A stretch of 64,000 nt of DNA, from contig CAYYRJ010000012.1 in NCBI GenBank assembly GCA_964474085.1, forward strand, positions 7,701 through 71,700, given 5' to 3'. Origin of the DNA: an uncultured Planctomycetales bacterium (GTDB taxonomy: Bacteria; Omnitrophota; Gorgyraeia; Zapsychrales; JANLHA01). The position numbers and the translations under genes were made by a program. The stretch's first letter is position 1; each line of letters starts with the position of its first letter. The notes below the pieces were generated by a model. It was not told where the DNA came from. It saw only the letters and a program-made list of their open reading frames with translations, and searched no databases. Below are positions 1-64,000 of this stretch, one piece after another.

Positions 1-101
1 ACAGACCGGGCCGGAATTTTTAAATTAACAGCTTTGAGAATTTGCTTTGCTCCATAAGACGTACTTAAATTTTTAATTGTAAAGACCGTTTGCTCCGGCA
101 T
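1..101 (-). CDS. pstB: Phosphate ABC transporter ATP-binding protein PstB, N-terminal fragment (gene continues past window start)
   Basis: Reverse strand from an ATG at 101..99 translates to MPEQTVFTIKNLSTSYGAKQILKAVNLKIPARS..., a typical ABC-ATPase N-terminus; it sits directly downstream of pstA in the conserved pstSCAB order. Confidence 0.65.
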   Translation of the reverse strand, partial: MPEQTVFTIKNLSTSYGAKQILKAVNLKIPARS

Positions 102-103
102 GA

Positions 104-1006
104 TTACCACCTTTTTTGATTTTTGTGGCGCAAATAAATCGCAATCGCATTCATGAGTAAAGTAATAAAAAGCAGCACAATAATCCCAGCTGCAGCGTTA
201 GTCAGAAAAGCTTTTTGAGGGCGGGAAACCCAGTTAAAAATTTGGATTGGCAAAACGGTAAACGGATCCAAAAATCCCTGCAAGCTAAAATTGACAAAAG
301 GAGCTGTCTTAGAAATACTCACAGGACTCGTCGGTAAAAAGGGAATATAGGTCAGCGCACCGATCGCAATCAACGGGGCCGTTTCGCCAATCGCGCGTGA
401 CATCGCTAAAATAATGCCGGTCATAATATTGGCAATTGCCGCCGGTAAAACCTGATAACGTACCGTTTGCCATTTGGTCGCCCCCAAAGCAAGTGACGCT
501 TCCCGAATGGACGATGGCACAGCGCGAAGCGCTTCGCGCGTCGAGAGAATAATGACCGGCAAAACTAAAAGCCCTAAGGTCATCCCTCCGGTTATGACAC
601 TTCGATCTAATTTCATTGCGCGAACAAAGATAGCCAATCCTAAAAGTCCATAAATGACCGACGGAACTCCGGCCAAATTCGCGATATTGATCTCAATAAA
701 ATCCGTTAAACGGTTTTTTCGGGCATATTCTTCTAAATAAATTCCTGAACCTATACCAATGGGAATAGCAAACAATGCCGTTGTAACCATGACCCATAAA
801 GTCCCGGCCCACGCCGCTAAAATCCCAGCCTGCTGTGGTTTTCGAGATGGAAAGCTTACAATAAACTGCCAGCTCAAACGGCCAAATCCGTCAGTAAACA
901 CGTCCCACAAAAGAGCTCCCAAAACCAATAAACCAAAAAACGTCGCAAACAGCCCCGTGACCTGAAAAATACGATCCTTCAATTTGTCCCGTTCATGCTT
1001 AGTCAT
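104..1006 (-). CDS. pstA: Phosphate ABC transporter permease PstA
   Basis: 300-aa polytopic membrane ORF with the EAA-like permease loop ([15 protein letters not shown]), in pst operon order. Confidence 0.9.
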
Positions 1007-1895
1007 AGACTTCCTGAAAATGTTTGCGCAGCTTAAAACTGATCACGTTAAGTAAAAAGGTCAACAAAAACAACGTCATCCCGCAGACAAAAATCGTTTT
1101 ATATTCAATGGTCCCATGCGGGGTATCTCCCAAACTCACCTGCACGATATAAGCTGTAATTGTTTCAACGGGAACAAGCGGATTTGCTGTTAAATTCGGC
1201 TGCTGGCCGGCGGCAATGGCCACAATCATCGTTTCTCCAATTGCGCGCGATATAGCAAGAATAACAGCCGCGGTAATGCCTGAAAGCGCCGCTGGAAAAA
1301 CAATGCGAAAGGCCACTTGTAATTTATGTGAACCTAACGCGTAGGCGCCTTCCTTAAGGCCTGCAGGCACCGCATGCATCGCATCCTCGCTTAGTGAAGA
1401 CACCAAGGGAATAATCATAACGCCCATAACAAATCCAGCCGAAAGCGCGTTAAACCCGGAAATTTGCGGAATAAGGACCTTTAAAATCGGGGTCACAAAA
1501 AGCAAAGCAAAATAACCATAAACAACCGTTGGGATAGCCGCCAAAATTTCCATCAACGGCTTTATAATATTACGTGTCTTTGCCGACGCATATTCACTCA
1601 AATAAACCGCACTGGCCAATCCCATCGGAACAGCGACACAAATCGCAATGACCGTTGTTAAAAGCGTTCCACAAAGAAGCGGCAAAATTCCAAAATGCTT
1701 ATCTGTAAAAAGCGGCGTCCATTGCGTATCTGTCAAAAAATTAACAATCGGGACAACTTTAAAAAAACCAAAACTCTCCGAGAACAACACCCAAATAATG
1801 CCAAACGTCGTAAAAACTGACAAGAGGCTGCAGCAAAACAGCAGCCCCTCAATCAGTTTTTCTTTTAAATTTCTGCTAACAGCTTGATCCATCAA
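999..1895 (-). CDS. pstC: Phosphate ABC transporter permease PstC
   Basis: 298-aa permease ([16 protein letters not shown]); overlaps the pstA start by 8 nt, which indicates translational coupling. Confidence 0.9.
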
Positions 1896-2894
1896 TTATT
1901 TTTCCATGCGGATAACATCGGCAAGCGAAAGCCCAGCGACCGAACGTCCGGCAAAAACGGACCCAGGTGTTCCATTGACAAATCTCTGGGACGCGGCTTG
2001 ATAAGCATCCTCGGGAAGAGGGATATATCCAACCTCTTGGGTCAAACCCGCAGCATTCTTCAAATAGTATTCCACAAATTCTTTAACCTTCCCGCGATTG
2101 ACCGATTCTTTATTGACATAAATAAACAAAGGCCGCGCCAAAGGCTGATAGGTGCCGTTTTTCACTGTTTCCATCGTCGGAATAATCGGCCCCTTACCAT
2201 TGGCCTCATTTTCATCATCAATCGGGACAATTTTTAATTTATCCTTATTTTGCTCATAATAAGCTACTCCAAAATAACCCAAACTTCCCTTATCTGACGC
2301 AATCCCTTCAACGAGCACATTGTCATCTTCGCTGGCTGTGTAATCGCCGCGGCTGCTGCCAGCTTTCCCATTGATCGCTTCCGAAAAATAATCGAATGTC
2401 CCAGAGTCGGTACCCGGCCCAAAAAGACGGATCTCAACATCCGGAAACCCCTCGCGGACCTGGCTCCACTTGGTAATCACGCCTTGCGCCGAAGGTTCCC
2501 AAATTTTTTTCAGTTCCTTGACCGTCAAATGATCAACCCATGTATTGTTTACGTTAACCAAGACCGCTAAGCCATCAAAAGCTATAGGAAGTTCAACGTA
2601 ATTGATACTGCTTTCACGACAAGCGGAAATTTCTTTTTCTTTAATCGGACGGGACGCATCGCTAATGTCCGTCTCCCCCCGGCAAAAACGTTTAAAACCG
2701 CCGCCAGTACCAGATATTCCGACCATGACCTTTGTGCCGCCAGAAGCTTTTCCAAAATCTTCGGCAACTGCTTCGGTAATGGGAAAAACAGTACTTGAGC
2801 CATCAACTTTAATGACTTCTGCCGCAGCAAAAGCGAATTGTCGCACGCTTAAGCCCAAAAGAATCGCGGCAACCATCAACATTATTTTTTTCAT
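1896..2894 (-). CDS. pstS: Phosphate-binding periplasmic protein PstS
   Basis: 332 aa with a signal peptide and the PstS N-terminal motif (GSSTVFPI...ISGTGGG); AGGAG RBS upstream. Confidence 0.9.
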
Positions 2895-2959
2895 TGTAAT
2901 CTCCTGTAGAATTAACTAATTATATTGAGCCGTTATAAATTTTCAACTATTAAGAAATC

Positions 2960-4222
2960 TTAAAACTTTATCACAAGGTCCCCCTGGACTAAACTCTCAG
3001 GATTATGGGCTCCCTTAATACGGTCTGAGAGATAATAATCCACCCCAAAACTGACGTTTTTAAGTAACCCAATTGTCATGATAACTTCATGTGATCGAAT
3101 ATCCGTGCGTCCGCCTAAACGGTCTGAATCTGGAAACACATCAGGGAAAGCATCTTTTCCAAGAGCAACATATTGATACTTCATTTGCCATTGGCCCTGA
3201 CCGCCGACTTTGGCATTTCCGAAAACAAAACCCGACGACCAACCCGTTTCAAATTTTGCCGGATCCGGGTTCGTCACAAAATCGCCAAATACGGCAATTC
3301 TTTCATCAATGCTATAAGGAAGGCCACCCAAAATTTTGCTAACACCTACCTCTGCCGAAAACCCTGCAGAATCATAATCATACCTAAGGCCGGCATCAGC
3401 AACGCCACCAATCTGCGAATTGGTATTTAATTCATTATCCAGATCATACCCTTTGACCCCGTTAAAAACATGATATGTCCCAGCAACTTTCGCGTCGACT
3501 TTATCTTTTTTGTAAGCAACTCCACCCTGCAAATAAAGCATATTAGGATCCGGGTTCTTGCTGGCATTATTTTCATCCAAAAGCCAACTGCCGGCATTAA
3601 TAAATCCTTTAACGGATGAATCAGCCATGATGTCATGTTCAAGATGAGCTGAGAAACCATACGGATTAATGTCTGTGTCAAAAAGCATATCCGTTGTTTG
3701 CCAATAATAATCAGTAAAAATAAGTTTACCGCCAACCACCTTAGCCCACGGTGAGGCTTGGTATTCAACAGCCGCATAATCCAACCGCAAGTCAGGACGC
3801 TCAAAAGTGTTTTCCCACGTGACATTCGTCGATCGTGGATCAGTCCCGCCAGAAGCAAAACCCGCACTGACCTTTGTTGAAGCAATCGGATTTATTTCTA
3901 CCCCCATCCGAAAACGCGTTCTTCCGCGACTACGCGAAGCATTGCTCAAATCCTGTTTTTCATATTGATACCTCAATCGAAGATCGCCCTTGAGTTTGAC
4001 GGTCTTGACCCAATCGGGAAGATTTCTCTGAAACGAATCTTCTTGTACAAGTTTTTCATCAGCCGCAATATCCCCTTTTAATTTACGGGCTTCTTCTTTT
4101 GTAAATGTTCCCTTTTCGACTAACTTTTCAAGCAAAGCATCCACCGACGTTGCCGCGAAGCTCAAAGAACTAAAATAAGCCACCAGCACAACGGCCAAAC
4201 CTAAACTGTAAATCTTTTTCAT
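2960..4222 (-). CDS. Outer-membrane porin, putative phosphate-selective (OprO/OprP-like)
   Basis: Signal peptide, coiled N-terminal region, beta-barrel-like alternating pattern and a C-terminal Phe; AAGGAG RBS 6 nt before the ATG at 4222; lies between phoR and pstS. Confidence 0.55.
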   Translation of the reverse strand: MKKIYSLGLAVVLVAYFSSLSFAATSVDALLEKLVEKGTFTKEEARKLKGDIAADEKLVQEDSFQRNLPDWVKTVKLKGDLRLRYQYEKQDLSNASRSRGRTRFRMGVEINPIASTKVSAGFASGGTDPRSTNVTWENTFERPDLRLDYAAVEYQASPWAKVVGGKLIFTDYYWQTTDMLFDTDINPYGFSAHLEHDIMADSSVKGFINAGSWLLDENNASKNPDPNMLYLQGGVAYKKDKVDAKVAGTYHVFNGVKGYDLDNELNTNSQIGGVADAGLRYDYDSAGFSAEVGVSKILGGLPYSIDERIAVFGDFVTNPDPAKFETGWSSGFVFGNAKVGGQGQWQMKYQYVALGKDAFPDVFPDSDRLGGRTDIRSHEVIMTIGLLKNVSFGVDYYLSDRIKGAHNPESLVQGDLVIKF

Positions 4223-4310
4223 CGCATCTCCTTTGTCAATTGCCACGAAGGCTTCGTTAACTTCTTGAGAATTAATCTAAAACCGAAGTTTGACGACACG
4301 ATGGCAAGAA

Positions 4311-4328
4311 TGTGAACAATCTGTGAAC
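4311..4328 (-). promoter_or_regulatory. Candidate Pho box: direct repeat TGTGAAC-N4-TGTGAAC (GTTCACA on the coding strand) with 11-bp periodicity, ~90 nt upstream of the porin start
   Basis: Two perfect 7-mers separated by 4 nt, as seen directly in the sequence; PhoB/PhoP-type boxes are 7-bp direct repeats with 11-bp spacing. Confidence 0.4.
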
Positions 4329-4336
4329 TTTGGGGA

Positions 4337-6097
4337 TTATGCTTTTGGAAGGGTAAAACGAAAAGAGGAACCTTCGCCCAAACGGCTTGTGGCCGTGATT
4401 TCGCCGCCGTGGGTTTGAATAATATGTTTAACAATCGAAAGGCCCAAACCGGTCCCGCCGATTTCCCGTGAATGCGCTTTGTCGACGCGGTAAAACCGCT
4501 CAAAAATGCGCGGCAAATCATCGGCCCCAATCCCTAAGCCGTTATCGGTCACGGTGATTTCGACACAATCCGGTTTTTCACTGGCTAAAATATGCACTTC
4601 TCCGCCGATCTTATTATATTTGATCGCGTTTTCGATAATGTTTAAAAAAACTTGCGCCAAAGAAGATTCATCAACCTTGACCGGTGAAATCACAGGTGGA
4701 ATTTTAGAAATCACCTTGATCTGACGCTGTTTAATTTGAATATTTAACGTCGTCAAAACAAAATCCAAAGTTTTTGTAACAGAGGCCGGCGGCAAATTAA
4801 GTGACGGCTTTCCCGACTCATGCCTGGCTAAAACAAGCAAATCGTCGACGAGTTTTGCTAAACGTTCTGCCTCGCAATGGATGATTTTCAAAAACTCGGC
4901 AGCATGTTCTTTGTCGTTGAGAGCGCCATCCAAAAGCGTCTCGGCGTAGCCTTTGATATTGGCTGTGGGGGTACGAAATTCATGCGAAACATTGGCCACA
5001 AAATCTTTGCGAATGACTTCCAGCCGCCGCAAATCAGTAATATCATGAAAAACCAAGACCGCTCCATCGACATTTGCGTCTAACAAAATAGGAGCAGCCG
5101 AAACACGCAAAATTTTTTCCTCTGGCAGCAAAAACGTCAGCTGACAAGCATTTACGCGCTGCCGTGACCCTAAAACTTCATCAACAATTTCTTGCACCTG
5201 GATATTACGAATAACCTCCAGCGGCTTTCGTCCCTGGGCCTGATGTTCAACATGTAAAATATTTCTTAAAGTGTCGTTCATAAGCAAGATTTTCCCGTCG
5301 CTATTAACGACCATCACACCTTCGGCCATGCTTAAGAAAACCGCCTCCAAGCGGCTCTTAGCCTGCGTCACTTCTTCCATACGCGATTGGATTTGCTGGG
5401 ACATAAACTCAACCGCTTTGGCTAAATCCGCAATTTCATCATTCTGGTTTAAAGTCACCCTTTGCGAAAAATCACCCGATGCGATTGCCTGCGCCACAGA
5501 AGAGATGCGGGCCACAGGCCGGGTGATCCAAAGCGAGGCAAAATGGCTCACTAAAAGCGCAAAAATAAAAGCAAGCCACAGAGAAAACCATAAAAACTTT
5601 TGAAGATGGACAGATATTGCCGAAATTTCCGCCAAAGAAAGTGCTACGCGGATAATCCGCGGCGATTGTTTGTCTCCAAAAAGTGCGGCGACATAAAGCA
5701 TGTCTTCGCGGACAGATAAACTATACCGCCGGCTTTGCCCTAAGCCTTCCTTCAAAGCCTGCTTTATTTCCGGGCGAAAAAGATGGTTTTCCAGCTCTGG
5801 AAGCTGATTTTTCTCGAACATCGAGTCGCCTAAAACCGCACCGTCGGGCCCAATAATCGTAACCCGGCTGACAAGTCTTTTTCCTAAATCATCGGCAATT
5901 GGGTCAAAATCCGTACCGGAAGGAAACTTCTCCAGATAAACTTTCGCCAAAGAAATTTCTTGTTCCAGGACTGTTTTAATACGCTTGTAAGTATATGTTT
6001 TAAGCGTATTATCTAAATAAAAATAAACCGCCGTTAAAATCACAGCGACGATCGTGCTTAAAGTCAACGTAACTTTATGATGACTGTTTAAACGCAT
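4337..6097 (-). CDS. phoR: Phosphate-regulon sensor histidine kinase PhoR (TM-HAMP-PAS-HisKA-HATPase)
   Basis: HisKA H-box HEFRTPTANIKGYAETL; G1/G2 boxes (DNGLGIG..GGTGLGLSIV); adjacent to an OmpR-type regulator and the pst genes. Confidence 0.8.
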   Translation of the reverse strand: MRLNSHHKVTLTLSTIVAVILTAVYFYLDNTLKTYTYKRIKTVLEQEISLAKVYLEKFPSGTDFDPIADDLGKRLVSRVTIIGPDGAVLGDSMFEKNQLPELENHLFRPEIKQALKEGLGQSRRYSLSVREDMLYVAALFGDKQSPRIIRVALSLAEISAISVHLQKFLWFSLWLAFIFALLVSHFASLWITRPVARISSVAQAIASGDFSQRVTLNQNDEIADLAKAVEFMSQQIQSRMEEVTQAKSRLEAVFLSMAEGVMVVNSDGKILLMNDTLRNILHVEHQAQGRKPLEVIRNIQVQEIVDEVLGSRQRVNACQLTFLLPEEKILRVSAAPILLDANVDGAVLVFHDITDLRRLEVIRKDFVANVSHEFRTPTANIKGYAETLLDGALNDKEHAAEFLKIIHCEAERLAKLVDDLLVLARHESGKPSLNLPPASVTKTLDFVLTTLNIQIKQRQIKVISKIPPVISPVKVDESSLAQVFLNIIENAIKYNKIGGEVHILASEKPDCVEITVTDNGLGIGADDLPRIFERFYRVDKAHSREIGGTGLGLSIVKHIIQTHGGEITATSRLGEGSSFRFTLPKA

Positions 6098-6099
6098 AT

Positions 6100-6792
6100 T
6101 TAATCTCTATCCTCATTAAAACGGTAACCCAAGCCGCGAATCGTTTCTAATGCTTCGCCGACTTTGCCCAGTTTCTGACGCAACCGCTTAATGTGTGTAT
6201 CGACCGTGCGTGTTGTGACATCCGCTTCGATGTTCCAAACAGCGCTCAAAAGCTCTTCGCGCGACTGCACCCGCCCACGGCGCTCGAGCAAGATCACCAA
6301 AAGTTTAAATTCCATGGGTGTGAGAATAACCTCCCTGGCCTTCACCGTGACACGATGCCGAGGAATATCAATTCCTAAGTCCCCGCTTCGCAAATTTTCT
6401 TTAGGCGACTGTTTGATTTGTCCACGGCGCAGAATCGTTTTAGCGCGCAAAATAAGTTCGCGTGGACTAAACGGTTTAACAACATAATCTTCGGCGCCAA
6501 GTTCAAAGCCGACCACGCGGTCGACTTCTTCCCCGCGTGCAGTCAACATCATAATAGGTATAGTTGACAAACGGCTATCATCTTTCAAACGCCGGCACGT
6601 TTCAAACCCGTCCATTTTAGGAAGCATAATATCGAGAATAATCAAATCGACTTTTTGAACGGATAAAAATTCAAAAGCTTCTTCTCCAGTAATCGTCACA
6701 ACGACACGAAAACCGGCCTTCTCAAAATTATATTTGACGAGCTTGGCAATATTGGCGTCGTCTTCAACGATAAGAATGCTCTCTTGAGGCAT
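6100..6792 (-). CDS. phoB: OmpR-family response regulator PhoB
   Basis: Receiver domain (VEDDANIAKL...D...LTAR) plus a winged-helix C-terminus (LTPMEFKLL..VDTHIKRLRQKL). Confidence 0.85.
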   Translation of the reverse strand: MPQESILIVEDDANIAKLVKYNFEKAGFRVVVTITGEEAFEFLSVQKVDLIILDIMLPKMDGFETCRRLKDDSRLSTIPIMMLTARGEEVDRVVGFELGAEDYVVKPFSPRELILRAKTILRRGQIKQSPKENLRSGDLGIDIPRHRVTVKAREVILTPMEFKLLVILLERRGRVQSREELLSAVWNIEADVTTRTVDTHIKRLRQKLGKVGEALETIRGLGYRFNEDRD

Positions 6793-6798
6793 AAAATT

Positions 6799-7575
6799 TC
6801 AATTAAGAATTTCTTGGAAAAAATCTTTCATGGCAATCCACGAACGCTGATCCGCGCGTTGATTGTAGGCAGCACCTTTACTATTATCATTTCCTGCCGC
6901 AGGATTCGTAAACGCATGGACCGCGCCACTGTACTTGATCAACTGCCAATCCACATGGCCGTCATTCATTTCTTTTTCAAAACCCTGCACCTCTTCTAAC
7001 GGAACATACGGATCATCTGCCCCGTGGAGAGCCAAAATCTTGGCTTTGATATTCTTTGCATCCTTTGGCGTTGGAGTACTCAAGCCGCCATGAAAACTCA
7101 CCACACCCTTAATTGGGGCTCCACTGCGCGCTAACTCCAAAGCCGTCGTGCCGCCAAAACAAAATCCCATGACCGCGATTTTGTTTGCATCGACCGTATC
7201 TTCCTTTTTGATTGCTTCATACCCGGCAAAAATACGTCGGCGCAACAAATCCCGATCGCCTTTATAAATTCCGACAAGTTGACTGGCCTGATCCGTATTT
7301 TCAGGACGGACATCTTTTCCATAAATATCGACCGCCATTGCAATATAACCTAATTTCGCTAACTCCTCTGCTTTCTGATTTCCAAAAGACCCAAAGCCCA
7401 TCCAATCATGCACAACAAGAATCCCGGGGCGTTTATCGGCAATGGCATCATCATAGGCAACATATCCCTGGAGAGATGTTTCCCCTTCCTTATATTCAAT
7501 CATTTTTGTCACAATGGCTGCGTGGGCCTGGATCGGCACACACAAAAACAGAATTAACAATGCAAATTTTTTCAT
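6799..7575 (-). CDS. Dienelactone hydrolase family protein (secreted)
   Basis: HDWMGF...GFCFGG nucleophile elbow and a C-terminal His; start placed at MKKFALL, which has an AAGGAG RBS 10 nt upstream. Confidence 0.8.
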   Translation of the reverse strand: MKKFALLILFLCVPIQAHAAIVTKMIEYKEGETSLQGYVAYDDAIADKRPGILVVHDWMGFGSFGNQKAEELAKLGYIAMAVDIYGKDVRPENTDQASQLVGIYKGDRDLLRRRIFAGYEAIKKEDTVDANKIAVMGFCFGGTTALELARSGAPIKGVVSFHGGLSTPTPKDAKNIKAKILALHGADDPYVPLEEVQGFEKEMNDGHVDWQLIKYSGAVHAFTNPAAGNDNSKGAAYNQRADQRSWIAMKDFFQEILN

Positions 7576-7676
7576 AACCAACCACTCCTTAAAGGGAATT
7601 AGACACACAAAAAGAAACGAACATAATAAATTCAATTATGCGATGGTATTAAATGAATCGTCCTTCGGGCTTAAAA

Positions 7677-7901
7677 CTATTTCACTTGCCCAGCGATAAT
7701 TTTTTCAGCAGCAAGCCAATCATCCACGTCATTGCCATGGGCCCCACCGCGCTTTAAATAAAGATCATAAGCTTTTTCGGCGATGCGCTGATTGATGTTG
7801 CCCTGTTCGACGAAACTCGAAATACTTTTCTTTAAGAAAGTTTCCTTTTTCGTCGCGCTGGACTTTGGCGCTGTTTTCTTAACTGGTTTAACGTTTGCCA
7901 T
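7677..7901 (-). CDS. DUF2934 family small protein
   Basis: 74 aa with the C-terminal DDWLAAEK motif typical of DUF2934. Confidence 0.55.
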   Translation of the reverse strand: MANVKPVKKTAPKSSATKKETFLKKSISSFVEQGNINQRIAEKAYDLYLKRGGAHGNDVDDWLAAEKIIAGQVK

Positions 7902-7987
7902 TTGCCGCTCCTTTTTGTTGCTTTGATGACCACTGAAAAACTATTTCTATAATACTAAAGTAAAATTTCCAAATCCACAGATGTATT

Positions 7988-8911
7988 TTACAAATTCCCA
8001 ACTAACTTAAGTATTGAGAGACGCTCTTGAATGTACTCAAAAATTTTCCCAGGGATATTGACCTTAGAGCATTCTTCCATCCCGCGAAAACCCGGGGAAG
8101 AATTCGCTTCACAAATTTTAAATCCTTCGTCGGAAAATAACAGGTCCACGCCCGCTATTTCTAAGCCCAAGGCTTGCGCCGTTTTAATGCCGAGGTTTTC
8201 TATGTCCGGTGTTAATGGATACGCTTGGACACTGGCGCCCTGCGAATAATTGGCCTTAAACGATCCGATTTGGGCTTTTCGCATCATGCATCCGACCACC
8301 TGCCCGCCAATGACAAAAACACGCACATCGCGCCCCATGCTTTGAGCGACAAACTCCTGAATAACAAAGTTTGCATTCCCCTGACTGGTCGCGATCATTG
8401 CAATCAAGTCTTCGAAACGGTTACGATTTTCACACAAAAAAACACCACGGCCCTGCGAGCCAGCCAGGGTTTTGACGACAAGCGGAAAACCGATTTCGCG
8501 CTCAACCAAATCGACATTAAGCGGATATTTCGCTAGCATCGACTTGACGGTCGGCAAACCGCACGATGCTAAGACTTGCATCGAATGCATTTTATCGCGC
8601 GCTAAGGCCACACTTGCTGCAGAATTAGGCAGATAAACGCCAGCATTTTCCATTTGCCGCATGAGCGCTAAAGCAAAATACGTCGTTGCCGACCCCATAC
8701 GATTAAGAAGAAAATCCACAGGCCCAACCGGATTACCCGAAAGCAAAAAACGCTGTTGACCATTGCCATCGACAATAATATCAATTTCATGGGGAGCCAC
8801 GACACGTAGCTGAATATTTTTTTCTTTAGCTTGATCAAGAAAACGCTGCACTCCATGAGAATATGAGCGCAGAGCATGTTGCGGGAATCTATTGAGGATC
8901 CACCCTTGCAT
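7988..8911 (-). CDS. RimK-family ATP-grasp ligase (alpha-L-glutamate ligase-like)
   Basis: 307 aa with an ATP-grasp fold pattern (GFPLVVKTLAGSQGRGV...EANSSPGF). Confidence 0.7.
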   Translation of the reverse strand: MQGWILNRFPQHALRSYSHGVQRFLDQAKEKNIQLRVVAPHEIDIIVDGNGQQRFLLSGNPVGPVDFLLNRMGSATTYFALALMRQMENAGVYLPNSAASVALARDKMHSMQVLASCGLPTVKSMLAKYPLNVDLVEREIGFPLVVKTLAGSQGRGVFLCENRNRFEDLIAMIATSQGNANFVIQEFVAQSMGRDVRVFVIGGQVVGCMMRKAQIGSFKANYSQGASVQAYPLTPDIENLGIKTAQALGLEIAGVDLLFSDEGFKICEANSSPGFRGMEECSKVNIPGKIFEYIQERLSILKLVGNL

Positions 8912-8925
8912 AAATTTTTCTAAAA

Positions 8926-9315
8926 TCAGGTATTTTCAGACGAAGCGTTTTCATCTTCGATAACTTCACGACGGATAATCTTAGCGATCTTTTTTCCGTC
9001 CTGCTCTGCATAATAAACCTCGACGACATCCTCTACGGCTAAATCACTGATAGCCTTAAAACCGTCTAACTTCACGTCAGGATCCAACTGATAAGTCACC
9101 TGCTTTTCGACGTCTGAATCGTAATCATATTCCTGCAAAACAATTTCACTCGCACTGACTTTGGCGACCGCGCCGTACGAATAAATAAATTTGCTTAAAT
9201 CCACTGCCGCAGCCGCTTGCGGTGTTGGGCTTGGAGCACTTTCCTCGGCGGCAAGAACAGGCGCCGCCAGAAGACTTGTCGCAACGATAAGAGCAAAGAC
9301 ATTTGAAATTCTCAT
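8926..9315 (-). CDS. Small secreted hypothetical protein
   Basis: Signal peptide MRISNVFALIVATSLLAAPVLAAEE followed by an acidic mature region. Confidence 0.45.
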   Translation of the reverse strand: MRISNVFALIVATSLLAAPVLAAEESAPSPTPQAAAAVDLSKFIYSYGAVAKVSASEIVLQEYDYDSDVEKQVTYQLDPDVKLDGFKAISDLAVEDVVEVYYAEQDGKKIAKIIRREVIEDENASSENT

Positions 9316-9407
9316 AGAGCCTCCTTGTAAAAATTTCTGAATGCTTTGTTTATATCACCTTGCCGTGTGCTTGAAAAGCAATATTTTTAAGCTATGCAAA
9401 GGAAAAT

Positions 9408-10385
9408 ATGATGTATAATTCGTCCATGAAAACAAAATTCTTTATAGGAATCGACGTAGGGGGAACAAAAATTGCGGCAGCCATCATTTCCCCTGCCGGA
9501 AAAGTTCTCACCCGCGCTAAAACTTCGACACCTGCTAAAGCCAAACCTGCGCTGATCCTTGCGCTTATTCTGGAGCTTATCGAACAAATCATCCGGGAGA
9601 AAAATCTTTCCAGCAAACAATTAGCCGGCATTGGCATTGGAGTCCCAGGAATCGTCGACAGCCACAACCACATTCTTGCAACGCCCAACATCAATTTGGC
9701 TGGTTTTCCGCTCTGCGCAAAGGTCAGCAAGAAATTTCATGTCAAAGTCGTCGCTGGCAATGACGTTAATCTTGGGCTTTTAGGCGAACAATGGCTTGGC
9801 GCCGGCAAAAAAGTAAAAAATATCATCGGGATCTTTCCAGGAACTGGTGTTGGCGGGGCGATTCTTATCGACGGGAAACTTGTTATCGGCACCCAAGGGG
9901 CCGCTGCCGAAATAGGACATATGATCCTCTGCCCCGACGGGCCAATATGTAGTTGCGGCAATCACGGCTGTCTGGAGGCCTTGACCGGCCGCTGGGCCAT
10001 TGAACGCGATATCCGCGCATCGATCGAACACGGCCGCAAGACATTGATCACGCAATTAACAAACGGAAAAATCGCTTCAATCAAAAGCAAATTTCTCAAA
10101 GCCGCCCTCAAAGCCAAAGATCCGCTAACCGTCGAAATCATGCAAAAAGCCGCACGGACACTGGGGTTTGCCTGCATTAATGTGCGCCACATTTTCAATC
10201 CTCAGCTGATTATTTTAGGAGGCGGGGTGGTTGAGGCCTGCGGTGAATTTTTGCTGCCGATTATCAATAAAACGTTTCACGCTGATCCCTTTTTTGCCAA
10301 AATCGATAAATGCAAAATCGCCGCTTCCTCGCTCGGTGACGATGCCGTCGTCTTAGGCGCTGTGGCGCTGGTCAAAAAATCCTAA
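9408..10385 (+). CDS. ROK-family sugar kinase (glucokinase-like)
   Basis: GIDVGGTK N-terminal motif and a Cys-rich zinc motif (CSCGNHGCLE); AAGGA RBS. Confidence 0.8.
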   Translation: MMYNSSMKTKFFIGIDVGGTKIAAAIISPAGKVLTRAKTSTPAKAKPALILALILELIEQIIREKNLSSKQLAGIGIGVPGIVDSHNHILATPNINLAGFPLCAKVSKKFHVKVVAGNDVNLGLLGEQWLGAGKKVKNIIGIFPGTGVGGAILIDGKLVIGTQGAAAEIGHMILCPDGPICSCGNHGCLEALTGRWAIERDIRASIEHGRKTLITQLTNGKIASIKSKFLKAALKAKDPLTVEIMQKAARTLGFACINVRHIFNPQLIILGGGVVEACGEFLLPIINKTFHADPFFAKIDKCKIAASSLGDDAVVLGAVALVKKS

Positions 10386-10426
10386 TCCTCGTATCAAAAA
10401 TAGGGCAGGCAAAATTTGGGTTACAC

Positions 10427-12484
10427 TTAGCCGGCAGGGCTGCCGTAGTAACTGATCAGCCGTTCCTGGACGTTGAACTTTTCTTCGCTGTCCTTAGGGC
10501 GGACATACTGGCGCTGGGCCGTCAAAAAGCGAGACTTCAAATTATCTTTCCAACACATATCAAGAATGTATTGCAAATGATCGCGTACTTCTTCCTTATA
10601 AATTTCAAACAAAAGCTCTATACGGCTGTCAAAGTTGCGGGCCATCCAGTCTGCCGACGACATAAAGACGCGCGGACTGCCATTATTATTAAACGTTACA
10701 ATGCGTGTATGTTCCAAAAAACGGCCGACAATGCTTTTGACTTCGATATTCTCACTTAAACCCGCAACAGCCGGGACTAAACAACAAACCCCGCGGACAA
10801 TTAACTTGATCTTAACTCCCGCCTGTGAAGCCTCATAAAGTTTTTCGATGATCGGAATATCTTCCAGAGAATTCATTTTTGCTCGAATAAGACCGTTCTT
10901 AAATCGCTTCTGATTGTCAATTTCAGCATCAATCAAATCAAAGAAATATTTGCGCATATCATAAGGCGAGGAAACAATGCGTTTCCAGGGACTTGGGAGA
11001 GAATAGCCGGTTATGACATTAAACACATCGGAAATGTCGCGCGCAAAATCGTCATTGGCCGTGAAGTATCCGATATCCGTATAAACCCGCGCGGTTTTTT
11101 CATTATAATTTCCCGTCGACAAATGCACATAACGGCGAATGCGATCTTCTTCTTTGCGCACAATCAAAGTCATCTTTGAGTGGATTTTGATATTGGCAAT
11201 CCCATAAATCACATGGCAACCGGCATCTTCCAGAGCTTTGGCCCAGCGAATATTTTTTTCTTCATCAAAACGCGCTTTGATCTCAACTAATACCGTGACC
11301 TGTTTTTTGTTCTCCGCAGCCTCGATCAAGGCTTTAATGATCGCCGAGTCTTCGTTGGTGCGATACAGCGTCATCTTAATGGCCAAAACATTAGCATCTT
11401 TCGCCGCACTTTGAATCAAATCGATCGTCGGATAAAAGGATTGATATGGCAAGTGGACAACAAAATCACCTTGCGCGATCCGTTCAAAAATATTTTCGTA
11501 TTCAATCTTGGCCGGCAAATATTCGCGATAACACAAAGCCGGGGTATCGATAAAACGCATCAATTCAAAAAGGCATGTCAAATCCAGCGTGCTACCAATA
11601 CTGACAACTTCTTCCTTGGGAAACTCCAACCCTTGACAGAGGATATCCAAAAACTCCGGGGCACACGACTTTTCGATTTCTAAATGTACAACCTTTGCAC
11701 GCATGCGTTTTTTGACTTCTTCTTCGATGGCAATCAAAAGGTCATCGGCAAATTCCTCAGCAACATAAAGCTCGCTGTCGCGCATGACGCGAAACAATGT
11801 GTGCTCTTGCAGCTGATACCCGCGGAAAAAATTCTTCAAATAAAAACGCAAGATCTCCTCGATCAAGATAAAACTCGTCTCGCCGCGATCTGACGGCAGA
11901 CGCATAAATCGAGGAACATTTTTAGGAATCGGGACAATCGCCAAGTGCGGCTTGTCCTGCCGAATAACATTGACCGCAAAAGCGATTGTCTTCGACGGCA
12001 AAACAGGAAATGGATGGCCTTGATCAACCGCCATTGGCGTTATGATCGGAAAAAGAGTTGTTTCAAAGTACTTACGGACTTCGCGTTCCTGTTCCAGACT
12101 TAACTCTGCATAAGATTTAAAGAAAACTTTATTCTTTTCTAGTTCTTTTTTAACTTTGTTCTGATAAATTTCATAAAATTTCTTAGTCAGTAGTTGCGAC
12201 TGCTTTTTGACTTCAAAGAAAATTTCCTCCGGTAAGTAACCAAACTTGTCTTTATGATTATATTTAGAATCGATAAGCCGTTTTAAACCGGCCAGCCGAA
12301 CCATATAAAACTCATCGAGATTGCTGGTGAAAATCGCCAAGAATCTGACGCGTTCCAAAAGCGGATTGGACAAATCTAGCGCCTCTTCCAAAACACGTTC
12401 ATTAAACTTAAGCCAGCTTAAGTCACGGGCGATAAATTTTTCCTTCAGGTCAAGTGTTGTCATCAGATTTTTCCTGTATTTCAC
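10427..12484 (-). CDS. ppk: Polyphosphate kinase 1
   Basis: 685 aa with the PPK1 N-terminal signature (NRELSWL..ERVLEE..PLLERVRFLAIFTSNLDEFYMVR) and a PLD-like C-terminus. Confidence 0.9.
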   Translation of the reverse strand: MKYRKNLMTTLDLKEKFIARDLSWLKFNERVLEEALDLSNPLLERVRFLAIFTSNLDEFYMVRLAGLKRLIDSKYNHKDKFGYLPEEIFFEVKKQSQLLTKKFYEIYQNKVKKELEKNKVFFKSYAELSLEQEREVRKYFETTLFPIITPMAVDQGHPFPVLPSKTIAFAVNVIRQDKPHLAIVPIPKNVPRFMRLPSDRGETSFILIEEILRFYLKNFFRGYQLQEHTLFRVMRDSELYVAEEFADDLLIAIEEEVKKRMRAKVVHLEIEKSCAPEFLDILCQGLEFPKEEVVSIGSTLDLTCLFELMRFIDTPALCYREYLPAKIEYENIFERIAQGDFVVHLPYQSFYPTIDLIQSAAKDANVLAIKMTLYRTNEDSAIIKALIEAAENKKQVTVLVEIKARFDEEKNIRWAKALEDAGCHVIYGIANIKIHSKMTLIVRKEEDRIRRYVHLSTGNYNEKTARVYTDIGYFTANDDFARDISDVFNVITGYSLPSPWKRIVSSPYDMRKYFFDLIDAEIDNQKRFKNGLIRAKMNSLEDIPIIEKLYEASQAGVKIKLIVRGVCCLVPAVAGLSENIEVKSIVGRFLEHTRIVTFNNNGSPRVFMSSADWMARNFDSRIELLFEIYKEEVRDHLQYILDMCWKDNLKSRFLTAQRQYVRPKDSEEKFNVQERLISYYGSPAG

Positions 12485-14012
12485 GGTTTTTTATCGTCAA
12501 TGTCACACGATTTCCCGTAATCTCCTCAAAAAGTTCTTTCTTGTCTTTAAAAAAAGCCCGCTCAAGCAAAAGATTTCCCGAAGCCTGAGCGATAATATTG
12601 ACATCGCCTTTAGCGTTTAAAACGACCTCGACCTTTTTGATTTTTTGTTTATGTGATCGGTCCAAAGCATTGGAGATACGCAGCAAAGCCGAAAGTTTTT
12701 GGACCAAAATCTGATTCTCCGACGACAAAGTGCTGTAAAGCAAATGCGCATTTGACGGCGTGCCTTTGCGGTGATAGCGAGCAATACAAGCGATGATATT
12801 CATTTCTTCCTCAGTCAGACGAAACAAGCTTAAGGAACTAATCACATATTCACTGTGCTTGTGATGCGTACGGTTATTGACAAACATTCCAATATCATGC
12901 AGATAGGAAGCGAGTGTCAGATAAATCAAATCCTGTTTGTTGAGACCTAAAGTTTCTTTGAGTTGCTCAAATAAAGACTGTGAAAGCTCGGCGACATGAC
13001 GGCAATGATTTAAATCAAGCTTGTATTTTCCACAAAGATTTTGCGCAACCGAAATTAACTGTGTCGTTTTGTTGTTTTCTACAAAAAGTTCAAGCTTAAA
13101 AATCATATTTGCCAAAACCGCCTCTGCCAAAGAGGTTTCCAGCATATAAATATATTTATTTTTTGTCAGACGAAAAATCTTATTAACAATAATCGCATAC
13201 CCTGCCATAGTTTCGACGACGTCTGCCGGGATCTTGTAACTTGCGGCAACCGACTGCGGGTAACTTTCGGTAAGTTTACTCAGCAGCTCTTCAGATTCTT
13301 TAATCTTAAATTGAAAAAACTCACTCTGGCGGGTGCGGCTGGGTATAAAGCTATTCAAATACCCAGAATAATTTTCATCAACGACGATGATATCATCTAA
13401 TTTAAGATGCGGAATGCTCTTTTTGACATAAAGAATTTCATTGGTGATATATTCCTCGACCGCTTCATAAATCTCTTGAAGCGTTCCATCCAAACTGTTC
13501 ATAAAATTCTTAAGCCGCAAAGTCCCCACAGGAATCCCGACACTCATCTGCGTAAACCCTTTTTCAAGGACGGACATATCCACACTGCCGGCGCCTAATT
13601 CAACGATAAGCAAATTCTTCTGGTGAATCGGATATTTTTTCTTAAGTTTATAGGCCAAATACGCATCGATGTAATAAACAACGTCGCCGACATTTAAGAC
13701 CTCAACCTTTAGTCCCGTCTTGCGCATGACTGTGTCGACAAACATATCGCGATTAGCCGCCTCCCGCACAGCAGTCGTCGCAATAACCATGACCTCTGTG
13801 ACATCATATTCTGTCAAACGCTCTTGATACTTTTCTAGAAGTAAAATCGTCTGATTAATTGTTTCCTGGGCAATACGGCCGCGGAAAAATGTATTGCGTC
13901 CGATTGGGACCACATTTTTGAGGGATTCAAGAATCTTGATGTCGTCACCGGATTTTTCGCCAATGACAAGCTTGATCGAATTTGAACCAATATCGAGAAC
14001 TGCGGCACGCAT
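12450..14012 (-). CDS. ppx: Ppx/GppA exopolyphosphatase with a C-terminal HD domain
   Basis: N-terminal AVLDIGSNSIKLVI actin-like fold motif and an HD motif (LHDIGMFVNNRTHHKHS); the 3' end overlaps the ppk start. Confidence 0.85.
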   Translation of the reverse strand: MRAAVLDIGSNSIKLVIGEKSGDDIKILESLKNVVPIGRNTFFRGRIAQETINQTILLLEKYQERLTEYDVTEVMVIATTAVREAANRDMFVDTVMRKTGLKVEVLNVGDVVYYIDAYLAYKLKKKYPIHQKNLLIVELGAGSVDMSVLEKGFTQMSVGIPVGTLRLKNFMNSLDGTLQEIYEAVEEYITNEILYVKKSIPHLKLDDIIVVDENYSGYLNSFIPSRTRQSEFFQFKIKESEELLSKLTESYPQSVAASYKIPADVVETMAGYAIIVNKIFRLTKNKYIYMLETSLAEAVLANMIFKLELFVENNKTTQLISVAQNLCGKYKLDLNHCRHVAELSQSLFEQLKETLGLNKQDLIYLTLASYLHDIGMFVNNRTHHKHSEYVISSLSLFRLTEEEMNIIACIARYHRKGTPSNAHLLYSTLSSENQILVQKLSALLRISNALDRSHKQKIKKVEVVLNAKGDVNIIAQASGNLLLERAFFKDKKELFEEITGNRVTLTIKNREIQEKSDDNT

Positions 14013-14030
14013 AATTTTTTGACCTAAAAA

Positions 14031-15554
14031 TCAATTGCCGGTATGGCAATCGGTACAATTCATTTGTTTCCAGGATTCATCATCATTAAATGGGTGTTTA
14101 AACTCAAGCCCGTCGGCGTTTTTTTCCGTTTTACCAGCAGGGCCCTGTTCGATAATTGTATGACAGGCTTTGCAGTCTCGTGAAATCACGTGACCTTGCG
14201 ACGACTTATGCTCGCCATCGTGACAGCGAAAACACCCCGGCGAACTCCAATGGCCAATGTTCTCAGGATACACATCCCAACGGGCTTTCATTTCAGGGAA
14301 AAAATTATTTTTGAAAATATGCGTTAAAACCTGCGCCGCAGTCTTAATCTGGGTTTGATGAGCTTTGGCATATTCCGGAAATTTCCATTCATAATATTTT
14401 TGCAGCAAATCCGGAATTTCAGCCAGCGCTTGCGCTTGATTCTCATATTTCCCTGAAAGCAATTCCATACCCTTAGCCTTGATATTAGGAATCGTAAGGT
14501 CGATCTGTTCTTTGGCCAAAGCTTCATTCATCAAATCGTTGGGCGAACGAAAATGGTGAGACGGACGGTTATGGCAATCCATACAGTCCATCTTGCGGAT
14601 CTTTTCCGGGGGTGGCATAACATTTTTGTAAGGCGATTTTTCGGACGTAAAAATCATTTCCTTGCCCGTTTTATCTATGCTCTTAACCCACGAAATGGAT
14701 TGACGCTTCTGATCATCCGCCACATAATAAACTTCATTATCTTTATACATGTGCGCGTGAATGCCGGCGTTCTCGCCTTCCTTGGCCCCAACGGAAACAA
14801 GCATGCGGATATACCAACTTTTATCCTTGCTTTTATCTGACGGGAAATACGTTTTGCGAAGTTCAAAAGAACTAAAGTGTTTGCCCGGCCAATGGCACTG
14901 TTCGCATGTTTCCTTTGCCGGTCGCAAATTTTTGACAGGTGTTGGGATCGGGCGCTGATAATTCTTTTGAAGCGTCGAAAGAACCATCCGGGCACCTGCG
15001 ACCTTATAGCGAACATACCAATCCGCACCAGCGCCAATATGACATTCCACGCATTTGACTTTTGCATGTGGAGATTGAACATACATTGTATGCTCAGGGC
15101 CCATAATCTTATGGCAAACCTTACCGCAAAACTCCACCGATTCCGTATAATGAAACGCCTTGTATGACCCGATCGCCGTCATAAAAAGCAATACGAGCGT
15201 TCCTGTTGTAAAGACAAACAGCGCATTGCGATGTTCAGGCTTGGTTGGGTCCAAATAATAAATTTTGGGAGTGAGCGTTGCTTTTCCTTGCTCAACATCT
15301 TTGCGTTTACGATATGCCCCGTAAGCAATAAGGATAAGCCCCAGGATCAAAAAAGGAGGAAGCAAAATGTACGTATACATCCCCAAATACGGGCTCTGAT
15401 GCACCGCAAAGAAATCGATGCTAAACAAGAAACTTTCAATAATAAAAATAAAAAGCGCCAATAAAATACCCGCATACGTAATCGGATTATAAAAATAAGC
15501 CGAAAACTTATGTTTAAATCTACTGGAGGATTTATTGTCGCTTTTCTTTTTCAT
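14031..15554 (-). CDS. Inner-membrane heptaheme c-type cytochrome, NapC/NirT-like with two N-terminal TM helices (ImcH-like quinol dehydrogenase)
   Basis: Seven CxxCH motifs (CGKVCH, CVECH, CEQCH, CMDCH, CFRCH, CKACH, CTDCH); two hydrophobic helices within residues 20-80. Confidence 0.75.
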   Translation of the reverse strand: MKKKSDNKSSSRFKHKFSAYFYNPITYAGILLALFIFIIESFLFSIDFFAVHQSPYLGMYTYILLPPFLILGLILIAYGAYRKRKDVEQGKATLTPKIYYLDPTKPEHRNALFVFTTGTLVLLFMTAIGSYKAFHYTESVEFCGKVCHKIMGPEHTMYVQSPHAKVKCVECHIGAGADWYVRYKVAGARMVLSTLQKNYQRPIPTPVKNLRPAKETCEQCHWPGKHFSSFELRKTYFPSDKSKDKSWYIRMLVSVGAKEGENAGIHAHMYKDNEVYYVADDQKRQSISWVKSIDKTGKEMIFTSEKSPYKNVMPPPEKIRKMDCMDCHNRPSHHFRSPNDLMNEALAKEQIDLTIPNIKAKGMELLSGKYENQAQALAEIPDLLQKYYEWKFPEYAKAHQTQIKTAAQVLTHIFKNNFFPEMKARWDVYPENIGHWSSPGCFRCHDGEHKSSQGHVISRDCKACHTIIEQGPAGKTEKNADGLEFKHPFNDDESWKQMNCTDCHTGN

Positions 15555-15562
15555 AATAGAAA

Positions 15563-15600
15563 CAATAGGCTGATACCTTATTAAAGATACCAGCCTATTG
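15563..15600 (-). other. Stem-loop (10-bp stem, 18-nt loop) 11 nt upstream of the ImcH-like start codon
   Basis: caataggctg ... cagcctattg is a perfect inverted repeat; the gene downstream of it has no recognisable RBS. Confidence 0.35.
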
Positions 15601-15628
15601 TATTTAACTCAATGAAATAATCGAACAC

Positions 15629-17695
15629 TTACATCCAGTTTAAATTAACGCCCAACCAAACCTCATGCGCACGATATCCGCCGCCTAATTCGGTTTTTGG
15701 ATTTTCCTGATAGCTGTAATAGCTATATTTGGGCTCAATCGTCACTGTCTTATTCGCCGCCCACTTTAATCCGACGGAAACATCATACCAGCTCGAATCA
15801 ATCCCATAAGGAAGCCCAATAGCGGTAAAATCATCAAAATTGTCCTGCGAGGCTTTGCTAAAAACCGAATTAAGACTCATCTTCGGACTGAAGATATAGC
15901 TAGCACTCATGGACCATGTATTAACATTTGATGTAAATGCCGGAATTCTTGGTACGGCACTTCTTATTGCCGGCGTAGTCGTATTAACCAATTGACGCAT
16001 ATAGCCAAGGTCTAATAATAAACTATCCACCGGCTGAAACATAAGATCATACGTAAACGTATGCGATAACGTCAAAGCCCGTTGATTATAAGAGCCTTCC
16101 GTTCGAGCAACATAGGCATTGTCCGCATACTGATAACGCATTGAACCGGTTACTTTTTTAAGAGGCTTGACCGTCCATTTGGTCGCAACTTCTGTTCCGC
16201 CAACTTGCATAAACTCCATGAATGCGGACTTGGCAGCTGAAGAAGTCGCAGGGGTCTCCTGTTCATCATCATAATCGTTATCTACCGTCTTATGACGAAT
16301 TTGCGTCGTAAAATTAAGATATTTTGAAAGAACAGTCCGCGTTCCGGCTGTCAAAACAATCCTGTTGGTATAAATATTAGTTTCACGAAAGAATATTTCA
16401 CCCGCAGAAGCAATAGATTCACCCGCAAGGCTGTTACGATTTTCATACAACCAATTATTGATGCGACCGTATTCGACATCTCCATAAATACTGGTCTTTT
16501 TGAACCCCGAATAACGCAACCCCAAGTCCCCGCCTAAGCTGTCAATTTTGTTTTCATTCATACTAACTTCTGTCGTGTTAGCAATATTGTTGGGAGGATC
16601 TGTTCTGTCGGCTGGATCCACTGACCCGCCGCGACGACTAATAATTTCGGTCTTTACTTTTGCATTAAAAAGCAAATCCTTCGTCAATTGACTTTGGAAA
16701 TTACCTGTCACAATATTTGAACTGTATTTATTATCACCAACCCCGGCATACTTATTTTCAGCGCTGCTCGAAAGGGAACGTGGATTATTAAACTCATCTG
16801 TTTCCTTTATCGTAGCATGCTCTTTATTGTCAATTTTGGTATAACGATACGCCAAGGCAAGCATCCCCGTGTCCTGCCAAAACCATTTTTCGCCATTTAA
16901 CGTTGTAATAGACGAATTTGAGTCCAGCTCGATGGTTTGGCGACGCATCTTTTTGTCCGAAGCAGCACTCGTGGTAGAAAGAGATTTTTCGAGCCTGACG
17001 GTCCGTTCATTTAAAACATCCCACTTTTGCTCGCCTTTGACATTAAAGCCAGCAAACTCACCTTTGGAGCGCAAACCATAGCTATCAAATTTTTCATCAA
17101 CATCCTGCCAAGATGGGCTGATATTCTTTGTCAAACTTCCTACTTTAGCAGGCGTCCAAGTTAAACGCGACTTGGTGCCGTCTTTGCTATGATGGTTATA
17201 AAAAAAGCTGCTCTCTGGCAAATTCCCCAAAGTCTCTCCGATTTCAAAACCAATATGACCGATATCCATTTTATAATCTTTATCTGCATTTACCCCAGAT
17301 AACGTCGCAAACGGATAATACGTTCCACCGGTTCCATCGTAGTATTTACGAAACGTATTGTAATCGAGCTTAAAAAACCCTAACTTTTCTTTTGTAACTT
17401 CAAGATCGCCCCCAAAATCAAAATTGTTGGGAATCGCATGGCCTTCAAACGTGAAGTCTGTGTCTTTATTGATCTTACCGCTGGCGCTTAAATCTTGCAG
17501 CCCCCCGGAATAGCCGTCATTTTTCCAGTATTGTGACCGAAACTTTTCGGCATCACCCTTAACCGAAATATAATCAACCGGAACAACCGTGACAGATACA
17601 TGAGACTCCTCTGCAGCGACTGGGCCCAAAGAAGCTAAACCCGCCCCGCAAAGCGCGATTGCCCCCGCAATAACTTTTATAAAATTGGTTTTCAT
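15629..17695 (-). CDS. Large outer-membrane beta-barrel protein (porin-like sheath, analogous to MtrB/PioB)
   Basis: Signal peptide MKTNFIKVIAGAIALCGAGLASLGPVAAEE; about 690 aa rich in Y/G/N/S/T with an alternating pattern and an aromatic C-terminus; sits between two multiheme cytochrome genes. Confidence 0.65.
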   Translation of the reverse strand: MKTNFIKVIAGAIALCGAGLASLGPVAAEESHVSVTVVPVDYISVKGDAEKFRSQYWKNDGYSGGLQDLSASGKINKDTDFTFEGHAIPNNFDFGGDLEVTKEKLGFFKLDYNTFRKYYDGTGGTYYPFATLSGVNADKDYKMDIGHIGFEIGETLGNLPESSFFYNHHSKDGTKSRLTWTPAKVGSLTKNISPSWQDVDEKFDSYGLRSKGEFAGFNVKGEQKWDVLNERTVRLEKSLSTTSAASDKKMRRQTIELDSNSSITTLNGEKWFWQDTGMLALAYRYTKIDNKEHATIKETDEFNNPRSLSSSAENKYAGVGDNKYSSNIVTGNFQSQLTKDLLFNAKVKTEIISRRGGSVDPADRTDPPNNIANTTEVSMNENKIDSLGGDLGLRYSGFKKTSIYGDVEYGRINNWLYENRNSLAGESIASAGEIFFRETNIYTNRIVLTAGTRTVLSKYLNFTTQIRHKTVDNDYDDEQETPATSSAAKSAFMEFMQVGGTEVATKWTVKPLKKVTGSMRYQYADNAYVARTEGSYNQRALTLSHTFTYDLMFQPVDSLLLDLGYMRQLVNTTTPAIRSAVPRIPAFTSNVNTWSMSASYIFSPKMSLNSVFSKASQDNFDDFTAIGLPYGIDSSWYDVSVGLKWAANKTVTIEPKYSYYSYQENPKTELGGGYRAHEVWLGVNLNWM

Positions 17696-17713
17696 CCAAC
17701 ACCTCCTCATAAA

Positions 17714-18508
17714 TTAATATCGCAAATGATCATCAAAGTTCGAACCATGTACCGCCGTATGACAGCCTCCACTAAAACACGATCCTTGCGCAAGTCGAGT
17801 ATTATGCCCTGTGTTTTTTCCGATCGTCGGGAAGTTGGCCTGCGTATGACAACGCAAACACAAATTATTATCCCGCTGTACAAGCATTTTATCGTTGACC
17901 GAACCATGCACCTGATGGCAGGTCACGCAACCATCACGTAACGCTTCATGTTCAAAAACAAACGGGCCCTGCTTGCCTTGATGACATTTAAAACAAGTGT
18001 CATTGATATCCTCTAGAGCTGTCGAAGTTCCGGGTTTAACCTCTGTGCCGTGCGGATTATGGCAATCGGAACACGACATTCTGCCTTCAATAACAGGATG
18101 TTTATAAGGAAGTCTAAACTGCACTTTTTTGTCCGTATGGCATTTAAAACACGCGCTGGGGTCATTGCGAAGGCTGGCAATATTGCCTTTGCCGCCGCCA
18201 GCTTCTGCGTGAACGCTCCCCGGGCCATGGCACATTTCGCAACCATTGGCAATCCCTTCCAAACCTTCATCGCTTTCAATAGCAATCTTGCGATGCGTTG
18301 AAACTTTAAATTCTCTCGTCTCCTTCTCGTGACAGCTCGCACAGGTTTCGGTACCGACATAGGTCGCATTTTTAAAATTCTCCGCCTTGCCTGTTTCTTC
18401 TGCAGCAGCAGAAAAACAAAACAGGGCCGCGCCGCAAAACGCGAAAACACAAGCCATCACCCAGCGGCCGACGAAGACTCGGGCACAATTTGAGTCTTTG
18501 CTCTGCAT
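17714..18508 (-). CDS. Periplasmic multiheme (about 8-heme) c-type cytochrome
   Basis: Seven CxxCH motifs plus one CX4CH motif (CFSGGCH) in about 260 aa; N-terminal anchor or signal sequence; strong AAGGGGGAA RBS before the ATG at 18508. Confidence 0.8.
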   Translation of the reverse strand: MQSKDSNCARVFVGRWVMACVFAFCGAALFCFSAAAEETGKAENFKNATYVGTETCASCHEKETREFKVSTHRKIAIESDEGLEGIANGCEMCHGPGSVHAEAGGGKGNIASLRNDPSACFKCHTDKKVQFRLPYKHPVIEGRMSCSDCHNPHGTEVKPGTSTALEDINDTCFKCHQGKQGPFVFEHEALRDGCVTCHQVHGSVNDKMLVQRDNNLCLRCHTQANFPTIGKNTGHNTRLAQGSCFSGGCHTAVHGSNFDDHLRY

Positions 18509-18568
18509 ATTTTCCCCCTTGGTTTTGAAAGAAATCAATTGTTGTAAATTTAAGACGTTCATGTAGTT

Positions 18569-18847
18569 TTATTTTTTCTGGGAATCTTCAATAGAACCGG
18601 CTTTTTTATATTCTTCGGCCGTCGGCTTATCCGCGAGCGCCGTAACTTTCTTTCCATAATCATTAAGTTCATGATCGCCGTCTTTTTTGGGTAAGGCAGC
18701 GCTATGACAATCAATGCATTTGGGCTTGCCGTCTGGATAGGCTTCCTTGTAAACCTTCATCTGTCCAAGATCTGCGCGGCTAACGCTTGAAAAACCAAGA
18801 ACAAAAAAGGCAGCGAACATGAGGGTTGATAAAGTGTTTTTTTTCAT
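18569..18847 (-). CDS. Small monoheme cytochrome c (secreted)
   Basis: Signal peptide plus a single CIDCH motif in 92 aa. Confidence 0.65.
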   Translation of the reverse strand: MKKNTLSTLMFAAFFVLGFSSVSRADLGQMKVYKEAYPDGKPKCIDCHSAALPKKDGDHELNDYGKKVTALADKPTAEEYKKAGSIEDSQKK

Positions 18848-18895
18848 TTTGTCTCCTTCTCTATTATGTGGATCATTAAAAAAACATGTTATGGC

Positions 18896-19990
18896 TTACG
18901 CTAAAACTTTTTGCGCCAAACGCGCTTTGGCGATGCGGGCAAAATATTCCTGCTCTTTTTTTTCAATAATGCGTTCAACGGCAACAACCGCATCTTGCCG
19001 GCGACGCACACTGCTTTCAACAACTTGATCAAGCTGGTCAATCGTCAAAAGTTCAACACCTTCGACTAAGGCGACCTTTGGTTCAATATTGCGCGGCATT
19101 GAGATATCAATCAAAATCAGCGGCCGTCTTTTGCGACTAGCCATGACCTCAACAACCATCTCGGACTCGATCAAGTAATGCGGCGCTCCCGCCGAACAAA
19201 TACAGGCATCCACTTTCAACAAAATTTCTTTCATTTGCCAAAAACCCGCTGCAATCCCTTGAACTTCAGAGGCAACCGACTCAGCCTTATCACATGTGCG
19301 ATTCATCAAATAAATATCCCCGACATTTTTGTTACGCAATTGCTCGGCAGCCAAGTGCCCCATTTTGCCAGCGCCTATAACCAAAACAGATTTTCCATTC
19401 AAAGTGCCAAGCTTTTGCTGAATCGTCGTAATCGCAGCCCAGCTGATGGAAGAACCCCCAAACCCGACTTCGGTTTCGGTCTGTGCCTTTTTGCCGGCGC
19501 GAATCGCTAAATTAGAGAGAATATTAAGTTCGCGGGTCATCATGCCGCGAGCGCGCGAAATTTCTGCGGCTTCTTTGACTTGTCCCAAAATTTGTTTTTC
19601 CCCCAAAACCAAAGAATCTAATCCGCAGGCAACACGTAAAGAGTGTCGCACCGCTTGATCAGCTTTGTAGCAATAAAAGTTTTGCAATAACTCGGGGCTG
19701 GTTTTTATTTTTTTGACTTTAAAAAGGGCGTCTAGAATAATTTGCGGGGCATCGTTTAACAAATGCGCATAAATTTCAGTACGATTACACGTCGAGAGGA
19801 TAAAGGCGCCCAAAACAGCAGGATCATTTCGAAGGTCGCTTAATAAAAGTTCTTTTTCAATCTCTTTAAAAAAGAATTTTTCGCGCAGTTCGATGGCTGT
19901 ATTTTTGTGATTTAAACCGATGGAAAAAATATGGTCAGAGCCAGCAGAAAAAACCATTTCTGAGCAATGGCAATCTTTTTCATTTTGCAT
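18896..19990 (-). CDS. hemA: Glutamyl-tRNA reductase
   Basis: IGLNHKNTAIELREKF and TCNRTEIY motifs with an NADPH Rossmann motif (VIGAGKMG); the long ORF N-terminal extension upstream of MQNEKD/MVFSAG is judged spurious, and the exact start is uncertain. Confidence 0.8.
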   Translation of the reverse strand: MQNEKDCHCSEMVFSAGSDHIFSIGLNHKNTAIELREKFFFKEIEKELLLSDLRNDPAVLGAFILSTCNRTEIYAHLLNDAPQIILDALFKVKKIKTSPELLQNFYCYKADQAVRHSLRVACGLDSLVLGEKQILGQVKEAAEISRARGMMTRELNILSNLAIRAGKKAQTETEVGFGGSSISWAAITTIQQKLGTLNGKSVLVIGAGKMGHLAAEQLRNKNVGDIYLMNRTCDKAESVASEVQGIAAGFWQMKEILLKVDACICSAGAPHYLIESEMVVEVMASRKRRPLILIDISMPRNIEPKVALVEGVELLTIDQLDQVVESSVRRRQDAVVAVERIIEKKEQEYFARIAKARLAQKVLA

Positions 19991-20048
19991 GTATAGATAG
20001 TAATCAAAGAGACAAAAGCTTGCAACAAAGTTTTCATAAATTTTTACT

Positions 20049-21350
20049 TCAAATTTTTGTGTTGTTCGGGCGCGAATAAACAGCCTGCACAACACTGATG
20101 TTGCGGGTCTTAAAAGCCGACTGACAATACGACCAATAATAATTCCACTTGCGGACAAACGCTTCATCAAATCCCAAGGCGGCAATCTGGGGTCTTTGGG
20201 CATTAAAATTTTCCCGCCACATCGCCAAGGTGCGCACATAATGCGGCGTGATATCCTCATAATCAAACAAACACAAAGAGCCGGTGCGATTAAGCGCCTG
20301 CGTAATCCGGCTTAACGACGGCAAGAGACTTCCCGGAAAAATGTGTTTCTGTATCCAGTCAACATTCTTGCGAAAACTTTCGTAACGATGATCCGGCGAA
20401 AGAATCATCTGCAAGCCCAAAAGCCCGTCTTTGGCCAGCAGATTATGGCATTGCCCAAAAAACGTTTCTAAAAATTTATCGCCAACAGCTTCAATCATTT
20501 CTATCGAAACAATTTTATCGAACTTTCCTTCCATCAAGCGATAGTCCAAAAATTTAACCTCGCATTGTTTGTTAAGTCCTTCTTCAAAAAAACGCCGCGT
20601 CGCATAATCAAACTGCTCGCGCGAAACGGTCAATGTCGTCAGCTGACAGCCATAATTTTTGGCCGCATGAATCGCAAAGCCGCCCCAGCCGCCGCCTATT
20701 TCCAACACTTTATCCGAACTCTTTAAACGCAGCTTTTGACAAAGCTCGTCGTATTTTTGCGTTTGTGCTTCGCTTAAGCCTTGGTCGGGAGATTTGAAAT
20801 ATGCACTCGAATAAGTCATCGTGGGGTCAAGAAACAGCTTGAAAAACTCATTGCCCAAATCATAGTGAGCCGCAATATTTTTACGACTGCCATAAATGGT
20901 ATTGGCGCGCACAAAATGTTTAACGACATTTAAAATCCCAAGCCAGTTGACGAGTGTAAACTTTTTTTGGTCGGCCATCAAGGTCGGGTGATTTTCGACA
21001 TTGCGAATCATCCATTCAATAACGCGAGTGATGTCCGTCGTGTCCCAATCCCCGTCGACATAGGATTCACCAAAACCGACATCACCGGACCAGAAACACT
21101 TTTTAAACAAAGCCGGTCGACGCACGCGGATATCCGCCGTTACTCCCTGTTGTCCGTCGCCATAAATATATTCTCGCCCATCCGGCAAAGTGACAGTCAG
21201 TCGACCCTCGCGCATCGGTTTAAAAATTGCATCGAAAATAAATTCATAAAAATTTCTTCGCGACGGTAATTTTACAGGATTTAACACATCAATTTTTGGC
21301 CCAGGCACGTAAGACCTCCTTTTGCAAATGCGGATTTTCTTCTTTAGCAT
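20049..21350 (-). CDS. Cyclopropane-fatty-acyl-phospholipid synthase family SAM-dependent methyltransferase (UfaM-like)
   Basis: VLEIGGGWGGFA SAM motif and the CFA-synthase C-terminal region; the start may instead be at the internal MREGRLTV. Confidence 0.85.
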   Translation of the reverse strand: MLKKKIRICKRRSYVPGPKIDVLNPVKLPSRRNFYEFIFDAIFKPMREGRLTVTLPDGREYIYGDGQQGVTADIRVRRPALFKKCFWSGDVGFGESYVDGDWDTTDITRVIEWMIRNVENHPTLMADQKKFTLVNWLGILNVVKHFVRANTIYGSRKNIAAHYDLGNEFFKLFLDPTMTYSSAYFKSPDQGLSEAQTQKYDELCQKLRLKSSDKVLEIGGGWGGFAIHAAKNYGCQLTTLTVSREQFDYATRRFFEEGLNKQCEVKFLDYRLMEGKFDKIVSIEMIEAVGDKFLETFFGQCHNLLAKDGLLGLQMILSPDHRYESFRKNVDWIQKHIFPGSLLPSLSRITQALNRTGSLCLFDYEDITPHYVRTLAMWRENFNAQRPQIAALGFDEAFVRKWNYYWSYCQSAFKTRNISVVQAVYSRPNNTKI

Positions 21351-22068
21351 GAAACGGAATTTTTCTCAAATAAAGCACAAACGCATGAAAATGTATCAAA
21401 AAAATGACCTTCAATGTGACCAAAGGAAAGCATAAAGAAAGCCAGAAAAGATTTTTTTTGTTAAGTTCCTGACGCTCTCCAACTAAGCTGGCATAAAAAA
21501 TTTTCTCTTTGCCATCCATTTCATCGACGTGAATATCCAAACGATCAGCCGGGACTTTAAAATTAAATTCCATCGTCATCTCAAGCGATGAAAACGGGGA
21601 AATATAAAAAAACTTGTCCTGCTGTTCTTTAAAAGTACCAGCAGCAAACGATTCTTTTTTTAAAATATACGGCTTGATTTCGCCGAAAGTATTTCCGATT
21701 TCCGGCACCGAACATAGCGGCTGATCATTTTTATCAAAACAAAAATAAACCGAAAGCGGGTTAAAAACATACCCTAAAGTCCGCAGGTTGGTCAAAATCA
21801 TGATGCGCCCGACTTGATCAACAACGCCTTTCGAGCGCAAAAACTCAACCACATTTTCGCGGACACTCGTCTTTGAAAGCGGCATATGATCTCGATCATA
21901 AAAGCTGTAAGGTCGAAAACGATTATGCCCGAGGATAAAATGCTTTTTGCAAAGCCCGTCGATTTCGTCCAAGTCCAGGTAAAACATAAAAATCTTGTTC
22001 GAAAACCGATTTTTTTTAGGTTTGGTGCGCAGATGGATGACCGTGCAGTTATACAGACAAGAGTTCAT
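21289..22068 (-). CDS. DUF1365 family protein (UfaO-like)
   Basis: 259 aa with a DUF1365-type N-terminus (YNCTVIHLRTKP...MFYLDLDE); 4-nt overlap with the upstream oxidoreductase gene. Confidence 0.75.
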   Translation of the reverse strand: MNSCLYNCTVIHLRTKPKKNRFSNKIFMFYLDLDEIDGLCKKHFILGHNRFRPYSFYDRDHMPLSKTSVRENVVEFLRSKGVVDQVGRIMILTNLRTLGYVFNPLSVYFCFDKNDQPLCSVPEIGNTFGEIKPYILKKESFAAGTFKEQQDKFFYISPFSSLEMTMEFNFKVPADRLDIHVDEMDGKEKIFYASLVGERQELNKKNLFWLSLCFPLVTLKVIFLIHFHAFVLYLRKIPFHAKEENPHLQKEVLRAWAKN

Positions 22069-23333
22069 GCCCAGATATTTTCCCCGCTGATTGCACGCGC
22101 CACATCAAGCCCGGAGCTGAAAGCATCTTCGTGAAAACCATAACGAAAATAACTACCGCAAAAATAAACCGGACCCTGCGCATTAAGTTTTGGCAAATCC
22201 GCTTGGGCACGAATCGCATTGAGACTAAACAAAGGATGCTCATAATCCGTCTGCCAAAGGATTTTGGAAGGGTCCACGTGACCCGGATCATTAAGCGAGA
22301 CAAAATAATCTTTGGCCTTTGAAACTTTTTGCAAACTGTTCATATAATAAATCGTCGTCGGAACTATTCGCCCGTCTTTATCCTTGCACATCCGGTAATT
22401 CCAAGACGACCACACCCGATGATTACGCGGCATGACCGACGCATCCGTATGCAAAATGACATGATTGTGGTTATACACAAATTCTTTAAGCAGCCATTGT
22501 TCCGAGGGAGTTGCCCCATCCCCTAACAATGTTAAAGCTTGATCGGCATGGCAAGCCATAATCACAAAATCATAGCTTTTTCGATCGCCGCGCAAATCAA
22601 AAACGCTTACCTTTCCAAGCTCACGGACAACTTGCGTCGCCATGTTTCCCAACAAAACCTTTCCGCCAAAAAAGGACATCACCCGGTCACGATAAACACG
22701 ACTGCCTCCTAAAGGTGTGCGCCACTGATAATGTCCCCGGAGCCCCAAAAATCCGTGATTTTTAAAAAACCTTACCAATGTCACAATCGGGAATTTGAGC
22801 ATTTTATCCGGCGGAGTTGACCAAACGGCCGAGCTCATCGGGACAAGAAATTTATTTAAAAAATCGTCACCCAGTTTTTTTTCGCGGACATAATCCTCAA
22901 CCGTGTGAAAAGCATATTTTTCGCCATCCAAAACTTCCAAAGCCTCATGGTTAAAACGGTTCATTGCAAAAAGCAGCGCCCAAAAATTTGGGTTCAAAAT
23001 ATTGATCCGCTGCCCAAACAGCCCGTCAATTCCTGTCCCGCAATATTCCAACCCGGACGGACAATGCTGTACACTAAAAGACATCGATGTTGGCATCGTC
23101 GGAATTTCAAGCTCTTTAAAAAAACGCGTCAAATTCGGATACGTGATTTCATTGTAAACCATAAACCCCGTATCCACGTAAATAGGCTGGGAACCCTCTT
23201 TGACCGTCACAGTATTCGTATGCCCGCCGGCATAACTCTCTTTTTCATAAAAAGTAATATCGTATTTGTCTTTCAAAAAATACGCTGCGGACATCGCCGC
23301 AATACCTGTCCCGATGATGGCAACTGTTTTCAT
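22065..23333 (-). CDS. FAD-dependent oxidoreductase, amine-oxidase/phytoene-desaturase-like (UfaD-like fatty acid desaturase candidate)
   Basis: N-terminal dinucleotide motif VAIIGTGIAAMSAAYFL...E; 422 aa. Confidence 0.8.
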   Translation of the reverse strand: MKTVAIIGTGIAAMSAAYFLKDKYDITFYEKESYAGGHTNTVTVKEGSQPIYVDTGFMVYNEITYPNLTRFFKELEIPTMPTSMSFSVQHCPSGLEYCGTGIDGLFGQRINILNPNFWALLFAMNRFNHEALEVLDGEKYAFHTVEDYVREKKLGDDFLNKFLVPMSSAVWSTPPDKMLKFPIVTLVRFFKNHGFLGLRGHYQWRTPLGGSRVYRDRVMSFFGGKVLLGNMATQVVRELGKVSVFDLRGDRKSYDFVIMACHADQALTLLGDGATPSEQWLLKEFVYNHNHVILHTDASVMPRNHRVWSSWNYRMCKDKDGRIVPTTIYYMNSLQKVSKAKDYFVSLNDPGHVDPSKILWQTDYEHPLFSLNAIRAQADLPKLNAQGPVYFCGSYFRYGFHEDAFSSGLDVARAISGENIWA

Positions 23334-23335
23334 TG

Positions 23336-24379
23336 TTAACCTCTTTTTTTAAAAAGATAATGGCTGACAATCCACTCTTTTCCGCTGCGATATCCCCAAA
23401 GCTCGGCGCACGCCATAAAAAACACCCGCCAATAGACCCACCATTTTTTGTGATCTTCAGTATAAACCTCTTTTAAAATCGGAATAATCTTCTCGCGGTT
23501 TTTGTCCATATTGGCAAGCCAACATTCGGACGTTTTTTGATAATGCGTTCCCAAAACCCGCCAATGGTTTTCAATTTTAAAATGATCCTGAAAATACAAC
23601 AGCAAATGATCCGACGGCATAATCCCGCCGGTAAAAAAATATTTAGCGATCCAATCTTTCGAATCTGCCTGGTCATAAAGATACGCGTGTTCTCGATGCG
23701 TAAAAATATGGACAAACAATTTTCCGTCGACTTTCAGAAAAGAAGCGGCCTTGGCCAAGAGTTTTTCGTAGTTGCGCATATGTTCAAACATCTCAACCGA
23801 AACAATGCGATCAAAACGCCGGGGCGTGTCAAAAACATTCATGTCACAGGTGATAATCTCAAGATTTTTAATATTGCGCGCCTTGGCTTGACTGTCGATA
23901 TATTGCTTTTGTGTGCGCGAATTAGAAACGCCGACAAATCGGCTCTCGGGAAACTTGGCGGCCATAAACAAAGATAACGAGCCCCAACCGCAGCCAAATT
24001 CTAAAACATCTTGGCCCGACGCAAGATCAGCCCGCTCAGCGCTTATGGTGAGCATATCTTTTTCAGCCTCAGCCAAATCGACAACCCCATCACGAAAATA
24101 ACATGAACTGTATTTCATATGGGGCCCTAAGACCAGCGAAAAAAATTCCGTCGGGACTTCATAATGCTGTTCATTAGCCTCTGGGGTATTGATCGCAATC
24201 GGGCTGGCTTTAAGTTGATTAATCAGTTTGATAAACCGCGCTTGCCCAAACTCAAGGCCATCCAAATTTTCAGCGACCAACTTTTGCCGTAAAAGTTCGC
24301 GAATCCCAAAACGAATCACAAAGTCCGGCAGTAAATTCTTTTCTAATAATCCTTGCGAAAATGTGACGAGATTAGACAT
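23336..24379 (-). CDS. Second CFA-synthase-like SAM-dependent methyltransferase
   Basis: VLEFGCGWGSLS SAM motif; the start at MSNLVTFSQGLLE fits family N-termini and abuts the DUF1295 stop. Confidence 0.8.
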   Translation of the reverse strand: MSNLVTFSQGLLEKNLLPDFVIRFGIRELLRQKLVAENLDGLEFGQARFIKLINQLKASPIAINTPEANEQHYEVPTEFFSLVLGPHMKYSSCYFRDGVVDLAEAEKDMLTISAERADLASGQDVLEFGCGWGSLSLFMAAKFPESRFVGVSNSRTQKQYIDSQAKARNIKNLEIITCDMNVFDTPRRFDRIVSVEMFEHMRNYEKLLAKAASFLKVDGKLFVHIFTHREHAYLYDQADSKDWIAKYFFTGGIMPSDHLLLYFQDHFKIENHWRVLGTHYQKTSECWLANMDKNREKIIPILKEVYTEDHKKWWVYWRVFFMACAELWGYRSGKEWIVSHYLFKKRG

Positions 24380-25193
24380 TGCGGACCTTTCTTTTGGGTA
24401 ATGGAATAAACAGACTTGTCGATTGTTGGTACCGACGATAATCCTCACCTTTTGAAATCAACGCCTGGGCTTCGGCAAACGGAACACCCGTAACATTCAT
24501 CAAAAGATGGTACATAATGACTGGGCCCAGGAAAGAAATCCAACCCCACGGACTTGCAAGCGCAAAAATAAAATAGCCGACCCACATCAACCATTCAAAA
24601 AAATAATTAGGATGCCGCGAGTAATACCACAAACCCTGATCACAGGTTTTTCCTTTATGTTGCGGATTCGCCTTAAATTGTTTTAATTGTTCGTCAGCGA
24701 TAATCTCGCCTGCCAAGCCGACAATCCAAATCAACACCCCAACGATTTCAATTGGCCAAAGAACCGGTCGCGGATTAATCGCAATCAAAAGAAAAGGAAT
24801 CGCCAAAACAATATCCAAAAGCGCTTCAAATTCAAAAAGCGCCAAAAACTTCAAATTTATATTCCCCCCCCAATCACGGCGAAGCTTCTGGTAACGCTTA
24901 TCTTCACTTTTTTCACGCAAAATCCTGATCGTCAACAAATGACTCAAGCGCAAACCCCAAATCGTGACCATGCCCAAAATCATCGACGAACGTAAAGAAT
25001 ACCCACCGCCTTTTTGAACATACCACCACGTCAAAAGCACCAGCCCCAAAGCCCAACCGATATCAACGACCGCCGCATTTTTTATCAAAACACTTAGTAT
25101 CCAAAAAAGAAATAATAGCGCGGCAACCAGAAGAAAACCTTCTACAACAAGAGGAGTTGGAAATACAAAAGAAGACATAGAGCCATTAAACAC
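24372..25193 (-). CDS. DUF1295 family membrane protein (steroid-5-alpha-reductase/ICMT-like fold)
   Basis: Polytopic 273-aa protein with a conserved C-terminal NYFFEWLMW-type motif. Confidence 0.75.
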   Translation of the reverse strand: MFNGSMSSFVFPTPLVVEGFLLVAALLFLFWILSVLIKNAAVVDIGWALGLVLLTWWYVQKGGGYSLRSSMILGMVTIWGLRLSHLLTIRILREKSEDKRYQKLRRDWGGNINLKFLALFEFEALLDIVLAIPFLLIAINPRPVLWPIEIVGVLIWIVGLAGEIIADEQLKQFKANPQHKGKTCDQGLWYYSRHPNYFFEWLMWVGYFIFALASPWGWISFLGPVIMYHLLMNVTGVPFAEAQALISKGEDYRRYQQSTSLFIPLPKRKVRNV

Positions 25194-25253
25194 GTTGCAG
25201 TCCAGGTGGAATACAGTTACAAAGAAAAAATAACACTTACCGTTAGCTGAAGC

Positions 25254-26102
25254 TTAACTACTTCTAAAATAAGAGGTTAAATTGACATCCCGATTGACAA
25301 GCCCTAATTTGCGGCGGATTTTGTTGCGAATCGTTTCGACAGTTTTAATAGAAATACCCAAATTGGCGCCAATATCTTTGCTGGTTAACCCTGATTTGAC
25401 CAAATTTGCAATCTGCGCTTCGCGAGGCGATAGCCGATGACTTGGCCGCATGACCTGCGAGCCGAAAGCCGAAGTGAGATCTTTCAAGTGCTCTTCAATG
25501 ATACCCAGATATTTTTTTTCATTATTGGTACGCGAGCGCCCTAACCGGCTTAGTGCCGGCAAAACAACATCTTCGACATTATTGCTGACATTTTCTTTGA
25601 TTTTTTTCTTTTCAATTTCAACGAGTTCTAAAATTTCATGCAAAGCGGCATTCTTTTGTTCCAAAATTCTTTTTTGCTCGATAAGTTCGTTTTCGAGCTT
25701 CTTGCGCTGTGTAACATCGCGCTGCACTGAGAGAAAATGCGTTGTTTTTCCGTCGGCATCTTTGATAGGTTCAATATGCCACTCATTGAAAAATTCAGTC
25801 CCATCCTTGCGGTAATTGACCGTGACCGTGCTAAAAATTTCGCCTTTTTCAAGCTTGCGCCGCAAATCGACTAAAACATTTCGGTCGGTCTTATGGCCTT
25901 GCAATATTTTAGGTGTTTCCCCAATCACTTCTTGCGAAGTATAACCGGTCATCCGCACAAAAGCAGGATTAACATAAACAATTTGCGGACCAACCCCAGT
26001 GACATCCGCAGTCGTAATCACAATTGCATCTTGGGCAAAATGAACCGCTGCCGCCAAAAGCGCCGGGTCCACATCATTTTCATTTTTATTATTTGCTGCC
26101 AT
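25254..26102 (-). CDS. PAS-domain LuxR-family transcriptional regulator
   Basis: N-terminal PAS region and a C-terminal LuxR helix-turn-helix (LSPREAQIANLVKSGLTSKDIGANLGISIKTVETIRNKI); AAGGGGGAT RBS before the ATG at 26102. Confidence 0.75.
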   Translation of the reverse strand: MAANNKNENDVDPALLAAAVHFAQDAIVITTADVTGVGPQIVYVNPAFVRMTGYTSQEVIGETPKILQGHKTDRNVLVDLRRKLEKGEIFSTVTVNYRKDGTEFFNEWHIEPIKDADGKTTHFLSVQRDVTQRKKLENELIEQKRILEQKNAALHEILELVEIEKKKIKENVSNNVEDVVLPALSRLGRSRTNNEKKYLGIIEEHLKDLTSAFGSQVMRPSHRLSPREAQIANLVKSGLTSKDIGANLGISIKTVETIRNKIRRKLGLVNRDVNLTSYFRSS

Positions 26103-26236
26103 AAATCCCCCTTGATGAAACATAAAATAGCACAATCTGATTAAATGCGCTTTTATTTTATAACAAATTTTTAAAAAACGTTAATTCTTTATTTGCGATT
26201 GACTTTTGATGTATCGACTGTTATAAAAAACTGCTT

Positions 26237-28414
26237 ATGTCACTGCCGAAACTCTTCTCGAACGATAAAGACAATCAACAACCCCTCTGGGCAGCTTCTC
26301 TCTTGGCTTTCTTGGCCATTATTACTTACACCGTTCTTTTTTTCTCCCTGGTTCCACCAAATATCATGTTGGAACACGAAAAAGACCAATATTTTATTTC
26401 GCTTATTTTCTTACTGGTCATGCTGCTGATTGTCCTGATGACAAAAAGGGCACAACACGAAAACGAACAAGATTTTTATACAACGCAAGAAATATACTTT
26501 GACTTACTTCAACAAGCAGCAGATCCTGTCGTCATCTTAACCGAATTTGGAATGATTCTTTCTGCCAACCAAGCCGTCCAAACGATATCCGGCTATAGTC
26601 CAGACGAACTTACCGGAAAACATTTCTTAAAAATCAATGTGCTTACCGGCAGCGCCATCGCGATTGCCGCCCGCGAATTTTTAAACATCGTCGCCGGAGA
26701 CAAACGCCCCCCCTTTGAACTGACCATGCTCCATAAAAACGGCACACCGTTTATCGTCGAAGCCCATGCTCGCCGCGCAAAAAATGCCAACGGTAAAGTC
26801 ATTATCCATGTCGTCATGCGGGAAATCACCGGCAGAAAGAAGGACGAAGAAATCCTGCGCGAAGAAAGAAATAAAGCCCAAAATTATCTTAATATCGCCG
26901 GGGTTATGCTCTTGACCTTAGACCAAACGGGCAAAATCATCATGATCAACAAAAAAGGGTGCGAAATACTTGGCTACCCCCAAGAAGAAATCCTTGGCAA
27001 GAATTGGTTTAGCGATTTTATTCCGTTTGAAGATTCCGCAAAAATGCAAAATTTCTTTAATGCAACCATTGCAGGCAAAGAACCGCTGCCTCCCACCCAG
27101 GAAAACGTTGTGATCACCAAAAGCGGAGTCAAAAGAATGATTTCCTGGAAAAACACGTTACTTTACGATGGCCCTAAAATTTCAGGAACTTTAAGCTCCG
27201 GGGAAGACATTACTGATAAACAAGCGATTGAGGCCAAACTTCATCTTCAAAGTGCTGCCTTGGAAGCTGCTGCCAATGTGATTGTCATTACTGACAAACA
27301 AGGAAAAATTGTTTGGGCTAATCAGGCGTTTACTCAAATCAGCGGCTTTTCCCGAGAGGAAGCAATTGGACTAAACCCTAAAATGCTCAAATCCGGATTG
27401 CACAATGAACATTTTTATGCCGATTTATGGAACACGATTTTGACCGGAAATATTTGGCACGGTGAAATTGTCAATCGCCGTAAAGACGACCGGCTTTATA
27501 CCGAGGAAATGACAATCACTCCGGTTCGCAATCGTGCTGGACAAATCGATCATTTCATCGCGATCAAACGCGACATCACTGAACGCAAACGATTGCAACA
27601 AAATCTCGAGCAAGCCAATATCGAATTAGCATCCAACACGCGCAAACTCGAGCGCACTTTGCAGGAAATGGACAATAAAAATAAACAATTGCAAGAAGCT
27701 CAAGATCAATTGATCCAAAGCGAAAAATTAGCTGCAGTCGGCGTTTTATCGTCGGGAATTGCCCATGAAATCAAAAATCCACTGGCGATTATCAGCTTAA
27801 GTATCGAAGAATTTGAAGCGATTTCAGATAAACTCGACGACCAAAGCAAAACCTTTATCCAAATGATCAAACGCGCCGCCGAGCGTGCAAACAATGTTAT
27901 TATCGAACTTCTGCGCTTTGCCCGCGTTTCGGATCTGAAAGTCGAACCTGTCAATCTCTTTGATCTGGTCGAAGGAACTTTTGTTCTTATTCGCAACAGC
28001 TCCAAATTCAAAGGCATTGAGCTCAAACATGAATATGACGACAAGCAAGTCACCGTGGAAGGGGACCGCATTCTTTTGGAACAAGTCCTTTTTAATCTTC
28101 TGGTCAATGCGATTGACTCAACGCAAAGAGGCGGAAGTGTCACTATAAAAACGTATCGTTCAGAAAAATTTGAAAAAACCAGCAATAAATCACACGTAAT
28201 CATTGAAGTCATTGATACCGGCAACGGCATTGCGCCAGAGATTTTGCCGCGAATTTTTGAACCCTTTTTTACGACGAAAGAACAAGGCAAGGGAACAGGC
28301 TTAGGCTTAAGCACCGTTTACACTTTGCTCAAACGCCATAACGGCACAATCGATGTTGAAAGTACACTGGACGTGGGGACAAAATTTACAATTACCCTTC
28401 CCTGCGACGGTTAA
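26237..28414 (+). CDS. Multi-PAS sensor histidine kinase
   Basis: N-terminal TM segments, several PAS repeats, HisKA motif (AHEIKNPLAII) and an HATPase G-box (DTGNGI...GTGLGLS). Confidence 0.85.
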   Translation: MSLPKLFSNDKDNQQPLWAASLLAFLAIITYTVLFFSLVPPNIMLEHEKDQYFISLIFLLVMLLIVLMTKRAQHENEQDFYTTQEIYFDLLQQAADPVVILTEFGMILSANQAVQTISGYSPDELTGKHFLKINVLTGSAIAIAAREFLNIVAGDKRPPFELTMLHKNGTPFIVEAHARRAKNANGKVIIHVVMREITGRKKDEEILREERNKAQNYLNIAGVMLLTLDQTGKIIMINKKGCEILGYPQEEILGKNWFSDFIPFEDSAKMQNFFNATIAGKEPLPPTQENVVITKSGVKRMISWKNTLLYDGPKISGTLSSGEDITDKQAIEAKLHLQSAALEAAANVIVITDKQGKIVWANQAFTQISGFSREEAIGLNPKMLKSGLHNEHFYADLWNTILTGNIWHGEIVNRRKDDRLYTEEMTITPVRNRAGQIDHFIAIKRDITERKRLQQNLEQANIELASNTRKLERTLQEMDNKNKQLQEAQDQLIQSEKLAAVGVLSSGIAHEIKNPLAIISLSIEEFEAISDKLDDQSKTFIQMIKRAAERANNVIIELLRFARVSDLKVEPVNLFDLVEGTFVLIRNSSKFKGIELKHEYDDKQVTVEGDRILLEQVLFNLLVNAIDSTQRGGSVTIKTYRSEKFEKTSNKSHVIIEVIDTGNGIAPEILPRIFEPFFTTKEQGKGTGLGLSTVYTLLKRHNGTIDVESTLDVGTKFTITLPCDG

Positions 28415-28444
28415 AACCTTACCTAAAAAAGGCGGAGGATTAAA

Positions 28445-28945
28445 ATGGAAAGAAGAAAGATTGTCGTTGTCGATGATGAAAAAGACTTGGCATTACTTAT
28501 CAAATCTATTTTAGAGGGTACCGGGCTTTACGAAGTTTCGCTCGCCCACGACGGGATTGAAGGCATCAGCCTTGTCAAACAGACATTGCCGGAACTTATC
28601 TTTTTGGATTTTGTCATGCCGAAAGCCGGCGGCGACAAAGTGCTTGCGGCTCTCAAGGCTGATTCGACAACCGCTAAAATTCCGGTCGTTCTAATGAGCG
28701 GCTTAGGCGAGATGATTTACTCCAAAGCCAAAGACCAATGGAAATGGCTGCCCAATAATCCGGCGACAAAAAACCGTGGAGAGTTACCCGACGTCCTCGC
28801 CGACAAAACACAAGCCAGCCATGCGGCTGAAACATTGGGCGTTAAAGATTATTTGCAAAAACCATTTAAAAAAGAAACTTTGATTGAAATCGCCGCCGAA
28901 CTGCTCAAACCAAAAAAAATAGAAGAAAAACCTGAAGAGATTTAA
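28445..28945 (+). CDS. Single-domain response regulator (CheY-like receiver with an internal insertion of about 45 aa)
   Basis: VVDDEKD...D (FLDFVMPK)...K pattern; no output domain. Confidence 0.75.
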   Translation: MERRKIVVVDDEKDLALLIKSILEGTGLYEVSLAHDGIEGISLVKQTLPELIFLDFVMPKAGGDKVLAALKADSTTAKIPVVLMSGLGEMIYSKAKDQWKWLPNNPATKNRGELPDVLADKTQASHAAETLGVKDYLQKPFKKETLIEIAAELLKPKKIEEKPEEI

Positions 28946-29049
28946 GGTCAAGACACTATAAATTTTTCACGCTAATCGGCCGACAAAATCTTCCTCTGTT
29001 TTGCTGACTTGCCCAAAGCTGTTTCTTGAACTTCATGCAATTTTAATTC

Positions 29050-29078
29050 TTGCTTCAAAAAGCTTTTGTTGGTATGCT
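29050..29078 (+). promoter_or_regulatory. Sigma-70-like promoter candidate for pckG (TTGCTT-17 nt-TATGCT)
   Basis: The two hexamers and 17-nt spacing were read directly from the sequence, about 50 nt upstream of the pckG start. Confidence 0.35.
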
Positions 29079-29127
29079 CTACAAATTGCAAAAGCCTATT
29101 AATGCAAAAAAATATATGGAGGAACCA

Positions 29128-30948
29128 ATGAACAGGCCATCAGTCGGCAAAGGCAAGTCCCAAAACCAAAAATTAATCAAATGGGTTGAAGAAGTCGCAG
29201 AACTCACACAGCCAGAACGCATCCACTGGTGCGACGGCAGCCAGGAAGAAACAGACCTCCTTTTAAAGGAAATGGTCGCATCCGGCATGGCAACCAAGCT
29301 CAACGAAAAATTACGCCCCAACAGCTTTTTGTTCCGCTCTGATCCTACCGACGTCGCTCGCATGGAAAACCGCACATTTATTTGTTCGCAAAAGCCCGAA
29401 GACGCAGGCCCCACCAATAACTGGATGGACCCCAAAGCGATGCGCAGCGAACTCAACGGTGTTTTTAAAGGCTCGATGAAAGGCCGCACGATGTACGTCA
29501 TCGCCTTTAGCATGGGGCCGATCGGCTCGCCCATTTCGCACATCGGTGTCGAATTGACTGATTCGCCTTACGTCGTCGTTAATATGCGTATCATGACCCG
29601 CATCGGACAAGCCGTTTTTAATCTGCTCGACAAAGACAACAGTATTTTTGTGCCGTGCATCCACTCTGTCGGTCATCCACTTGAACAAGGCCAAAAAGAT
29701 TCGTCTTGGCCGTGCAACAAAGAAAAAAAATATATCGTCCATTTTCCGGAAACACGCGAAATCTGGTCTTACGGCAGCGGCTACGGCGGAAACGCGCTTT
29801 TGGGCAAAAAATGTTTTGCCCTTCGTATCGCTTCCTGCATGGCACGCGATGAGAATTGGATGGCTGAGCACATGCTTATCTTAGGCGTCGAAGACCCCAA
29901 GGGTGAAAAAACCTATGTTGCAGCGGCTTTCCCCAGCGCCTGCGGCAAAACAAATTTTGCCATGCTTATTCCGCCAAAAAATTTTCGCGATAAGGGATGG
30001 AAAGTTTGGACAGTCGGCGATGATATCGCGTGGATCAAGCCCGGTGCCGACGGAAAACTTTATGCGATTAACCCTGAAGCCGGTTATTTTGGGGTCGCTC
30101 CCGGAACTTCTGAGAAATCAAATCCAAATGCTATTATTTCGTGTTCCAAGAACAGCATTTTTACCAACTGCGCTTTGACGCCCGAGGGGGATGTCTGGTG
30201 GGAAGAAATGACTCCAACCCCGCCAGCTAAAGCCATTGACTGGACCGGACAAGAATGGACGCCCGGCTGCGGACGCTTGGCCGCACACGCTAACGCTCGC
30301 TTTACCGCGCCTGCCTCTCAATGCCCGACGATAGACCCAGCGTGGGAAGATCCTAAAGGTGTGCCGATCAGCGCATTTATTTTTGGCGGCCGACGCGCCA
30401 GCGACGTTCCTTTAGTCTTTCAAGCCTTCAATTGGTCGCACGGGGTTTACTTAGGCGCGACCATGGGTTCAGAAATGACGGCCGCTGCCATCGGCGGCGC
30501 AGGACAACTGCGTATCGACCCGTTTGCTATGATCCCCTTCTGCGGGTATCACATGGGTGCATATTTCCAACACTGGTTAAAAATTGGCAAATTAACAACA
30601 TCTGCTCCTCGTATTTTTCACGTCAACTGGTTTCGCAAAAGCGCTGAAGGCAAATTCCTTTGGCCGGGCTTTGGCGAAAACATGCGTATTTTAAAATGGA
30701 TCGTTGACAGCGCAAACGGCCGTGCCGCTTGCCAAGAAACGCCGCTTGGCTGGGTGCCGCGTTATGAAGACATCGATTGGGAAGGTGTTACGTTCACAAA
30801 AGATCAATGGAATGAAGTTATGCGCATCGATCGAAAGAAATGGAAGGAAGTTTTAACGCTTCAACATGAAGAAAGCTTCCTTAAAATTCATGATCGCCTG
30901 CCCAAAGAACTGATTTGCGAACGCGAACTTTTAATCTCACGACTGTAA
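29128..30948 (+). CDS. pckG: Phosphoenolpyruvate carboxykinase (GTP)
   Basis: GTP-PEPCK motifs ([22 protein letters not shown], kinase-1a region); GGAGG RBS 5 nt before the ATG at 29128. Confidence 0.9.
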
Positions 30949-30959
30949 TCTCACAAAAA

Positions 30960-30992
30960 ACCCGCTGTGCGGCCTAAAAACCGCCAGCGGGT
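30960..30992 (-). terminator. Intrinsic terminator hairpin shared by the convergent pckG and UPF0316 genes (minus-strand reading is followed by a T6 tract)
   Basis: acccgctg [gcgg..ccgc] cagcgggt nested stem; AAAAAA on the plus strand gives U6 on the minus-strand transcript. Confidence 0.5.
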
Positions 30993-31024
30993 CTCTTAAA
31001 AAATCACCATATTTATACCTAAGT

Positions 31025-31102
31025 TGATCGGATAAGTCCTTTTAGGCTCAATTGTTTGGCGCCTCTATGGCGCTATTCGCCTAAAAAGGACTTCCCCGAT
31101 CA
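31025..31102. repeat. Hairpin repeat element, copy A (conserved core GGCTCAATTGTTTGGCGCCTCTATGGCGC(A/T)ATTCGCC, flanked by unique complementary arms)
   Basis: Core shared with the copies at 32349..32436 and 43844..43925; arms TGATCGGATAAGTCCTTTTAGG / CCTAAAAAGGACTTCCCCGATCA are reverse complements of each other. Confidence 0.7.
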
Positions 31103-31127
31103 TCTTACTTTCAAACGGTGAAACCTC

Positions 31128-31703
31128 TTACGCCTTATAATTTCTATTTCCAAAATTTGATTGAATCGGGAAAATTCCTTCGCTAGCTGACTTGACGTCC
31201 TCGACGGTATAAAACGCGCGCGGATTAAATTTTTTGATAATGCCAATCACTTTCTGATGATGACGCCGCGGGACAATTGTAAAAATAATCTGCACTTTTC
31301 CCGTCGAGCCATTAGCATCCACACTCGTTGTCCCATACCCTTGGGAAGAAAGTGAGTTGACGAGTTCCAACCCATCGGTTTTCGAAATAATCCGAATGAC
31401 TTCAAGACCGACAGCCAGCTTTTCCTCCAGGATAATGCCGACATAATTGCCCATCGCAAAGCCAGCCGAAAACCCAATATACACAAACGGGTTTGTCAAA
31501 TTATTCATAATCTGGCGAATCGCCAAAAGCCAGATAAGCGCTTCAATAAAGCCGATGACCGGAGCGATAATCCGACGACCACGATACAAAAGAATAAGCC
31601 GCACCGTACACAAAGAAACGTCACAAATGCGCGCTAAAAAAATCAGAAGCGGCATAATCAAATATTGAAACCACACACTATCTAAAAAGGGATGTTCGAT
31701 CAT
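31128..31703 (-). CDS. UPF0316/DUF2179 family membrane protein
   Basis: Three TM helices followed by a DUF2179-like C-terminal domain; start at MIEHPFL (the longer ORF extension overlaps the marC-like gene). Confidence 0.65.
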   Translation of the reverse strand: MIEHPFLDSVWFQYLIMPLLIFLARICDVSLCTVRLILLYRGRRIIAPVIGFIEALIWLLAIRQIMNNLTNPFVYIGFSAGFAMGNYVGIILEEKLAVGLEVIRIISKTDGLELVNSLSSQGYGTTSVDANGSTGKVQIIFTIVPRRHHQKVIGIIKKFNPRAFYTVEDVKSASEGIFPIQSNFGNRNYKA

Positions 31704-31714
31704 AGGACAAAACT

Positions 31715-32317
31715 TTAGAGAGGTTGACCCGGCCAATGGCCAAGAATAATTTCTAAAATCCCGCGACGCATCATCATGACCGCAATCGCGGCTAAAAACA
31801 ACGCAAAAACTTTCGACAAAGCATTCGCCCCCGCTTTGCCCAGAATGCGAATAAAACCGTCCGAAAAAACAAATACCACTCCGGCAAAAAGAATATTGAC
31901 CAAAACCGCCGCAATCGTCAAAACAGCACCATGTTGATCGACGCTGATAAGGCACGTCGTCAAAACCGCAGGGCCGACCATAAGCGGTGTGCCGATAGGG
32001 ACCGCGCCAAGCTCAGAAGCCGGCAAACGTTCCTGCTTTGTCGGCATCAGAAGATCCAGCATCGCAATACAAAACAAAATCGCCCCGCCGGCAATCATAA
32101 AATCCGCGATCGTAATTCCCAAAAATTTAAAAACCGCACGGCCCATGGCAATAAAGCCGACCGCCAAACACGTCGCCGTTACAATCGACTGGACAATAAT
32201 TTTATTTTTTGTTTTAAAATCCGTATCAGAAGTCAGCGAAACAAAAATCGGGAGCAAACCAATCGCATCGACAGCCACAAAAATCGGAATAAACGCCAAC
32301 AAAAATTCTGCAAACAT
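31715..32317 (-). CDS. MarC-family (UPF0056) integral membrane protein
   Basis: 200-aa polytopic protein with the MarC N-terminus (FIPIFVAVDAIGLLPIF). Confidence 0.75.
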   Translation of the reverse strand: MFAEFLLAFIPIFVAVDAIGLLPIFVSLTSDTDFKTKNKIIVQSIVTATCLAVGFIAMGRAVFKFLGITIADFMIAGGAILFCIAMLDLLMPTKQERLPASELGAVPIGTPLMVGPAVLTTCLISVDQHGAVLTIAAVLVNILFAGVVFVFSDGFIRILGKAGANALSKVFALFLAAIAVMMMRRGILEIILGHWPGQPL

Positions 32318-32348
32318 ATCCCCTCACTTTTATTCTAATACTTTTACT

Positions 32349-32436
32349 ATGAACGGACATAGCAGCCCTTTACGGCTCAATTGTTTCGCGCCTCTATGGC
32401 GCAATTCGCCTTAAAAGGGCTGCCACGTCCGTTCAT
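32349..32436. repeat. Hairpin repeat element, copy B
   Basis: Same core (GGCTCAATTGTTTCGCGCCTCTATGGCGCAATTCGCC) with different but mutually complementary arms (ATGAACGGACATAGCAGCCCTTT / TAAAAGGGCTGCCACGTCCGTTCAT). Confidence 0.7.
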
Positions 32437-32543
32437 CTACATGTTCATGTTTATTTATACCGTAGAATCTGATGAAAATCTATAGACCTAAAATCTATTT
32501 GGGAGTAGTATTTAAATTCAATATCAACCAAAAACGAACTCCT

Positions 32544-34235
32544 ATGATATTCACAAACGAATACGAACCAAAACTGATCACTGTCCTTAAAGAAGGGTAC
32601 TGCTTAAAAACCTTTTATAAGGACTTTATCGCCGGGGTCATCGTCGGAATCGTCGCTTTACCGCTTTCGATTGCCTTTGCCATCGCCTCCGGCGTTAAAC
32701 CCGAACAAGGCCTCTACACTGCTGTTATCGCCGGATTTCTTATTTCGTTTTTAAGCGGCAGCCGTGTGCAAATCGGCGGGCCTACCGGAGCTTTTATCGT
32801 CATCGTTTACAGCATCGTCGAAAAGTTTGGCTACGACGGCTTGGCCCTTGCGACAATCATGGCGGGCATCCTTCTTATTTTTATGGGAATCGTGCGTTTA
32901 GGCGAGGTCATCAAATATATTCCGTACCCTGTTACCGTCGGATTTACCAGCGGCATTGCCGTAATAATTTTCACAACACAAGTCAAAGAATTTTTAGGCC
33001 TCAACATTCCAACACCTGAACATTTTATTCCCAAATGGATCGCCTATGCCCAAAACCTGATTTCTTTTGATCCTTGGAGTCTGACGCTTGGGGCGATGAC
33101 CATACTCATTCTTGTTTTTTGGCCGAAGCTTACGCACAAACTCCCCGGGCCGCTTATTGCAATCTTTTTTACGACACTGCTTGTCCAATTTTTTCATTTG
33201 CCCGTAGCGACGATCGCCAGCCGTTTTGGCGAAATCCCAAACACGTTCGTCAAGCCGCATATTCCGCATGTGAGCTTTGAACTCTTAGGACAGCTTTCGT
33301 CTTCCGCGCTTGCCATCGCCTTGCTAGCGGGAATCGAATCGCTGCTTTCTGCCGTCGTGGCCGACGGGATGACAGGAAGAAAACATCGCTCCAATATGGA
33401 ATTAATCGCCCAAGGCGTTGCGAATATTATTTCGCCGATTTTTTCCGGTCTGCCGGCAACAGGGGCTATCGCGCGAACGGCGACTAATATCAAAAGCGGC
33501 GGGCAGACGCCGTTTGCGGGCATCATTCACGCGGTCACAATTTTGCTCATTTTTCTTCTTTTTGGAAAATGGGCCGGCTTAATCCCGATGGCCACGCTCG
33601 CCGGAATTTTAATCGTCGTCGCCTATAAGATGAGCGAATGGCGGCTGTTCGTCAAACTTTTTAAAAGCCCGAAAAGCGATATCCTCGTTCTCTTAATTAC
33701 GTTTCTTCTTACCGTGCTTATCGATTTAACCGTTGCGATTGAAGTCGGCGTTGTCCTTGCTTCATTTTTATTTATGCGCCGCATGGTTGATGTGACAGAA
33801 ATCAAATCGATTACAAAATTTATCAATGAAGATACCCGGACAGATCTTTCGGATAATCCCAACGATGACCCTAATGCGATTGCCGCACGCAAAATTCCCG
33901 TCGGCGTTGAGGTTTTTGAAATCAACGGGCCTTTCTTTTTTGGCGCGGCCGATAAATTTCGCGACACGATGCGCGAAATTCAAAAGCCGCCTAAGGTTCT
34001 GATTTTAAGAATGCGCCATGTGCCGACCATTGACGCAACCGGTTTGCGAGCACTTGAAGATACGCTTGAAAAAGCCAAAAAAGACGGAATTACGATTCTA
34101 CTTGCTGCAGCGAATGCGCGGCTGATGCGAAAACTCAATAATAGCGGAATGACCGAGCGGATCGGGACACAAAATATTCTCTTGGAAATCGACGACGCTT
34201 TAGAGTACGCCCGCAAAATTCTCAAAAATAAATAA
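32544..34235 (+). CDS. SulP-family anion transporter with a C-terminal STAS domain
   Basis: SulP TM core (PLSIAFAIASGV...) and STAS domain (VFEINGPFFFGAADKF); start chosen at MIFTNEYEP. Confidence 0.85.
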   Translation: MIFTNEYEPKLITVLKEGYCLKTFYKDFIAGVIVGIVALPLSIAFAIASGVKPEQGLYTAVIAGFLISFLSGSRVQIGGPTGAFIVIVYSIVEKFGYDGLALATIMAGILLIFMGIVRLGEVIKYIPYPVTVGFTSGIAVIIFTTQVKEFLGLNIPTPEHFIPKWIAYAQNLISFDPWSLTLGAMTILILVFWPKLTHKLPGPLIAIFFTTLLVQFFHLPVATIASRFGEIPNTFVKPHIPHVSFELLGQLSSSALAIALLAGIESLLSAVVADGMTGRKHRSNMELIAQGVANIISPIFSGLPATGAIARTATNIKSGGQTPFAGIIHAVTILLIFLLFGKWAGLIPMATLAGILIVVAYKMSEWRLFVKLFKSPKSDILVLLITFLLTVLIDLTVAIEVGVVLASFLFMRRMVDVTEIKSITKFINEDTRTDLSDNPNDDPNAIAARKIPVGVEVFEINGPFFFGAADKFRDTMREIQKPPKVLILRMRHVPTIDATGLRALEDTLEKAKKDGITILLAAANARLMRKLNNSGMTERIGTQNILLEIDDALEYARKILKNK

Positions 34236-34248
34236 ACTTCTTATCTGC

Positions 34249-34354
34249 GCCGTGCTGTTATAGTATCCCGCGCTCAAACAATGTCTCGCGTTGTCCCGCT
34301 GATTGGGCGGGACTATGCTCGCCAAACTCGCACGGGACACCATAACAACACGGC
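34249..34354. repeat. Long imperfect inverted repeat (about 26-bp arms) with internal GC-rich hairpins, between the convergent SulP and ABC-F genes
   Basis: GCCGTGCTGTTATAGTATCCCGCGC ... GCGTGCCCTGTGGTATTGTTGTGCCG-type complementary arms; an inner stem gtcccgc/gcgggac. Confidence 0.4.
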
Positions 34355-34370
34355 TTAAACTACGCAACGT

Positions 34371-36002
34371 CTAAACTTTCAATTTTTCTTCGTAAAGATC
34401 TTCGCGACGTTTGTGGATTTCGGGGTCAGCGAGATATTCATCGAGGGTCGTGTGGACACGGTCAATATGGCCGTTGGGAGTAAGTTCAACAATACGATTG
34501 GCGACAGTCTGAATAAACTGATGGTCGTGCGAGGAAAACAAAATCGCATTGTCACATTTGATCAGTCCGTTGTTTAAGGCAATAATCGATTCCAAATCCA
34601 AGTGATTCGTCGGGTCATCAAAAATAAGCGCATTGGCACTTGCTAACATCATCCGCGAAAACATGCAGCGCACCTTTTCCCCGCCGGACAAAACGCGCAC
34701 AATCTTAAGCGTTTCTTCACCCGAAAAAAGCATTTTCCCCAAAAAGCCGCGGATAAAATTTTCGTCCTTTTCCTTAGAATACTGACGCAGCCAATCAATA
34801 AGGTTCAAATCAGATTGAAAAAAACTTGAATTATCTTTTGGAAAATACGCCGTTGAGATCGTTGAGCCCCATTTGAACATCCCGCTGTCAACGGCAAGCT
34901 CGCCGGCGAGAACCTGAAAAAGCGTTGTCGCCGCCGAATCATTGCGACCAATAAAAGCAATCTTATCCTCTTTGCTGACATGCAAAGAAAAATCCTTAAA
35001 CATCACCTTGCCTTCAATAGTTTTGCTTATTTTTTGGATATCAAGGATATCATTGCCCGCCTCACGCTCGGGCTTAAAAGAAATAAACGGATAACGCCGC
35101 GACGAAGGGCGGATTTCTTCGAAGGTCAGTTTTTCCAAAACTTTTTTGCGGGAAGTCGCCTGTCGAGACTTGGACGCATTCGCGCTAAAACGGGCGATAA
35201 AGTCCTGCAGTTCTTTACGTTTTTCCTCGGACTTGCGATTGGTTTCCTGCTTCTGACGCAAAGCTAATTGGCTGGCCTCCAGCCAAAACGTGTAATTGCC
35301 CGTGTACAACTGCACTTTTCCAAAATCGATATCCGCAATATGCGTGCAAACTTGATCTAAAAAATGGCGGTCGTGCGAAACAACAATCGCCGTATTTTGA
35401 AAATTGCACAAAAATTCTTCCAGCCACAAGGCTGTTTCGACGTCGAGCTGATTGGTCGGTTCGTCCAAAAGCAAAATGTCGGGATTACCAAACAACGCTT
35501 GTGCTAAAAGCACGCGGACCTTCTGGCCGCCTTCAAGCTGTTTCATCTTTAAACTGTGAAGATTTTCTTTAACGCCCAAATCGCTTAACAGCCGTGCGGC
35601 CTCGCTCTCAGCATCCCAGCCGTTCATCTCGGCAAATTGACCTTCCAACTCGGATGCACGAATCCCATCAGCGTCAGAAAAATCCGGCTTGGCATAAATT
35701 GCGTCTTTTTCGGACATGATTTCAAAAAGTTTCTTATGACCCATGACAACCGTCAAAAGAACTTGATGTTCGTCAAAAGCGTATTGATCTTGCTTAAGGA
35801 TAGATAACCGCTCGCTTTTGGTGATGCTGACTGTCCCTGTGGTCGGTTCAATTTCGCCGGAGAGAATTTTTAAAAAAGTAGACTTTCCCGATCCGTTAGC
35901 GCCGATTAGGCCATAACAGTTGCCGGGTTTAAATGCGGCGGTCGCACCCTCAAATAAACGGCGCTTGCCAAATTGCAGTGATACATTTTCGACGGATAAC
36001 AT
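34371..36002 (-). CDS. ABC-F family ATPase (tandem ABC domains, EttA/Uup-like)
   Basis: Two Walker A motifs (GANGSGKST; GRNDSAATT) and two ABC signature motifs in 543 aa, with no TM domain. Confidence 0.85.
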   Translation of the reverse strand: MLSVENVSLQFGKRRLFEGATAAFKPGNCYGLIGANGSGKSTFLKILSGEIEPTTGTVSITKSERLSILKQDQYAFDEHQVLLTVVMGHKKLFEIMSEKDAIYAKPDFSDADGIRASELEGQFAEMNGWDAESEAARLLSDLGVKENLHSLKMKQLEGGQKVRVLLAQALFGNPDILLLDEPTNQLDVETALWLEEFLCNFQNTAIVVSHDRHFLDQVCTHIADIDFGKVQLYTGNYTFWLEASQLALRQKQETNRKSEEKRKELQDFIARFSANASKSRQATSRKKVLEKLTFEEIRPSSRRYPFISFKPEREAGNDILDIQKISKTIEGKVMFKDFSLHVSKEDKIAFIGRNDSAATTLFQVLAGELAVDSGMFKWGSTISTAYFPKDNSSFFQSDLNLIDWLRQYSKEKDENFIRGFLGKMLFSGEETLKIVRVLSGGEKVRCMFSRMMLASANALIFDDPTNHLDLESIIALNNGLIKCDNAILFSSHDHQFIQTVANRIVELTPNGHIDRVHTTLDEYLADPEIHKRREDLYEEKLKV

Positions 36003-36112
36003 AAATTTATTGTTTAGATGATTAATAAAGGCAGGATTATAGCATAAAATCCCAAAAGCAAAGATAATTCGTCAAAACTGCTTTATTTACAAAAATTTTA
36101 GATCTGTGAATT

Positions 36113-36149
36113 TTAAAAAAGTAGGGAACGGTTTGAAACCGTTCCCTAC
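36113..36149 (-). terminator. Rho-independent terminator of the large secreted-protein gene
   Basis: 11-bp GC-rich stem gtagggaacgg/ccgttccctac, followed on the minus strand by TTTTTT. Confidence 0.55.
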
Positions 36150-36169
36150 CGTCTTTTCTATTATCGCCG

Positions 36170-39100
36170 TTACCTCATCGACAATTCAGGGACCTTTTCT
36201 TTATTTTCAGCGCTGATCAAAAACGGAAAATTCTCAATCGTCGCCGGCTGCATATTGATAATAACCGGATACAACCCGTCAATATTGATGCTTTCTAAAT
36301 TTTGCTGCGGCAGAGGAAGCGGCACGCCGTGTCCGTTGCGCTTGATCTGCAAATTAAGCAAAGACGGATCAAAGTCAATACCACCGACCTTCTCGTCGCT
36401 TGAAGTCACTCCCGCACTTGCGACAGTGTAGACGACTTTGGCATCACTTTTCAATGACGTTAGTACAATGCTCCTTCCGTCAACAGCAAGCCGAACAAGT
36501 CCTGCGAATTCTTCGGGCTGATTGTCATTTTTCTCAAATGCAGACCTCACAAGTTTAAAGCTCCTGTTGCCAACTGCCTCATTTCCAAATAAAGGAATAA
36601 TATCAAAAGCTGGCTGACCATTTGCTATAAATTTCTTTTCTATCATCACCAAAATCTCTTGCCCGCTTTCAAGTTGAATGGTAAACGACAAATCTCCTTG
36701 TGTTGTCAAATCACCTAAACGCAAAACGGTAGGCTGATTAACGGCCAGCTTTTGCTCGTTGGCGGGGGTCATTTCTCTAATTTTATCAGCTAATTGTGCA
36801 ATTGGACGTTCAACAGGTTGCAACAAAACACCTTTCTCTTTTAATGCGTCAACCTGAGGGTCGTTTATTCTTGCGATAATCTCTCCAGGGGCAAGACCAA
36901 TTACCTTTGTTGTTGCTGGCAAATCGACTTTCCCTAGAAATTCGTTAATTGTTCCTAGCTTATCCGCCGCTCCTGCCTTTAAATTTGCAATGACAATAAT
37001 ATCGAAGTTCTGATGTTGAACAAAATCTTGCGCGGTACCTAGATCGGCGGCTCCGATAATATCATCTTGTCCATTTAAACTCTTGTCAAGTGCCCTACCT
37101 ATGAACTGATTGTCACTAATCAACAAAATCTTTCTCGCCTGATCAACTGCGTCGGATTGTGCGGCCTCGTTTGCCACACCTGCACTGCTGGCGACCGTCG
37201 CATCTGCGATGGCAGAGCTGGCGGCGGAAGCGTCCGCCATCTCTTGAGCTTTCGCTCTTTTAGCTATGACATCTGCTGGGTTACTGTGAATATCATTTAA
37301 TAACCCCATATATTGAGTTATTGGCCCGAAGTTTTCTGGTTGAAAAATATTCGCGCCCCTTGAAAAATATCTAGAAACAAATTTTAAGAATAATCCTGTT
37401 AATCCCGCATCTTGTAAAAAGGCATCACTAATGGGATTAGCTTGCTGCGAACGTGGAGAATAATCAAAAATACCATTCTCCCTTACATAACGTTCTACAG
37501 CAGGAGACATAAAATAATAGCTTTTATTTTCACGGATTGCCGTTGCAGACACATTGTCAATAGGGTACAGCTCAGGAGAATCAATTTTAAAATGATCACC
37601 AACCAATTCCCGTAATTTTGCTATTTTTTCATTAATTGTTTTTATCTGCTCGTCTCTAGAGGTGCCATTATCTTCAATACGCGGAATGATAAAAGCTTCC
37701 ATTTCAAAAAGGTCAGGATCAAATCCAAAAAGACGAGCATCCATGTTATCTACCAACTTCTTGGCACTATCCGATTGCGCAATCTTTTGTTGCTTTAACT
37801 GATCTATCACTGCTTGGGCCGAGATCTCGGGGAATTGTTTAAACAATCTCTCCTTTAAAATTGCCTCATCACTTAATTCACCAGCTAAGAGCTGAGCCTT
37901 TAAACCATAAAGAAATTGAGCAATTTCCCTAGCCTCTTGAATATCCTTTAAAGCTTTCCCAACGCCAGCAATATCTTTGAGCATATCTGTCAATTCATTA
38001 ACACTAGCTTGTCGTATAACCTTCAACCCTTCATGCATTTTAGAAGGAAGCGTCCAATCAACATGATCTGAACCAAAAACATACCTTAGTTTTATTTTTA
38101 TCCCTGCATCTTTGAGTCTCTTAATGTTCTCTGGACCAAGCCTTGCCACCAATTCTGCTCCAAATAAAAACACATTATATTCTCCATCCCGGTCAGTTCT
38201 CTTATTTTCTCTAGCATATTCGGTTGCTTGATCGAGAACTCTTGTAGAAACATCAGACACACCTAAAATTCCCAATACTGTTTCTCCGCGAATTCCTTCA
38301 CTAACCATTTTTTCTCTCTCTGAATAAGGCAATAATCCCTTTCTTCTAGGATCATCAGCTGCAAGAACAAAAAACATAGCTCCCCCAGATTCTACCGCCG
38401 CCAAAGCACCAGCATCGTGCGCAATAGTAAAAGGGTATCCTGTTATTGCATAATTTGCCAACCTATATCCTTTATTAGCTAGAAAAATACTCATTAACCT
38501 TTCGGTAGATTCTTGAGTCGCAGGTTTGGAAAGAATCGCTAATACCTCTGCGCGTTCGGGAGATTCTCCAATATTCTTTAATTTATTTAATGAATACGCT
38601 GATTGAAGTAATAAAACTTCCCTCTCCTTAGCTTCCTGGCTGACTAAGTCGTCCGTACTACTTGGCTCTTCCCAAGACATCCTTATCAGCTGGCTTGCAA
38701 TGATTTCAGCCATAAACCTTGAAATTTTCTCAGCAGGATTTATTTTATCTAAACCTTTGACTACTGCTTTCTTGTTCAAAGGTACTTCCGCTGCCACACG
38801 ACGATCAACACCTAAACGTCTCTCTACTGGCTCAACCTTTTGCTGCTCTACCAATAGTTTATTAATCTTCTTTAATTCACTAACAAAAGCGGCTGGGGCT
38901 TCCTCAACTGATGCGTTTAATAATGGTGTCCAAATGGCTGATATCAAAAGCCGAATTACAGATTTATTTTTATTTATTTCAGTGATGATTCTCCTTACGT
39001 TTAAATCTTTAATTTCAATCTCAGAAATCGTTTTGACAAACTCTATAAATATCCCAACAGTGTTTGTATCTACAAGTGTCTTTGCTATGTCCTGACGGAT

Positions 39101-40429
39101 ATTTTTTTGTTCTCCAATTTGAATATTTCTAACAGCCTGTTCTATTAATTTTACTGACTTCTTTTCAAAGTTTTCAACCGACGCGCTGGCCACCGCCGCC
39201 TGCACTGCCTGCTCTTCTTTTGGCTGTTCGGCTGTTATGACACCAGCTGACGCAAAACGATTATCCTCTATAGCTTTTTGAATGCTTCTTGAAATCTCAG
39301 TTTTCTTTGCAACTGATTCGGGAACCTTAAGAACTTTATTTGTTGCCTTCCAATCAAACCCCCCCGAAAAATATTTGCGCGGCAGGGTCTCTTTGCTGGC
39401 TAAATCGTAGTCTTCCTTAATGAGGTTATAGACACCTTTGCGAAAAGCGGCCAAATACTGTTCATACACCTTTTGCTTAAGGTCTTTTTCGCCGATATTG
39501 ACACCAGCGATCTTGCTTTTGTCGACGTAAATTTTTCCCAAAAGGGAATTTTTTAAATTCTGTTTATACCACGTCGCCAAAATGACCGAGTGATAGATTT
39601 GGCGCACCGCGGCAAAGTTTTTGCCTTCATTGATTTCTTTTTCAAGTTCAGGAAGGATGATTTGACGGACAACTTCCGAAGACACAGAGCTTAACGCCTC
39701 AGCCTTGTCTTGCGAAACATTCTTGCCGCTCAACTTTTCGCTCTTTAAATTTTCTTTCAAAGACGTATAATCTTGATCCAACATCACTTTCAAATGGCTC
39801 TCGCCGATAAAAACATAGCCGTCTTCTTCGAGGATGAGCGCGCGATCTGGAACAATCCACACCTTATTAAAGGTATTGATCGGAATCGAAGTTGTGCCGA
39901 ATTTTTCGTAAGCTTTTTTGTAAACCGTGTCCCAAAACTTTTTGCCGATTTCTTCTTGCGGATTAGTCAACGACGCCGAAAGTTGCTTAAGAAGATAATC
40001 CTGCTCGAGCATTTGCTTGCCCATATCCGTCGAGCCAAGCATGTCAGGAATAATGCGGTCGCCTTCATAGGGAGAAAGATTGACCCACGAATCATTGTCG
40101 GGAATCGTCATTGCAGCCAAGAAATATTTCAAAAGCTTCTGCGTTTCGCCCTTGAGAGCATCTCCGGAAAGCTTATCCTGTCCGCGGTCAACGATAAAAT
40201 CAAATTGCAGCGGATTCTCAGGATGCAGCGTCATCCCCTTTAAGACCGGCGGCTGAAAGGCCGGGCTCAAAAGGACCATTTCCCCAGGTTTTGGAAGATT
40301 GCTGATATATTGCGCGTTTGCGCCTGTTGCGGGTCCGAAAATCAAACTTACCGAAAAAGTGAACGCGACAAAACTACTCGTTATTTTTTTCATCCAGCGA
40401 GACTTTTTGGGGTAAACGAAATCGGACAT
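36170..40429 (-). CDS. Large secreted protein (about 1417 aa) of unknown function
   Basis: AAGGAG RBS 7 nt before the ATG at 40429; signal peptide MSDFVYPKKSRWMKKITSSFVAFTFSVSLIFGPATGANAQ; no recognisable catalytic motifs; Ala/Ser-rich linker and Rossmann-like segments. Confidence 0.6.
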   Translation of the reverse strand: MSDFVYPKKSRWMKKITSSFVAFTFSVSLIFGPATGANAQYISNLPKPGEMVLLSPAFQPPVLKGMTLHPENPLQFDFIVDRGQDKLSGDALKGETQKLLKYFLAAMTIPDNDSWVNLSPYEGDRIIPDMLGSTDMGKQMLEQDYLLKQLSASLTNPQEEIGKKFWDTVYKKAYEKFGTTSIPINTFNKVWIVPDRALILEEDGYVFIGESHLKVMLDQDYTSLKENLKSEKLSGKNVSQDKAEALSSVSSEVVRQIILPELEKEINEGKNFAAVRQIYHSVILATWYKQNLKNSLLGKIYVDKSKIAGVNIGEKDLKQKVYEQYLAAFRKGVYNLIKEDYDLASKETLPRKYFSGGFDWKATNKVLKVPESVAKKTEISRSIQKAIEDNRFASAGVITAEQPKEEQAVQAAVASASVENFEKKSVKLIEQAVRNIQIGEQKNIRQDIAKTLVDTNTVGIFIEFVKTISEIEIKDLNVRRIITEINKNKSVIRLLISAIWTPLLNASVEEAPAAFVSELKKINKLLVEQQKVEPVERRLGVDRRVAAEVPLNKKAVVKGLDKINPAEKISRFMAEIIASQLIRMSWEEPSSTDDLVSQEAKEREVLLLQSAYSLNKLKNIGESPERAEVLAILSKPATQESTERLMSIFLANKGYRLANYAITGYPFTIAHDAGALAAVESGGAMFFVLAADDPRRKGLLPYSEREKMVSEGIRGETVLGILGVSDVSTRVLDQATEYARENKRTDRDGEYNVFLFGAELVARLGPENIKRLKDAGIKIKLRYVFGSDHVDWTLPSKMHEGLKVIRQASVNELTDMLKDIAGVGKALKDIQEAREIAQFLYGLKAQLLAGELSDEAILKERLFKQFPEISAQAVIDQLKQQKIAQSDSAKKLVDNMDARLFGFDPDLFEMEAFIIPRIEDNGTSRDEQIKTINEKIAKLRELVGDHFKIDSPELYPIDNVSATAIRENKSYYFMSPAVERYVRENGIFDYSPRSQQANPISDAFLQDAGLTGLFLKFVSRYFSRGANIFQPENFGPITQYMGLLNDIHSNPADVIAKRAKAQEMADASAASSAIADATVASSAGVANEAAQSDAVDQARKILLISDNQFIGRALDKSLNGQDDIIGAADLGTAQDFVQHQNFDIIVIANLKAGAADKLGTINEFLGKVDLPATTKVIGLAPGEIIARINDPQVDALKEKGVLLQPVERPIAQLADKIREMTPANEQKLAVNQPTVLRLGDLTTQGDLSFTIQLESGQEILVMIEKKFIANGQPAFDIIPLFGNEAVGNRSFKLVRSAFEKNDNQPEEFAGLVRLAVDGRSIVLTSLKSDAKVVYTVASAGVTSSDEKVGGIDFDPSLLNLQIKRNGHGVPLPLPQQNLESINIDGLYPVIINMQPATIENFPFLISAENKEKVPELSMR

Positions 40430-40649
40430 AGGGGATCTCCTTGTAAAGTTAAATAAAACTGTAATGGGAAATTTTTTAGAACAGAGAATTAGACTTTGCA
40501 CGACTGTAAAAAGAATATCACAAAGATATCAGCGCCGCAATCGTTAAAACAAAAGAATACAAAAATAATAGTTTGCAAGCTTATTAATTGCAAACACTTA
40601 TAAAAAAATTATTGGCAATGTATGCCTTATGTATTAATTATGCACAGGC

Positions 40650-41255
40650 TTATAGAATTTCTTTAAACGCAGGGTGATTGATGATAAGCGCCAAAGCTTT
40701 AGTCAAGAGCGTTTTGCCAGGCTCTTTGCGATGCCAAGGCGAAGCGCCCGAAGGATGAGGGAGGGGAATCACGTCGTACAAAATACCGTTTCGCCGAATC
40801 GAGAACTTGCGGCCGATCATCGCATCAAGATTTTCCAAAGGGAGAAACTGGCCGATCGCCAATTTCCCAACGGGAATAAGCAATGCCGGTTTTAAAATTT
40901 TTAATTCCGCGTTTAGCCAACGCGAACAGTTTTCGATTTCCTCTGGGCTAGGGACACGATCGCCGCCGCTTTCCTTTTTTCCGGGGAAACAACGGCAGAC
41001 GGCGGCAAAATAAATTTTCTGACGAAATTGTTCTTCGGTTAATCCTGACGCCTCATAAAACCATTTAAACAATGTCTTTCCAGCTGTCCACGCAAACGGA
41101 CGACCAAATTTTGGTTCCTTGTCGCCGGGCGCCTGACCGATAAGAATGACGCGGCTATTGATCGGCCCGCCGCTGACCGGTGGCGCGTGCATTTTAGGAC
41201 AGAGGCGACAAGCCTTTAAACGACTGATATGATTTTTAAGGTGTTTATACATCAT
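40650..41255 (-). CDS. Uracil-DNA glycosylase, family 4
   Basis: CRLCP...GQAPGDKE...GRPFAWTAGKTL motifs; start taken at MMYKHL (alternative start at 41279). Confidence 0.8.
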   Translation of the reverse strand: MMYKHLKNHISRLKACRLCPKMHAPPVSGGPINSRVILIGQAPGDKEPKFGRPFAWTAGKTLFKWFYEASGLTEEQFRQKIYFAAVCRCFPGKKESGGDRVPSPEEIENCSRWLNAELKILKPALLIPVGKLAIGQFLPLENLDAMIGRKFSIRRNGILYDVIPLPHPSGASPWHRKEPGKTLLTKALALIINHPAFKEIL

Positions 41256-41280
41256 CACTGTCCAAATTAAACTTCCCATC

Positions 41281-41381
41281 CCCCTCGAGACTGGGTCAGA
41301 TGAGGGGCAATTTGAAAAGTGGATTCCCGCTTTCGCGGGAATGACAAAAGAGGTAGTGTCATCCCTGCGAAAGCAGGGATC
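41281..41381. repeat. Cluster of three small palindromic hairpins, two of them GNRA-looped (REP-like)
   Basis: cccctc..gagggg; attcccgc-TTTC-gcgggaat; atccctgc-GAAA-gcagggat; they account for the repeat-derived VIPAKAGIH translation in the extended UDG ORF. Confidence 0.5.
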
Positions 41382-41425
41382 CAAAATTTAAGCGGACTTC
41401 TCTAAGCGCTAAACAATTACATGTT

Positions 41426-42847
41426 CTAATACTTAATCCGCACGCGGTAACGAACCTTCACTTCCCCATCCTTAGGGACATCGACATCAAAACGAGCGGT
41501 AAAAGCATCCACCTTCGTAAACTTCTGGGACTGGCTTAAAACCGTCCAGTCGCCGGGAATCGTTTCTAAAACCTGCACCGCAATATCTGTATCCTTATGA
41601 TTGCGTATCGTCACTTCCCACTCGGATTCATGGCCGCGGTTGATATTCTGATAATCGGTTTGCACACGCTCTGCAACCACATCAAACGCCTCTCCGATTT
41701 TCAAATCCACATCTTCATCTTTAGGCGTGTGCTTGATCGCATCCTCGCCGATAAACTGCAAACTGTCATTCGCATCCGCCTTATACAAGCGCATCGTCCC
41801 GGCGGGAAGCGGAAAACCCATATGATTTTCTTTCGAATTTCTAAATTTCAACATTACCTGTACCGGCACTTTGCCGGTTTCATTGTAAGGCCCGTACCAC
41901 CAGCTATTCTGGCCTTGCACTTTAAAAATTTTTGTTACGCTCGCATCATTGGCTTCCAAAAGACGAATCTGCTTAGTCTGCAAATCTTTAATCGTCGTCG
42001 GATGCTGAAGATCATAAAGGTGATATTCAAAAAACGATTGCTCCGCAAAACCACTGCCCACGCTATCAGCTACCATCGTATTTTTGGTCATCATTTGTTC
42101 CCGATACCTCATCGCATTATCATTGACCCGATTAACTTCTCCGGCCACAAGTTTTAGCTTCGCATTTTTATAAGTGGCCCCGCTTTTGTTGTCCAGCGTC
42201 ACCCAGCCGCTAACGTTGGCCTTCGCATCATTTTTGTCAATGACGACGACATAATCCGCTTTCCATGAAATATTCTGCGTCAAATATGAAACCTCAATGC
42301 TCTGGGGCGACGCGAATTTGTTCTCATACATCCACGTCAAAGTCGGCTTGGCAATCAAGTCGTCGGGCAAAGACGGCAAAATGACCTGCCCCGGATAACC
42401 AATATGAATTTCATTGCCGATTCTGTAAATCTGGCCTTGATTATTACTCAAAAGTTCCGCTTCAACCGTTTCGCTTTTATCTTGGAATTGATTGCGAGTA
42501 ATCAGTTTTAACTTTTTGCCGACATATTTATCCAAAAGCTTGGTCGAATTCATCAAATCATATTCATAATTCTGCTCAAGAATCGAAAAGTCCTGCGGGG
42601 CATTAAGCGACCGGATTGCGACGGTAAAAGGTTGAATAAAAGCCGCCACATCCATAAACTGCATATTCCCGTCGCCTTCAGGCAGCTTAATTTTGCGCGT
42701 GTCTTTGACTAATCCAAGATTCGAGTTATAAACCGTCACTTCAACTGACTCTTGATCGCGCAATGTGCTCGTCAAATCCATGGCCGCAAAAGCGGCTGAC
42801 GCACCAAGAACAAACATGACACCGACTAAACTTTTTAAAATTTTCAT
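41426..42847 (-). CDS. DUF4139 domain protein (mucoidy-inhibitor MuiA-like), secreted
   Basis: Signal peptide; DUF4139/DUF4140-like N-terminal pattern (VTVYNSNLGLVKDTR...). Confidence 0.7.
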   Translation of the reverse strand: MKILKSLVGVMFVLGASAAFAAMDLTSTLRDQESVEVTVYNSNLGLVKDTRKIKLPEGDGNMQFMDVAAFIQPFTVAIRSLNAPQDFSILEQNYEYDLMNSTKLLDKYVGKKLKLITRNQFQDKSETVEAELLSNNQGQIYRIGNEIHIGYPGQVILPSLPDDLIAKPTLTWMYENKFASPQSIEVSYLTQNISWKADYVVVIDKNDAKANVSGWVTLDNKSGATYKNAKLKLVAGEVNRVNDNAMRYREQMMTKNTMVADSVGSGFAEQSFFEYHLYDLQHPTTIKDLQTKQIRLLEANDASVTKIFKVQGQNSWWYGPYNETGKVPVQVMLKFRNSKENHMGFPLPAGTMRLYKADANDSLQFIGEDAIKHTPKDEDVDLKIGEAFDVVAERVQTDYQNINRGHESEWEVTIRNHKDTDIAVQVLETIPGDWTVLSQSQKFTKVDAFTARFDVDVPKDGEVKVRYRVRIKY

Positions 42848-42873
42848 TCCCTAGCCTCCTTGATGTTAAGTTA

Positions 42874-43065
42874 AACCCAAATTTTGCATTACAATCCATT
42901 GCGCGACGATCCGTCGCGCACAAAAAGGCAAATGCAAAATTTGCCTTCGGTTGTCCCACAGGGACAAGGTTAACCCCGCACGTCTCGACGGTGTCGAGAC
43001 ATGCGGCCCTTTGGGCGGATTTTGCTTGACCTCGCAGAAGCGAGGCAAATGCAAAATCCGGGTTA
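42874..43065. repeat. About 190-nt structured element: five GC-rich hairpins flanked by 17-nt imperfect inverted repeats, with an internal GGCAAATGCAAAAT direct repeat
   Basis: Hairpins gcgcgacg/cgtcgcgc, ggcaaat/atttgcc, ttgtccc/gggacaa, ccgcacgtctcgac/gtcgagacatgcgg and cctcgc/gcgagg; flanks aacccaaattttgcatt / aatgcaaaatccgggtt. Confidence 0.45.
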
Positions 43066-43077
43066 AAAACTTGATCA

Positions 43078-43812
43078 TTACTCTACCACTTTTTCACTGT
43101 CCTTGCGATGGCGAATTGACTGAGCCGGAATCCCAAACCACACGTCCCGCGCTTCGACTTTGGTGTCCTTAAGTAGCACAGCGCTGGCCCCAATAATCGC
43201 ATTATCCCCAATTTCACAGCCGGGCATAATCGTGCAGTGAGAGCCGACAGTAACATTTTTGCCAATCACAACTTTCTTAAGTTTCAATTTTCCCCGTTCG
43301 ACCAAATGCCCAATAATAATCGCCCCTCCGCCGACGACCGTGTTGTCGCCGATTTCCAAGAGAGACGCATCATAAACAAATTTGGAATTAAACTGCACAT
43401 TTTTGCCTAACTTGGCACCGAGCAATCGAAAAAGCAAATTCGCAAAAGGCGTAAGCAAAACAAAATCAATAAAGGTGTAATTAATCATCAAGTACAATGA
43501 GCTAATAAACGCCCATTTGAATGCTTCCAAGGAAACAAGCGGATAAACGCCTTCTTTCAAGCGCAAGTTAAGCGCCGTTCGAAATATTCCGACCAAAACA
43601 ATCAGCGTCAGACCAAAAATAAAATAGCCCAAAGCGATGCTTGTTCCCAAAAAGAACAAACGCGGCCAAAGAGACATTTCACCCGTCGACATCCAAACTT
43701 TCATGACGAGCGCCAAACCCGGCATAAGCGCTGCACCAAAAAACAGCGCCCCAAACGCATACATAAAAACAGTAAATGCCGCCTGAGCCAAAGTCATCAG
43801 TAACCACGCCAT
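43078..43812 (-). CDS. Membrane-anchored hexapeptide-repeat (left-handed beta-helix) acyl/acetyltransferase
   Basis: Four N-terminal TM helices followed by hexapeptide repeats (IGDNTVVGGGAIIIGH..VVIGKNVTVGSHCTIMPGCEIGDNAIIGASAVL). Confidence 0.65.
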   Translation of the reverse strand: MAWLLMTLAQAAFTVFMYAFGALFFGAALMPGLALVMKVWMSTGEMSLWPRLFFLGTSIALGYFIFGLTLIVLVGIFRTALNLRLKEGVYPLVSLEAFKWAFISSLYLMINYTFIDFVLLTPFANLLFRLLGAKLGKNVQFNSKFVYDASLLEIGDNTVVGGGAIIIGHLVERGKLKLKKVVIGKNVTVGSHCTIMPGCEIGDNAIIGASAVLLKDTKVEARDVWFGIPAQSIRHRKDSEKVVE

Positions 43813-43843
43813 ACGATCCTCCTGTTTATTGTGATTCTATCCT

Positions 43844-43925
43844 GGTGATTGGGAAAGCCCTTTTAGGCTCAATTGTTTGGCGCCTCTATGGCGCAATTCG
43901 CCTTAAAAGGGCTTTCCCAATCACC
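43844..43925. repeat. Hairpin repeat element, copy C
   Basis: Same core (GGCTCAATTGTTTGGCGCCTCTATGGCGCAATTCGCC); arms GGTGATTGGGAAAGCCCTTTTAGG / CCTTAAAAGGGCTTTCCCAATCACC are perfectly complementary. Confidence 0.7.
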
Positions 43926-43946
43926 TTAACTTACATATCACATTAC

Positions 43947-44675
43947 TTACAACGTTTCTTTAAACCAATTCTTGATCAACCCAACCGTTTCAACCTTGTG
44001 CGTGCGGATCAAATACTCGGCGTGCGGACCGCTTTTGACAATCGCTAAATGTTTGGGAGCTTTTGTTTTTTTGTATAAACTTTCCGAATGCCACGGCTTG
44101 ATGAGCCAATCTTCTGCGCCGTGAATATAGAGAACAGGGCACTTGATCTTTTCAACCAAATCAATCGGCTTATGTTTCTTTTGCCAAAACGGTCCCGGAC
44201 GCACGCCTTTGCCGATCTTGCCCTCGCCAATCAAGCTATAAACAATATCTGTCTCAAAACTCAATTCCCAAAACCGGTATTCTATTTTTTCAAACTCTGT
44301 GGGACTGCTCACAGCGATAAGACTGTCCATCAAATCCCCTCTGGAGGCGACAATCAAACTCGTCGCAGCACCAAGAGAAAACCCAACAACGCCGACTTTT
44401 GAGTAACTCGCTTTTGCGTATTCTAAAACAACCTCCAGATCCAAATACTCCTTGCTCGTCCAATAAAAAAGGCCGCCGCTTTTGCCGTGCCCGCGAAAAT
44501 CCATGATGATGACGTCATAACGATCATCGAGCGCATGTCCCAATTCTTTTAACAAGAGCGCATCTTTGCTGTTAAAAAACCCGTGCGCGATAATCACAAC
44601 TTTGTCATGGCCGTGACGATAATGGTCAAAGGCAATTTTTTGCCCGTCGGAGGTCTTTATCGTATGCATTTTCAT
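43947..44675 (-). CDS. Alpha/beta hydrolase (lysophospholipase/S33-like)
   Basis: HG oxyanion motif (IIAHGFF), GFSLG nucleophile elbow, and C-terminal D/H (IHGAEDW...GPHA). Confidence 0.8.
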   Translation of the reverse strand: MKMHTIKTSDGQKIAFDHYRHGHDKVVIIAHGFFNSKDALLLKELGHALDDRYDVIIMDFRGHGKSGGLFYWTSKEYLDLEVVLEYAKASYSKVGVVGFSLGAATSLIVASRGDLMDSLIAVSSPTEFEKIEYRFWELSFETDIVYSLIGEGKIGKGVRPGPFWQKKHKPIDLVEKIKCPVLYIHGAEDWLIKPWHSESLYKKTKAPKHLAIVKSGPHAEYLIRTHKVETVGLIKNWFKETL

Positions 44676-47600
44676 TAAATCTCCATTGCCTGACGCTTGA
44701 TCGCGCCCAAGTCAAGTTTGCCGCTTCCTAAAAGAGGAATCGCGTCTATTTTGCGAAACGCATCAGCGTCGGGAATCCATAAATTTGGCAAACCGATTTT
44801 CTTTAAGCCGTCGAGCACACTGGCAATATCAAGGTCAATGGTATGCAAAACCACAAGCCTCTCCCCGCGTTTTTCATCCGGCACAGCTGCGACGACACAA
44901 ACCTGCTCGGACGAAGAAAGCACAGCATGAATCGCTTCTTCGATCTTTATATGCGGCACCATTTCCCCGCCGATTTTACTAAAACGGCTTAAACGATCGG
45001 TAATGGTAATAAAACCGTCTTGACCGATTCTGGCAATATCACCCGTCGTATACCAACCATCGTGGATAACCTCTGCTGTTTTTTGCGGCTGGTTCAAATA
45101 ACCTTTCATCACATTAGGCCCGCGCACAAGCAAAAGGCCATCTTTTTCCGCAGCTAAAGTCTCACCGGTATTCTGATCGACGACCTTAACAGCAATCCCG
45201 GGCAGCGGCAAGCCAATCGTGCCCTGTTGTTGGGCTTTTTGCAAATCACCGGTTTTGTCATAATCTGGCAAGTTAATCGAAACAACCGGGGATAATTCGG
45301 TGCATCCATAACCTTCCATAGGAACAACGCCAAATTTGTCGTTAAATTCCTTAGCCAAACTTTCTTTTAACTTCTCCGCGCCTACGGTCACCATACGCAG
45401 ACTTTGAAATTGCTCTTTCTCACAGCGACGGATATATGCGCTTAAAAATGTCGGTGTCGCCATCAGAATACTGGTCTGATAGTCGCCGACCAATTTCCCG
45501 ACGGTTTTGGCATCCAAAGGATTGAAATGATACACCGCCCCAATCCCGCTTAACAGAGGAAACCACAAGGTACCTGTAAAACCAAACGAATGAAAAAACG
45601 GCAAAATCCCCAGCATCACGTCTTTATTTTGAATATTAAAAACTTGATACAACCCCTCCAAGTTAGAGGTGATGTTCCCGTGAGTCAGCATAACCCCCTT
45701 GGGCTCGCCCGTCGAACCGCTGGTAAACATAACGGTCGCAAGCTTTTCGTGCGCACGATAATCTTTGGGCCCAAAGATAAACCAATGCGAAAGTCCCGCA
45801 GGCCAAGCAAAGGCCATGAAAAAGGCTTTGAGCTTTTCAACGTTCGTCAAAGAAGCAATAATGTCCTCGATAAAAAGCACATCGCACGGCAAGCTAATCC
45901 CGGTTTTTTCCAAAAAGCTGCGCGAGCTTATCACATACTGCATCGCGCATTGCTTAATTGTCGACGCTAAGCTGTCCTTAGAGGCCGTGTAATTGATATT
46001 AACCGGCACTTTATTAAGGATTGAAATCGCAATATTGACCAGCGCGCCGGCGACGGATGGAGGAAGAAGAACGCCAATGGTTTTTTCTTGAAAAAGTTTT
46101 CCGTTGATCTTTCGACTGATCGCAACCGCAGAAACAAGCGTTAAAGCATAATTGAGTTTTTTGCCGCTGGAATCCGCAATGCAAAACTTCGACGGATGTT
46201 TACGTGCCTCACACCAAAACGCCTCAGGCAAGGTAACTTTGTCGGCTAGGCGATATTTAAACGCATCGGCGCCTAATTCCATCACCGCGGATCGAACGGC
46301 AAAAGCACTGCTGTTGGCAGGCATTGGTTTTCCGAAAGAAACGGTCACAGGATAGGGAATAATTTTAGGCCATTTTTTTAAATACTTATCCCCCTCGTGG
46401 CTAAAAATACTTCCCCAAATCCGGTCAATGTTAACAGGAACAACCGGACAATCGAGCCCTTTTACAATATGCTCAAGCCCGGCGTTAAACTTAAGAAGAT
46501 TCCCCGTACGGGTCAATTGCCCCTCGGGAAAAATGCAAACCAATTCCCCGTTTTTTAGCGCCTCCTTGGCAATATTAAGAGAACGAATAATTTCTTTAGG
46601 GTTATCTTTGCGGTCAATAGGAATCACACGTCCAACTTTAAACAGCGGACGCAAAATGCTCGTCGTATAAACTTCGCGGCTCATGATAAAACGAATCGGC
46701 CGCGCAATACTAACAACGAGCAAAACCGCATCAACGTACGAAACATGATTACATGCAAGTAGGGCTCCCCCCTTTTGCGGGACATTGTGTTTATCAATAG
46801 CCTTAATCCGATAAAGAGTATGCGTCAAAATCCAAACAATCAGTCGTATCATCGGATATGGCAAAATCCGGCACACATAAACTGCGCCAACAATCGTCGC
46901 TGCACCAATAAACAAAAACGTTTGTGCAGGGTTGACTTTCAAAACTTCCCCCAAAAAATAGATCGCAAATGAAGCAACAAGAATAGCCGCAAACGAAAAG
47001 AAATTGTTCGTTGAAATTATTCGCCCACGCTCGTCGGGCTTGCTCTCAAACTGAATAACCGTATTAAGAGGAACAATATAAAATCCACTGGAAACGCCGA
47101 GCAAAAACAAAGTCCAAAGCACACTCATGTAAGAATGATAATTAAATCCTAACTGCATCGAAAAAACACTCAAGCCCAAAGCTCCCAGTGGCACAAGTCC
47201 AAGCTCGATTTTTTGGTCGGAAAATTTTCCGGCCATAAGCCCGCCGATTCCAATCCCCAACGAAATACTGACGAGCAGCAAGCTCGCCAAAAGATGATCA
47301 ACCCCCATCAAGTTGCGAGCATAAAGTAAAATATTCGGCTGAAACAAACCGCCTAAGAAAGCAAAATATACCAAACCTAAAATAGACAAAAACACCGAGC
47401 GATTCGTGCGGACAAAGCGCGTGTTTTCGATAACTTCCCTTACAAAATTCCATTGAGCTTTACGTTGTGTTCCAGCCGGCGGGACTTTAGAAATAAAAAG
47501 GCTCGTGACAAATCCAAGAACAGCAACCCCGATAAAAACAAAAGACGTTTTATACGGCGCCTGGCCAAAAATCTGCAGAAGATATCCGCCGCTGGCCTGT

Positions 47601-48064
47601 CCTAAAATAATAGCGGCGTAAGTAAACATTTGTAATTGACCGTTGCCCTCGGAGAGGTCGTCTTCGCTTAAAATTTCCGGCAAAATCGCGTATTTGGAAG
47701 GACTAAAAAAAGCGCTGTGCAGCCCCATCAAGAACAAAACACTCAGCATCCCCCAAATACTCAAATGCAAAAGCGCAAACAAGCCAGCGATCATGACGAT
47801 CACTTCTGAAATTTTAGCGAGGATGAGAATATTTCTTTTGCTGAATTTGTCCGCCAAATACCCCGCGAACGTTGAGAACAGAAGAAACGGCAAGATAAAA
47901 ATACCGCTGGCTAAGGCCACAAACAATGTGCCGCCGTTTTGTTTTGTAAAGTAGTCAATGGCCAAAAACGTAACAATGACCTTAAAGGCATTGTCATTAA
48001 ACGCTTCCAAAAACTGTGTGGCCTGCAGCGCACGAAAGCCACGAGAGTGGAGAGTATTTTTCAA
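44675..48064 (-). CDS. Tri-domain fusion: MFS lysophospholipid transporter (LplT-like) + PlsC acyltransferase + acyl-ACP synthetase (Aas-like)
   Basis: N-terminal 12-TM MFS region; HxxxxD acyltransferase motif (NHVSYVDAVLL); AMP-binding motifs (TSGSTGEPKGV...YGCTE...GWYTTGD). Confidence 0.85.
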   Translation of the reverse strand: MKNTLHSRGFRALQATQFLEAFNDNAFKVIVTFLAIDYFTKQNGGTLFVALASGIFILPFLLFSTFAGYLADKFSKRNILILAKISEVIVMIAGLFALLHLSIWGMLSVLFLMGLHSAFFSPSKYAILPEILSEDDLSEGNGQLQMFTYAAIILGQASGGYLLQIFGQAPYKTSFVFIGVAVLGFVTSLFISKVPPAGTQRKAQWNFVREVIENTRFVRTNRSVFLSILGLVYFAFLGGLFQPNILLYARNLMGVDHLLASLLLVSISLGIGIGGLMAGKFSDQKIELGLVPLGALGLSVFSMQLGFNYHSYMSVLWTLFLLGVSSGFYIVPLNTVIQFESKPDERGRIISTNNFFSFAAILVASFAIYFLGEVLKVNPAQTFLFIGAATIVGAVYVCRILPYPMIRLIVWILTHTLYRIKAIDKHNVPQKGGALLACNHVSYVDAVLLVVSIARPIRFIMSREVYTTSILRPLFKVGRVIPIDRKDNPKEIIRSLNIAKEALKNGELVCIFPEGQLTRTGNLLKFNAGLEHIVKGLDCPVVPVNIDRIWGSIFSHEGDKYLKKWPKIIPYPVTVSFGKPMPANSSAFAVRSAVMELGADAFKYRLADKVTLPEAFWCEARKHPSKFCIADSSGKKLNYALTLVSAVAISRKINGKLFQEKTIGVLLPPSVAGALVNIAISILNKVPVNINYTASKDSLASTIKQCAMQYVISSRSFLEKTGISLPCDVLFIEDIIASLTNVEKLKAFFMAFAWPAGLSHWFIFGPKDYRAHEKLATVMFTSGSTGEPKGVMLTHGNITSNLEGLYQVFNIQNKDVMLGILPFFHSFGFTGTLWFPLLSGIGAVYHFNPLDAKTVGKLVGDYQTSILMATPTFLSAYIRRCEKEQFQSLRMVTVGAEKLKESLAKEFNDKFGVVPMEGYGCTELSPVVSINLPDYDKTGDLQKAQQQGTIGLPLPGIAVKVVDQNTGETLAAEKDGLLLVRGPNVMKGYLNQPQKTAEVIHDGWYTTGDIARIGQDGFITITDRLSRFSKIGGEMVPHIKIEEAIHAVLSSSEQVCVVAAVPDEKRGERLVVLHTIDLDIASVLDGLKKIGLPNLWIPDADAFRKIDAIPLLGSGKLDLGAIKRQAMEI

Positions 48065-48065
48065 T

Positions 48066-48731
48066 TTAAAGCCTCTGCTTATTTAAAAAATCCATTATGA
48101 AGAATTTGTACCCCGGATCACTGATCGTCGTATAATGCCCTTGCGTTTCAAAAAAATGTAAGAATTTTGGCTGATTGGCGGCGGCAAATAATTTTTCGGT
48201 TTCCTTCCATGAAATAAGCGTATCTTTTTTGCCGTGCATGAGCAAAACTGGTTGTTTGACCTCTGCCATCGCACGCTCTGTTGAAAACTTACGGATATCA
48301 AAACCGCACTCAAAGCTCGCCATAGATAAACCAATCCGGGCAATCATTTTAACAAAAATCGGCGGGAGAAAACCTATTCTTTCAACTGTTTGTAGCGCCA
48401 ATCCATCGACATTTGCGTAAGATGAATCAATAATAATGGCTTTAAGCCGCAAGTCCTCAGCAGCCGCAAAGATTCCCGCCCCAAAAACCGCCAAAATCGG
48501 AATGCTCATAAAAAATGCTTCCGTTGCCGACGATAAGAAAAACTTAAAACATCCCAAGACAATCAGAAAATAAATTATTAAAATTGCTATTTTGCAGTAT
48601 GCGCAAGTCTTTTCCCAATCATTGTCATTCTGAGGCTGAAAGCCGAAGAATCTCCAGTGTCCAGATCCTTCGCTGCGCTCAGGATGACAAAAACTTGAAC
48701 GCTGTGTTATTCCCAAATTACTTTGACTCAT
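48066..48731 (-). pseudogene. Degenerate alpha/beta-hydrolase paralog: the C-terminal half is retained, the nucleophile Ser is replaced (GAGIF), and the N-terminus derives from a palindromic repeat
   Basis: The C-terminus aligns with the 43947..44675 hydrolase (PVLLMHGKKD..GHY versus PVLYIHGAEDW..GPHA); the N-terminal 40 aa translate the repeat at 48624..48688. Confidence 0.4.
48624..48688. repeat. Imperfect palindromic REP-like element embedded in the 5' end of the ORF
   Basis: gtcattctgagg...cgctcaggatgac imperfect inverted repeat with inner ggct-gaa-agcc hairpins. Confidence 0.4.
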
Positions 48732-49404
48732 AAACCAACTCCACCTTGTCCGACACGACCAACGATTCGGGAGTTATCATGGCTCGCTCTAGGGGAATTT
48801 CACCGCCGGTGATCTGGCGTATCATTTTTTCGTAGTGCTGCCATTTCATGTCCCCTAAACGCACAAAATCTGCCAAACGAAGCCCGACGGCATTAAAGAC
48901 CGCCTTATAAATAAGCTCCGAACAGTAAATCTTTTGGTTATCCCACTGATATTGTATATCGTAAGGCCGATTGATAAACTTATACGCCTCCCGAATGATG
49001 GCAGGGATATCCTTTTGGTACTGTTTCTTTAGACGAACAATTGTAAATTTCCGACCGACTCCGTAGCTAATCCACTGGTTAAGCGGCGTTTCTTTAACCG
49101 GCCCAATCGCTTGTAAAACAACAAAACCTTCAGACTTTTTAACAATAATTCCGCAATGCGAATAGCGGCTGTGTGTCAAATCCGCAATCATTTCTGTCAA
49201 CACTCCAGGCAAATGTTGAAAGATAAAATCACCATTTTGCACGTCGACATTTTTTGTATAATTTCTCAACTTAGATTCAACAAGACAAAAAAGATACGAA
49301 CGAGGTGCGGCATTCAAAATGTAAATCGAACCAATAATCAAAATAATGACATAGATAGTATTCTTAAAATTTTTTATGTGCATCATATTTTTACCCCCTG
49401 ACAT
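48718..49404 (-). CDS. YiiX-family permuted papain-like (NlpC/P60 superfamily) protein, membrane-anchored
   Basis: N-terminal TM helix; conserved H...YCSELIYKA catalytic arrangement typical of YiiX/DUF830. Confidence 0.55.
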   Translation of the reverse strand: MSGGKNMMHIKNFKNTIYVIILIIGSIYILNAAPRSYLFCLVESKLRNYTKNVDVQNGDFIFQHLPGVLTEMIADLTHSRYSHCGIIVKKSEGFVVLQAIGPVKETPLNQWISYGVGRKFTIVRLKKQYQKDIPAIIREAYKFINRPYDIQYQWDNQKIYCSELIYKAVFNAVGLRLADFVRLGDMKWQHYEKMIRQITGGEIPLERAMITPESLVVSDKVELVYESK

Positions 49405-49861
49405 TCTCCAGCCATTTGCCCAGTAAAGAAGCTAAAGTCTTTTGCTCACTGACATTTAGCGAAGACAACAGTTTTTGCAAGCGTTCATCATAGCCTTGCC
49501 AAATAGAATCCAAAAGTTTGGAACCTTTAGGCGTAATCTTTAAAATATTGACGCGCCGATCGCCATCCAAGCCAGAGCGTGTCACGAGAGCGTCTTTCTC
49601 TAATTTATCGATAAGCTTAGTCATATTGGAGGGCGTGACAATCAAGCGTTTGCTGACCTCCACTTGACTAATCCCCTCTTTGCCGCCCTGATGCTTAACG
49701 GCCATAAGAATATTAAATTTACCGGGTGTTAAATCATATCCACTCAAATACGTCGTCATTTCGTCGGTGATGACATTGTAAATCAAGACAAGACTATAAA
49801 TCGCTTCTTCATAATGCTTGCCCTTGCCTGTTTGAACCCCGATGGTGTCAAGAATTCCCAT
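49391..49861 (-). CDS. MarR-family transcriptional regulator
   Basis: Winged helix-turn-helix (GISQVEVSKRLIVTPSNMTKLIDKLEKDALVTRSGLDGDRRVNILKITPKG). Confidence 0.8.
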   Translation of the reverse strand: MGILDTIGVQTGKGKHYEEAIYSLVLIYNVITDEMTTYLSGYDLTPGKFNILMAVKHQGGKEGISQVEVSKRLIVTPSNMTKLIDKLEKDALVTRSGLDGDRRVNILKITPKGSKLLDSIWQGYDERLQKLLSSLNVSEQKTLASLLGKWLENVRG

Positions 49862-49905
49862 ATGCGCTCCTTTTCTTTTGCTTAATGTTTACCATTCAAT
49901 CATTA

Positions 49906-49916
49906 ACTTGTCAAGT
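49906..49916. promoter_or_regulatory. Perfect palindrome ACTTGTCAAGT upstream of marR, a possible operator
   Basis: 11-bp palindrome 45 nt upstream of the marR start; no further support. Confidence 0.25.
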
Positions 49917-49986
49917 ATGTGAATAAAAAATAAGGCACGAAACACTTGCCAGCCTCTGGCGGGTCGCGCCCCTACACATTATATCT

Positions 49987-51222
49987 TTACTCTTGCCACA
50001 ACTCTTTGTACATATAATACACTTCCCGAGGCTGGCGCATAAGAGGACTATGCTTCCCGTCTCCCTGACTTAAAAGTCCGTGCCACTCAAAATTAAACTC
50101 ATCCGCCGTCAAATCATGGTAATAAGGATTCCCACTTTGCCACCAATCATCCACCCAAACAAAGGCAAAACCACCCAAAGCATTGCCCGGCGATTTAGCG
50201 CCCGCTTTATGGGCGGCAATATCTTCCCAGGAATCTTTATGAATTTGCGCCTGACGTTCTTCATTAAGAATCCTTGTCTTAGGGTCAACGGGCGGGTGAA
50301 TGGTCCCGTATTCGCTAATCAAAACCGGCTTGCCAAATTTAGCTTCCACTTCTTTCCAAAGCGTATTAAAACCATCCCAGTGGCGATACGAGTTAAGCCC
50401 AATAATATCAACATCCGGAGCATATTCTTTATAAACTTCAAGAAAGACCGTCTCGCCATTAACCAAACAAACCGGATGATTGGGATCTAACTGCTTAATA
50501 TACTTGGCAACCGAGTTAACAAAACGCGCATATTCAATCGGATAGCGAGCGGCATTCGTGTGCGTAAATTGCTCAAGATTGTTCTCATTTCCCAGCGCCC
50601 AGACAAGAATATAGGGTTCGTCTTTAAACTCCATGACCATATCATGGACACTACGCATCATCTTGGCACATTGGTCAGGATCGCGATAATCCGTACCAGC
50701 CAACCACGGCGCTCCAGACCCAATTGTATAAGCACCCAACAGGTCACCCATCATGATCATCAGACCAGTTTCTTTATACATTTGCCGCAAAAGTTTTTTG
50801 TTCGGCGCATGGCTATAAAGCAAATTGCCGGGATTAATCGCCAGAACACCTGGGGCATTGCTGGCATGATGATATAAGCGGATTGTATTAACTCCCATGG
50901 CTTTCATCAGCTTAAAATCTCCGATAGGCTTTTCATTTTTATCCTGTTTATTGTTACGATTCTCATCCAGCCACGCCTGATAAGCCAAATCAATGCGGCC
51001 GTCATTGTCATCATCAACAATCATCCAGTCGCGCATCGAATTATCATGCGAACTTTTTCCAATCTCATTTAACCCTGAGTGGCACACGCCTTTTATAAAA
51101 AACGGATCACCATCTTTTAAAAGCCTCCAGCCATCCTCAGATTTGACGATCTTAACTTCAGCGGCAGAAGCAAAAGACGAGAATATACAGACGAACATCG
51201 TAAAAAACATAAACTTTTTCAT
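49987..51222 (-). CDS. Secreted glycoside hydrolase, clan GH-A TIM barrel (GH5/GH2-like)
   Basis: Signal peptide; catalytic NE and E motifs (WALGNENN; LISEYG). Confidence 0.7.
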   Translation of the reverse strand: MKKFMFFTMFVCIFSSFASAAEVKIVKSEDGWRLLKDGDPFFIKGVCHSGLNEIGKSSHDNSMRDWMIVDDDNDGRIDLAYQAWLDENRNNKQDKNEKPIGDFKLMKAMGVNTIRLYHHASNAPGVLAINPGNLLYSHAPNKKLLRQMYKETGLMIMMGDLLGAYTIGSGAPWLAGTDYRDPDQCAKMMRSVHDMVMEFKDEPYILVWALGNENNLEQFTHTNAARYPIEYARFVNSVAKYIKQLDPNHPVCLVNGETVFLEVYKEYAPDVDIIGLNSYRHWDGFNTLWKEVEAKFGKPVLISEYGTIHPPVDPKTRILNEERQAQIHKDSWEDIAAHKAGAKSPGNALGGFAFVWVDDWWQSGNPYYHDLTADEFNFEWHGLLSQGDGKHSPLMRQPREVYYMYKELWQE

Positions 51223-51231
51223 AAAAGCCTT

Positions 51232-51906
51232 TTATTTTAGAACTTGTTTAGCGAAAGGATAAATCGTTTGTTCAAAAAGAAGTTGGCCCTTAGCCGAAGG
51301 ATGCAAACCATCTGCAGATATCAAAGACGGATCAAAGCGCATCTTTTGCGAAACGGTATAAATATCGACGACCATAACAGCCTTTTCTTTACACACCTGC
51401 GCGATGATCCGATTAAATTTAGCAATTCCTTTCTGAATATCCCGCCCGGGAGAAAAAGTCGCCCCCTTAGGTGTCGCCGAAAAATCTGGAATATTGACAA
51501 CTAAAATCTTGTTAGCCGGCAATTCTGAAAGGACATCTTCCAAAAGGTCGCTAAAATTTTCGCGAAAACGTTCATCCGTCGAATTCTGAAGCCAATCATT
51601 GACCCCAATCATAAGGGTTGCAAAGGTAGCACTGGATTTTCTTAAAACCGGAATTTCCCACTGCTGGGCATCAACCGTAGTCCACCCATTGCGTCCAGGA
51701 TTAGCGACAAGCGAAATGCTCATTGCGTCCGTTTTTAAATGCTCTGTCAAAACAACAGGCCACGCTTCTTTTGGGGTAACGCCGGTGCCAATCGAGTACG
51801 AATCGCCAAGAGCAACATAGCGAATATCCGCTTCTTCGGCGACAGAGAGTTTATAACTCAACGTTAAAATGCTAAAAACAAGGAGAAAAATAAATTTATT
51901 TTTCAT
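51232..51906 (-). CDS. SGNH/GDSL hydrolase (secreted)
   Basis: Block I motif YVALGDSYSIG, plus GxND and DGLHP blocks. Confidence 0.75.
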   Translation of the reverse strand: MKNKFIFLLVFSILTLSYKLSVAEEADIRYVALGDSYSIGTGVTPKEAWPVVLTEHLKTDAMSISLVANPGRNGWTTVDAQQWEIPVLRKSSATFATLMIGVNDWLQNSTDERFRENFSDLLEDVLSELPANKILVVNIPDFSATPKGATFSPGRDIQKGIAKFNRIIAQVCKEKAVMVVDIYTVSQKMRFDPSLISADGLHPSAKGQLLFEQTIYPFAKQVLK

Positions 51907-51945
51907 AAGGATTATTATTTTAGGGGAAACTCTTGAATTTGTCTC

Positions 51946-52929
51946 TCACATTTTTTCAAACGACTTCAAACCCGTTTGATCTACTAAACTTTTTACGACA
52001 AACATCCGTCCGCGCAATTTTAAATGTTCATTCGGATAATATGGCCCCTGACCGTCTTCTGGCCAACTAAAATCACCCGTGGGCAAGCCCCGCGAAAGAT
52101 CCAACAGGACCACACCTTGGGCAGCCAAAGTGTTTTTGATGACATCCTTTTGTTGCGTCATACGTTCCAAAGCATTTGCCCCTAAATACTTTTCAATGGT
52201 CTGCCAGTCAACCGGCGTAATATAAAATATAGTTTGAATTCCTTGTCCTTTAAGCAGTTGGGCTGTGTGCCCCAAAGACTTGATCTTGCGATGCTCCGCA
52301 GTCAAAGGGTACATATAACGGAAAGTTAATTTCTTGTTCAGGTTCTGCTCTGAGAATATTTTAAAATCAGCATTATCAAAATCTCTAGCCTTCCCGACAA
52401 ACTTCTCGCCATCAAAGACAGAAGATTGCTCATATTCAAAACGTGTTATAGCCGGATCAAAATATTTAAACACCGCCAACGGCTTATAAAATTTCATCCA
52501 AAACGTATCTTTCATGGCCAAAGTCAGTTTTTCTTTTTCAAATTGCCAGATAGGCTGCTTGTCCCATTCCACAGAAAAACTGCGTAAGTTAATCGGGATA
52601 ATCACAACCTTTGGACGATAATTCTTGCGCACAATATACTTCGCGTAAGCTTCATAAACATCCATCTGATAGGAGGCGTGGGTGATCTTTGCAATCCGGC
52701 TCTCCGGCAAAAGCCGCTGGAGAAGTCCGGGCATACTTTCCTCGTTGACATCGCTTTTTGCAGCCCAGTTGATCGTGCTATCCCCAAAATAAATGATATC
52801 GCATTTTAATTTCATAAAAGCATCAAGCAGTTTGATCTCATTAGGAATATTTTTGGATGCCGGCAGAAACATCTGGACCGATAAAATCAATAAAAAAAAT
52901 AAACCTAATTTAAACAAAAATTTCTTCAT
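51946..52929 (-). CDS. AlgX/AlgJ/DltD-like SGNH partner protein of the MBOAT O-acyltransferase
   Basis: Signal/anchor sequence; IIYFGDSTI SGNH-like block; immediately downstream of the MBOAT gene. Confidence 0.5.
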   Translation of the reverse strand: MKKFLFKLGLFFLLILSVQMFLPASKNIPNEIKLLDAFMKLKCDIIYFGDSTINWAAKSDVNEESMPGLLQRLLPESRIAKITHASYQMDVYEAYAKYIVRKNYRPKVVIIPINLRSFSVEWDKQPIWQFEKEKLTLAMKDTFWMKFYKPLAVFKYFDPAITRFEYEQSSVFDGEKFVGKARDFDNADFKIFSEQNLNKKLTFRYMYPLTAEHRKIKSLGHTAQLLKGQGIQTIFYITPVDWQTIEKYLGANALERMTQQKDVIKNTLAAQGVVLLDLSRGLPTGDFSWPEDGQGPYYPNEHLKLRGRMFVVKSLVDQTGLKSFEKM

Positions 52930-52930
52930 A

Positions 52931-54388
52931 TCAAAATTGAAAATAGATAAACGGAATCGAGACATCAATCCCGAAATTCATAATAAATAAAACCATGAAA
53001 GTATATACTGCCATACGTATCGCCGGATGATTACGTGAAAGAACAACACGGACATCTTCTTTTTGCCCGAGAATATTAACCCAGACAAGAAAAACAATCA
53101 GCCCCGTTGCAAAAATAAATTCACTGACTGTTAACCCAATATCGTTCTGCCCTTGCATCCCTGGATTTTGAACTTTCCCCCACCCTGCAAAAATTTGTGT
53201 AACAATAAAAACTGCATCATTGAGATTATTCGCACGGAAAAAAATCCATGCAAAACAAACCAAAGAAAATGTGATGAGAGTCTGAAAAATTTTATGCAGC
53301 GCCGGCATTTGCGCAAATCCTAACGCAAGAGCGCATCGCTCCCGAAAAGTTTTCGTCGCTTTGGAAAATAAATAATACAATCCATGCAAAGCGCCCCAGA
53401 CAACAAAAGTCCAGTTAGCACCATGCCAAAGTCCGCTGACTAAAAACGTGATAAAGATATTAAAACGCCAACGCCAAAGATTTGCATGATTTCCTCCCAG
53501 CGGAATATAAAGATAATCACGAAACCACGTCGACAATGAAATATGCCACCGATGCCAAAAATCACCAATCGACCTTGCCAAATACGGACGCTCAAAATTT
53601 TTCATTAATTTGAAACCCAAAACCTCTGCAGCACCTATCGCGATATCGGAATATCCCGAAAAATCACAATAAATTTGAAAAGCAAAAAATATCGTCGCAA
53701 TGATAAGACTTGCGGGACCAAAATCTGACGGATTTGCATACACACGGTTAACAAGAATCGCCAAACGATCGGCAATCACAACCTTCTGAAACATCCCCCA
53801 AACCATGAGTTTTAAACCATGACTGACCCGCAATGTGTCAAACTCATACTTTTGAAAAAATTGCGGCAAAAGATGGCAAGCGCGCTCAATAGGGCCTGCG
53901 ACTAACTGCGGGAAAAACATCACATACAAAGCATAAATCCCCAAGTGCCGCTGGGCCTTTTGCTTGCCACGATAAACGTCCACGACATAACCCAAACTTT
54001 GAAAAGTGTGAAACGATAATCCCAAAGGCAAGATCAGCGAAATATTTTTGACCGGATAATTCCAACCTAACCGGGAGGCAATCCAAGATCCGGAAGCATT
54101 AAAAAAGTCAAAATATTTAAAAACAAAAAGTACAGCGCACGTCGAGAAAATGCTGAGCCATAAAACAACTTTACGCCGCTTACCATTCAAATTTTCGATA
54201 AAAATCGCCGCCGTGTAATCAATGAGAATAAGTAGAGCCAAAATCAGGATATAGACAGGAATAAATGCCATATAAAAATAGCAACTGGCAAGCAAAAGCC
54301 ATAGCCAGCGCCATTTGAAGGGCATCATAAAATAAACAGACACCACAACAGGAAAGAATAATAAAAACAGATATGAATTAAACGTCAT
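52931..54388 (-). CDS. MBOAT-family membrane-bound O-acyltransferase (AlgI/DltB-like)
   Basis: 485-aa polytopic protein with the conserved His region ([23 protein letters not shown]). Confidence 0.85.
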   Translation of the reverse strand: [485 protein letters not shown]

Positions 54389-54407
54389 GAAATTTCAAAC
54401 GCGAGGG

Positions 54408-54989
54408 TTATTTCTTAATCGTCCATTCAAACGAACCGCGGGCGTTGTCAAAGACCTCAATGGGCGTGCCGACAAGCGCGTCCTGCTGTAAACGCTTGGC
54501 ATATAATTTTTGGACCTCTTCAACAGAACTGCCATTTTTTTGGGCGACAGACTGGTAAATAATCATGCGATCACGATTTTCTTCGTTCACCAATTTTGTT
54601 GCCGAAGCATCCGCTTTATCCGACAAACGAATCACAAGCAAACCGGACTTATTCTCGCCAATAATCCCTTTTTCTGCCAGCGAGATTAGCTGATCACGCC
54701 GATCTTTACGCCGCAACGCCGCCGCCTGGACTTCAGAGCTTAAATCTTCAGCCGCATAAGCCTGTGAAACAAAAATATTTAAAAAACTCTGCGGCCCCTG
54801 CGTCTTGGGCTTAGGCGAAGAACCGGTGACCATATTTTCGATATCATCAATATCATTTTTAATATGCTGATAAATATCCAACCGCATCGAAATGTCTACC
54901 TTGATCGGATCCTTCGGGGCCTGAACGCTGACACGCGCACAACCTAAAACAACCACCAATCCCAACAGCGCTATCATTATTTTTTTCAT
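54408..54989 (-). CDS. YdbL-like (DUF1318) periplasmic protein
   Basis: Signal peptide; C-terminal YdbL-type motif (ENRDRMIIYQSVAQKNGSSVEEVQKLYAKRL). Confidence 0.65.
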   Translation of the reverse strand: MKKIMIALLGLVVVLGCARVSVQAPKDPIKVDISMRLDIYQHIKNDIDDIENMVTGSSPKPKTQGPQSFLNIFVSQAYAAEDLSSEVQAAALRRKDRRDQLISLAEKGIIGENKSGLLVIRLSDKADASATKLVNEENRDRMIIYQSVAQKNGSSVEEVQKLYAKRLQQDALVGTPIEVFDNARGSFEWTIKK

Positions 54990-55007
54990 AATCTGTCCTT
55001 ATAAAAG

Positions 55008-56033
55008 TTAATGGTGCAAAACAATATTAAAATCCCGCTTTCCCTGTTTTCCGTCTAAATGAATATCCGCCAATAAATCACCGTCGTGCAAAGATAAGTT
55101 TACACTGCCGGTATTATAGTAATAATCCTGTAAACTTTCCACGACCGTATCGAGAGATGCACGATAGGCGATGTGATCCAAAAAACTTACGTCTTTAATC
55201 ATCAGCCGCCCGCCGAAAGCATCGGCAAAAAGATCCCCGCCTAAAACTTTTACTACAGCTCCCTCTCCTTGCAAAACAATGTTTCCGCCAAGTTTTCCGG
55301 TTATCGTAAATTTATTGGCCAACTCAAAATCTTCAACAAAGCGGCTAAGATCTAATCCTTTTAATTGCAACTTTGCCTGATATTGCGGCAAAACATCCGG
55401 TTTCACAACAATACTGCCTCGAATTTGCCCACCCAAAAATTTGGCCGATAAATCGTCAAAAAGCAAATCCTGATTTTCGAAACGCACCAAACTTTGGGCC
55501 TGCGTTACACTCGCTTTCCCATAAGTCATTTTATCAACCGTAAAATTACCGCGCTCATTGCCTCGAACCGCCCACAAAAGGGCATTTTCCAAATGAAGTG
55601 TTTGATACTCAAACGAACTAATATTCAAATAAAGCGTATATATTTTTTGTTCGAAAAAATCCACATTAAATGAAAACAACCCCGCGAGCTTTACGTTTTT
55701 GTCGGTTATTTTGACATCCGCGTCTATGCACTCAACCTGCGGCAAAAAAACATTCCTCGATAAACCCGACGAGATATTGCTCTTTAACCGCAAACGCATG
55801 GTGACTTTCTTCAACTTTATAGAAAACACGCCGTTTTTTTGAACGGCAACATCCAAAAAACAAACCTCATTAAATCGAGGAAATCCTATACTCTGAATAC
55901 TTATCGTGTCCGCAGCTAAATATTTTTTTACCACACGTTCTGCCAAGATACGCACGACGGGCTTAGCGGCCAAAATAATCCCAGCCAGCAAAAAACCCCC
56001 AATGACAAGATAATACAGACGTCGTTTGTTCAT
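55008..56033 (-). CDS. YdbH/AsmA-family-like membrane-anchored protein (short form)
   Basis: N-terminal TM anchor, repetitive beta-rich body, and a C-terminus resembling YdbH; sits upstream of the ydbL-like gene as in the ydbH-ynbE-ydbL arrangement. Confidence 0.5.
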   Translation of the reverse strand: MNKRRLYYLVIGGFLLAGIILAAKPVVRILAERVVKKYLAADTISIQSIGFPRFNEVCFLDVAVQKNGVFSIKLKKVTMRLRLKSNISSGLSRNVFLPQVECIDADVKITDKNVKLAGLFSFNVDFFEQKIYTLYLNISSFEYQTLHLENALLWAVRGNERGNFTVDKMTYGKASVTQAQSLVRFENQDLLFDDLSAKFLGGQIRGSIVVKPDVLPQYQAKLQLKGLDLSRFVEDFELANKFTITGKLGGNIVLQGEGAVVKVLGGDLFADAFGGRLMIKDVSFLDHIAYRASLDTVVESLQDYYYNTGSVNLSLHDGDLLADIHLDGKQGKRDFNIVLHH

Positions 56034-56077
56034 TAAGGACTAATTATAAACTTCCAAATGAACTTTAAAACAGAAAT

Positions 56078-57358
56078 TTAATGTTTAAAAAACTTCAAGA
56101 TAGGATTGGAAGAAGGCGGATTGATGCCAGGGTAACACTGCTTCAAATATTTCTGACTTGCCGTGGGAACAGTCGACCAAATTTTAGGATCTTGACAAAG
56201 AAATTGCTGAACGATTTTTGAGTCAATTTTAAGCCCACCGTTAATCATTTCCATCGACGCAGGTTCAGAAAAGAAAAAAGATTTAAGGCAATTCGAAAAA
56301 TTTTGTTCGGCTGAGAGAAGGTCTAAATGAAGCGGCAAAGCTGGATTGCCGCGCGCGCCAGGATAACTTTTTGCCGAACCCATAGCTTTAAACATAAGAT
56401 ATTTGTACAACGTCTCATGCTTAGGATGCACACCAATGATAAGATCCGTTACGCCTGCAACATACCGGGCATATTCATGCATAATTCTAAAAAGACGAAA
56501 AAGACGGGCCTGCTTATCAAGATTTGTCAGGGAAAACAATTTTTTCTTTTTATCTGCAGGAACGACCGCCAACAAACTAACTTCGGCAAGGACACGGCCA
56601 CTGCCGCGCAAATGATCCAGTTCGCGCGAAAACAAACTATCCATCGGTAAACCGCAGGGCGAGTCAACAACAACAGAAATTGTTCCGATTAAATTCCCAT
56701 TTTCTTTTAAGGAAAAAGTCCGCGATTGAGGCAAAAATGAATAATAATGATAATGCATCTTAGATTCGTTTGGTGTGCAATAGCGACGAGCGACGTAACC
56801 ATCATAAATAATACGATAGCACTCCTTAAGTTCCTCAAGCGATTGAACCGGAGCGGCAATAAGATTTTTGGTTAACTCCAAACCAATTTTGCAAAGCTTA
56901 TTAGCAATCAGGTAAACGAGTTTTTCTTTATGCGCAACATTGCGCATTGTCTTAAAGGCAACGCCGCACTCAACTGTTGTCGGCGCAGGCAAACGAGCCG
57001 AAAGCGGCTCAACCCAAACAACAACCCCTTTAATATCAATAGGCACAGGCGCATCCGGTAATTTCATCCGCAAGCTGATCTCTGTCCCAGGAGTAACGCC
57101 AGGCGGCAAGGCAAGCCGAATTCCAGTCGCTGAGTGATCAACACTTCTGCCAAGCAGCCACTTTGACCAACGATTTTTAACTCGATACCAAACCGGCACA
57201 TTAATCTCAACACGAGTCGATTGACGTCTTTCCTCAACAACAGCCTGCGAAAAACCGCCGCGGACAGTTTCGACATTGTCCTCTAGGACACCAACGCCAT
57301 AAGACCTCTGGGGGGAAAAAGAATTCAGGATTTTTTCGAAAATCTTCATTTTTATCAT
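56078..57358 (-). CDS. PilZ domain fused to a GNAT-fold N-acyl amino acid synthase-like domain (OlsB/FeeM/PEP-CTERM-associated NAS family), paralog 1
   Basis: PilZ motifs RRQSTR and DHSATG at the N-terminus; C-terminal YRIIYDGY...IGTISVVVDSPCGLPMD...AEVSLLAV pattern of the Acetyltransf_5 family. Confidence 0.7.
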   Translation of the reverse strand: MIKMKIFEKILNSFSPQRSYGVGVLEDNVETVRGGFSQAVVEERRQSTRVEINVPVWYRVKNRWSKWLLGRSVDHSATGIRLALPPGVTPGTEISLRMKLPDAPVPIDIKGVVVWVEPLSARLPAPTTVECGVAFKTMRNVAHKEKLVYLIANKLCKIGLELTKNLIAAPVQSLEELKECYRIIYDGYVARRYCTPNESKMHYHYYSFLPQSRTFSLKENGNLIGTISVVVDSPCGLPMDSLFSRELDHLRGSGRVLAEVSLLAVVPADKKKKLFSLTNLDKQARLFRLFRIMHEYARYVAGVTDLIIGVHPKHETLYKYLMFKAMGSAKSYPGARGNPALPLHLDLLSAEQNFSNCLKSFFFSEPASMEMINGGLKIDSKIVQQFLCQDPKIWSTVPTASQKYLKQCYPGINPPSSNPILKFFKH

Positions 57359-57372
57359 TGTTTTGCCTTAAT

Positions 57373-57508
57373 AAAAAATCCTATTCTTTATTTGCTTCAC
57401 TCATAAAGAATAGGACGTAAAGATCTCTCAATCTTTGGCAACTGGCTGCCCTTCGCATCGCGTGAGGGCCCTTTAGCTTTGTGTCCCATTCTTACGAATG
57501 GTTTACCT
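57373..57508 (-). promoter_or_regulatory. Candidate c-di-GMP-I (GEMM) riboswitch aptamer plus intrinsic terminator in the paralog 1 leader
   Basis: The minus-strand RNA GGUAAACCAUUCGUAAGAAUGGGACACAAAGCUAAAGGGCC... closely matches the Vc2 GEMM core GGCAAACCAUUCGAAAGAGUGGGACGCAAAGCC; it is followed by the hairpin gtcctattcttta...taaagaatagga plus U6. Confidence 0.55.
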
Positions 57509-57677
57509 TGATCCGATTAAACACTACATGTCGAGTATAGAATGTGTATCCATGCTATGCAAGAGAACAAATATAAAAATAATGGCCCATAAATCATTGA
57601 TATAAAAACACTTACGAATAAATCATAAAATTTAATCATAAGAAAAATTAAATATGTTAAATCAAATTCTTTTTAAT

Positions 57678-58931
57678 TTAAAAATCTTCTCCTTCACACG
57701 AATTTTCTAAATAGATTTGCTTAAAATACACTTTCGCTTTTTCCGGCATTTTCGGCCAAACCAGCTGATCTTCACACAAAAATTTGCGAACGACTTGACC
57801 ATTAGGGACAAAACCGCTGCGCAAAATTTCCCCCGGAATCGAGCGATCCATAAAGAAATCCCTTAAACAGCTTGTATAATTCTCATTGGCTGCATGTAAA
57901 TCCAAATGCAAAGGCAAAGCCGGATTACCGCGCGCCTCGGGATAACTTTTTGGCGAACCCAAATTTCTAAACAGCAAATATTTGTACAATGTCTCGTGTT
58001 TAGGATGAACGCCAATAACAAAATCCGTAACTCCAGCAACATAGTGAGCATATTCGTACATGATTTTAAAAAGACGAAAAAGTTTCATTTGCTTCTCAAA
58101 ATTTGTCAGCGAAAAAAGGTTTTTCTTTTTTTCAAGATGCACCATGGCCAACAAACTGACCTCAGCCAACTTGCGGCTCCCACCCCGAAGCCAATTGATC
58201 TCCCGCGAAAAAAGATTATCCATCGGCAAACCGCAGGGTGAGTCGACGATAAGCGAAATTGTCCCGAGTATCTGTTCTTTATCTTTTAAAACAAACGTGC
58301 GGGATTCGGGCAGAAATGAATAGTAGTGGTAATACATCCGGCTGGAATTAGCAGCGCAATACCCTCGAGCCGTATAACCTTCATAAACAATCCGATAACA
58401 TGCCTTTAAATCTTCAAGCGTCTGAACAGGAGCGGCTGTCAAATGTTTCGTAGCTTTGATTCCCAAATGACAAAGCTTATTGGCAATCAGATAGATTAAT
58501 TTTTCTTTATGTGTATTTTCCTGAACTCTGTTAAAAACAACACCGCATTCGATAACGCGCTTCTGCGCATAACGATGCGACGTCTGCGCAACCCAAACGA
58601 CAACCCCCTGCATATGAATCAGATGATTGACTTCAGGCAAAGATATTTTCATTTCGATCTCTGTCCCGGGTTTGACGGGTGAAAGCAACACGAACCGAAT
58701 CCCGCTGCTAGAATAGTCTCGGCTTATCGTCGATTGCCAAGGGGACATCACCCCTTTTATACGGTAGGAAACTGGCGCCCCGACAGAAAGCCGTGTGGCT
58801 TGGCGCATTTCACTAAAACGAGGGAAACCCAGCACGGCTTGGTTCGCATAATGCCCTTCGAGAACCTGTGCGCTTTCGATTGATTTACCGCCGGTAAAAA
58901 GCTGAAAAATATTGCCAAAGAAATTTACCAT
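57678..58931 (-). CDS. PilZ domain fused to a GNAT-fold N-acyl amino acid synthase-like domain, paralog 2
   Basis: PilZ motifs RQATR and DYSSSG; the C-terminal domain is about 75% identical to paralog 1. Confidence 0.7.
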   Translation of the reverse strand: MVNFFGNIFQLFTGGKSIESAQVLEGHYANQAVLGFPRFSEMRQATRLSVGAPVSYRIKGVMSPWQSTISRDYSSSGIRFVLLSPVKPGTEIEMKISLPEVNHLIHMQGVVVWVAQTSHRYAQKRVIECGVVFNRVQENTHKEKLIYLIANKLCHLGIKATKHLTAAPVQTLEDLKACYRIVYEGYTARGYCAANSSRMYYHYYSFLPESRTFVLKDKEQILGTISLIVDSPCGLPMDNLFSREINWLRGGSRKLAEVSLLAMVHLEKKKNLFSLTNFEKQMKLFRLFKIMYEYAHYVAGVTDFVIGVHPKHETLYKYLLFRNLGSPKSYPEARGNPALPLHLDLHAANENYTSCLRDFFMDRSIPGEILRSGFVPNGQVVRKFLCEDQLVWPKMPEKAKVYFKQIYLENSCEGEDF

Positions 58932-58942
58932 AGCCTGCCCTT

Positions 58943-59073
58943 AAAATAAAAAATCCTATTCTAGAGAATTCGCAAGAATAGGACAAAGGGACCTTTGGCT
59001 CGGCAACTGGCTACCCTTCGCGATCGCGTGAGGGCCCTATAGCTTTGTGTCCCATTCTTACGAATGGTTTACC
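58943..59073 (-). promoter_or_regulatory. Second copy of the candidate GEMM riboswitch plus terminator, in the paralog 2 leader
   Basis: Same aptamer core; the differences from copy 1 keep the predicted pairing (cgcgatgcg versus cgcgatcgcg); terminator gtcctattcttgcgaattctctagaataggaTTTTTT. Confidence 0.55.
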
Positions 59074-59148
59074 TTTTCGGTCAACTACGCTAAAAGTATA
59101 AAATACGAACAGGCCCTGCGCAAGGGCCTGTATGATAATAGAGAAAGC

Positions 59149-60666
59149 TTAAAATTTATAGATAAGTTCGCTGTACCAGCGACTTTTATTACGCAATAGC
59201 CCAAAGCTTCCTGAAGAATTGCCCGAAAAAATATCGGCCCCGACAGAAGCTTGCCAATTATCCGTCAAGTTGTATTTCAGCTTAGACTGATAAAGAAAAT
59301 CCGGCGCATTAAGTCCATAAATCACCAGAAATTCGGTCTGCAGTTTACGATTTAAAAAATCACGGCTCAACCGCAAAGAAAAAGAATTATTGAATTTGTC
59401 CACATTGACCATGGATTTTGCATGTTCGAAAATTATATTTTGAATAAACTGGGCATTAACGTCGATCTTATCAAAAAAAGTGTAATCTGCTCCGAGAAGA
59501 TATTCCAAATGCCCGCTGCGGGCAATACCATCCGAATCCGCAATGTCAGCGACGGGAAAAAAATCGTCCTTCGTATAAACAAAATCCCCTTTTAAAACGA
59601 TATCATGAATTTCCTTAGAAACCGTCGCCCCAAAAGTATCCAGCCTCTTATACTGCGGGTCAAACTCATAAATGCCAGCATCAAGCGTTCGGTACAAAAC
59701 CGGCGACTGCGTCCAACTATGTAAATAAAAAACGCCGGCATCAAACCCTTCCCACAAATAATTAAACCGTGTGCCCACCTTGCTATTTTCCAAACTTATT
59801 TTCGGCGCTTTCACATCGTGATACGTAAACGGCGTGCCTTGCGCAAGCGGCAGCGGGTAAGCAAACTCCGAGCCGCTGACCCCTAATTTGTTAAATTCAA
59901 TGCCCGGGAGAATAACAAACTCAGAATGAAAATTGTCCTGTGTATATTCCAAATTTGTTCCCCACTCGGGAATACGAATACTGTCAAAATCCGGCAAAAT
60001 AGATTCCCGTAAATCCTTGGCATTAACCACATCCGCGACAAAAACCCCAACAGCCTCGCCCCAAACCACCTGTTGTTTCCCAAGACGCAAATCCCACGGT
60101 CCCGTCGAATAATCAAGATAGGTATCCCGCAGCTGCATTTCAAAACGCCCGTCAGAGGTCGCACTATCCGAGTAATAATTTCCAACATCATACGCGGCAT
60201 CATAATAAGTTCGTCCGCTAATCCGATAGCGAAGCGCCGGCAAAAGTTCTCCACGGCCAGTTAAAGAGAGCTGACTTTTAACTTTTGAAAATTCCGAGGG
60301 ACTGTAAATATGGTGCGCGACTTCAAAGCGCGTGTTGCCTTGAATAACCATGGTTGGCTCAAAAGAACTTTCTTGAGGGGGATATTGCTCTTGAACATCG
60401 GACTCTTCTTGCGTTTGTTCGTCTGCTTGATCTTGGGATTGTTCTTGTGTTTGCGTCTGTTCGAAAGAACCCTGTTGTTCATAACGTTCAAGCGCCTGCT
60501 TAATCTTTAGGTCCCGCTTTTGCGCCTGACTTTCAAAATTTTCAAGCACCTGGGCAATAAACTGTTCACGCGACGGATCTTGCAAAATCTCTTCATCCGC
60601 CTGGGCGCACGCAACAGCACCGCACAACAACAAAAGCGCAAGAAAAATAACCGAGCATCGTTTCAT
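59149..60666 (-). CDS. DUF1302-family outer-membrane protein with an acidic Q/E-rich N-terminal region
   Basis: Signal peptide; GKQQVVWGEAVG hallmark; beta-barrel-like C-terminus ending YKF. Confidence 0.6.
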   Translation of the reverse strand: MKRCSVIFLALLLLCGAVACAQADEEILQDPSREQFIAQVLENFESQAQKRDLKIKQALERYEQQGSFEQTQTQEQSQDQADEQTQEESDVQEQYPPQESSFEPTMVIQGNTRFEVAHHIYSPSEFSKVKSQLSLTGRGELLPALRYRISGRTYYDAAYDVGNYYSDSATSDGRFEMQLRDTYLDYSTGPWDLRLGKQQVVWGEAVGVFVADVVNAKDLRESILPDFDSIRIPEWGTNLEYTQDNFHSEFVILPGIEFNKLGVSGSEFAYPLPLAQGTPFTYHDVKAPKISLENSKVGTRFNYLWEGFDAGVFYLHSWTQSPVLYRTLDAGIYEFDPQYKRLDTFGATVSKEIHDIVLKGDFVYTKDDFFPVADIADSDGIARSGHLEYLLGADYTFFDKIDVNAQFIQNIIFEHAKSMVNVDKFNNSFSLRLSRDFLNRKLQTEFLVIYGLNAPDFLYQSKLKYNLTDNWQASVGADIFSGNSSGSFGLLRNKSRWYSELIYKF

Positions 60667-61421
60667 TAGAAAACCATTTTCTTTAAATAGTCACGGGTAA
60701 AATACTTATCAGCAATTTTCCCGACTTCAATTTTGTCATACTCAATCACAGAATACTGGCCCTCATTGATAACATCATTTAAAACCATCCTCGAAGGGCG
60801 CATCCGACCGGCGAGCATTTTATAATTTTCATAAGAACACGTTTTTAATAATCGCCCGCTGTTTGTATAAAATTGGGCCTTCCAAGGCCAAAATTTCTTT
60901 TGCTCGACCCAGAGAACAATTTTGTCATACGTTGTCTTTTTATCTTTTGCCTTTAATTCCAAAACATAATATTTCTTTTCATTTATAGAATCTTCCTGCA
61001 AAAACTGGGCATTATAATCGGCAAAAAAATTAATCCGCGCGATATCGCCATTGGCAATGTCGCCTAAGAACCGCTCCTCAGCGGCAATCCGCAAAGGCTT
61101 GGACACCTCCGGAAAGAAAAACCAAAAATCATTGTCACGCATCAGAATCACCCGCCCGCGTTCATTGGCCGGCTGCAGCGTCCGAACGATCGTTTTTTCA
61201 CGACCCTGCATCTGCACCTGATAAAGTGCAGACTGCACAGTGCCGTTGACCTTATAGCTGCTGACTCGCGCCACCAAAGAAAAATCCTCATCGGGACAAC
61301 GAATCTGATCAACTTGTTTTAAAATTCCCGCAGGATTGATATTTGTCTCAGCAAAAACTCTCGCAGAAAAAAGAAGACCAAGGGAAAAAATAACAGCAAA
61401 GACAATATTACAGCTTTTCAT
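60666..61421 (-). CDS. LolA-like outer-membrane lipoprotein-sorting fold protein
   Basis: Signal peptide; 251-aa periplasmic protein resembling the LolA-like/DUF4292 family, which is often encoded next to FtsX-type permeases. Confidence 0.55.
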   Translation of the reverse strand: MKSCNIVFAVIFSLGLLFSARVFAETNINPAGILKQVDQIRCPDEDFSLVARVSSYKVNGTVQSALYQVQMQGREKTIVRTLQPANERGRVILMRDNDFWFFFPEVSKPLRIAAEERFLGDIANGDIARINFFADYNAQFLQEDSINEKKYYVLELKAKDKKTTYDKIVLWVEQKKFWPWKAQFYTNSGRLLKTCSYENYKMLAGRMRPSRMVLNDVINEGQYSVIEYDKIEVGKIADKYFTRDYLKKMVF

Positions 61422-61443
61422 CGCTTTGTCCTTTCATTATTTC

Positions 61444-62736
61444 CTAGCGATAACGCAAAGCTTCCGTAATGACAAGCCGCGAAGCTTTGAGCGCAGGAGT
61501 TAACGACGAAATTCCGCTGACAACGACCGTCAAAACGAACGTCGAAAAAATAACTGAAGGGATAGTCGCAGGCGTGGATAACCAATGCGATGTCCCACCC
61601 GGGGGAGGTGGCATTTCAATGCCCACAGAAGAAGCGAGACTCACCACCGCAACGCCAGCCATACACCCTAAAAATCCACCGATAATTCCCAAAACAAGAC
61701 CTTCAAAAAGAAAAAGTTTCATCACACTAGCTCGACGTGTGCCCAAAGCCATGAGTGTGCCAATTTCGCTGATGCGTTCCAAAACCGACATATTCATCGT
61801 ATTGAAAATACCCAAAATAACGACCGTGCCAATGACAATTTGCATAATCCAGTAAAACATGCCAAAAAGCGACACTGTTTTATGATAAAAATCCGCTGAA
61901 TCTTCCCAGCGAGTCAGCTCCAAATCGAGCTTTTTATCCCGAATCATGACCTGCAGCGCTTTAAAAACCTTTGTCGTGTCTTCGGTCTTATAAAGTTTAA
62001 TAACTAAGGACTGGACCGCTTGCGTGTCTAAAAGGCTCTGCGCTGTTGAAAGCGGCATACGCAAAAATATATCATCAAACTCTTTCTGCGCTGTTTGAAA
62101 AGCACCTTTGACGCTCATGTCAAAAGCATTCGTTGCCCCATGAACCGTACTGGTCAAAACGGTAATCGGGCTGTCAACAGAAGTCTTCATCGTTTCGGCA
62201 AGCCCTTTACCTAAAATCACCTGATAAACATCGTCGACAGCAAGGCCTTTGCCAAATACGGTCACCGGCAAACCGTTATTTTTGGATTTAACAAACTGCC
62301 GCAGATTTTTTGTTTCCTCCAAAAGTGCAACTCGTTCATTTTCGGGCTCAACGCCCTGGCCAATAAAAGAAATCGCATTATCGCCAGTGCTGATTAACCC
62401 CGAAAATTGTAAACGAGAAGTTACAAACTCCACCTCCCCCAGACTCTTAACTAAAGCTTTAACATCTTGCGGATGATCAATCAAATATGCATAGGGCTGA
62501 ATCTTTCCATGTTCGCTAAAACCTCGACGATAAATCTGAACATGTCCCAACTGTGAACCAATATACGACTCGCGAATTTGATGAAAAAGATCTTCAAAAA
62601 ACCCGCCAATAAAAATCAAAGCCACACAGCCAAAGGCAATGGTCGAAAGCGTAACCATCGACCGCGCCTTATGCCTAAAAATATTTCGCAACGCTAATTT
62701 TAACGTTATCATTCCTGTATGATCTTTCTGTCCCAA
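61444..62736 (-). CDS. FtsX-like ABC transporter permease (LolCE/MacB-type)
   Basis: N-terminal TM helix, large periplasmic domain, and a C-terminal three-TM FtsX domain (ISEIGTLMALGTRRASV). Confidence 0.8.
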   Translation of the reverse strand: MGQKDHTGMITLKLALRNIFRHKARSMVTLSTIAFGCVALIFIGGFFEDLFHQIRESYIGSQLGHVQIYRRGFSEHGKIQPYAYLIDHPQDVKALVKSLGEVEFVTSRLQFSGLISTGDNAISFIGQGVEPENERVALLEETKNLRQFVKSKNNGLPVTVFGKGLAVDDVYQVILGKGLAETMKTSVDSPITVLTSTVHGATNAFDMSVKGAFQTAQKEFDDIFLRMPLSTAQSLLDTQAVQSLVIKLYKTEDTTKVFKALQVMIRDKKLDLELTRWEDSADFYHKTVSLFGMFYWIMQIVIGTVVILGIFNTMNMSVLERISEIGTLMALGTRRASVMKLFLFEGLVLGIIGGFLGCMAGVAVVSLASSVGIEMPPPPGGTSHWLSTPATIPSVIFSTFVLTVVVSGISSLTPALKASRLVITEALRYR

Positions 62737-62846
62737 ACCCAGATAAAATAATTACGCCACTATTGAGTAGCGCAACGCTTAATAAATGCAAAAAATAACT
62801 TTTGGAAACATTGGATATTTCTATTGAGGACATAACAACTCTATGA

Positions 62847-63527
62847 TTAAGAAAAGACTGGTTTTCGCAATACAAGATTAAAACAATTTCCACGAATTTC
62901 TTCTAAATCTATTGTGAAACCAGTTTTTAAAAAACGTTGGCGGATATCTTCTTTTTCATATGGCGTAAATAAAATGCCTTTGCGCATCCCCCAATCATTA
63001 ATCCGTTGCGCAATATTCTTAAAAAACTTACCGCCAGAGCGGGGGTAAAGAAGAACATTTGCTGCTAATTTCCCTCCCGGCTTAAGAACACGATACGCCT
63101 GCTGCAAAGCTCCATCAACATCAGGAAAACAATGGATCGCATTCGCAATATTAATACTGTCAAACGAATCACTCCTAAAATTCATCTGGGCGACGTCGAC
63201 AAGAAAAAGCTCAATATCAATCTTTCCCGAAAACCGTTTAATCGCACCGGCAAGCATCGATTGCGCATAATCAATCCCTGTAACATCAATTCGCCCAAGT
63301 CGTTTTAATTTACGGTAACCTAAAATCAAATCAAAAAAAGTACCGCTACCAATAGCTACTTCAAGGTGTTTAGGCCCAAGATTACCACCAAAAAAACGCA
63401 CCTGTTCAAATAACCCTGCACGATAAGATAATTTCAAAATAAAAAAACCCCGTAAATCATACCACCAAGGCTCCGATTTATAAGCTTGGGCTATTTCATC
63501 GTGTGTTTTTACTTTTTTTATATTCAT
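62847..63527 (-). CDS. Class I SAM-dependent methyltransferase
   Basis: Motif I/II pattern (VTGIDYAQSML...LKPGGKLAANVL); lies between two FtsX-permease paralogs. Confidence 0.7.
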   Translation of the reverse strand: MNIKKVKTHDEIAQAYKSEPWWYDLRGFFILKLSYRAGLFEQVRFFGGNLGPKHLEVAIGSGTFFDLILGYRKLKRLGRIDVTGIDYAQSMLAGAIKRFSGKIDIELFLVDVAQMNFRSDSFDSINIANAIHCFPDVDGALQQAYRVLKPGGKLAANVLLYPRSGGKFFKNIAQRINDWGMRKGILFTPYEKEDIRQRFLKTGFTIDLEEIRGNCFNLVLRKPVFS

Positions 63528-63563
63528 ATCTGCCCTTTGTTAAAAAACTGAGTTGAAATAAAA

Positions 63564-64000
63564 TTATCGATATCGCAATGCCGTCGTAATCTGCATCCGT
63601 GAAGCTTTATAAGCCGGGTACAACGCTGAAATTCCGCCGACACATACCGACATAAAAAAAGTTGAAACGACCACCGGCTCAACAACAAACGGCGCAGAAA
63701 TCCATTTCATCGTTGCTCCCGGAGGCGGCGGCATAATAATACCGACATGACCAATGACGCTAACAACCAAAATTCCCACTAAAACGCCAAGGACCCCGCC
63801 AATAATTCCTAAAAGAAAACCTTCCAAAAGAAACAATTTCATCACTGCCCCCTGACGTATCCCCAGCGCCATAATCGTCCCGATTTCACTGATTCGTTCC
63901 ATGACCGACATGTTTAAAGTATTAAAAATACCCAAGATAACAATCATGACCGTCACCACACGCATAATCAGATAAAACTGGTTAAACATCTTGACCGTTT
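63564..64000 (-). CDS. FtsX-like ABC permease paralog, C-terminal part (gene continues past window end)
   Basis: ISEIGTIMALGIRQGAV...MPPPPG...YPAYKASRMQITTALRYR is very similar to the C-terminus of the 61444..62736 gene product. Confidence 0.7.
   Translation of the reverse strand, partial: TVKMFNQFYLIMRVVTVMIVILGIFNTLNMSVMERISEIGTIMALGIRQGAVMKLFLLEGFLLGIIGGVLGVLVGILVVSVIGHVGIIMPPPPGATMKWISAPFVVEPVVVSTFFMSVCVGGISALYPAYKASRMQITTALRYR

Follow-up and report, generated by a model that had tools for sequence, protein, structure and literature searches.

A gene cluster for a putative Mtr-type porin-cytochrome conduit adjoining an ImcH-type inner-membrane cytochrome

Results

Gene content and layout of the cluster

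The stretch of DNA analyzed here, referred to as the window, comprises 64,000 nucleotides (64 kb) from an uncultured bacterium. An initial annotation of this DNA had described four co-directional genes, and all four are present as open reading frames on the minus strand. The first (18569..18847, minus strand) encodes a monoheme cytochrome c of 92 amino acids with one CIDCH motif and an N-terminal signal peptide; its Shine-Dalgarno sequence is strong. It is followed by a gene for an octaheme cytochrome assigned to the MtrA family (17714..18508, minus strand), which contains seven CxxCH motifs and one CX4CH motif (CFSGGCH). The open reading frame extends from 18562 to 17714 and would encode 282 amino acids, while the start backed by a Shine-Dalgarno sequence at 18508 yields a protein of 264 residues. 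The same applies to the third gene, which encodes a predicted outer-membrane β-barrel (15629..17695, minus strand): its open reading frame (17710..15629) has a capacity of 693 amino acids and the Shine-Dalgarno-backed start at 17695 leads to a protein of 688 residues. Only 3 nt separate the octaheme stop codon from the barrel open reading frame. The two frames are also in register with each other. The fourth gene, imcH (14031..15554, minus strand), lacks a Shine-Dalgarno sequence and encodes an ImcH-type inner-membrane heptaheme cytochrome of 507 amino acids. The 74 nt that separate the stop codon of the barrel gene from the start of imcH contain a conserved, terminator-like hairpin with an 18-bp stem (15562..15601, minus strand; minimum free energy of the RNA −28.7 kcal/mol, z −6.9), and its arms recur in two related loci (L001 and L005).

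Directly upstream of the cytochrome genes lies hemA, encoding glutamyl-tRNA reductase (18896..19990, minus strand; TIGR01035, E 3e-97; Pfam GlutR_N and Shikimate_DH). The listed open reading frame reaches 20266, but the family match starts only at residue 113, and the start is therefore likely to be at 19990 or 19957. The neighborhood of hemA had been pointed out before, just as the 92-residue cytochrome with its single CxxCH motif, the cytochrome of about 260 residues with seven CxxCH motifs plus CX4CH and the barrel of about 690 residues, and all of these were recovered. Among the open reading frames of at least 60 amino acids in the 64-kb window, those for the monoheme, the octaheme and the 507-residue protein are the only ones bearing CxxCH motifs; together they contain 14, while 0.0026 per 1000 amino acids are expected from the cysteine and histidine frequencies of the window. 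Neither an extracellular cytochrome or terminal reductase nor an oxidase, a nitrate reductase or enzymes of carbon fixation are encoded in the 64-kb window.

The octaheme cytochrome is a homologue of MtrA

By sequence, the octaheme cytochrome is a clear homologue of MtrA, which sharpens its earlier description as a periplasmic octaheme relay of the MtrA/OmaB type. It matches the 333-residue chain A of PDB entry 6R2Q (6r2q_A) with a phmmer E value of 7e-34 (120 bits), and its top NCBIfam match is the DmsE family (TIGR03508, E 5e-49), for which the 167.1 bits reached are under the curated cutoff of 192.2 bits. Matches to models of the pentaheme subunit NrfB are far weaker than that to MtrA (E 1.1e-09 and 8.1e-08). 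In an alignment of the protein and four of its relatives with seven true decaheme MtrA/MtoA proteins, the heme motifs proved to be collinear with MtrA hemes 1, 2 and 5-10, and counterparts of hemes 3 and 4 were missing in all five. Eight motifs are thus present instead of the ten CxxCH motifs of MtrA, MtoA, PioA and DmsE; across 52 homologues, these eight and nine further histidines are invariant. The protein carries a cleavable signal peptide and is devoid of membrane anchors, which sets it apart from an integral inner-membrane protein. Its AlphaFold2 model is poor (pLDDT 60, pTM 0.42), presumably because it was modelled without hemes, and a Foldseek search with this model gave no meaningful match. 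Since its heme chain is shorter than the ten-heme chain of MtrA, it may fall short of the cell surface unaided.

The barrel is remotely related to MtrB

The AlphaFold2 model of the barrel (pLDDT 86.7, pTM 0.77) is all-β with about 26-28 strands, as counted from the DSSP elements of the model, and does not contain a plug domain. A TonB-dependent transporter was rejected on the latter ground. In a Foldseek search of the PDB, MtrB was the best match (6r2q_B, TM 0.67/0.71), with the next one at about 0.42. Furthermore, the profile of the barrel family aligned with that of 29 genuine MtrB/MtoB sequences, verified by PF11854 at E values from 1e-138 to 1e-241, over 584 collinear columns (hhalign probability 96.8%, E 3.1e-10), while reversed (0.1%) and block-shuffled (2-5%) controls failed. 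The structural match and the full-length profile alignment lead us to conclude that the barrel, as far as model and sequence profiles indicate, is remotely homologous to MtrB/PioB over its full length and not an independent invention.

This relationship escapes conventional searches. The comparison of the barrel with PF11854, proposed at the outset, returned no match; the window protein matched nothing in Pfam or NCBIfam, 40 members of its family matched nothing in Pfam and remained without a match to PF11854 even at E values up to 10, and the barrel profile found no match among PDB sequences. With 1044 cluster representatives at 50% identity the family is large, but Pfam offers no model for it and its members are annotated as hypothetical. 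The only two cysteines of the barrel are both located in the signal peptide, such that the mature protein is free of cysteine and the N-terminal CXXC of MtrB is absent, in agreement with the earlier observation; the corresponding C42 and C45 are invariant in the 29 MtrB/MtoB sequences. What did not stand is the suggestion of a possible distinct family, as the barrel evades PF11854 but is remotely related to MtrB/PioB over its full length. No match to an unrelated characterized family emerged, and the original proposal of an MtrB-sized barrel with a cytochrome partner gains support from predicted structure, profile-profile homology and strict gene adjacency.

The inner-membrane and monoheme cytochromes

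ImcH proteins have been defined as comprising about 495-519 amino acids, three N-terminal transmembrane helices, an atypical CX3CH motif adjoining the membrane-spanning region and six CX2CH motifs (PMC6295460). The 507-residue protein agrees with this definition in length, membrane segments and motifs: hydrophobic segments are located at about residues 20-52, 56-82 and 110-131, CGKVCH (CX3CH) at position 143 and CxxCH at 168, 217, 324, 441, 461 and 500. The likeness to ImcH and the size given in the initial annotation are thereby upheld, but the helices number three and not two, and the seven motifs are six CxxCH plus one CX3CH and not seven CxxCH. The heme motifs are spaced by 24, 49, 107, 117, 20 and 39 residues as compared with 24, 49, 106, 117, 20 and 38 in Geobacter sulfurreducens ImcH (GSU3259), and five relatives display this pattern as well. 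The Pfam NapC/NirT N-terminal domain is detected with 29.6 bits (cutoff 24.1), and the closest named relatives are Omnitrophota proteins annotated as 'NapC/NirT family cytochrome c'. The assignment as an ImcH-type protein is supported by architecture and by a heme-spacing fingerprint that agrees with published GSU3259 coordinates. By analogy with its family, the protein is a putative quinol oxidase or quinone reductase.

The monoheme cytochrome (cyt92) has a length of about 67 residues after removal of the signal peptide and matches no Pfam family. Homologues are encoded near the module in five of the 11 related loci described below (L002, L005, L007, L090 and L091), with two copies directly upstream of imcH in L007.

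Conservation of the cluster in related loci

The initial annotation had left it to related genomes whether the cluster is syntenic, and for its core this is the case. In all 11 related loci examined (L001-L009, L090 and L091), the barrel gene is directly preceded by an open reading frame with seven CxxCH motifs and one CX3-4CH motif, that is octaheme and barrel genes are adjacent throughout. Barrel identities in L001-L009, which include Verrucomicrobiota, range from 95% down to about 21%; L090 stems from Eisenbacteria and L091 from Omnitrophota. Chance clustering is contradicted by this synteny and was rejected. An imcH gene is adjacent or located within a few kb in six loci (L001, L005, L006, L007, L090 and L091) and not adjacent in L002, L003/L004, L008 and L009, which indicates that the module is not bound to one partner in the inner membrane. 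In L007 and L091, imcH is followed by a gene for a CbcL-like protein with 11 CxxCH motifs and a Ni_hydr_CYTB-type cytochrome b domain. Further neighbors include hemA, which adjoins the module in L005, L007 and L091 as well, ResB/CcsA genes in relatives, Rieske/cytochrome b genes after the module and COX2 near it in L006, and a gene for a multicopper oxidase adjoining the module in L003. In the barrels from Verrucomicrobiota, one or two PSCyt1 cytochrome c domains are fused to the N-terminus; the barrel of the window is without them.

Discussion

Extracellular electron transfer is known mainly from Shewanella, where it involves CymA and MtrCAB, and from Geobacter, where ImcH/CbcL and Pcc/Ext serve this purpose. 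We consider it likely that the four proteins encoded by the gene cluster described here form a trans-envelope electron conduit of the porin-cytochrome type, and the genes by themselves predict minerals, humic matter or other cells as partners in electron exchange. In the proposed pathway, the ImcH-type heptaheme cytochrome, held in the inner membrane by three helices, would pass electrons to or from the quinone pool, as suggested by its family. The 67-residue mature monoheme cytochrome is proposed to act as an MtoD-like periplasmic shuttle and would carry electrons across the periplasm; its signal peptide, its conserved linkage and the analogy with MtoD point in this direction. The octaheme cytochrome would then conduct electrons through the outer membrane from within the lumen of the plug-less barrel of about 26 strands, an insertion that is suggested by homology of the two proteins to MtrA and MtrB and by the strict pairing of their genes. 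The window does not encode a surface cytochrome of the MtrC/OmcB type, so that the heme at the end of the octaheme chain may react directly at the mouth of the barrel, as has been proposed for MtoAB and PioAB. The hemA gene in the window and the ResB/CcsA genes in relatives could provide for the supply of heme and for cytochrome maturation.

As to direction, outward flow appears somewhat more likely, in which case the cell would respire extracellular acceptors in soluble or colloidal form, for instance chelated Fe(III), humic quinones or a partner cell. This preference stems from ImcH as the partner in the inner membrane, joined in relatives by a CbcL-like protein, since both are known from metal reduction in Geobacter. 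Alternatively, electrons may enter the cell, as in the oxidation of Fe(II) or the uptake of electrons by systems like MtoAB and PioAB; supplied outside the cell by Fe(II), by reduced humics or by a cathode-like donor, they would pass via octaheme and monoheme to ImcH, which would reduce quinone, or to a bc complex or an oxidase. Such an inward route would fit the four-part logic shared with the mtoA-mtoB-mtoD-cymA cluster, the lack of a surface MtrC-type cytochrome, which is also a trait of the oxidizing MtoAB and PioAB systems, the Rieske/cytochrome b genes and COX2 of L006 and the multicopper oxidase of L003. It is nevertheless unlikely in our view, given that a survey published in 2018 found ImcH homologues only in Fe(III) reducers and read them as quinol oxidases (PMC6295460), that the combination of ImcH with a CbcL-like protein in L007 and L091 is the reductive pairing of Geobacter, and that genes for an oxidase, a nitrate reductase or carbon fixation are missing from the window.

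As another alternative, the octaheme-barrel pair could feed a separately encoded extracellular reductase or surface multiheme cytochrome, comparable to the situation in DmsEF-DmsAB and MtrAB-MtrC, and the window would then hold only part of the system. The match of the octaheme protein to the DmsE family, the occasional presence of an extracellular multiheme cytochrome in porin-multiheme cytochrome (porin-MHC) clusters of Verrucomicrobia (He et al. 2017, PMC5615132) and the fact that only 64 kb of the genome are visible are in line with this idea; yet no such partner adjoins the pair in any of the 11 related loci, and it is the four small components that stay linked, which makes a separate terminal partner quite improbable. 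Weak matches to NrfH and NrfB could finally be taken as a sign of an ordinary porin or transporter accompanied by periplasmic respiratory cytochromes akin to NrfH/NrfB-like nitrite accessories, with clustering devoid of mechanistic meaning. This reading is already disfavored and hardly credible: neither a plug domain nor a gene for a catalytic reductase is present, octaheme and barrel genes remain strictly adjacent from 95% down to about 21% barrel identity, the profile alignment with MtrB spans the full length and is specific, with failing controls, and the match to MtrA surpasses those to NrfB by many orders of magnitude in E value.

If the proposed conduit is functional, Mtr-type electron transfer would extend to abundant candidate phyla of groundwater, sediments and anoxic lakes, and a compact four-gene, eight-heme conduit would become available for synthetic biology. 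The cluster combines an MtrAB-type conduit with a Geobacter-type ImcH, a combination explicitly absent from the 2018 survey. Annotated as hypothetical and not covered by a Pfam model, the barrel is missed by HMM searches for MtrB (PF11854), and surveys relying on such models probably see the cytochrome halves alone. A more far-reaching and rather doubtful idea, which we offer tentatively, is that the module represents a deep, so far unrecognized branch of the Mtr superfamily in Omnitrophota, Eisenbacteria and Verrucomicrobiota, either ancestral to decaheme MtrAB or an early offshoot. It would constitute a self-sufficient eight-heme wire without surface cytochrome, hard-wired to ImcH and sometimes to CbcL, and might in the ultra-small, possibly host-attached Omnitrophota mediate the exchange of electrons with partner cells instead of minerals.

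Comparison with known electron conduits

Among established systems, MtrAB, MtoAB and PioAB, structurally represented by MtrCAB from Shewanella baltica (PDB 6R2Q), share with the module a cytochrome homologous in sequence to MtrA, a plug-less barrel of about 690 residues with MtrB-like predicted fold and full-length profile homology, and the location of the cytochrome gene directly upstream of the barrel gene; MtoAB and PioAB likewise lack an MtrC-type surface cytochrome. They differ in having ten hemes as opposed to eight (hemes 3 and 4 of MtrA are missing here and the last motif is CX4CH), in a barrel that is visible to PF11854 and bears the invariant N-terminal CXXC, and in CymA, MtoC or PioC as inner-membrane partner in place of ImcH. 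The loci related to the window also originate from other phyla, namely Omnitrophota, Eisenbacteria and Verrucomicrobiota: in a survey from 2022, mtrCAB was confined to Proteobacteria, Acidobacteria and Gemmatimonadetes, and a study from 2025 reports it from Desulfobacterota. The mtoA-mtoB-mtoD-cymA cluster of Sideroxydans unites the same four roles, that is barrel, MtrA-type cytochrome, monoheme cytochrome and inner-membrane cytochrome at the quinone pool. However, the monoheme cytochrome of the window has no detectable match to known cytochrome families, and its inner-membrane protein is a 507-residue heptaheme ImcH and not the tetraheme CymA.

The Pcc system of Geobacter (OmbB-OmaB-OmcB) also combines an octaheme periplasmic cytochrome with an outer-membrane barrel. 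Its porins, however, are much smaller (18-22 predicted strands as compared with 688 residues and about 26-28 strands in the window) and it includes a dodecaheme outer-membrane cytochrome, while the 64-kb window contains no further open reading frame with CxxCH and its octaheme protein is of the MtrA type. An assignment to Pcc was rejected because of barrel size and the missing OmcB-type partner. The inner-membrane protein resembles Geobacter ImcH: like GSU3259, it consists of 507 residues with three transmembrane segments, CX3CH plus six CxxCH motifs spaced within one residue of the Geobacter protein, and a NapC/NirT-like region, and a gene for a CbcL-like cytochrome adjoins imcH in L007 and L091. 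In the window, imcH directly follows an MtrAB-type pair; the 2018 survey reported neither mtrAB nor mtoAB adjacent to any imcH (PMC6295460). For 'Candidatus Omnitrophica', ImcH and CbcL homologues have been listed (PMC6295460) and iron-cycling genes are mentioned in survey-level statements; our literature searches found no description of the module in Omnitrophota, and none of the accessions in our cluster look-ups coincided with the ImcH homologues that Table S3 lists for Omnitrophica.

The module also fits the description of the 'novel porin-MHC' clusters of Verrucomicrobia, which belong to the PVC superphylum and encode a large porin with at least 20 transmembrane motifs next to a periplasmic cytochrome in which eight heme sites are conserved (He et al. 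2017, mSphere, PMC5615132). While the authors called these clusters not homologous to Mtr/Pcc, the octaheme protein studied here appears as a clear and the barrel as a remote Mtr homologue, and the Verrucomicrobial barrels are distinguished by their PSCyt1 domains. The barrel family of the window reaches into Verrucomicrobiota, where it is again accompanied by an adjacent cytochrome with 7+1 motifs, and, judged by the published description, it is probably the same as the published one. If functional, the 'novel' Verrucomicrobial porin-cytochrome system would then be a divergent Mtr system.

Gene arrangement and genomic context

Every long open reading frame (ORF) listed between positions 14031 and 20266 of the window lies on the minus strand, and the order of transcription is hemA, a 92-aa ORF, a 282-aa ORF, a 693-aa ORF, a 507-aa ORF, ppx and ppk. 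The 92-aa ORF (18847..18569, minus strand) contains one CxxCH motif. For the octaheme cytochrome (282-aa ORF, 18562..17714, minus) and the barrel (693-aa ORF, 17710..15629, minus), Shine-Dalgarno sequences favour starts at 18508 and 17695, respectively, and the resulting 264 and 688 aa are the lengths given by gene callers to near-identical database proteins. The 507-aa ORF of the ImcH-type protein occupies 15554..14031 (minus). The hemA ORF as listed (20266..18896, minus, TTG start at 20266) is almost certainly too long and overlaps the first lipid-modification gene; since its family match begins only at residue 113, the start is likely to be 19990 or 19957. Intergenic gaps amount to 48 nt between hemA and the 92-aa gene, 3 nt between the cytochrome and barrel ORFs, 74 nt between the barrel and the 507-aa gene and 18 nt between the latter and ppx.

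Composition alone would lead one to expect about 0.0026 CxxCH motifs per 1000 aa in the window, and outside the module no other ORF of at least 60 aa within the 64 kb carries one. The cytochrome cluster described in the initial annotation is therefore real and not a product of chance. The remaining content is ordinary chromosomal and covers pst/pho genes, ppk/ppx, PEPCK, PAS-domain kinases and lipid-modification genes. The module is flanked by phosphate-related genes (104-6792 and 10427-14012), among them those for two ABC-transporter permeases (pstC/pstA-like), a PstS-like periplasmic binding protein, a Porin_5-family porin and a histidine-kinase/response-regulator pair (PhoR/PhoB-like). The ppx and ppk genes directly follow imcH, and their linkage is kept in one related locus (L005). 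Upstream of hemA, co-directional ORFs of 433, 259, 422, 370 and 273 aa (20049-25193, minus) resemble a cyclopropane-fatty-acid-synthase-like methyltransferase, a DUF1365-like protein, an amine-oxidase-like flavoprotein and a second methyltransferase, and a family scan of the 273-aa ORF alone identified it as DUF1295/steroid-reductase-like; the run would be a lipid-modification gene set. No Pfam family matched the 1443-aa ORF at 36170-40501 (minus) at E ≤ 1e-4.

The gap between the barrel stop and the imcH start is filled by a hairpin (15562-15601, minus) with a near-perfect 18-bp stem and a 4-nt loop, for which a minimum free energy of -28.7 kcal/mol (z -6.9) was calculated for the RNA. The same hairpin occurs in the related loci L001 (2908-2957) and L005 (10096-10133), and its arms are almost identical in sequence in a relative with a barrel that is only 70% identical. 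The imcH gene lacks a Shine-Dalgarno sequence and its AUG pairs with the outer helix of the hairpin. Candidate roles of the element are termination or attenuation within the operon, mRNA stabilisation and occlusion of translation.

An inner-membrane cytochrome with ImcH architecture

The ImcH family has been defined by a length of 495-519 aa, three N-terminal transmembrane helices, an atypical CX3CH motif adjoining the transmembrane region and six CX2CH motifs (PMC6295460). The 507-aa protein encoded in the window contains six CxxCH motifs and one CGKVCH (CX3CH) motif, and three hydrophobic segments were found where two transmembrane helices had originally been counted. Geobacter sulfurreducens ImcH (GSU3259) likewise consists of 507 aa, with transmembrane helices at 13-35, 45-67 and 100-122 and heme motifs at 132, 156, 205, 311, 428, 448 and 486 (PMC6295460, Table S3). 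Spacings between consecutive motifs are 24, 49, 107, 117, 20 and 39 in the window protein and 24, 49, 106, 117, 20 and 38 in GSU3259, and the pattern is repeated in five relatives. Pfam detects the NapC/NirT N-terminal domain (29.6 bits, cutoff 24.1); the match to NrfH is weak. Judged by length, transmembrane segments, motifs and spacing against the published GSU3259 coordinates, the protein thus has ImcH architecture. Its nearest named relatives (53-59% identity) are annotated as 'NapC/NirT family cytochrome c' from Candidatus Omnitrophota; three ImcH homologues have been reported from Omnitrophica (PMC6295460).

The outer-membrane components as Mtr homologues

The octaheme cytochrome contains seven CxxCH motifs and one CFSGGCH (CX4CH) motif. 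It matches Paired_CXXCH_1 in Pfam (E 7e-24) and, in NCBIfam, the DmsE-family decaheme model (E 5e-49; 167 bits, under the cutoff of 192 bits) as well as the GSU2203 decaheme family. Among all PDB sequences, chain A of 6R2Q (333 aa) matches it best (E 7e-34). This entry from Shewanella baltica is entitled 'Structure of the Mtr complex' and its depositors named the chain A molecule 'Cystathionine beta-synthase'; given its size and ten CxxCH motifs, we take chain A to be MtrA. In an alignment that joined the octaheme protein and four relatives to seven metagenomic sequences of genuine decaheme MtrA/MtoA, the eight motifs coincided exactly with MtrA hemes 1, 2 and 5-10, and hemes 3 and 4 were missing. 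All eight motifs are conserved without exception across 52 homologues, as are nine further histidines, so that each heme can have bis-His ligation. The protein should be periplasmic because it bears a Sec-type signal peptide and no further hydrophobic segment. The octaheme cytochrome is thus an MtrA homologue without hemes 3 and 4.

The barrel lacks CxxCH motifs and its only two cysteines lie within the signal peptide, that is, the CXXC pair invariant in MtrB/MtoB is absent. No Pfam or NCBIfam family was found for it, PF11854 matched none of 40 members of the barrel family even at E values up to 10, and the family profile had no match among PDB sequences. AlphaFold2, given 40 homologues, produced a confident model (pLDDT 86.7, pTM 0.77). 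From residue 37 onwards the model consists of beta structure only, as far as the C-terminus; it shows about 26-28 long strands (counted as DSSP elements) and lacks a plug domain. In a Foldseek search of the PDB with this model, MtrB (6r2q_B) ranked first (E 1.9e-11, TM 0.67/0.71), and the matches below it were all 22-strand TonB-dependent transporters with TM scores of about 0.42. As a reference set for MtrB, metagenomic mtrA loci were retrieved with an MtrA fragment and the directly downstream ORF was taken from each locus; five of these ORFs were confirmed as MtrB_PioB (E 1e-138 to 1e-241) and 29 were aligned. Profile-profile comparison of the barrel family with this set yielded a probability of 96.8% and an E value of 3.1e-10 over 584 collinear columns, spanning nearly the entire length of both families. 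Controls failed, the reversed profile giving 0.1% (E ~0.45) and block-shuffled profiles 2-5% (E ~0.01). This full-length match with failing controls therefore places the barrel in the MtrB/PioB superfamily, as a very divergent, remote member (about 13-15% identity) that is beyond the reach of the Pfam model. Although it falls outside Pfam, the barrel is thus a remote MtrB homologue and not the distinct family that had been suggested earlier.

Conservation of the module and its partners

A word-indexed search returned only 43 barrel relatives; a full HMM search, run over 1.84 billion representatives, returned 1044 at E ≤ 1e-3, of which 478 reached E ≤ 1e-30. In all nine loci reached via barrel relatives (L001-L009), with barrels from 95% down to ~21% identical to that of the window, an ORF with seven CxxCH motifs and one CX3-4CH motif lies directly upstream of the barrel gene; in two of them it had escaped gene callers. 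The pair also occurs in the two loci reached via ImcH relatives, L090 (Eisenbacteria) and L091 (Omnitrophota), so that the conservation of the cluster in relatives extends to octaheme-barrel adjacency in 11 of 11 loci. The gene order in L090 is ccsA and resB (both on the opposite strand), octaheme, barrel, monoheme and imcH, and that in L091, on a 1.17-Mb contig, is hemA, resB, ccsA, monoheme, octaheme, barrel, imcH and a cbcL-like gene. The imcH gene adjoins the module in L001, L005, L006, L090 and L091, lies ~3 kb away in L007 and was not found in the sequenced neighbourhood of L002, L003/L004, L008 and L009. Many of the top ImcH and octaheme matches also agree in the length of their longest contig, which in some cases is only 8-25 kb, suggesting that the two genes reside on the same contigs. 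Named relatives of the module cytochromes are almost all Candidatus Omnitrophota.

The barrel family comprises two architectures, a bare form of ~690 aa and a longer one of 800-914 aa, shared by many members, in which one or two PSCyt1 ('Planctomycete cytochrome C') domains are fused to the N-terminus. Fused forms include the family members P0337, P0344, P0349, P0353, P0357, P0367 and P0387 and those of L008 (8001-10307) and L009 (1869-4613), and the one cluster with organism names includes proteins from Roseibacillus (Verrucomicrobiota) metagenome-assembled genomes. In L008 and L009 the gene for the 7+1-motif cytochrome is kept directly upstream, and the fused monoheme domain may stand in for the small cytochrome that is otherwise encoded separately. 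Homologues of the 92-aa monoheme protein are encoded in L002, L005, L090 and L091 and, as two tandem copies directly upstream of imcH, in L007; L003 has an unrelated-looking monoheme ORF after the barrel instead. Given these homologues, the L003 ORF and the fused verrucomicrobial domain, some one-heme partner appears to accompany the barrel repeatedly. Both L007 copies (2012-2287 and 1669-1992) lack the histidine conserved in other homologues (H60 of the window protein), and the mature part of one has neither methionine nor a second histidine.

On the flanks of L006, L007, L090 and L091, System II cytochrome c maturation genes (ResB, CcsA) border the module, across several phyla. Heme-synthesis genes also do so: behind hemA, L007 carries genes with Pfam matches to porphobilinogen deaminase/HEM4, ALAD and an aminotransferase, which are probably hemC/D, hemB and hemL. 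Within the window, hemA (18896-19990) is the only gene of either kind that adjoins the module. A CbcL-like protein with 11 CxxCH motifs and a Ni_hydr_CYTB-type cytochrome b domain is encoded directly after imcH in L091 (8513-10393) and L007 (3929-5785), which would place both Geobacter-type inner-membrane cytochromes beside an Mtr-like conduit. In L003 (4945-7210), a distant relative, the cytochrome-barrel pair is preceded by genes for a multicopper oxidase, a CarboxypepD_reg-domain protein and an Aq_1264_TM protein and lies downstream of those for a P-type ATPase, a hemerythrin and a Crp-family regulator; the same conduit may stand here in a different metal-related context.

Predicted electron transfer and its direction

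Two parts of the module are homologous to MtrA and MtrB and a third has ImcH architecture; secretion signals are present, the barrel model is plug-less and the pairing of cytochrome and barrel genes is strict. On this basis, the octaheme cytochrome would be lodged in the barrel lumen, like MtrA within MtrB, the monoheme protein could shuttle electrons between ImcH and the octaheme cytochrome as proposed for MtoD, and ImcH would couple the chain to the quinone pool. All functional claims on the module are predictions.

Outward flow of electrons, in a Geobacter-style respiration of extracellular acceptors, is somewhat more likely, being favoured by ImcH in the module itself and by the CbcL-like genes in two relatives. 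Electron uptake in the manner of Mto systems is the less probable direction and draws on other features. Genes for an MtrC/OmcB-type surface cytochrome or a terminal reductase are missing both from the window and from the immediate surroundings of the pair in every locus inspected, so that the composition resembles MtoAB and PioAB; inward flow is also suggested by the bc-complex and COX2 genes that neighbour the module in L006 and by the multicopper oxidase gene next to it in L003.

Comparison with known conduits

Porin-cytochrome conduits are a well-known kind of system. Because both outer-membrane parts are Mtr homologues, the module is not to be regarded as a new kind. The initial interpretation as a conduit proved essentially right, given homology to MtrA, remote homology to MtrB, the ImcH architecture and the conserved pairing. 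Literature searches found no published description of this module. Neither mtrAB nor mtoAB was found adjoining imcH in the survey of ImcH (PMC6295460), and in a 2022 survey mtrCAB occurred in three phyla only, none of them of the PVC group. Omnitrophica have been listed among taxa with iron-cycling genes in FeGenie-based surveys. The barrel family has probably been seen before, yet with its Mtr kinship unrecognised, since its verrucomicrobial members fit the published description of the porin systems of Verrucomicrobia by He et al. (2017; PMC5615132). From described Mtr systems the module differs in heme number, in its ImcH partner, in its hosts and in a barrel that is invisible to Pfam and devoid of CXXC, and it is best viewed as a predicted divergent conduit of the Mtr/Mto type, operonically fused to ImcH and widespread in poorly studied phyla.

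Follow-up and report, generated by a model that had tools for sequence, protein, structure and literature searches.

We propose that a five-gene operon at positions 20049-25193 on the minus strand of the window (the whole 64,000-nucleotide stretch of DNA that was analysed, from an uncultured bacterium that probably belongs to the Omnitrophota) would act on membrane phospholipids already in place and remodel their unsaturated acyl chains through the furan-fatty-acid (FuFA) route, a reading that we favor with moderate confidence, and with mono- and dimethyl furan fatty acids as the most likely products. The cluster is of a common, already known kind and its gene set is widespread; the new element is an EL222-like LOV-LuxR regulator, resembling a light or redox sensor, that stands ahead of the operon where a singlet-oxygen sigma factor is usual. 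We infer the chemical steps, products and regulation from the anatomy, family membership and conserved synteny of the genes, together with fusions and active-site signatures. The five genes, in the order in which they would be transcribed, are:

24372-25193, minus strand: DUF1295 membrane protein (Pfam DUF1295, E 1e-67; Steroid_dh, E 3e-9)
23336-24379 (longest open reading frame 23336-24448), minus strand: short CMAS-family SAM methyltransferase (Pfam CMAS, E 2e-44)
22065-23333, minus strand: FAD-dependent amine-oxidase-family protein, 422 aa (Pfam Amino_oxidase/NAD_binding_8, E 3e-19)
21289-22068, minus strand: DUF1365 protein, 259 aa (Pfam DUF1365, E 7e-69)
20049-21308 (longest open reading frame 20049-21350), minus strand: long two-domain CMAS methylase (Pfam CMAS, E 1e-84, plus a DUF7884 N-terminal domain)

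This order and these domains, all co-directional, agree with what a first-pass annotation had reported. The long methylase starts at GTG 21308 (419 aa), a start that a AAAGGAGG ribosome-binding site and the gene calls of five relatives support; that of the short methylase is ATG 24379 (347 aa, the product being 100% identical to that of L001), and DUF1295 has a probable start at ATG 25178 (268 aa). The packing is tight, with the short methylase gene overlapping DUF1295 by 8 nt, a 2-nt gap ahead of the oxidase (ufaD-like) gene, a 4-nt overlap between the latter and DUF1365, and a conserved 20-nt overlap between DUF1365 and the long methylase; the overlap of about 60 nt earlier given for this last pair was an artefact of longest open reading frames, while the translational coupling suggested with it remains part of our reading, in which the five genes probably form one coupled operon. 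Nor is the cluster uncommon in its lineage, as had been supposed, given that the same five-gene order was present in all six relatives' contexts examined (7 loci, L002 and L003 being near-duplicates). Further afield, DUF1365 and the short methylase lie at most 4 kb apart on 15 plasmids.

The claimed homology to FuFA genes was borne out, with the window proteins being 32-43% identical to sigmaE-ChrR-linked homologues on Azospirillum, Aminobacter and Rhizobium plasmids, where oxidase, DUF1365 and long methylase have the same order; orthology to the validated UfaM, UfaD, UfaO and FufM rests on synteny, on these sigmaE-ChrR-linked intermediates and on literature statements. In the proposed pathway, the long methylase (UfaM-type) would convert cis-vaccenate with SAM to 11-methyl-12-trans-18:1, the flavoprotein (UfaD-type) would introduce a second trans double bond, the DUF1365 protein (UfaO-type) would use O2 and close the furan ring to yield 9M5-FuFA, and the short coclaurine-N-methyltransferase (CNMT)-like methylase (FufM-type) would add a second ring methyl to yield 9D5-FuFA, while DUF1295 may work with the short methylase as a membrane partner or in an extra reduction. 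Because two of the pathway steps need O2, we interpret the operon as a putative oxidative or photo-oxidative membrane defence for when the host, which is cytochrome-rich and probably anaerobic or microaerophilic, meets oxygen.

The amine-oxidase-type flavoprotein, proposed here as a UfaD-type acyl-chain desaturase, shares 39-43% identity with FAD oxidoreductases that are linked to sigmaE-ChrR on 4 alphaproteobacterial plasmids, where their genes come right before DUF1365. Carotenoid and protoporphyrinogen oxidase models cover only its N-terminal FAD motif and score far under cut-off, which speaks against the carotenoid desaturase that the first-pass annotation had weighed as a competing identity. 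Its neighbor, the proposed UfaO-type O2-dependent furan-ring-forming enzyme, is 32-36% identical to sigmaE-ChrR-linked DUF1365 proteins, and its AlphaFold2 model (pLDDT 91) folds as a beta-barrel with C-terminal helices for which comparison with the PDB gave no convincing structural neighbor. That structural comparison, the DUF1365 mechanism and cofactor that are not established (PMC7380195), and identities of only 32-43% to the proteobacterial homologues leave some room for the same enzyme families to perform a different chemistry, whereby acyl chains are methylated, desaturated and oxygenated but the end products, instead of furan fatty acids, could be conjugated dienes with a methyl branch, oxygenated lipids of another kind, or products built on 16:1 or other chains. 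We consider this unlikely, though it is the strongest of the alternatives, as invariant gene order and an 1840-aa protein that joins DUF1365, oxidase, long and short CMAS (P0293) argue for one pathway across very distant taxa, and all 3 triads tested so far make FuFA intermediates or products.

The short methylase had been described as a second CFA-synthase-like enzyme, an assignment that we revise. It is 28.5% identical to the long methylase of the window, among solved structures its best match, end to end, is the coclaurine N-methyltransferase of a plant (6GKV, E 3e-73), versus E 1e-27 for the E. coli Cfa structure, and it is 43% identical to a Rhizobium tropici short CMAS beside DUF1295, so that we propose a coclaurine-N-methyltransferase/LIME1-like, FufM-type furan-ring methylase. 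FufM itself, at 26% identity to UfaM, appears to belong to the CNMT-like subfamily, given its 37.9% identity with Arabidopsis LIME1 (PMC10940516). Both in R. sphaeroides and in vitro, FufM sufficed on its own to bring about dimethylation, and DUF1295 therefore has no assigned step. Judged from its sequence, DUF1295 is a membrane protein of the steroid-5-alpha-reductase/ICMT-like superfamily; it matches human SRD5A2 (7BW1) weakly, and is 38% identical to the DUF1295 of the R. tropici plasmid.

Always adjacent to the short methylase gene and sometimes fused with it (5 representatives: P0257, P0258, P0285, P0377, P0378), DUF1295 could alternatively form with it an independent module, such that the oxidase-DUF1365-long methylase triad would produce monomethyl FuFA and the pair another lipid, one possibility being a mid-chain methyl-branched saturated chain. 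This would follow the logic of tuberculostearate synthesis, in which methylenation is followed by an NADPH-dependent reduction, here by DUF1295. The Steroid_dh reductase match, the activity of FufM in vitro without a partner, the transcription of the R. tropici pair divergently from its triad, and the occurrence of the triad without the pair at 13 of 80 loci (in the order D-O-M, many of them on short contigs) are all consistent with such a split. We nonetheless find it improbable, since all five families stay together at 18 of 26 well-flanked metagenome loci (8 of these 18 in the window order), and the short methylase is tied to the FuFA enzymes by proteins that fuse it to long methylase, oxidase or DUF1365 without DUF1295 (P0272, P0278, P0273, P0287, P0293), including fusions of oxidase with both methylases.

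For the long methylase, which we propose to be a UfaM-type cis-vaccenate 11-methyltransferase, the active-site residues set it apart from ordinary cyclopropane synthases. It has the two-domain fold of E. coli Cfa (6BQC), is assigned the same substrates (SAM and a phospholipid acyl chain) and retains the catalytic E239, I268 and Y317, but differs in having C139 as Ser, G236 as Glu, H240 as Ala and H266 as Gln, and in adjoining ufaD-like and ufaO-like genes. The Glu/Ala/Gln signature at Cfa positions 236/240/266 is invariant in 56 of 56 cluster-linked homologues (the window protein and 55 others), whereas solved cyclopropane synthases have Gly/His/His. Identity to cluster-linked alphaproteobacterial CMAS proteins is 39% (275-301 bits), as compared with 36% (192 bits) to E. 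coli Cfa. An ordinary Cfa operon among unrelated neighbors, with the oxidase acting on carotenoids, squalene or porphyrins, might be read from the cyclopropane-synthase names of the best NCBIfam and PDB matches and from hemA 91 nt downstream of the operon, but is very improbable given that the methylase falls under every Cfa equivalog cut-off (284 versus 400 bits for the NCBIfam Cfa equivalog), that the bicarbonate-ligand histidine (H266) and the Gly and His around the catalytic Glu are invariably replaced, that carotenoid and porphyrin oxidase models stop at the FAD motif, and that in L002 a crp-family gene stands between hemA and the operon, while in L009, L010, L011 and L015 no hemA follows the operon.

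Returning to the proposed furan-fatty-acid operon, its surroundings hold a candidate regulatory module:

25254-26102 (longest open reading frame to TTG 26135), minus strand: LOV-like PAS plus LuxR/GerE HTH regulator (Pfam PAS_9/GerE)
26155-26184, minus strand: sigma-70-like promoter match TTAACG-18-TAAAAT, upstream of the regulator gene
26237-28414, plus strand: membrane-anchored three-PAS histidine kinase (Pfam 3x PAS, HisKA, HATPase_c)
28445-28945, plus strand: stand-alone receiver, 166 aa (Pfam Response_reg), without a DNA-binding domain

The first-pass annotation had recognized this module but placed the regulator after the operon; its gene is in fact upstream, on the same strand and 60-75 nt away. 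The PAS-GerE architecture stands, the PAS being more exactly a LOV-type domain that lacks the photoactive cysteine. The regulator has 282 aa from ATG 26102 (100% identical to the 282-aa P0135), its best partial NCBIfam matches are YtvA, LOV-kinase and NifL models, and its top PDB matches are LOV domains, among which EL222 of Erythrobacter litoralis covers both domains. Like EL222, it combines an N-terminal LOV-type PAS with a C-terminal LuxR-type HTH and retains the flavin-contact residues N94, N104 and Q123, but N61 is Thr, R63 is Lys, F64 is Ile, and the adduct cysteine is proline (GETPKILQG versus GRNCRFLQG in LOV domains). Of 121 family members, 116 have this Cys-to-Pro exchange, and at least 95% retain N94, N104, Q123 and Q66. 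About 70 natural LOV-like proteins have the cysteine replaced, proline being among the replacements, and signalling via flavin reduction was shown to be possible in Cys-less LOV domains (Yee et al. 2015, PMC4682037).

Transcription of the operon most likely continues from the gene of this upstream regulator or is under the control of its product, and the regulator would replace the sigmaE-ChrR singlet-oxygen switch of Proteobacteria; no ECF sigma or ChrR gene was found anywhere in the 64-kb window. The gap between regulator gene and operon contains no promoter- or terminator-like site that we could find, and the match at 26155-26184, the only intergenic one on the operon strand and in a region conserved in L002, L009 and L012, is a possible promoter of a six-gene transcript, with promoter matches overall not above shuffled expectation. 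Across relatives, a regulator gene (products 54-73% identical) lies directly upstream of the operon or extended operons in L002/L003, L009, L013, L015 and L093, while L012 has regulator, kinase and receiver with the operon absent, and the L010 and L011 operons have MarR or OmpR/kinase neighbors instead. A palindrome follows the regulator gene in relatives and is degenerate in the window. The kinase gene is divergent from the regulator gene, and both it and the receiver gene are kept beside the regulator in L002/L003, L009 and L012, not in L013-L015; the receiver is likely the kinase's partner, but the kinase's link to the operon is uncertain, with both being linked to it only in the closest clade. 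In L015 the operon's last gene encodes a UV-damage endonuclease, a parallel to phrB of the proteobacterial regulon.

Among known systems, the R. sphaeroides sigmaE-ChrR regulon shares with the window operon a proposed role in protecting membranes against oxidative stress, but the earlier equation of the gene set with RSP1087-1091 plus ufaM does not hold. Nothing in the window operon corresponds to RSP1087 (SDR) or RSP1088 (lipoprotein), RSP1089/1088/1087 are dispensable, ufaM (RSP2144) lies outside RSP1091-1087, and the sources consulted describe no DUF1295 or CNMT-type methylase in that operon; RSP1091 (UfaD) and RSP1090 (UfaO) are followed by the 402-aa RSP1089, which occupies the place that the long methylase has in the window. 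In Halomonas the validated order is ufaD-ufaO-ufaM, and expression of its cluster-linked methylase in E. coli yields 11-methyloctadec-12-enoate, while cyclopropanes are the products of the stand-alone cfa (PMC12089945). R. palustris CGA009, likewise validated, has the window order of FAD oxidase, DUF1365 and CMAS methylase (ufaD-ufaO-ufaM, RPA2571-2569) and, after RPA0923, a second divergent CMAS-family methylase, fufM (RPA0924; Lemke et al. 2020, PMC7380195). As in the window, the two methylases are about 26-28% identical and the second overlaps the upstream gene's stop codon, by ATGA as read from primers and by 8 nt here; the differences are the distant fufM locus, compared with a single operon in the window, and a different regulator. 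Plasmid pRtrCIAT899a of R. tropici CIAT 899 (NC_020060.1, 68.7-74.2 kb), known from genes alone, has the two modules divergent, not co-linear, and adjoining sigmaE-ChrR, TspO, DUF2177 and DUF2147, but it encodes all five window families at 34-43% identity, and in it DUF1295 directly precedes the short methylase, while oxidase, DUF1365 and long methylase follow one another as in the window.

Five ORFs follow one another on the minus strand from 20049 to 25193, and our ORF and Pfam assignments bore out both the gene content and the arrangement that the first-pass annotation had claimed for this stretch and the regulatory genes beside it:

Within 20049-25193, minus strand: DUF1295 protein with a weaker steroid-5-alpha-reductase match (Pfam)
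Start ATG 24379, minus strand: short CMAS-family methyltransferase, the short methylase (Pfam)
Within 20049-25193, minus strand: Amino_oxidase/NAD_binding_8 flavoprotein, the oxidase (Pfam PF01593/PF13450)
Within 20049-25193, minus strand: DUF1365 protein (PF07103, E 7e-69, full length)
Start GTG 21308, minus strand: long CMAS-family methyltransferase with a DUF7884 N-terminal domain, the long methylase (Pfam)
25254-26102, minus strand: PAS-GerE regulator, upstream of the operon and on the same strand (Pfam)
26237-28414, plus strand: three-PAS histidine kinase, divergent from the regulator (Pfam)
28445-28945, plus strand: stand-alone receiver, likewise divergent from the regulator (Pfam)

In gene order, the first two genes of the operon overlap by 8 nt, a 2-nt gap comes next, and the remaining two junctions are overlaps of 4 nt (the oxidase gene lying immediately upstream of the DUF1365 gene) and 20 nt. 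The last of these had been put at about 60 nt, but the long methylase has its start codon, GTG 21308, just after a AAAGGAGG site, and the identical start is called in 5 relatives, such that the 20-nt overlap with DUF1365 is itself conserved. Between regulator and operon we found no promoter-like or terminator-like site, the sole intergenic promoter match on the operon strand being upstream of the regulator (with matches overall not above shuffled expectation), and Rfam returned no riboswitches or other RNAs across 18000-29500.

The wider surroundings carry hemA, a decahaem MtrA/DmsE-like cytochrome, a NapC/NirT-like cytochrome, ppx, ppk and GTP-PEPCK. We rejected hemA as a member of the operon because its linkage varies among relatives. 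Comparison of 14031-20000 with three related loci (L002, L009, L012) revealed whole-cassette differences between the regulator gene and ppx/ppk, one such cassette comprising hemA, a 92-aa ORF, the decahaem cytochrome (17714-18562, minus strand), a 693-aa protein and the NapC-like cytochrome; the window and L002 both carry it, L001 has it as far as the contig end, and L009 and L012 lack it. The 693-aa protein (15629-17710, minus strand) has no Pfam or NCBIfam match, and its position directly downstream of the decahaem cytochrome suggests a candidate porin partner for extracellular electron transfer. Elsewhere in the window, tandem paralogues at 56078-57358 and 57678-58931 (both minus strand), each a PilZ and FeeM-type N-acyl amino acid synthase fusion with MBOAT, LolA-like, DUF1302 and YdbH-like genes as neighbours, suggest c-di-GMP-linked lipid or amino-acid acylation, and a 1443-aa ORF (36170-40501, minus strand) matches nothing in Pfam at E <= 1e-4. 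An MFS-acyltransferase-AMP-binding fusion with the architecture of Aas-like lysophospholipid recycling (44675-48064, minus strand) lies close to a MarR gene (49391-49861, minus strand), and locus L010 has the same fusion at positions 1-1755, with a MarR-DUF1475-five-gene operon following some kb downstream.

Furan fatty acids are scavengers of radicals and singlet oxygen, and the bacterial pathway that makes them was worked out only between 2014 and 2020, in two alphaproteobacteria. In R. sphaeroides, UfaM (RSP2144) methylates cis-vaccenate, UfaD (RSP1091) then desaturates the product, and the DUF1365 protein UfaO (RSP1090) builds the furan ring using O2 (Lemke et al. 2020, PMC7380195). In R. 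palustris the contiguous genes RPA2571 (ufaD), RPA2570 (ufaO) and RPA2569 (ufaM) are necessary and sufficient, and a separate methylase, FufM (RPA0924), yields the dimethyl product (PMC7380195). RSP1089, RSP1088 and RSP1087 are dispensable (PMC7380195), and the earlier equation of our operon with RSP1087-1091 plus ufaM needs correction. Our best reading of the sequence is that the operon would carry out the furan-fatty-acid route on phospholipid-bound chains and then a second ring methylation, with DUF1295 as a membrane partner to which we assign no step. Ring closure by the UfaO-like protein would turn diene and O2 into furan and H2O, a reaction that would balance with no external reductant, in agreement with the published in vitro result (PMC7380195).

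Evaluating the two proteins placed after methylation in this scheme, we considered the alternative, raised in the first-pass annotation, that the oxidase groups with carotenoid desaturases. NCBIfam models for carotenoid/phytoene desaturases and protoporphyrinogen oxidase do match it, but at 20-29 bits, far below cut-offs of 98-569, and only over residues 1-95, the N-terminal FAD motif. AlphaFold2 folds the DUF1365 protein with confidence (pLDDT 91) into a beta-barrel with C-terminal helices whose likeness to nitrobindin and fatty-acid-binding-like barrels is weak (TM <= 0.54 on target); with no PDB sequence match among solved structures and no convincing structural neighbour, we rejected a structure-based function for it.

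UfaM-type methylases and cyclopropane synthases are routinely mis-annotated as each other. In Halomonas, a methylase contiguous with ufaD and ufaO gives 11-methyloctadec-12-enoate in E. coli, whereas the stand-alone cfa gives cyclopropanes (PMC12089945). The long methylase is 36% identical to E. coli Cfa and falls below the NCBIfam Cfa equivalog cut-offs (283.6 bits vs 400 for NF008686, 288 vs 600 for NF053839). Using E. coli Cfa as the alignment reference for 56 DUF1365-adjacent methylases (the window's, 52 metagenomic, and those of L002, R. tropici and A. ramasamyi), we found E/A/Q at Cfa positions G236/H240/H266 in all 56, as against G/H/H in the solved cyclopropane synthases of E. coli, Lactobacillus and Aquifex and in CmaA1, which argues against the long methylase being an ordinary cyclopropane synthase. 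Cfa positions C139, E239, H266, I268 and Y317 (E. coli numbering), which we take to be the bicarbonate-site residues, read S, E, Q, I and Y in the long methylase; as H266 is a bicarbonate ligand in Cfa and is replaced by Q, a reaction outcome different from that of Cfa is plausible. Family, position and E/A/Q are compatible with a UfaM-type enzyme distinct from Cfa, the signature being drawn from a comparison of cluster-linked homologues with solved cyclopropane synthases. E/A/Q versus G/H/H may serve as a sequence marker separating UfaM-type from Cfa-type enzymes.

The short methylase had also been labeled CFA-synthase-like, a label that does not hold: it scores 158 bits against the NCBIfam Cfa equivalog cut-off of 400, and its best PDB match, aligned end to end, is plant coclaurine N-methyltransferase (E 3e-73), with Cfa matching weakly (1e-27). 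The two methylases of the window share 28.5% identity. We take Arabidopsis LIME1 to be coclaurine-N-methyltransferase-like as well. FufM is 37.9% identical to LIME1 (PMC10940516) and 26% identical to UfaM (PMC7380195), and the published primers have fufM overlapping the stop codon of RPA0923, the gene ahead of it, much as the short methylase overlaps DUF1295 in the window. From the coclaurine N-methyltransferase likeness, the 28.5% identity to the long methylase and the upstream-gene overlap, we read the short methylase, with moderate confidence, as FufM-type; the FufM termini known from primers were absent from all 150 family representatives checked.

Looking across relatives, the closest locus (L001, GCA_964400065.1) encodes proteins 92-100% identical to the window's, and named homologues at 49-70% identity come nearly all from Candidatus Omnitrophica/Omnitrophota MAGs, a phylum in which, to our knowledge, the furan-fatty-acid cluster has not been studied. 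Judged by these database names, the source organism probably belongs to the Omnitrophota. The cluster had been called uncommon for its lineage, yet the five-gene order is identical in each of the six relatives whose surroundings we looked at (seven loci: L001, the near-duplicates L002/L003, L009, L010, L011 and L015). A more distant survey covered 80 metagenome loci with DUF1365 relatives at 31-52% identity, and all five families occur together in 18 of the 26 with sufficient flank: nine in the order oxidase-DUF1365-long methylase-DUF1295-short methylase, eight as in the window, and one in another order. DUF1365 and the short methylase also lie at most 4 kb apart on 15 plasmids.

Natural fusions tie the same parts together. 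Among short methylase family representatives taken at 50% identity, with fusions confirmed by Pfam, DUF1295 is joined to the short methylase in five cases (P0257, P0258, P0285, P0377, P0378), long and short methylases are joined in two, and oxidase, long and short methylases in two, while P0293 (1840 aa) unites DUF1365 and the oxidase with both methylases in one protein. Such proteins argue strongly, and independently, for a single pathway to which every part contributes, and they too indicate what the surveyed loci display, that the five-family gene set is common, not rare. P0272, P0278, P0273 and P0287 are also among the multi-domain fusion proteins, and the large ones may be eukaryotic in origin. 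The locus is a genuine, well-conserved example of the furan-fatty-acid cluster type in its full five-family version; the original proposal is supported indirectly, with its details on overlap, RSP1087-1091 equivalence, rarity, second methylase and PAS domain corrected.

Two structural observations stand beside this. A third cluster type (L065, L066, L070, L075, L080) runs from oxidase and DUF1365 directly into a short coclaurine-N-methyltransferase-like methylase with no long methylase, and has an ECF-sigma-like gene divergently upstream in four of the five loci, the short L066 being the exception. The L001 contig begins 78 nt upstream of DUF1295, and these nucleotides (1-78) are unlike the window's regulator-operon spacer (25179-25253), while a regulator 94% identical to the window's (P0136) is encoded on a different NCBI contig, 9.7 kb long; together these point to an assembly break or rearrangement at the regulator-operon junction.

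Turning to control, the regulator is 100% identical to a database protein (P0135, encoded on a 77-kb NCBI contig) and possesses the PAS and LuxR-type HTH domains first attributed to it, but the PAS domain is specifically LOV-type: its top PDB matches are LOV domains, and EL222 (LOV-type PAS plus LuxR-type HTH) matches both domains. The LOV motif GRNCRFLQG reads GETPKILQG, such that the adduct cysteine is missing; 116 of the 121 family members have Pro there, while 95% or more retain N94, N104, Q123 and Q66. LOV-like proteins that naturally lack the cysteine, some with Pro in its place, have been described, and signaling via flavin reduction is possible for them (Yee et al. 2015, PMC4682037).

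The regulator gene immediately precedes the operon in L002/L003 and L009, and it lies upstream of extended operons in L013 and L015, and also in L093. Extended operons add DUF1475, SnoaL, YceI, lipocalin, chalcone-isomerase-like and epimerase genes; in L014 only SnoaL, DUF1295 and lipocalin genes follow the regulator. The association is not strict, as L012 has regulator, kinase and receiver but not the operon, and in L010 and L011 the genes next to the operon are of MarR or OmpR/kinase type. Just after the regulator stop codon, amid otherwise unconserved intergenic DNA, a palindrome, CATGTA(T)-N6-7-(A)TACATG, is conserved (L002:6689-6707, L015:6466-6485; imperfect in L009, L012, L013 and L014), with GCGTTGA about 35 nt later in L013-L015. 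It could be a candidate operator of the regulator; its occurrence in L012, which has no operon, means that it is no proof of operon control, and in the window the stretch searched for a LuxR box ahead of 25193 (25179-25253) lacks it or has it only in degenerate form. Regulation of the operon by the LOV-like LuxR protein is likely but unproven. With no receiver domain on the regulator, we rejected direct input from the histidine kinase; the kinase, like the stand-alone receiver, is probably an unrelated neighbour.

What is new is a different, lineage-specific regulator on a known cluster type, and our findings overturn no current knowledge. In its boldest form, the cysteine-less (Cys to Pro) LOV-LuxR protein would be a dedicated light/O2/redox switch of a five-enzyme dimethyl-furan-fatty-acid operon in Omnitrophota, replacing sigmaE-ChrR, with DUF1295 as an unrecognised fifth component alongside FufM, a combination we hold doubtful, at perhaps one chance in several. 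More broadly, the three known enzymes, a FufM-type methylase and the uncharacterised DUF1295 form a widely conserved five-part module, making DUF1295 a specific candidate for a component that the pathway still lacks, and the E/A/Q signature may help where UfaM-type methylases and cyclopropane synthases are to be told apart. Coupling of the module to a cysteine-less LOV-LuxR protein in a multihaem-cytochrome-rich uncultured lineage would offer a natural case for adduct-cysteine-free LOV signaling and bear on how non-phototrophs sense the need for membrane defence.

Set against known systems, alphaproteobacterial plasmid clusters beside sigmaE-ChrR served as comparison intermediates for the validated enzymes. 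Exact primer-derived matches numbered zero for the R. palustris RPA2570 3' end and the R. sphaeroides RSP1090/1089 junction (rebuilt from three primers) in the genome contigs searched, and zero for the R. palustris RPA0923/0924 junction in the metagenome contigs searched. Identities to the sigmaE-ChrR-linked plasmid homologues are 39-43% for the oxidase, 32-36% for DUF1365 and 39% for the long methylase. Rhizobium tropici plasmid pRtrCIAT899a, like the window, carries all five families, and its short methylase, 43% identical to the window's, comes directly after DUF1295, but its set adjoins sigmaE-ChrR. An ECF-sigma-like gene, the commoner neighbour in the distant metagenome loci, adjoins the cluster in about 12 of the 80. 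Membership of the sigmaE-ChrR regulon would call for an ECF sigma factor with ChrR beside the cluster or controlling it; neither an ECF sigma (Sigma70_r2/r4) nor a ChrR-type protein was among the roughly 50 window ORFs of at least 90 aa scanned. The UV-damage endonuclease gene that closes the L015 cluster recalls phrB of the proteobacterial regulon.

Follow-up and report, generated by a model that had tools for sequence, protein, structure and literature searches.

Three hairpin repeats in Candidatus Omnitrophota are probably relics of a foldback MITE whose stem and centre outlast its ends

The closest described systems are the Correia elements, the REP/REPIN sequences, and several other hairpin MITEs. 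Correia elements (CREE/NEMIS) of Neisseria are non-coding intergenic MITEs of ~100-150 bp with inverted repeats around a conserved core, and they fold as long hairpins and lie in both orientations beside genes. ERIC/IRU, RUP, BOX, SMAG, and Nezha are also small, non-coding, multi-copy, and intergenic, bounded by terminal inverted repeats (TIRs) and foldable as RNA. REP and REPIN sequences are extragenic hairpin repeats that persist vertically at orthologous sites, where compensatory changes are common, and the active form proposed for REPINs is a hairpin in single-stranded DNA or mRNA (PMC3116915). The hairpins described here are alike in these respects. They add a new family to a well-known kind of element and do not make a new class of system. 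Literature searches listed no paper that joins Omnitrophota with MITE or REP terms, and an interspersed repeat family seems not to have been reported from the phylum before.

The window, the whole stretch of 64,000 nucleotides that was analysed, contains three copies of a hairpin with a common core. The 37-nt core, GGCTCAATTGTTT(G/C)GCGCCTCTATGGCGC(A/T)ATTCGCC, occurs exactly three times, always on the + strand (Table 1), while the shuffle expectation is 0 even with three mismatches tolerated. Its inner palindrome, GCGCC-TCTAT-GGCGC, likewise has an expectation of 0 in shuffles. An earlier sequence-only reading had pointed out this shared, partly palindromic core and three different gene contexts, and both observations hold. 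Copy 1 has a convergent setting and lies between the stop codon (31128, - strand) of a DUF5698/DUF2179 gene and the intrinsic terminator of that operon. Copy 2 is in the spacer from which MarC (- strand) and SulP (+ strand) diverge, and copy 3 separates co-directional alpha/beta-hydrolase and hexapeptide-transferase genes, both on the - strand. The repeat was also correctly judged not to be a simple terminator: no T-run follows the stem on either strand, a terminator scan called no copy, and a distinct, canonical terminator lies downstream of copy 1. That terminator is outside the repeat and defines the context of copy 1; the segment 30945-31012 around it folds at -37.9 kcal/mol (z = -9.1).

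Table 1. Positions in the window of the three hairpin copies and associated features.
Feature	Positions	Strand	Remarks
Copy 1	31016..31112	-	~97-nt hairpin; R1 covariance model 88.7 bits, E = 4.7e-18
Copy 1, imperfect stem	31025-31044 / 31082-31102		flanks core 31045-31081
Intrinsic terminator near copy 1	30958..31000	-	separate from the repeat; stem ACCCGCUGGCGG...CCGCACAGCGGGU, then UUUUUUG
Copy 2	32345..32441	-	hairpin, core 32374-32410; R1 86.4 bits
Copy 3	43837..43933	-	hairpin, core 43866-43902; R1 98.2 bits
Copy 3, near-perfect stem	43844-43865 / 43903-43925		22 bp
Candidate decayed outer TIR of copy 3	43926..43945	+	TTAACTTACATATCACATTA

All three copies fold as long hairpins, with energies of -42 to -57 kcal/mol (z = -8 to -11) that 0 of 200 shuffles equalled. 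The arms had been described as exact reverse complements within each copy. This is essentially true of copy 3, in which 22 of 23 stem positions are paired and one A is bulged at the junction, but copies 1 and 2 each have four mismatches and one gap over about 26 positions. Away from the junction the mismatches of copy 2 are A.C on the + strand and thus G.U on the - strand, and for this reason the - strand folds better (-57.4 vs. -46.2 kcal/mol). The stem of copy 2 is specific to its locus (TGAACGGACATAGCAGCCC / GGGCTGCCACGTCCGTTCA). The claim that arms differ completely between copies does not survive, because the inner 8-10 nt (CCCTTTTA / TTAAAAGGG) are common to all three, making the conserved unit ~57 nt, and family-wide most arms vary around a single consensus, ..GCYGATTTGGGAAGTCCTTTTTAGG. 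As a reading of the sequence, a tandem G.A/A.G internal loop may be drawn beside the apical hairpin in the core of minus sense.

The hairpins belong to a family that is confined to one clade of uncultured Candidatus Omnitrophota. The search for further copies proposed with the sequence-only reading found ~90 in roughly ten Omnitrophota assemblies. Exact-core copies number 79 in seven MAGs plus the window; metagenomes add six family copies, others were reached via neighbouring proteins, and none was found on viral contigs. Since copies were retrieved with 21 exact core bases, the core conservation is partly an ascertainment effect, and some of the bystander copies found independently of the core search are decayed, truncated, or diverged. 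A contig end interrupts eight copies, and truncation of this kind is typical of repeats. Overlap with genes is rare, as two of the 79 copies were scored inside a heuristic ORF and the others lie in short intergenic spacers. The Rfam comparison gave no matching family at any copy, and permissive Rfam searches returned only generic miRNA-precursor hairpins of at most 26 bits against thresholds of 37-149 bits. Together with the strong covariation described below, these results favour the REP/MITE-like repeat family that had been offered as one option. The evidence does not support the other option, a gene for a small structured RNA of a new kind: such a gene would have no space for its own promoter, the gene-relative orientation is only 32:18, and in close relatives copies are decaying or missing.

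The orthologous sites show how variable the presence of the repeat is. Three relatives were examined at the position equivalent to copy 1; none has a counterpart, and two have a different downstream neighbour. Copy 2 has an orthologue in L054 with the same arms and flanks that are 94% identical, one in L049 that is cut by a contig end, and a decaying one with different arms in L091, while the site is empty in L092 and L093. Copy 3 is identical in L081 and keeps its orientation in L082/83, L084/85, and L086. Its site is empty in L089, where the two neighbour genes overlap.

The TIRs, 7-bp target duplications, and empty sites identify the intact element as a foldback MITE of 120-143 bp. Family members are non-coding and range from 97 to 143 bp, the relics being hairpins of ~98 nt. 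From the outside in, an intact element consists of the TIRs, a variable stem of 20-28 bp, a conserved inner stem (CCUUUU/AAAAGG plus GGC/GCC), and the asymmetric 37-nt core, which bears a 5-bp apical hairpin. The outer TIR pair, ACGCCGTGTGCAAGTT ... AACTTGCACAYCGCGT, is clear in 15 of 74 copies (left plus right score at least 24 of 32), and 14 copies reach at least 11 of 16 on both sides; in a control with the TIRs in the wrong orientation the summed score never exceeded 20. The AT-rich 7-bp target duplication is perfect in L006 (TAATTTA) and L032 (TATTAAA), perfect in L004, L015, and L070 after a 1-nt boundary shift made by eye, and 6/7 in L020, L035, and L043. Empty orthologous sites, all lacking the hairpin, are L005 (7776-7787) against L019, L089, and L092/L093. 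A search of ~540 kb around copies revealed no autonomous IS with these TIRs, no repeated ORF family, and no transposase from a repeated family; the only transposase seen is an unrelated IS110-family gene in L082. The link of the TIR-less majority to the TIR element comes mainly from graded TIR remnants and one orthologous trio, L017/L051/L032.

The family is unusual in that the stem and the 37-base centre are intact after the transposon ends have decayed. The window copies have TIR remnants at best. Beside copy 3, TTAACTTACATATCACATTA agrees by eye at 16 of 20 positions with the intact right end TTAACTTGCACATCGCGTTA of L005/L068/L070/L071 and may be its decayed outer TIR. In the window copies and most others the TIRs are no longer recognisable, and their stems equal those of intact copies in length and pairing (23.5-24.1 bp, 85.5-87.9% Watson-Crick, at high and at background TIR scores alike).

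Stem covariation is strong in the family, but it is not a safe sign of selection for a hairpin, as the sequence-only reading had taken it to be. In the covariation test 92.2% of stem cells are paired, compared to 78.3% in shuffles. Double-change cells number 286 against 79 expected, a value reached by 0 of 500 shuffles, and a shifted pairing register gives at most 56% pairing. Orthologues of the copy 3 locus were sampled through a neighbouring protein and not through the core. Their stems show AA/UU <-> CC/GG and G-C <-> U-A swaps with intermediates present, and their cores differ from the window copy at 0-2 of 37 nt, although the flanks are ~22% diverged and carry a 17-nt indel. Arms contain compensated transversions and probably compensated indels. 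About half of orthologous pairs, counted from match strands, differ in the orientation of the core relative to the flanks, and within one genome the orientation of the core relative to an asymmetric 24-nt segment is 8:4. Replication template switching between inverted-repeat arms is reported to homogenise the arms and invert the spacer, and selection is not needed for this (PMC8604942; PMC5941160). Quasipalindrome or inverted-repeat template-switch mutagenesis is a process and not an element, and it predicts exactly these two signatures (PMC8604942; PMC7202029; PMC5941160), both of which are present in the family. Strong stem covariation is consequently weak evidence for an RNA gene. Template switching is sequence-blind, however, and leaves the core conservation and a fixed-strand wobble bias unexplained. 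Nor does it account for the arms of flipped orthologues, which have diverged much further than those of unflipped ones with comparable flank identity.

The wobble bias appears to point to use of the hairpin as a single strand of fixed polarity by some partner. This bias and the conserved core at the copy 3 locus are more than a decaying MITE would be expected to show. Stem mismatches are 82 minus-type vs. 12 plus-type, about 7:1 for G·U/G·T on one fixed strand, but many wobble positions are common to subfamilies, so that independent events are far fewer than 82; by hand about 7-8 vs. 1 can be shown. Split by gene direction the ratio is 42:5 and 21:4, and split by the sign of the GC skew it is 51:5 and 28:7. 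The favoured strand reads GGCGAAUNGCGCCAUAGAGGCGCNAAACAAUUGAGCC and is the - strand in the window. Because wobbles are kept on one strand, the recognised form would be a single strand of that polarity and sequence, either RNA or DNA.

Overall, a non-autonomous foldback transposon (MITE) of one Candidatus Omnitrophota clade is the probable source of the three hairpins, which would be old copies of it. Stem complementarity would be kept mainly by arm-to-arm copying, that is, template switching between the inverted-repeat arms, and this would account for the transversions that are compensated, the indels that probably are, and the flip/flop of core orientation. Some selection for pairing probably acts as well. 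The core could be maintained by purifying selection or by gene conversion among copies, presumably because something recognises it. Our best guess is a putative protein-binding hairpin whose effect on neighbouring transcripts is incidental, as with other hairpin MITEs. In principle, the copies that lack TIRs, which are the majority, might represent a hairpin module independent of the TIR element, which took it up in certain lineages.

Other readings give the hairpin a function in RNA or a different mode of movement. It may have been exapted as a cis-acting RNA hairpin in neighbouring mRNAs, a stabiliser or processing site at which a protein or RNase recognises the stem and the conserved internal loops, as has been proposed for REP, ERIC, and Correia elements. 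The wobble polarity and a core at the copy 3 locus far more conserved than its flanks are consistent with this, as would be the internal loop that can be drawn in the minus-sense core. In addition, the wobble-tolerant sense is on the coding (-) strand in all three window copies, copy 1 is in a 3' UTR upstream of a terminator, and copy 3 is within an operon. However, the polarity is unchanged where flanking genes run in the opposite direction (21:4), so mRNA there would carry the A.C version. The gene-relative orientation is also only weakly biased and flips between orthologues, copies are decayed or missing in close relatives, and there is neither an Rfam family nor a U-tract, which makes exaptation unlikely. 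A polarity independent of transcription and replication direction would also suit an element of the REPIN type that a single-copy HUH/Y1 transposase (RAYT or IS200/IS605-like) mobilises as single-stranded DNA, recognising the folded core on one strand. The long hairpin with frequent compensatory changes resembles REPIN spacers (PMC3116915), and finding no multi-copy transposase nearby fits a single-copy domesticated enzyme. On the other hand, intact copies carry TIRs and the 7-bp duplication, and the conserved part is central and not a terminal REP 16-mer. TIRs with target duplication are the mark of cut-and-paste elements of the DDE type and are not known from HUH transposition. The REP/REPIN-RAYT layout itself does not fit, as stems are variable and the stem base has no common tetranucleotide and no GTAG/CTAC motif. 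A phmmer search of 1543 ORFs with two approximate Y1 transposase queries, a weak test, gave nothing below E = 0.1. We regard single-strand transposition of this kind as very unlikely.

The two core orientations raise further alternatives. Their occurrence at orthologous sites and within one genome could reflect an inverton, in which a recombinase flips the core between the inverted arms and changes expression of neighbouring genes. This is highly improbable: the invertible segment is only about 37-45 bp, and arms that are not conserved between copies leave no common recombinase site beyond the inner 8-10 bp. Moreover, neither a recombinase nor any other neighbour gene recurs beside copies, copy 3 neither contains nor adjoins a promoter-like site, one strain shows the same orientation in its two assemblies, and spacer inversion is a known by-product of template switching. 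It is also conceivable, if quite unlikely, that the ~98-nt hairpin with its core is a module in its own right, kept or propagated via a single strand of fixed polarity with the core bound by a putative protein. Its life cycle would then include the flip/flop and the rebuilding of one arm from its partner, in formal analogy to hairpin termini that flip and flop, and the TIR element would be just one vehicle. If true, this would account at once for a fixed-strand wobble bias that holds in all contexts, for the bursts of compensated arm change that go with flips, for core variants that differ by lineage at orthologous sites, and for hairpins that persist once the TIRs have decayed.

The repeats have practical and interpretative consequences. 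MAG assemblies break at them, as the eight copies at contig ends show, and strain typing could use them as markers. The family also illustrates cleanly, in a natural case, why stem covariation in an inverted repeat cannot be read as RNA selection unless template switching is excluded. Core conservation and wobble bias provide a testable hint that a host or element factor recognises the single-stranded hairpin, in organisms that are beyond present genetic handling.

Compared to known systems, the family is set apart by where its conservation lies. It has no sequence similarity to Correia elements, which are from another phylum. Their target duplication is TA, while here it is 7 bp and AT-rich, and the stem between TIR and core varies freely and covaries. 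The core matches the IHF consensus at only 7 of 9 positions, and the JANPFV variant has lost this match. Integron attC sites carry conserved R''/R' boxes at the stem base and a variable apex, and they stand in cassette arrays beside intI. They do not fit the family, in which the apex is conserved and the base variable and single copies lie scattered among housekeeping genes. In REPINs the terminal REP units are conserved and the centre varies, whereas in the Omnitrophota family the centre is the most conserved part, and the family has TIRs and target duplications. ERIC/IRU, RUP, BOX, SMAG, and Nezha are recognised by the overall sequence similarity of their copies. In contrast, most Omnitrophota copies share just the ~57-nt centre, and their stems have drifted yet remain paired.

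The window holds exactly three copies of the 37-nt core, all on the + strand, and most of what the sequence-only reading described is confirmed. In shuffled sequence the core was found 0 times with three mismatches permitted, and a covariance model of the element (R1, 71 copies used) matches just these three copies within the window. The hairpins have fold energies of -42 to -57 kcal/mol per copy (z = -8 to -11). The arms, the complementary sequences on either side of the core, had been described as perfectly complementary and as wholly different between copies. The stem of copy 3 is essentially exact, but those of copies 1 and 2 are each interrupted by four mismatches plus one gap. All window copies have the innermost 8-10 nt of the arms in common, which extends the shared unit to about 57 nt. 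Gene calls agree with the convergent, divergent and co-directional settings that were claimed. The view that the element is not a simple terminator also holds, as the element lacks a U-tract, and the terminator at copy 1 is a distinct structure. This stem-loop next to copy 1 is strong, is bordered by an A-tract at one end and by a T-tract at the other, and resembles an intrinsic terminator that works in both directions. A simple terminator scanner passed over it owing to a one-base bulge. The initial observation was largely right.

Coordinates of the hairpin cores and of other features in the window and in loci from related genomes or metagenomes (L-numbers)
Feature	Sequence	Position	Strand	Setting or remark
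Core, copy 1	window	31045-31081	+	between convergent PEPCK and DUF5698/DUF2179 genes
Core, copy 2	window	32374-32410	+	between divergent MarC and SulP genes
Core, copy 3	window	43866-43902	+	between two co-directional genes, both - strand
Stem-loop	window	30958-31000		between PEPCK and copy 1
Second hairpin-repeat family	window	34251-34356		
Second hairpin-repeat family	L042	1418-1561		
Second hairpin-repeat family	L062	near 4800-4860		partial copy
~200-nt multi-hairpin repeat	window	42868-43069		
~200-nt multi-hairpin repeat	L050	1679-1875		
~200-nt multi-hairpin repeat	L045	2424-2623		
~200-nt multi-hairpin repeat	L012	2868-3065		
~200-nt multi-hairpin repeat	L071	1-79		
~200-nt multi-hairpin repeat	L082	13110-13160		
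IS110-family transposase gene	L082	13234-14268		DEDD_Tnp_IS110 + Transposase_20; region syntenic with window
Three-hairpin segment	window	~41290-41400		UDG/DUF4139 spacer
Three-hairpin segment	L033	3426-3483		partial repeat
Three-hairpin segment	L012	3966-4010		partial repeat
Arm-like sequence	L092	~9893-9912		otherwise empty copy 2 site
c-di-GMP-I-GGC riboswitch aptamer (RF03167)	window	57433-57516	-	
c-di-GMP-I-GGC riboswitch aptamer (RF03167)	window	58998-59082	-	
1443-aa ORF	window	36170-40501	-	

The distribution and termini of the element indicate that it is a new family of hairpin MITE (small non-autonomous transposon with terminal inverted repeats, TIRs), which is a known kind of element. 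A REP/MITE-like family had been one of the alternatives offered, and it is the one that the data bear out. When 21 bases of the core were searched for in 185,579 species-representative genomes, 74 loci were recovered, every one of them in a set of seven MAGs that are labelled either Candidatus Omnitrophota or "uncultured Planctomycetales"; one MAG has as many as 33 copies. JGI metagenomes have six further copies. Among the fetched loci, the covariance model adds two core-diverged copies, and eight copies are cut by contig ends. In the genome JANPFV, all 12 of 12 copies sit inside a 140-143-bp unit that includes an asymmetric 24-nt segment and is bounded by outer TIRs, ACGCCGTGTGCAAGTT ... AACTTGCACAYCGCGT. 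A CAZWOH subfamily has identical TIRs immediately outside the stem, making an element of 120-121 bp. TIR-bearing copies of these types are bordered by 7-bp AT-rich direct repeats, which are perfect in L006 and L032, perfect in L004, L015 and L070 given a 1-nt boundary shift made by eye, and matched at 6/7 positions in three further copies. Orthologous sites empty of any hairpin are seen in the comparison of L005 with L019, in L089, where the two flanking genes overlap, and at the copy 2 site in L092 and L093. Taken together, these are the defining traits of a MITE: small size, TIRs, a target duplication, multiple dispersed copies and presence/absence polymorphism. The sequence around the copies yielded no cognate transposase, and weak tests there for a linked transposase or RAYT were also negative. 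At the copy 2 site of L092, CGATTTGGAAATTC resembles the arm consensus of the main family; a copy once present there may have been lost, leaving a single arm.

Several other origins were rejected. The core was not found in viral contigs, which speaks against a phage origin. No Rfam family matches the element at gathering thresholds, and permissive searches gave generic miRNA-precursor hairpins alone, far under threshold; a known RNA family is thus excluded. Insertion of the core into pre-existing terminator hairpins is contradicted by the empty sites without a hairpin, and copying of the arms from flanking DNA is ruled out for L019/L005. Acquired guide or spacer sequences were set aside, as a single consensus underlies most arms. 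A literature search found no repeats described for Omnitrophota.

The window copies are read here as old insertions that probably kept the hairpin and lost their ends. TIR similarity is at background level in 52 of the 74 copies, and the stems of these copies equal those of TIR-bearing copies in length and pairing. L017 and L051, which are without TIRs, are orthologous to L032, which has TIRs and a perfect duplication, and both keep a remnant of the 24-nt segment. Copy 3 has a right-TIR remnant (16/20 positions, read by eye).

Other repeats occur in the window and in the related loci. A second hairpin-repeat family of the same design has 22-bp variable complementary arms GCCGTGCTGTTATAGTATCCCG / CGGGACACCATAACAACACGGC around a different core of ~60-75 nt. 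Its - strand folds at -67.3 kcal/mol versus -50.0 for the + strand, and thus it shows the same one-strand wobble effect as the main family. At the site represented by L002b, L042 and L062 it is nested in, abuts or replaces the main family, so the spacers act as hot spots. The ~200-nt repeat ends in inverted sequences of its own, AACCCAAATTTTGCATT / AATGCAAAATCCGGGTT. Because its 3' part, TTTTGCTTGACCTCGCAGAAGCGAGGCAAATGCAAAATC, is similar to the leader just 5' of the IS110-family transposase gene in L082, the repeat could have arisen as a miniature version of this IS, perhaps from its non-coding RNA region. The gene is missing from the sister genome L084, and the insertion lies between AATTTGAT and TATATGTGAT, outside any hairpin repeat. 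The three-hairpin segment reads ATTCCCGC-TTTC-GCGGGAAT ... TCCCTGC-GAAA-GCAGGGA; in L038 a main-family copy occupies the UDG/DUF4139 spacer in its place. The two riboswitch aptamers score 59.4 and 62 bits against a gathering score of 59. The 1443-aa ORF has no Pfam match at E <= 0.001, and parts of it have 65-75% DNA identity to ORFs in L018, L009, L048 and L016.

The stem covaries well beyond expectation, but the inference of selection drawn from covariation is not safe. In the alignment of 71 sequences, pairing in the outer helix reaches 90%, with double changes at 18 of 22 pairs. For the structure as a whole, the share of paired cells is 92.2% versus 78.3% in shuffles, and double-change cells number 286 versus 79 expected; 0 of 500 shuffles reached the observed values, and pairing falls to 56% or less when the register is slid. 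Relatives of the copy 3 locus, fetched via a neighbouring protein and so sampled independently of the core, carry exchanges of AA/UU <-> CC/GG and of G-C <-> U-A in the stem, and sister lineages include half-converted intermediates. G:C <-> C:G swaps and apparent compensated indels were read from the sequences of other orthologues. Counted from hit strands, roughly one in two orthologous pairs has the core inverted with respect to the flanking genes, and in JANPFV its orientation relative to the 24-nt segment is 8:4 inverted. Template switching by the polymerase between inverted-repeat arms is reported to produce the same combination, homogenised arms and an inverted spacer (PMC8604942, PMC7202029, PMC5941160). 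With both signatures present, the kinds of stem change point to a mutational mechanism behind them. Compensatory changes are also common in REPIN hairpins (PMC3116915). The arms of flipped orthologues differ at 5-13 of 44 nt versus 0-2 in unflipped ones, at flank identity of at least 86%, a difference that template switching does not account for. For copy 3, a metagenome search pattern admitting both orientations gave no match, and the only other assembly of its strain is identical.

Two features are more than a MITE in decay would show: the core is strongly conserved at one locus, and the stem has a fixed strand polarity. At the copy 3 locus the core is 0-2/37 nt from the window copy across four lineages, with 2-4/17 positions differing per arm and an adjacent spacer that is ~22% diverged with a 17-nt indel. 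Such conservation is not universal: L019 is truncated, L021 decayed and L062 diverged, while L091, whose stem is broken and whose core has three changes, is decaying. Core variants are lineage-specific and common to all JANPFV and JADLGJ (another lineage) copies, even at old orthologous sites, so gene conversion between copies, or renewed insertion, could account for the constancy of the core in place of purifying selection. The core matches the IHF consensus at 7/9 positions, a match lost in one lineage, and this is a lead only. No promoter was found inside the core by eye or, near copy 3, with a scanner. Among stem mismatches, the type that gives G.U/G.T on the strand reading GGCGAAU...AAUUGAGCC, the - strand in the window, outnumbers the other by 82:12. 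Independent recent events, counted by hand, number about 7-8 of this type versus one of the other. The ratio is 42:5 and 21:4 by direction of the neighbouring gene and 51:5 and 28:7 by sign of GC skew, which rules out the transcription or replication strand as the cause; element orientation is weakly biased (32:18 relative to genes, 43:30 relative to skew). A symmetric double-strand process or selection on host mRNAs cannot produce this bias. The bias implies that one fixed strand, RNA or DNA, would be used in folded single-stranded form. The fixed-strand bias and the core conservation merit follow-up.

Overall it appears rather probable that the element is a foldback MITE whose stem complementarity would be kept by arm-to-arm copying plus some selection, whose core would be recognized on one strand by some factor, and which would affect neighbouring transcripts only incidentally. 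An exapted cis-acting RNA hairpin would fit the conserved core, the sense orientation of all three window copies and the position of copy 1 within a 3' UTR ahead of its terminator, but the wobble polarity ignores gene direction and copies turn over, making this unlikely. A small-RNA gene, one of the initial suggestions, is not supported either: orientation relative to genes is 32:18, and copies are decayed or absent in close relatives. A polarity that does not depend on context would suit a REPIN-like ssDNA element, as would the lack of any multi-copy transposase near the copies. That possibility is more doubtful still: intact copies have TIRs and a target duplication, terminal REP units are missing, and a weak test failed to find a RAYT in the surrounding sequence. 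Core flipping could suggest a programmed inverton, but with a segment of merely 37 nt, non-conserved arms and no recombinase near the copies this is very improbable.

Among known systems, the Correia element of Neisseria is closest in architecture, with inverted repeats around a conserved core; it binds IHF and is cleaved by RNase III (PMC2649163). REPINs are closest in population behaviour. By sequence or defining features, the hairpin family is outside both.
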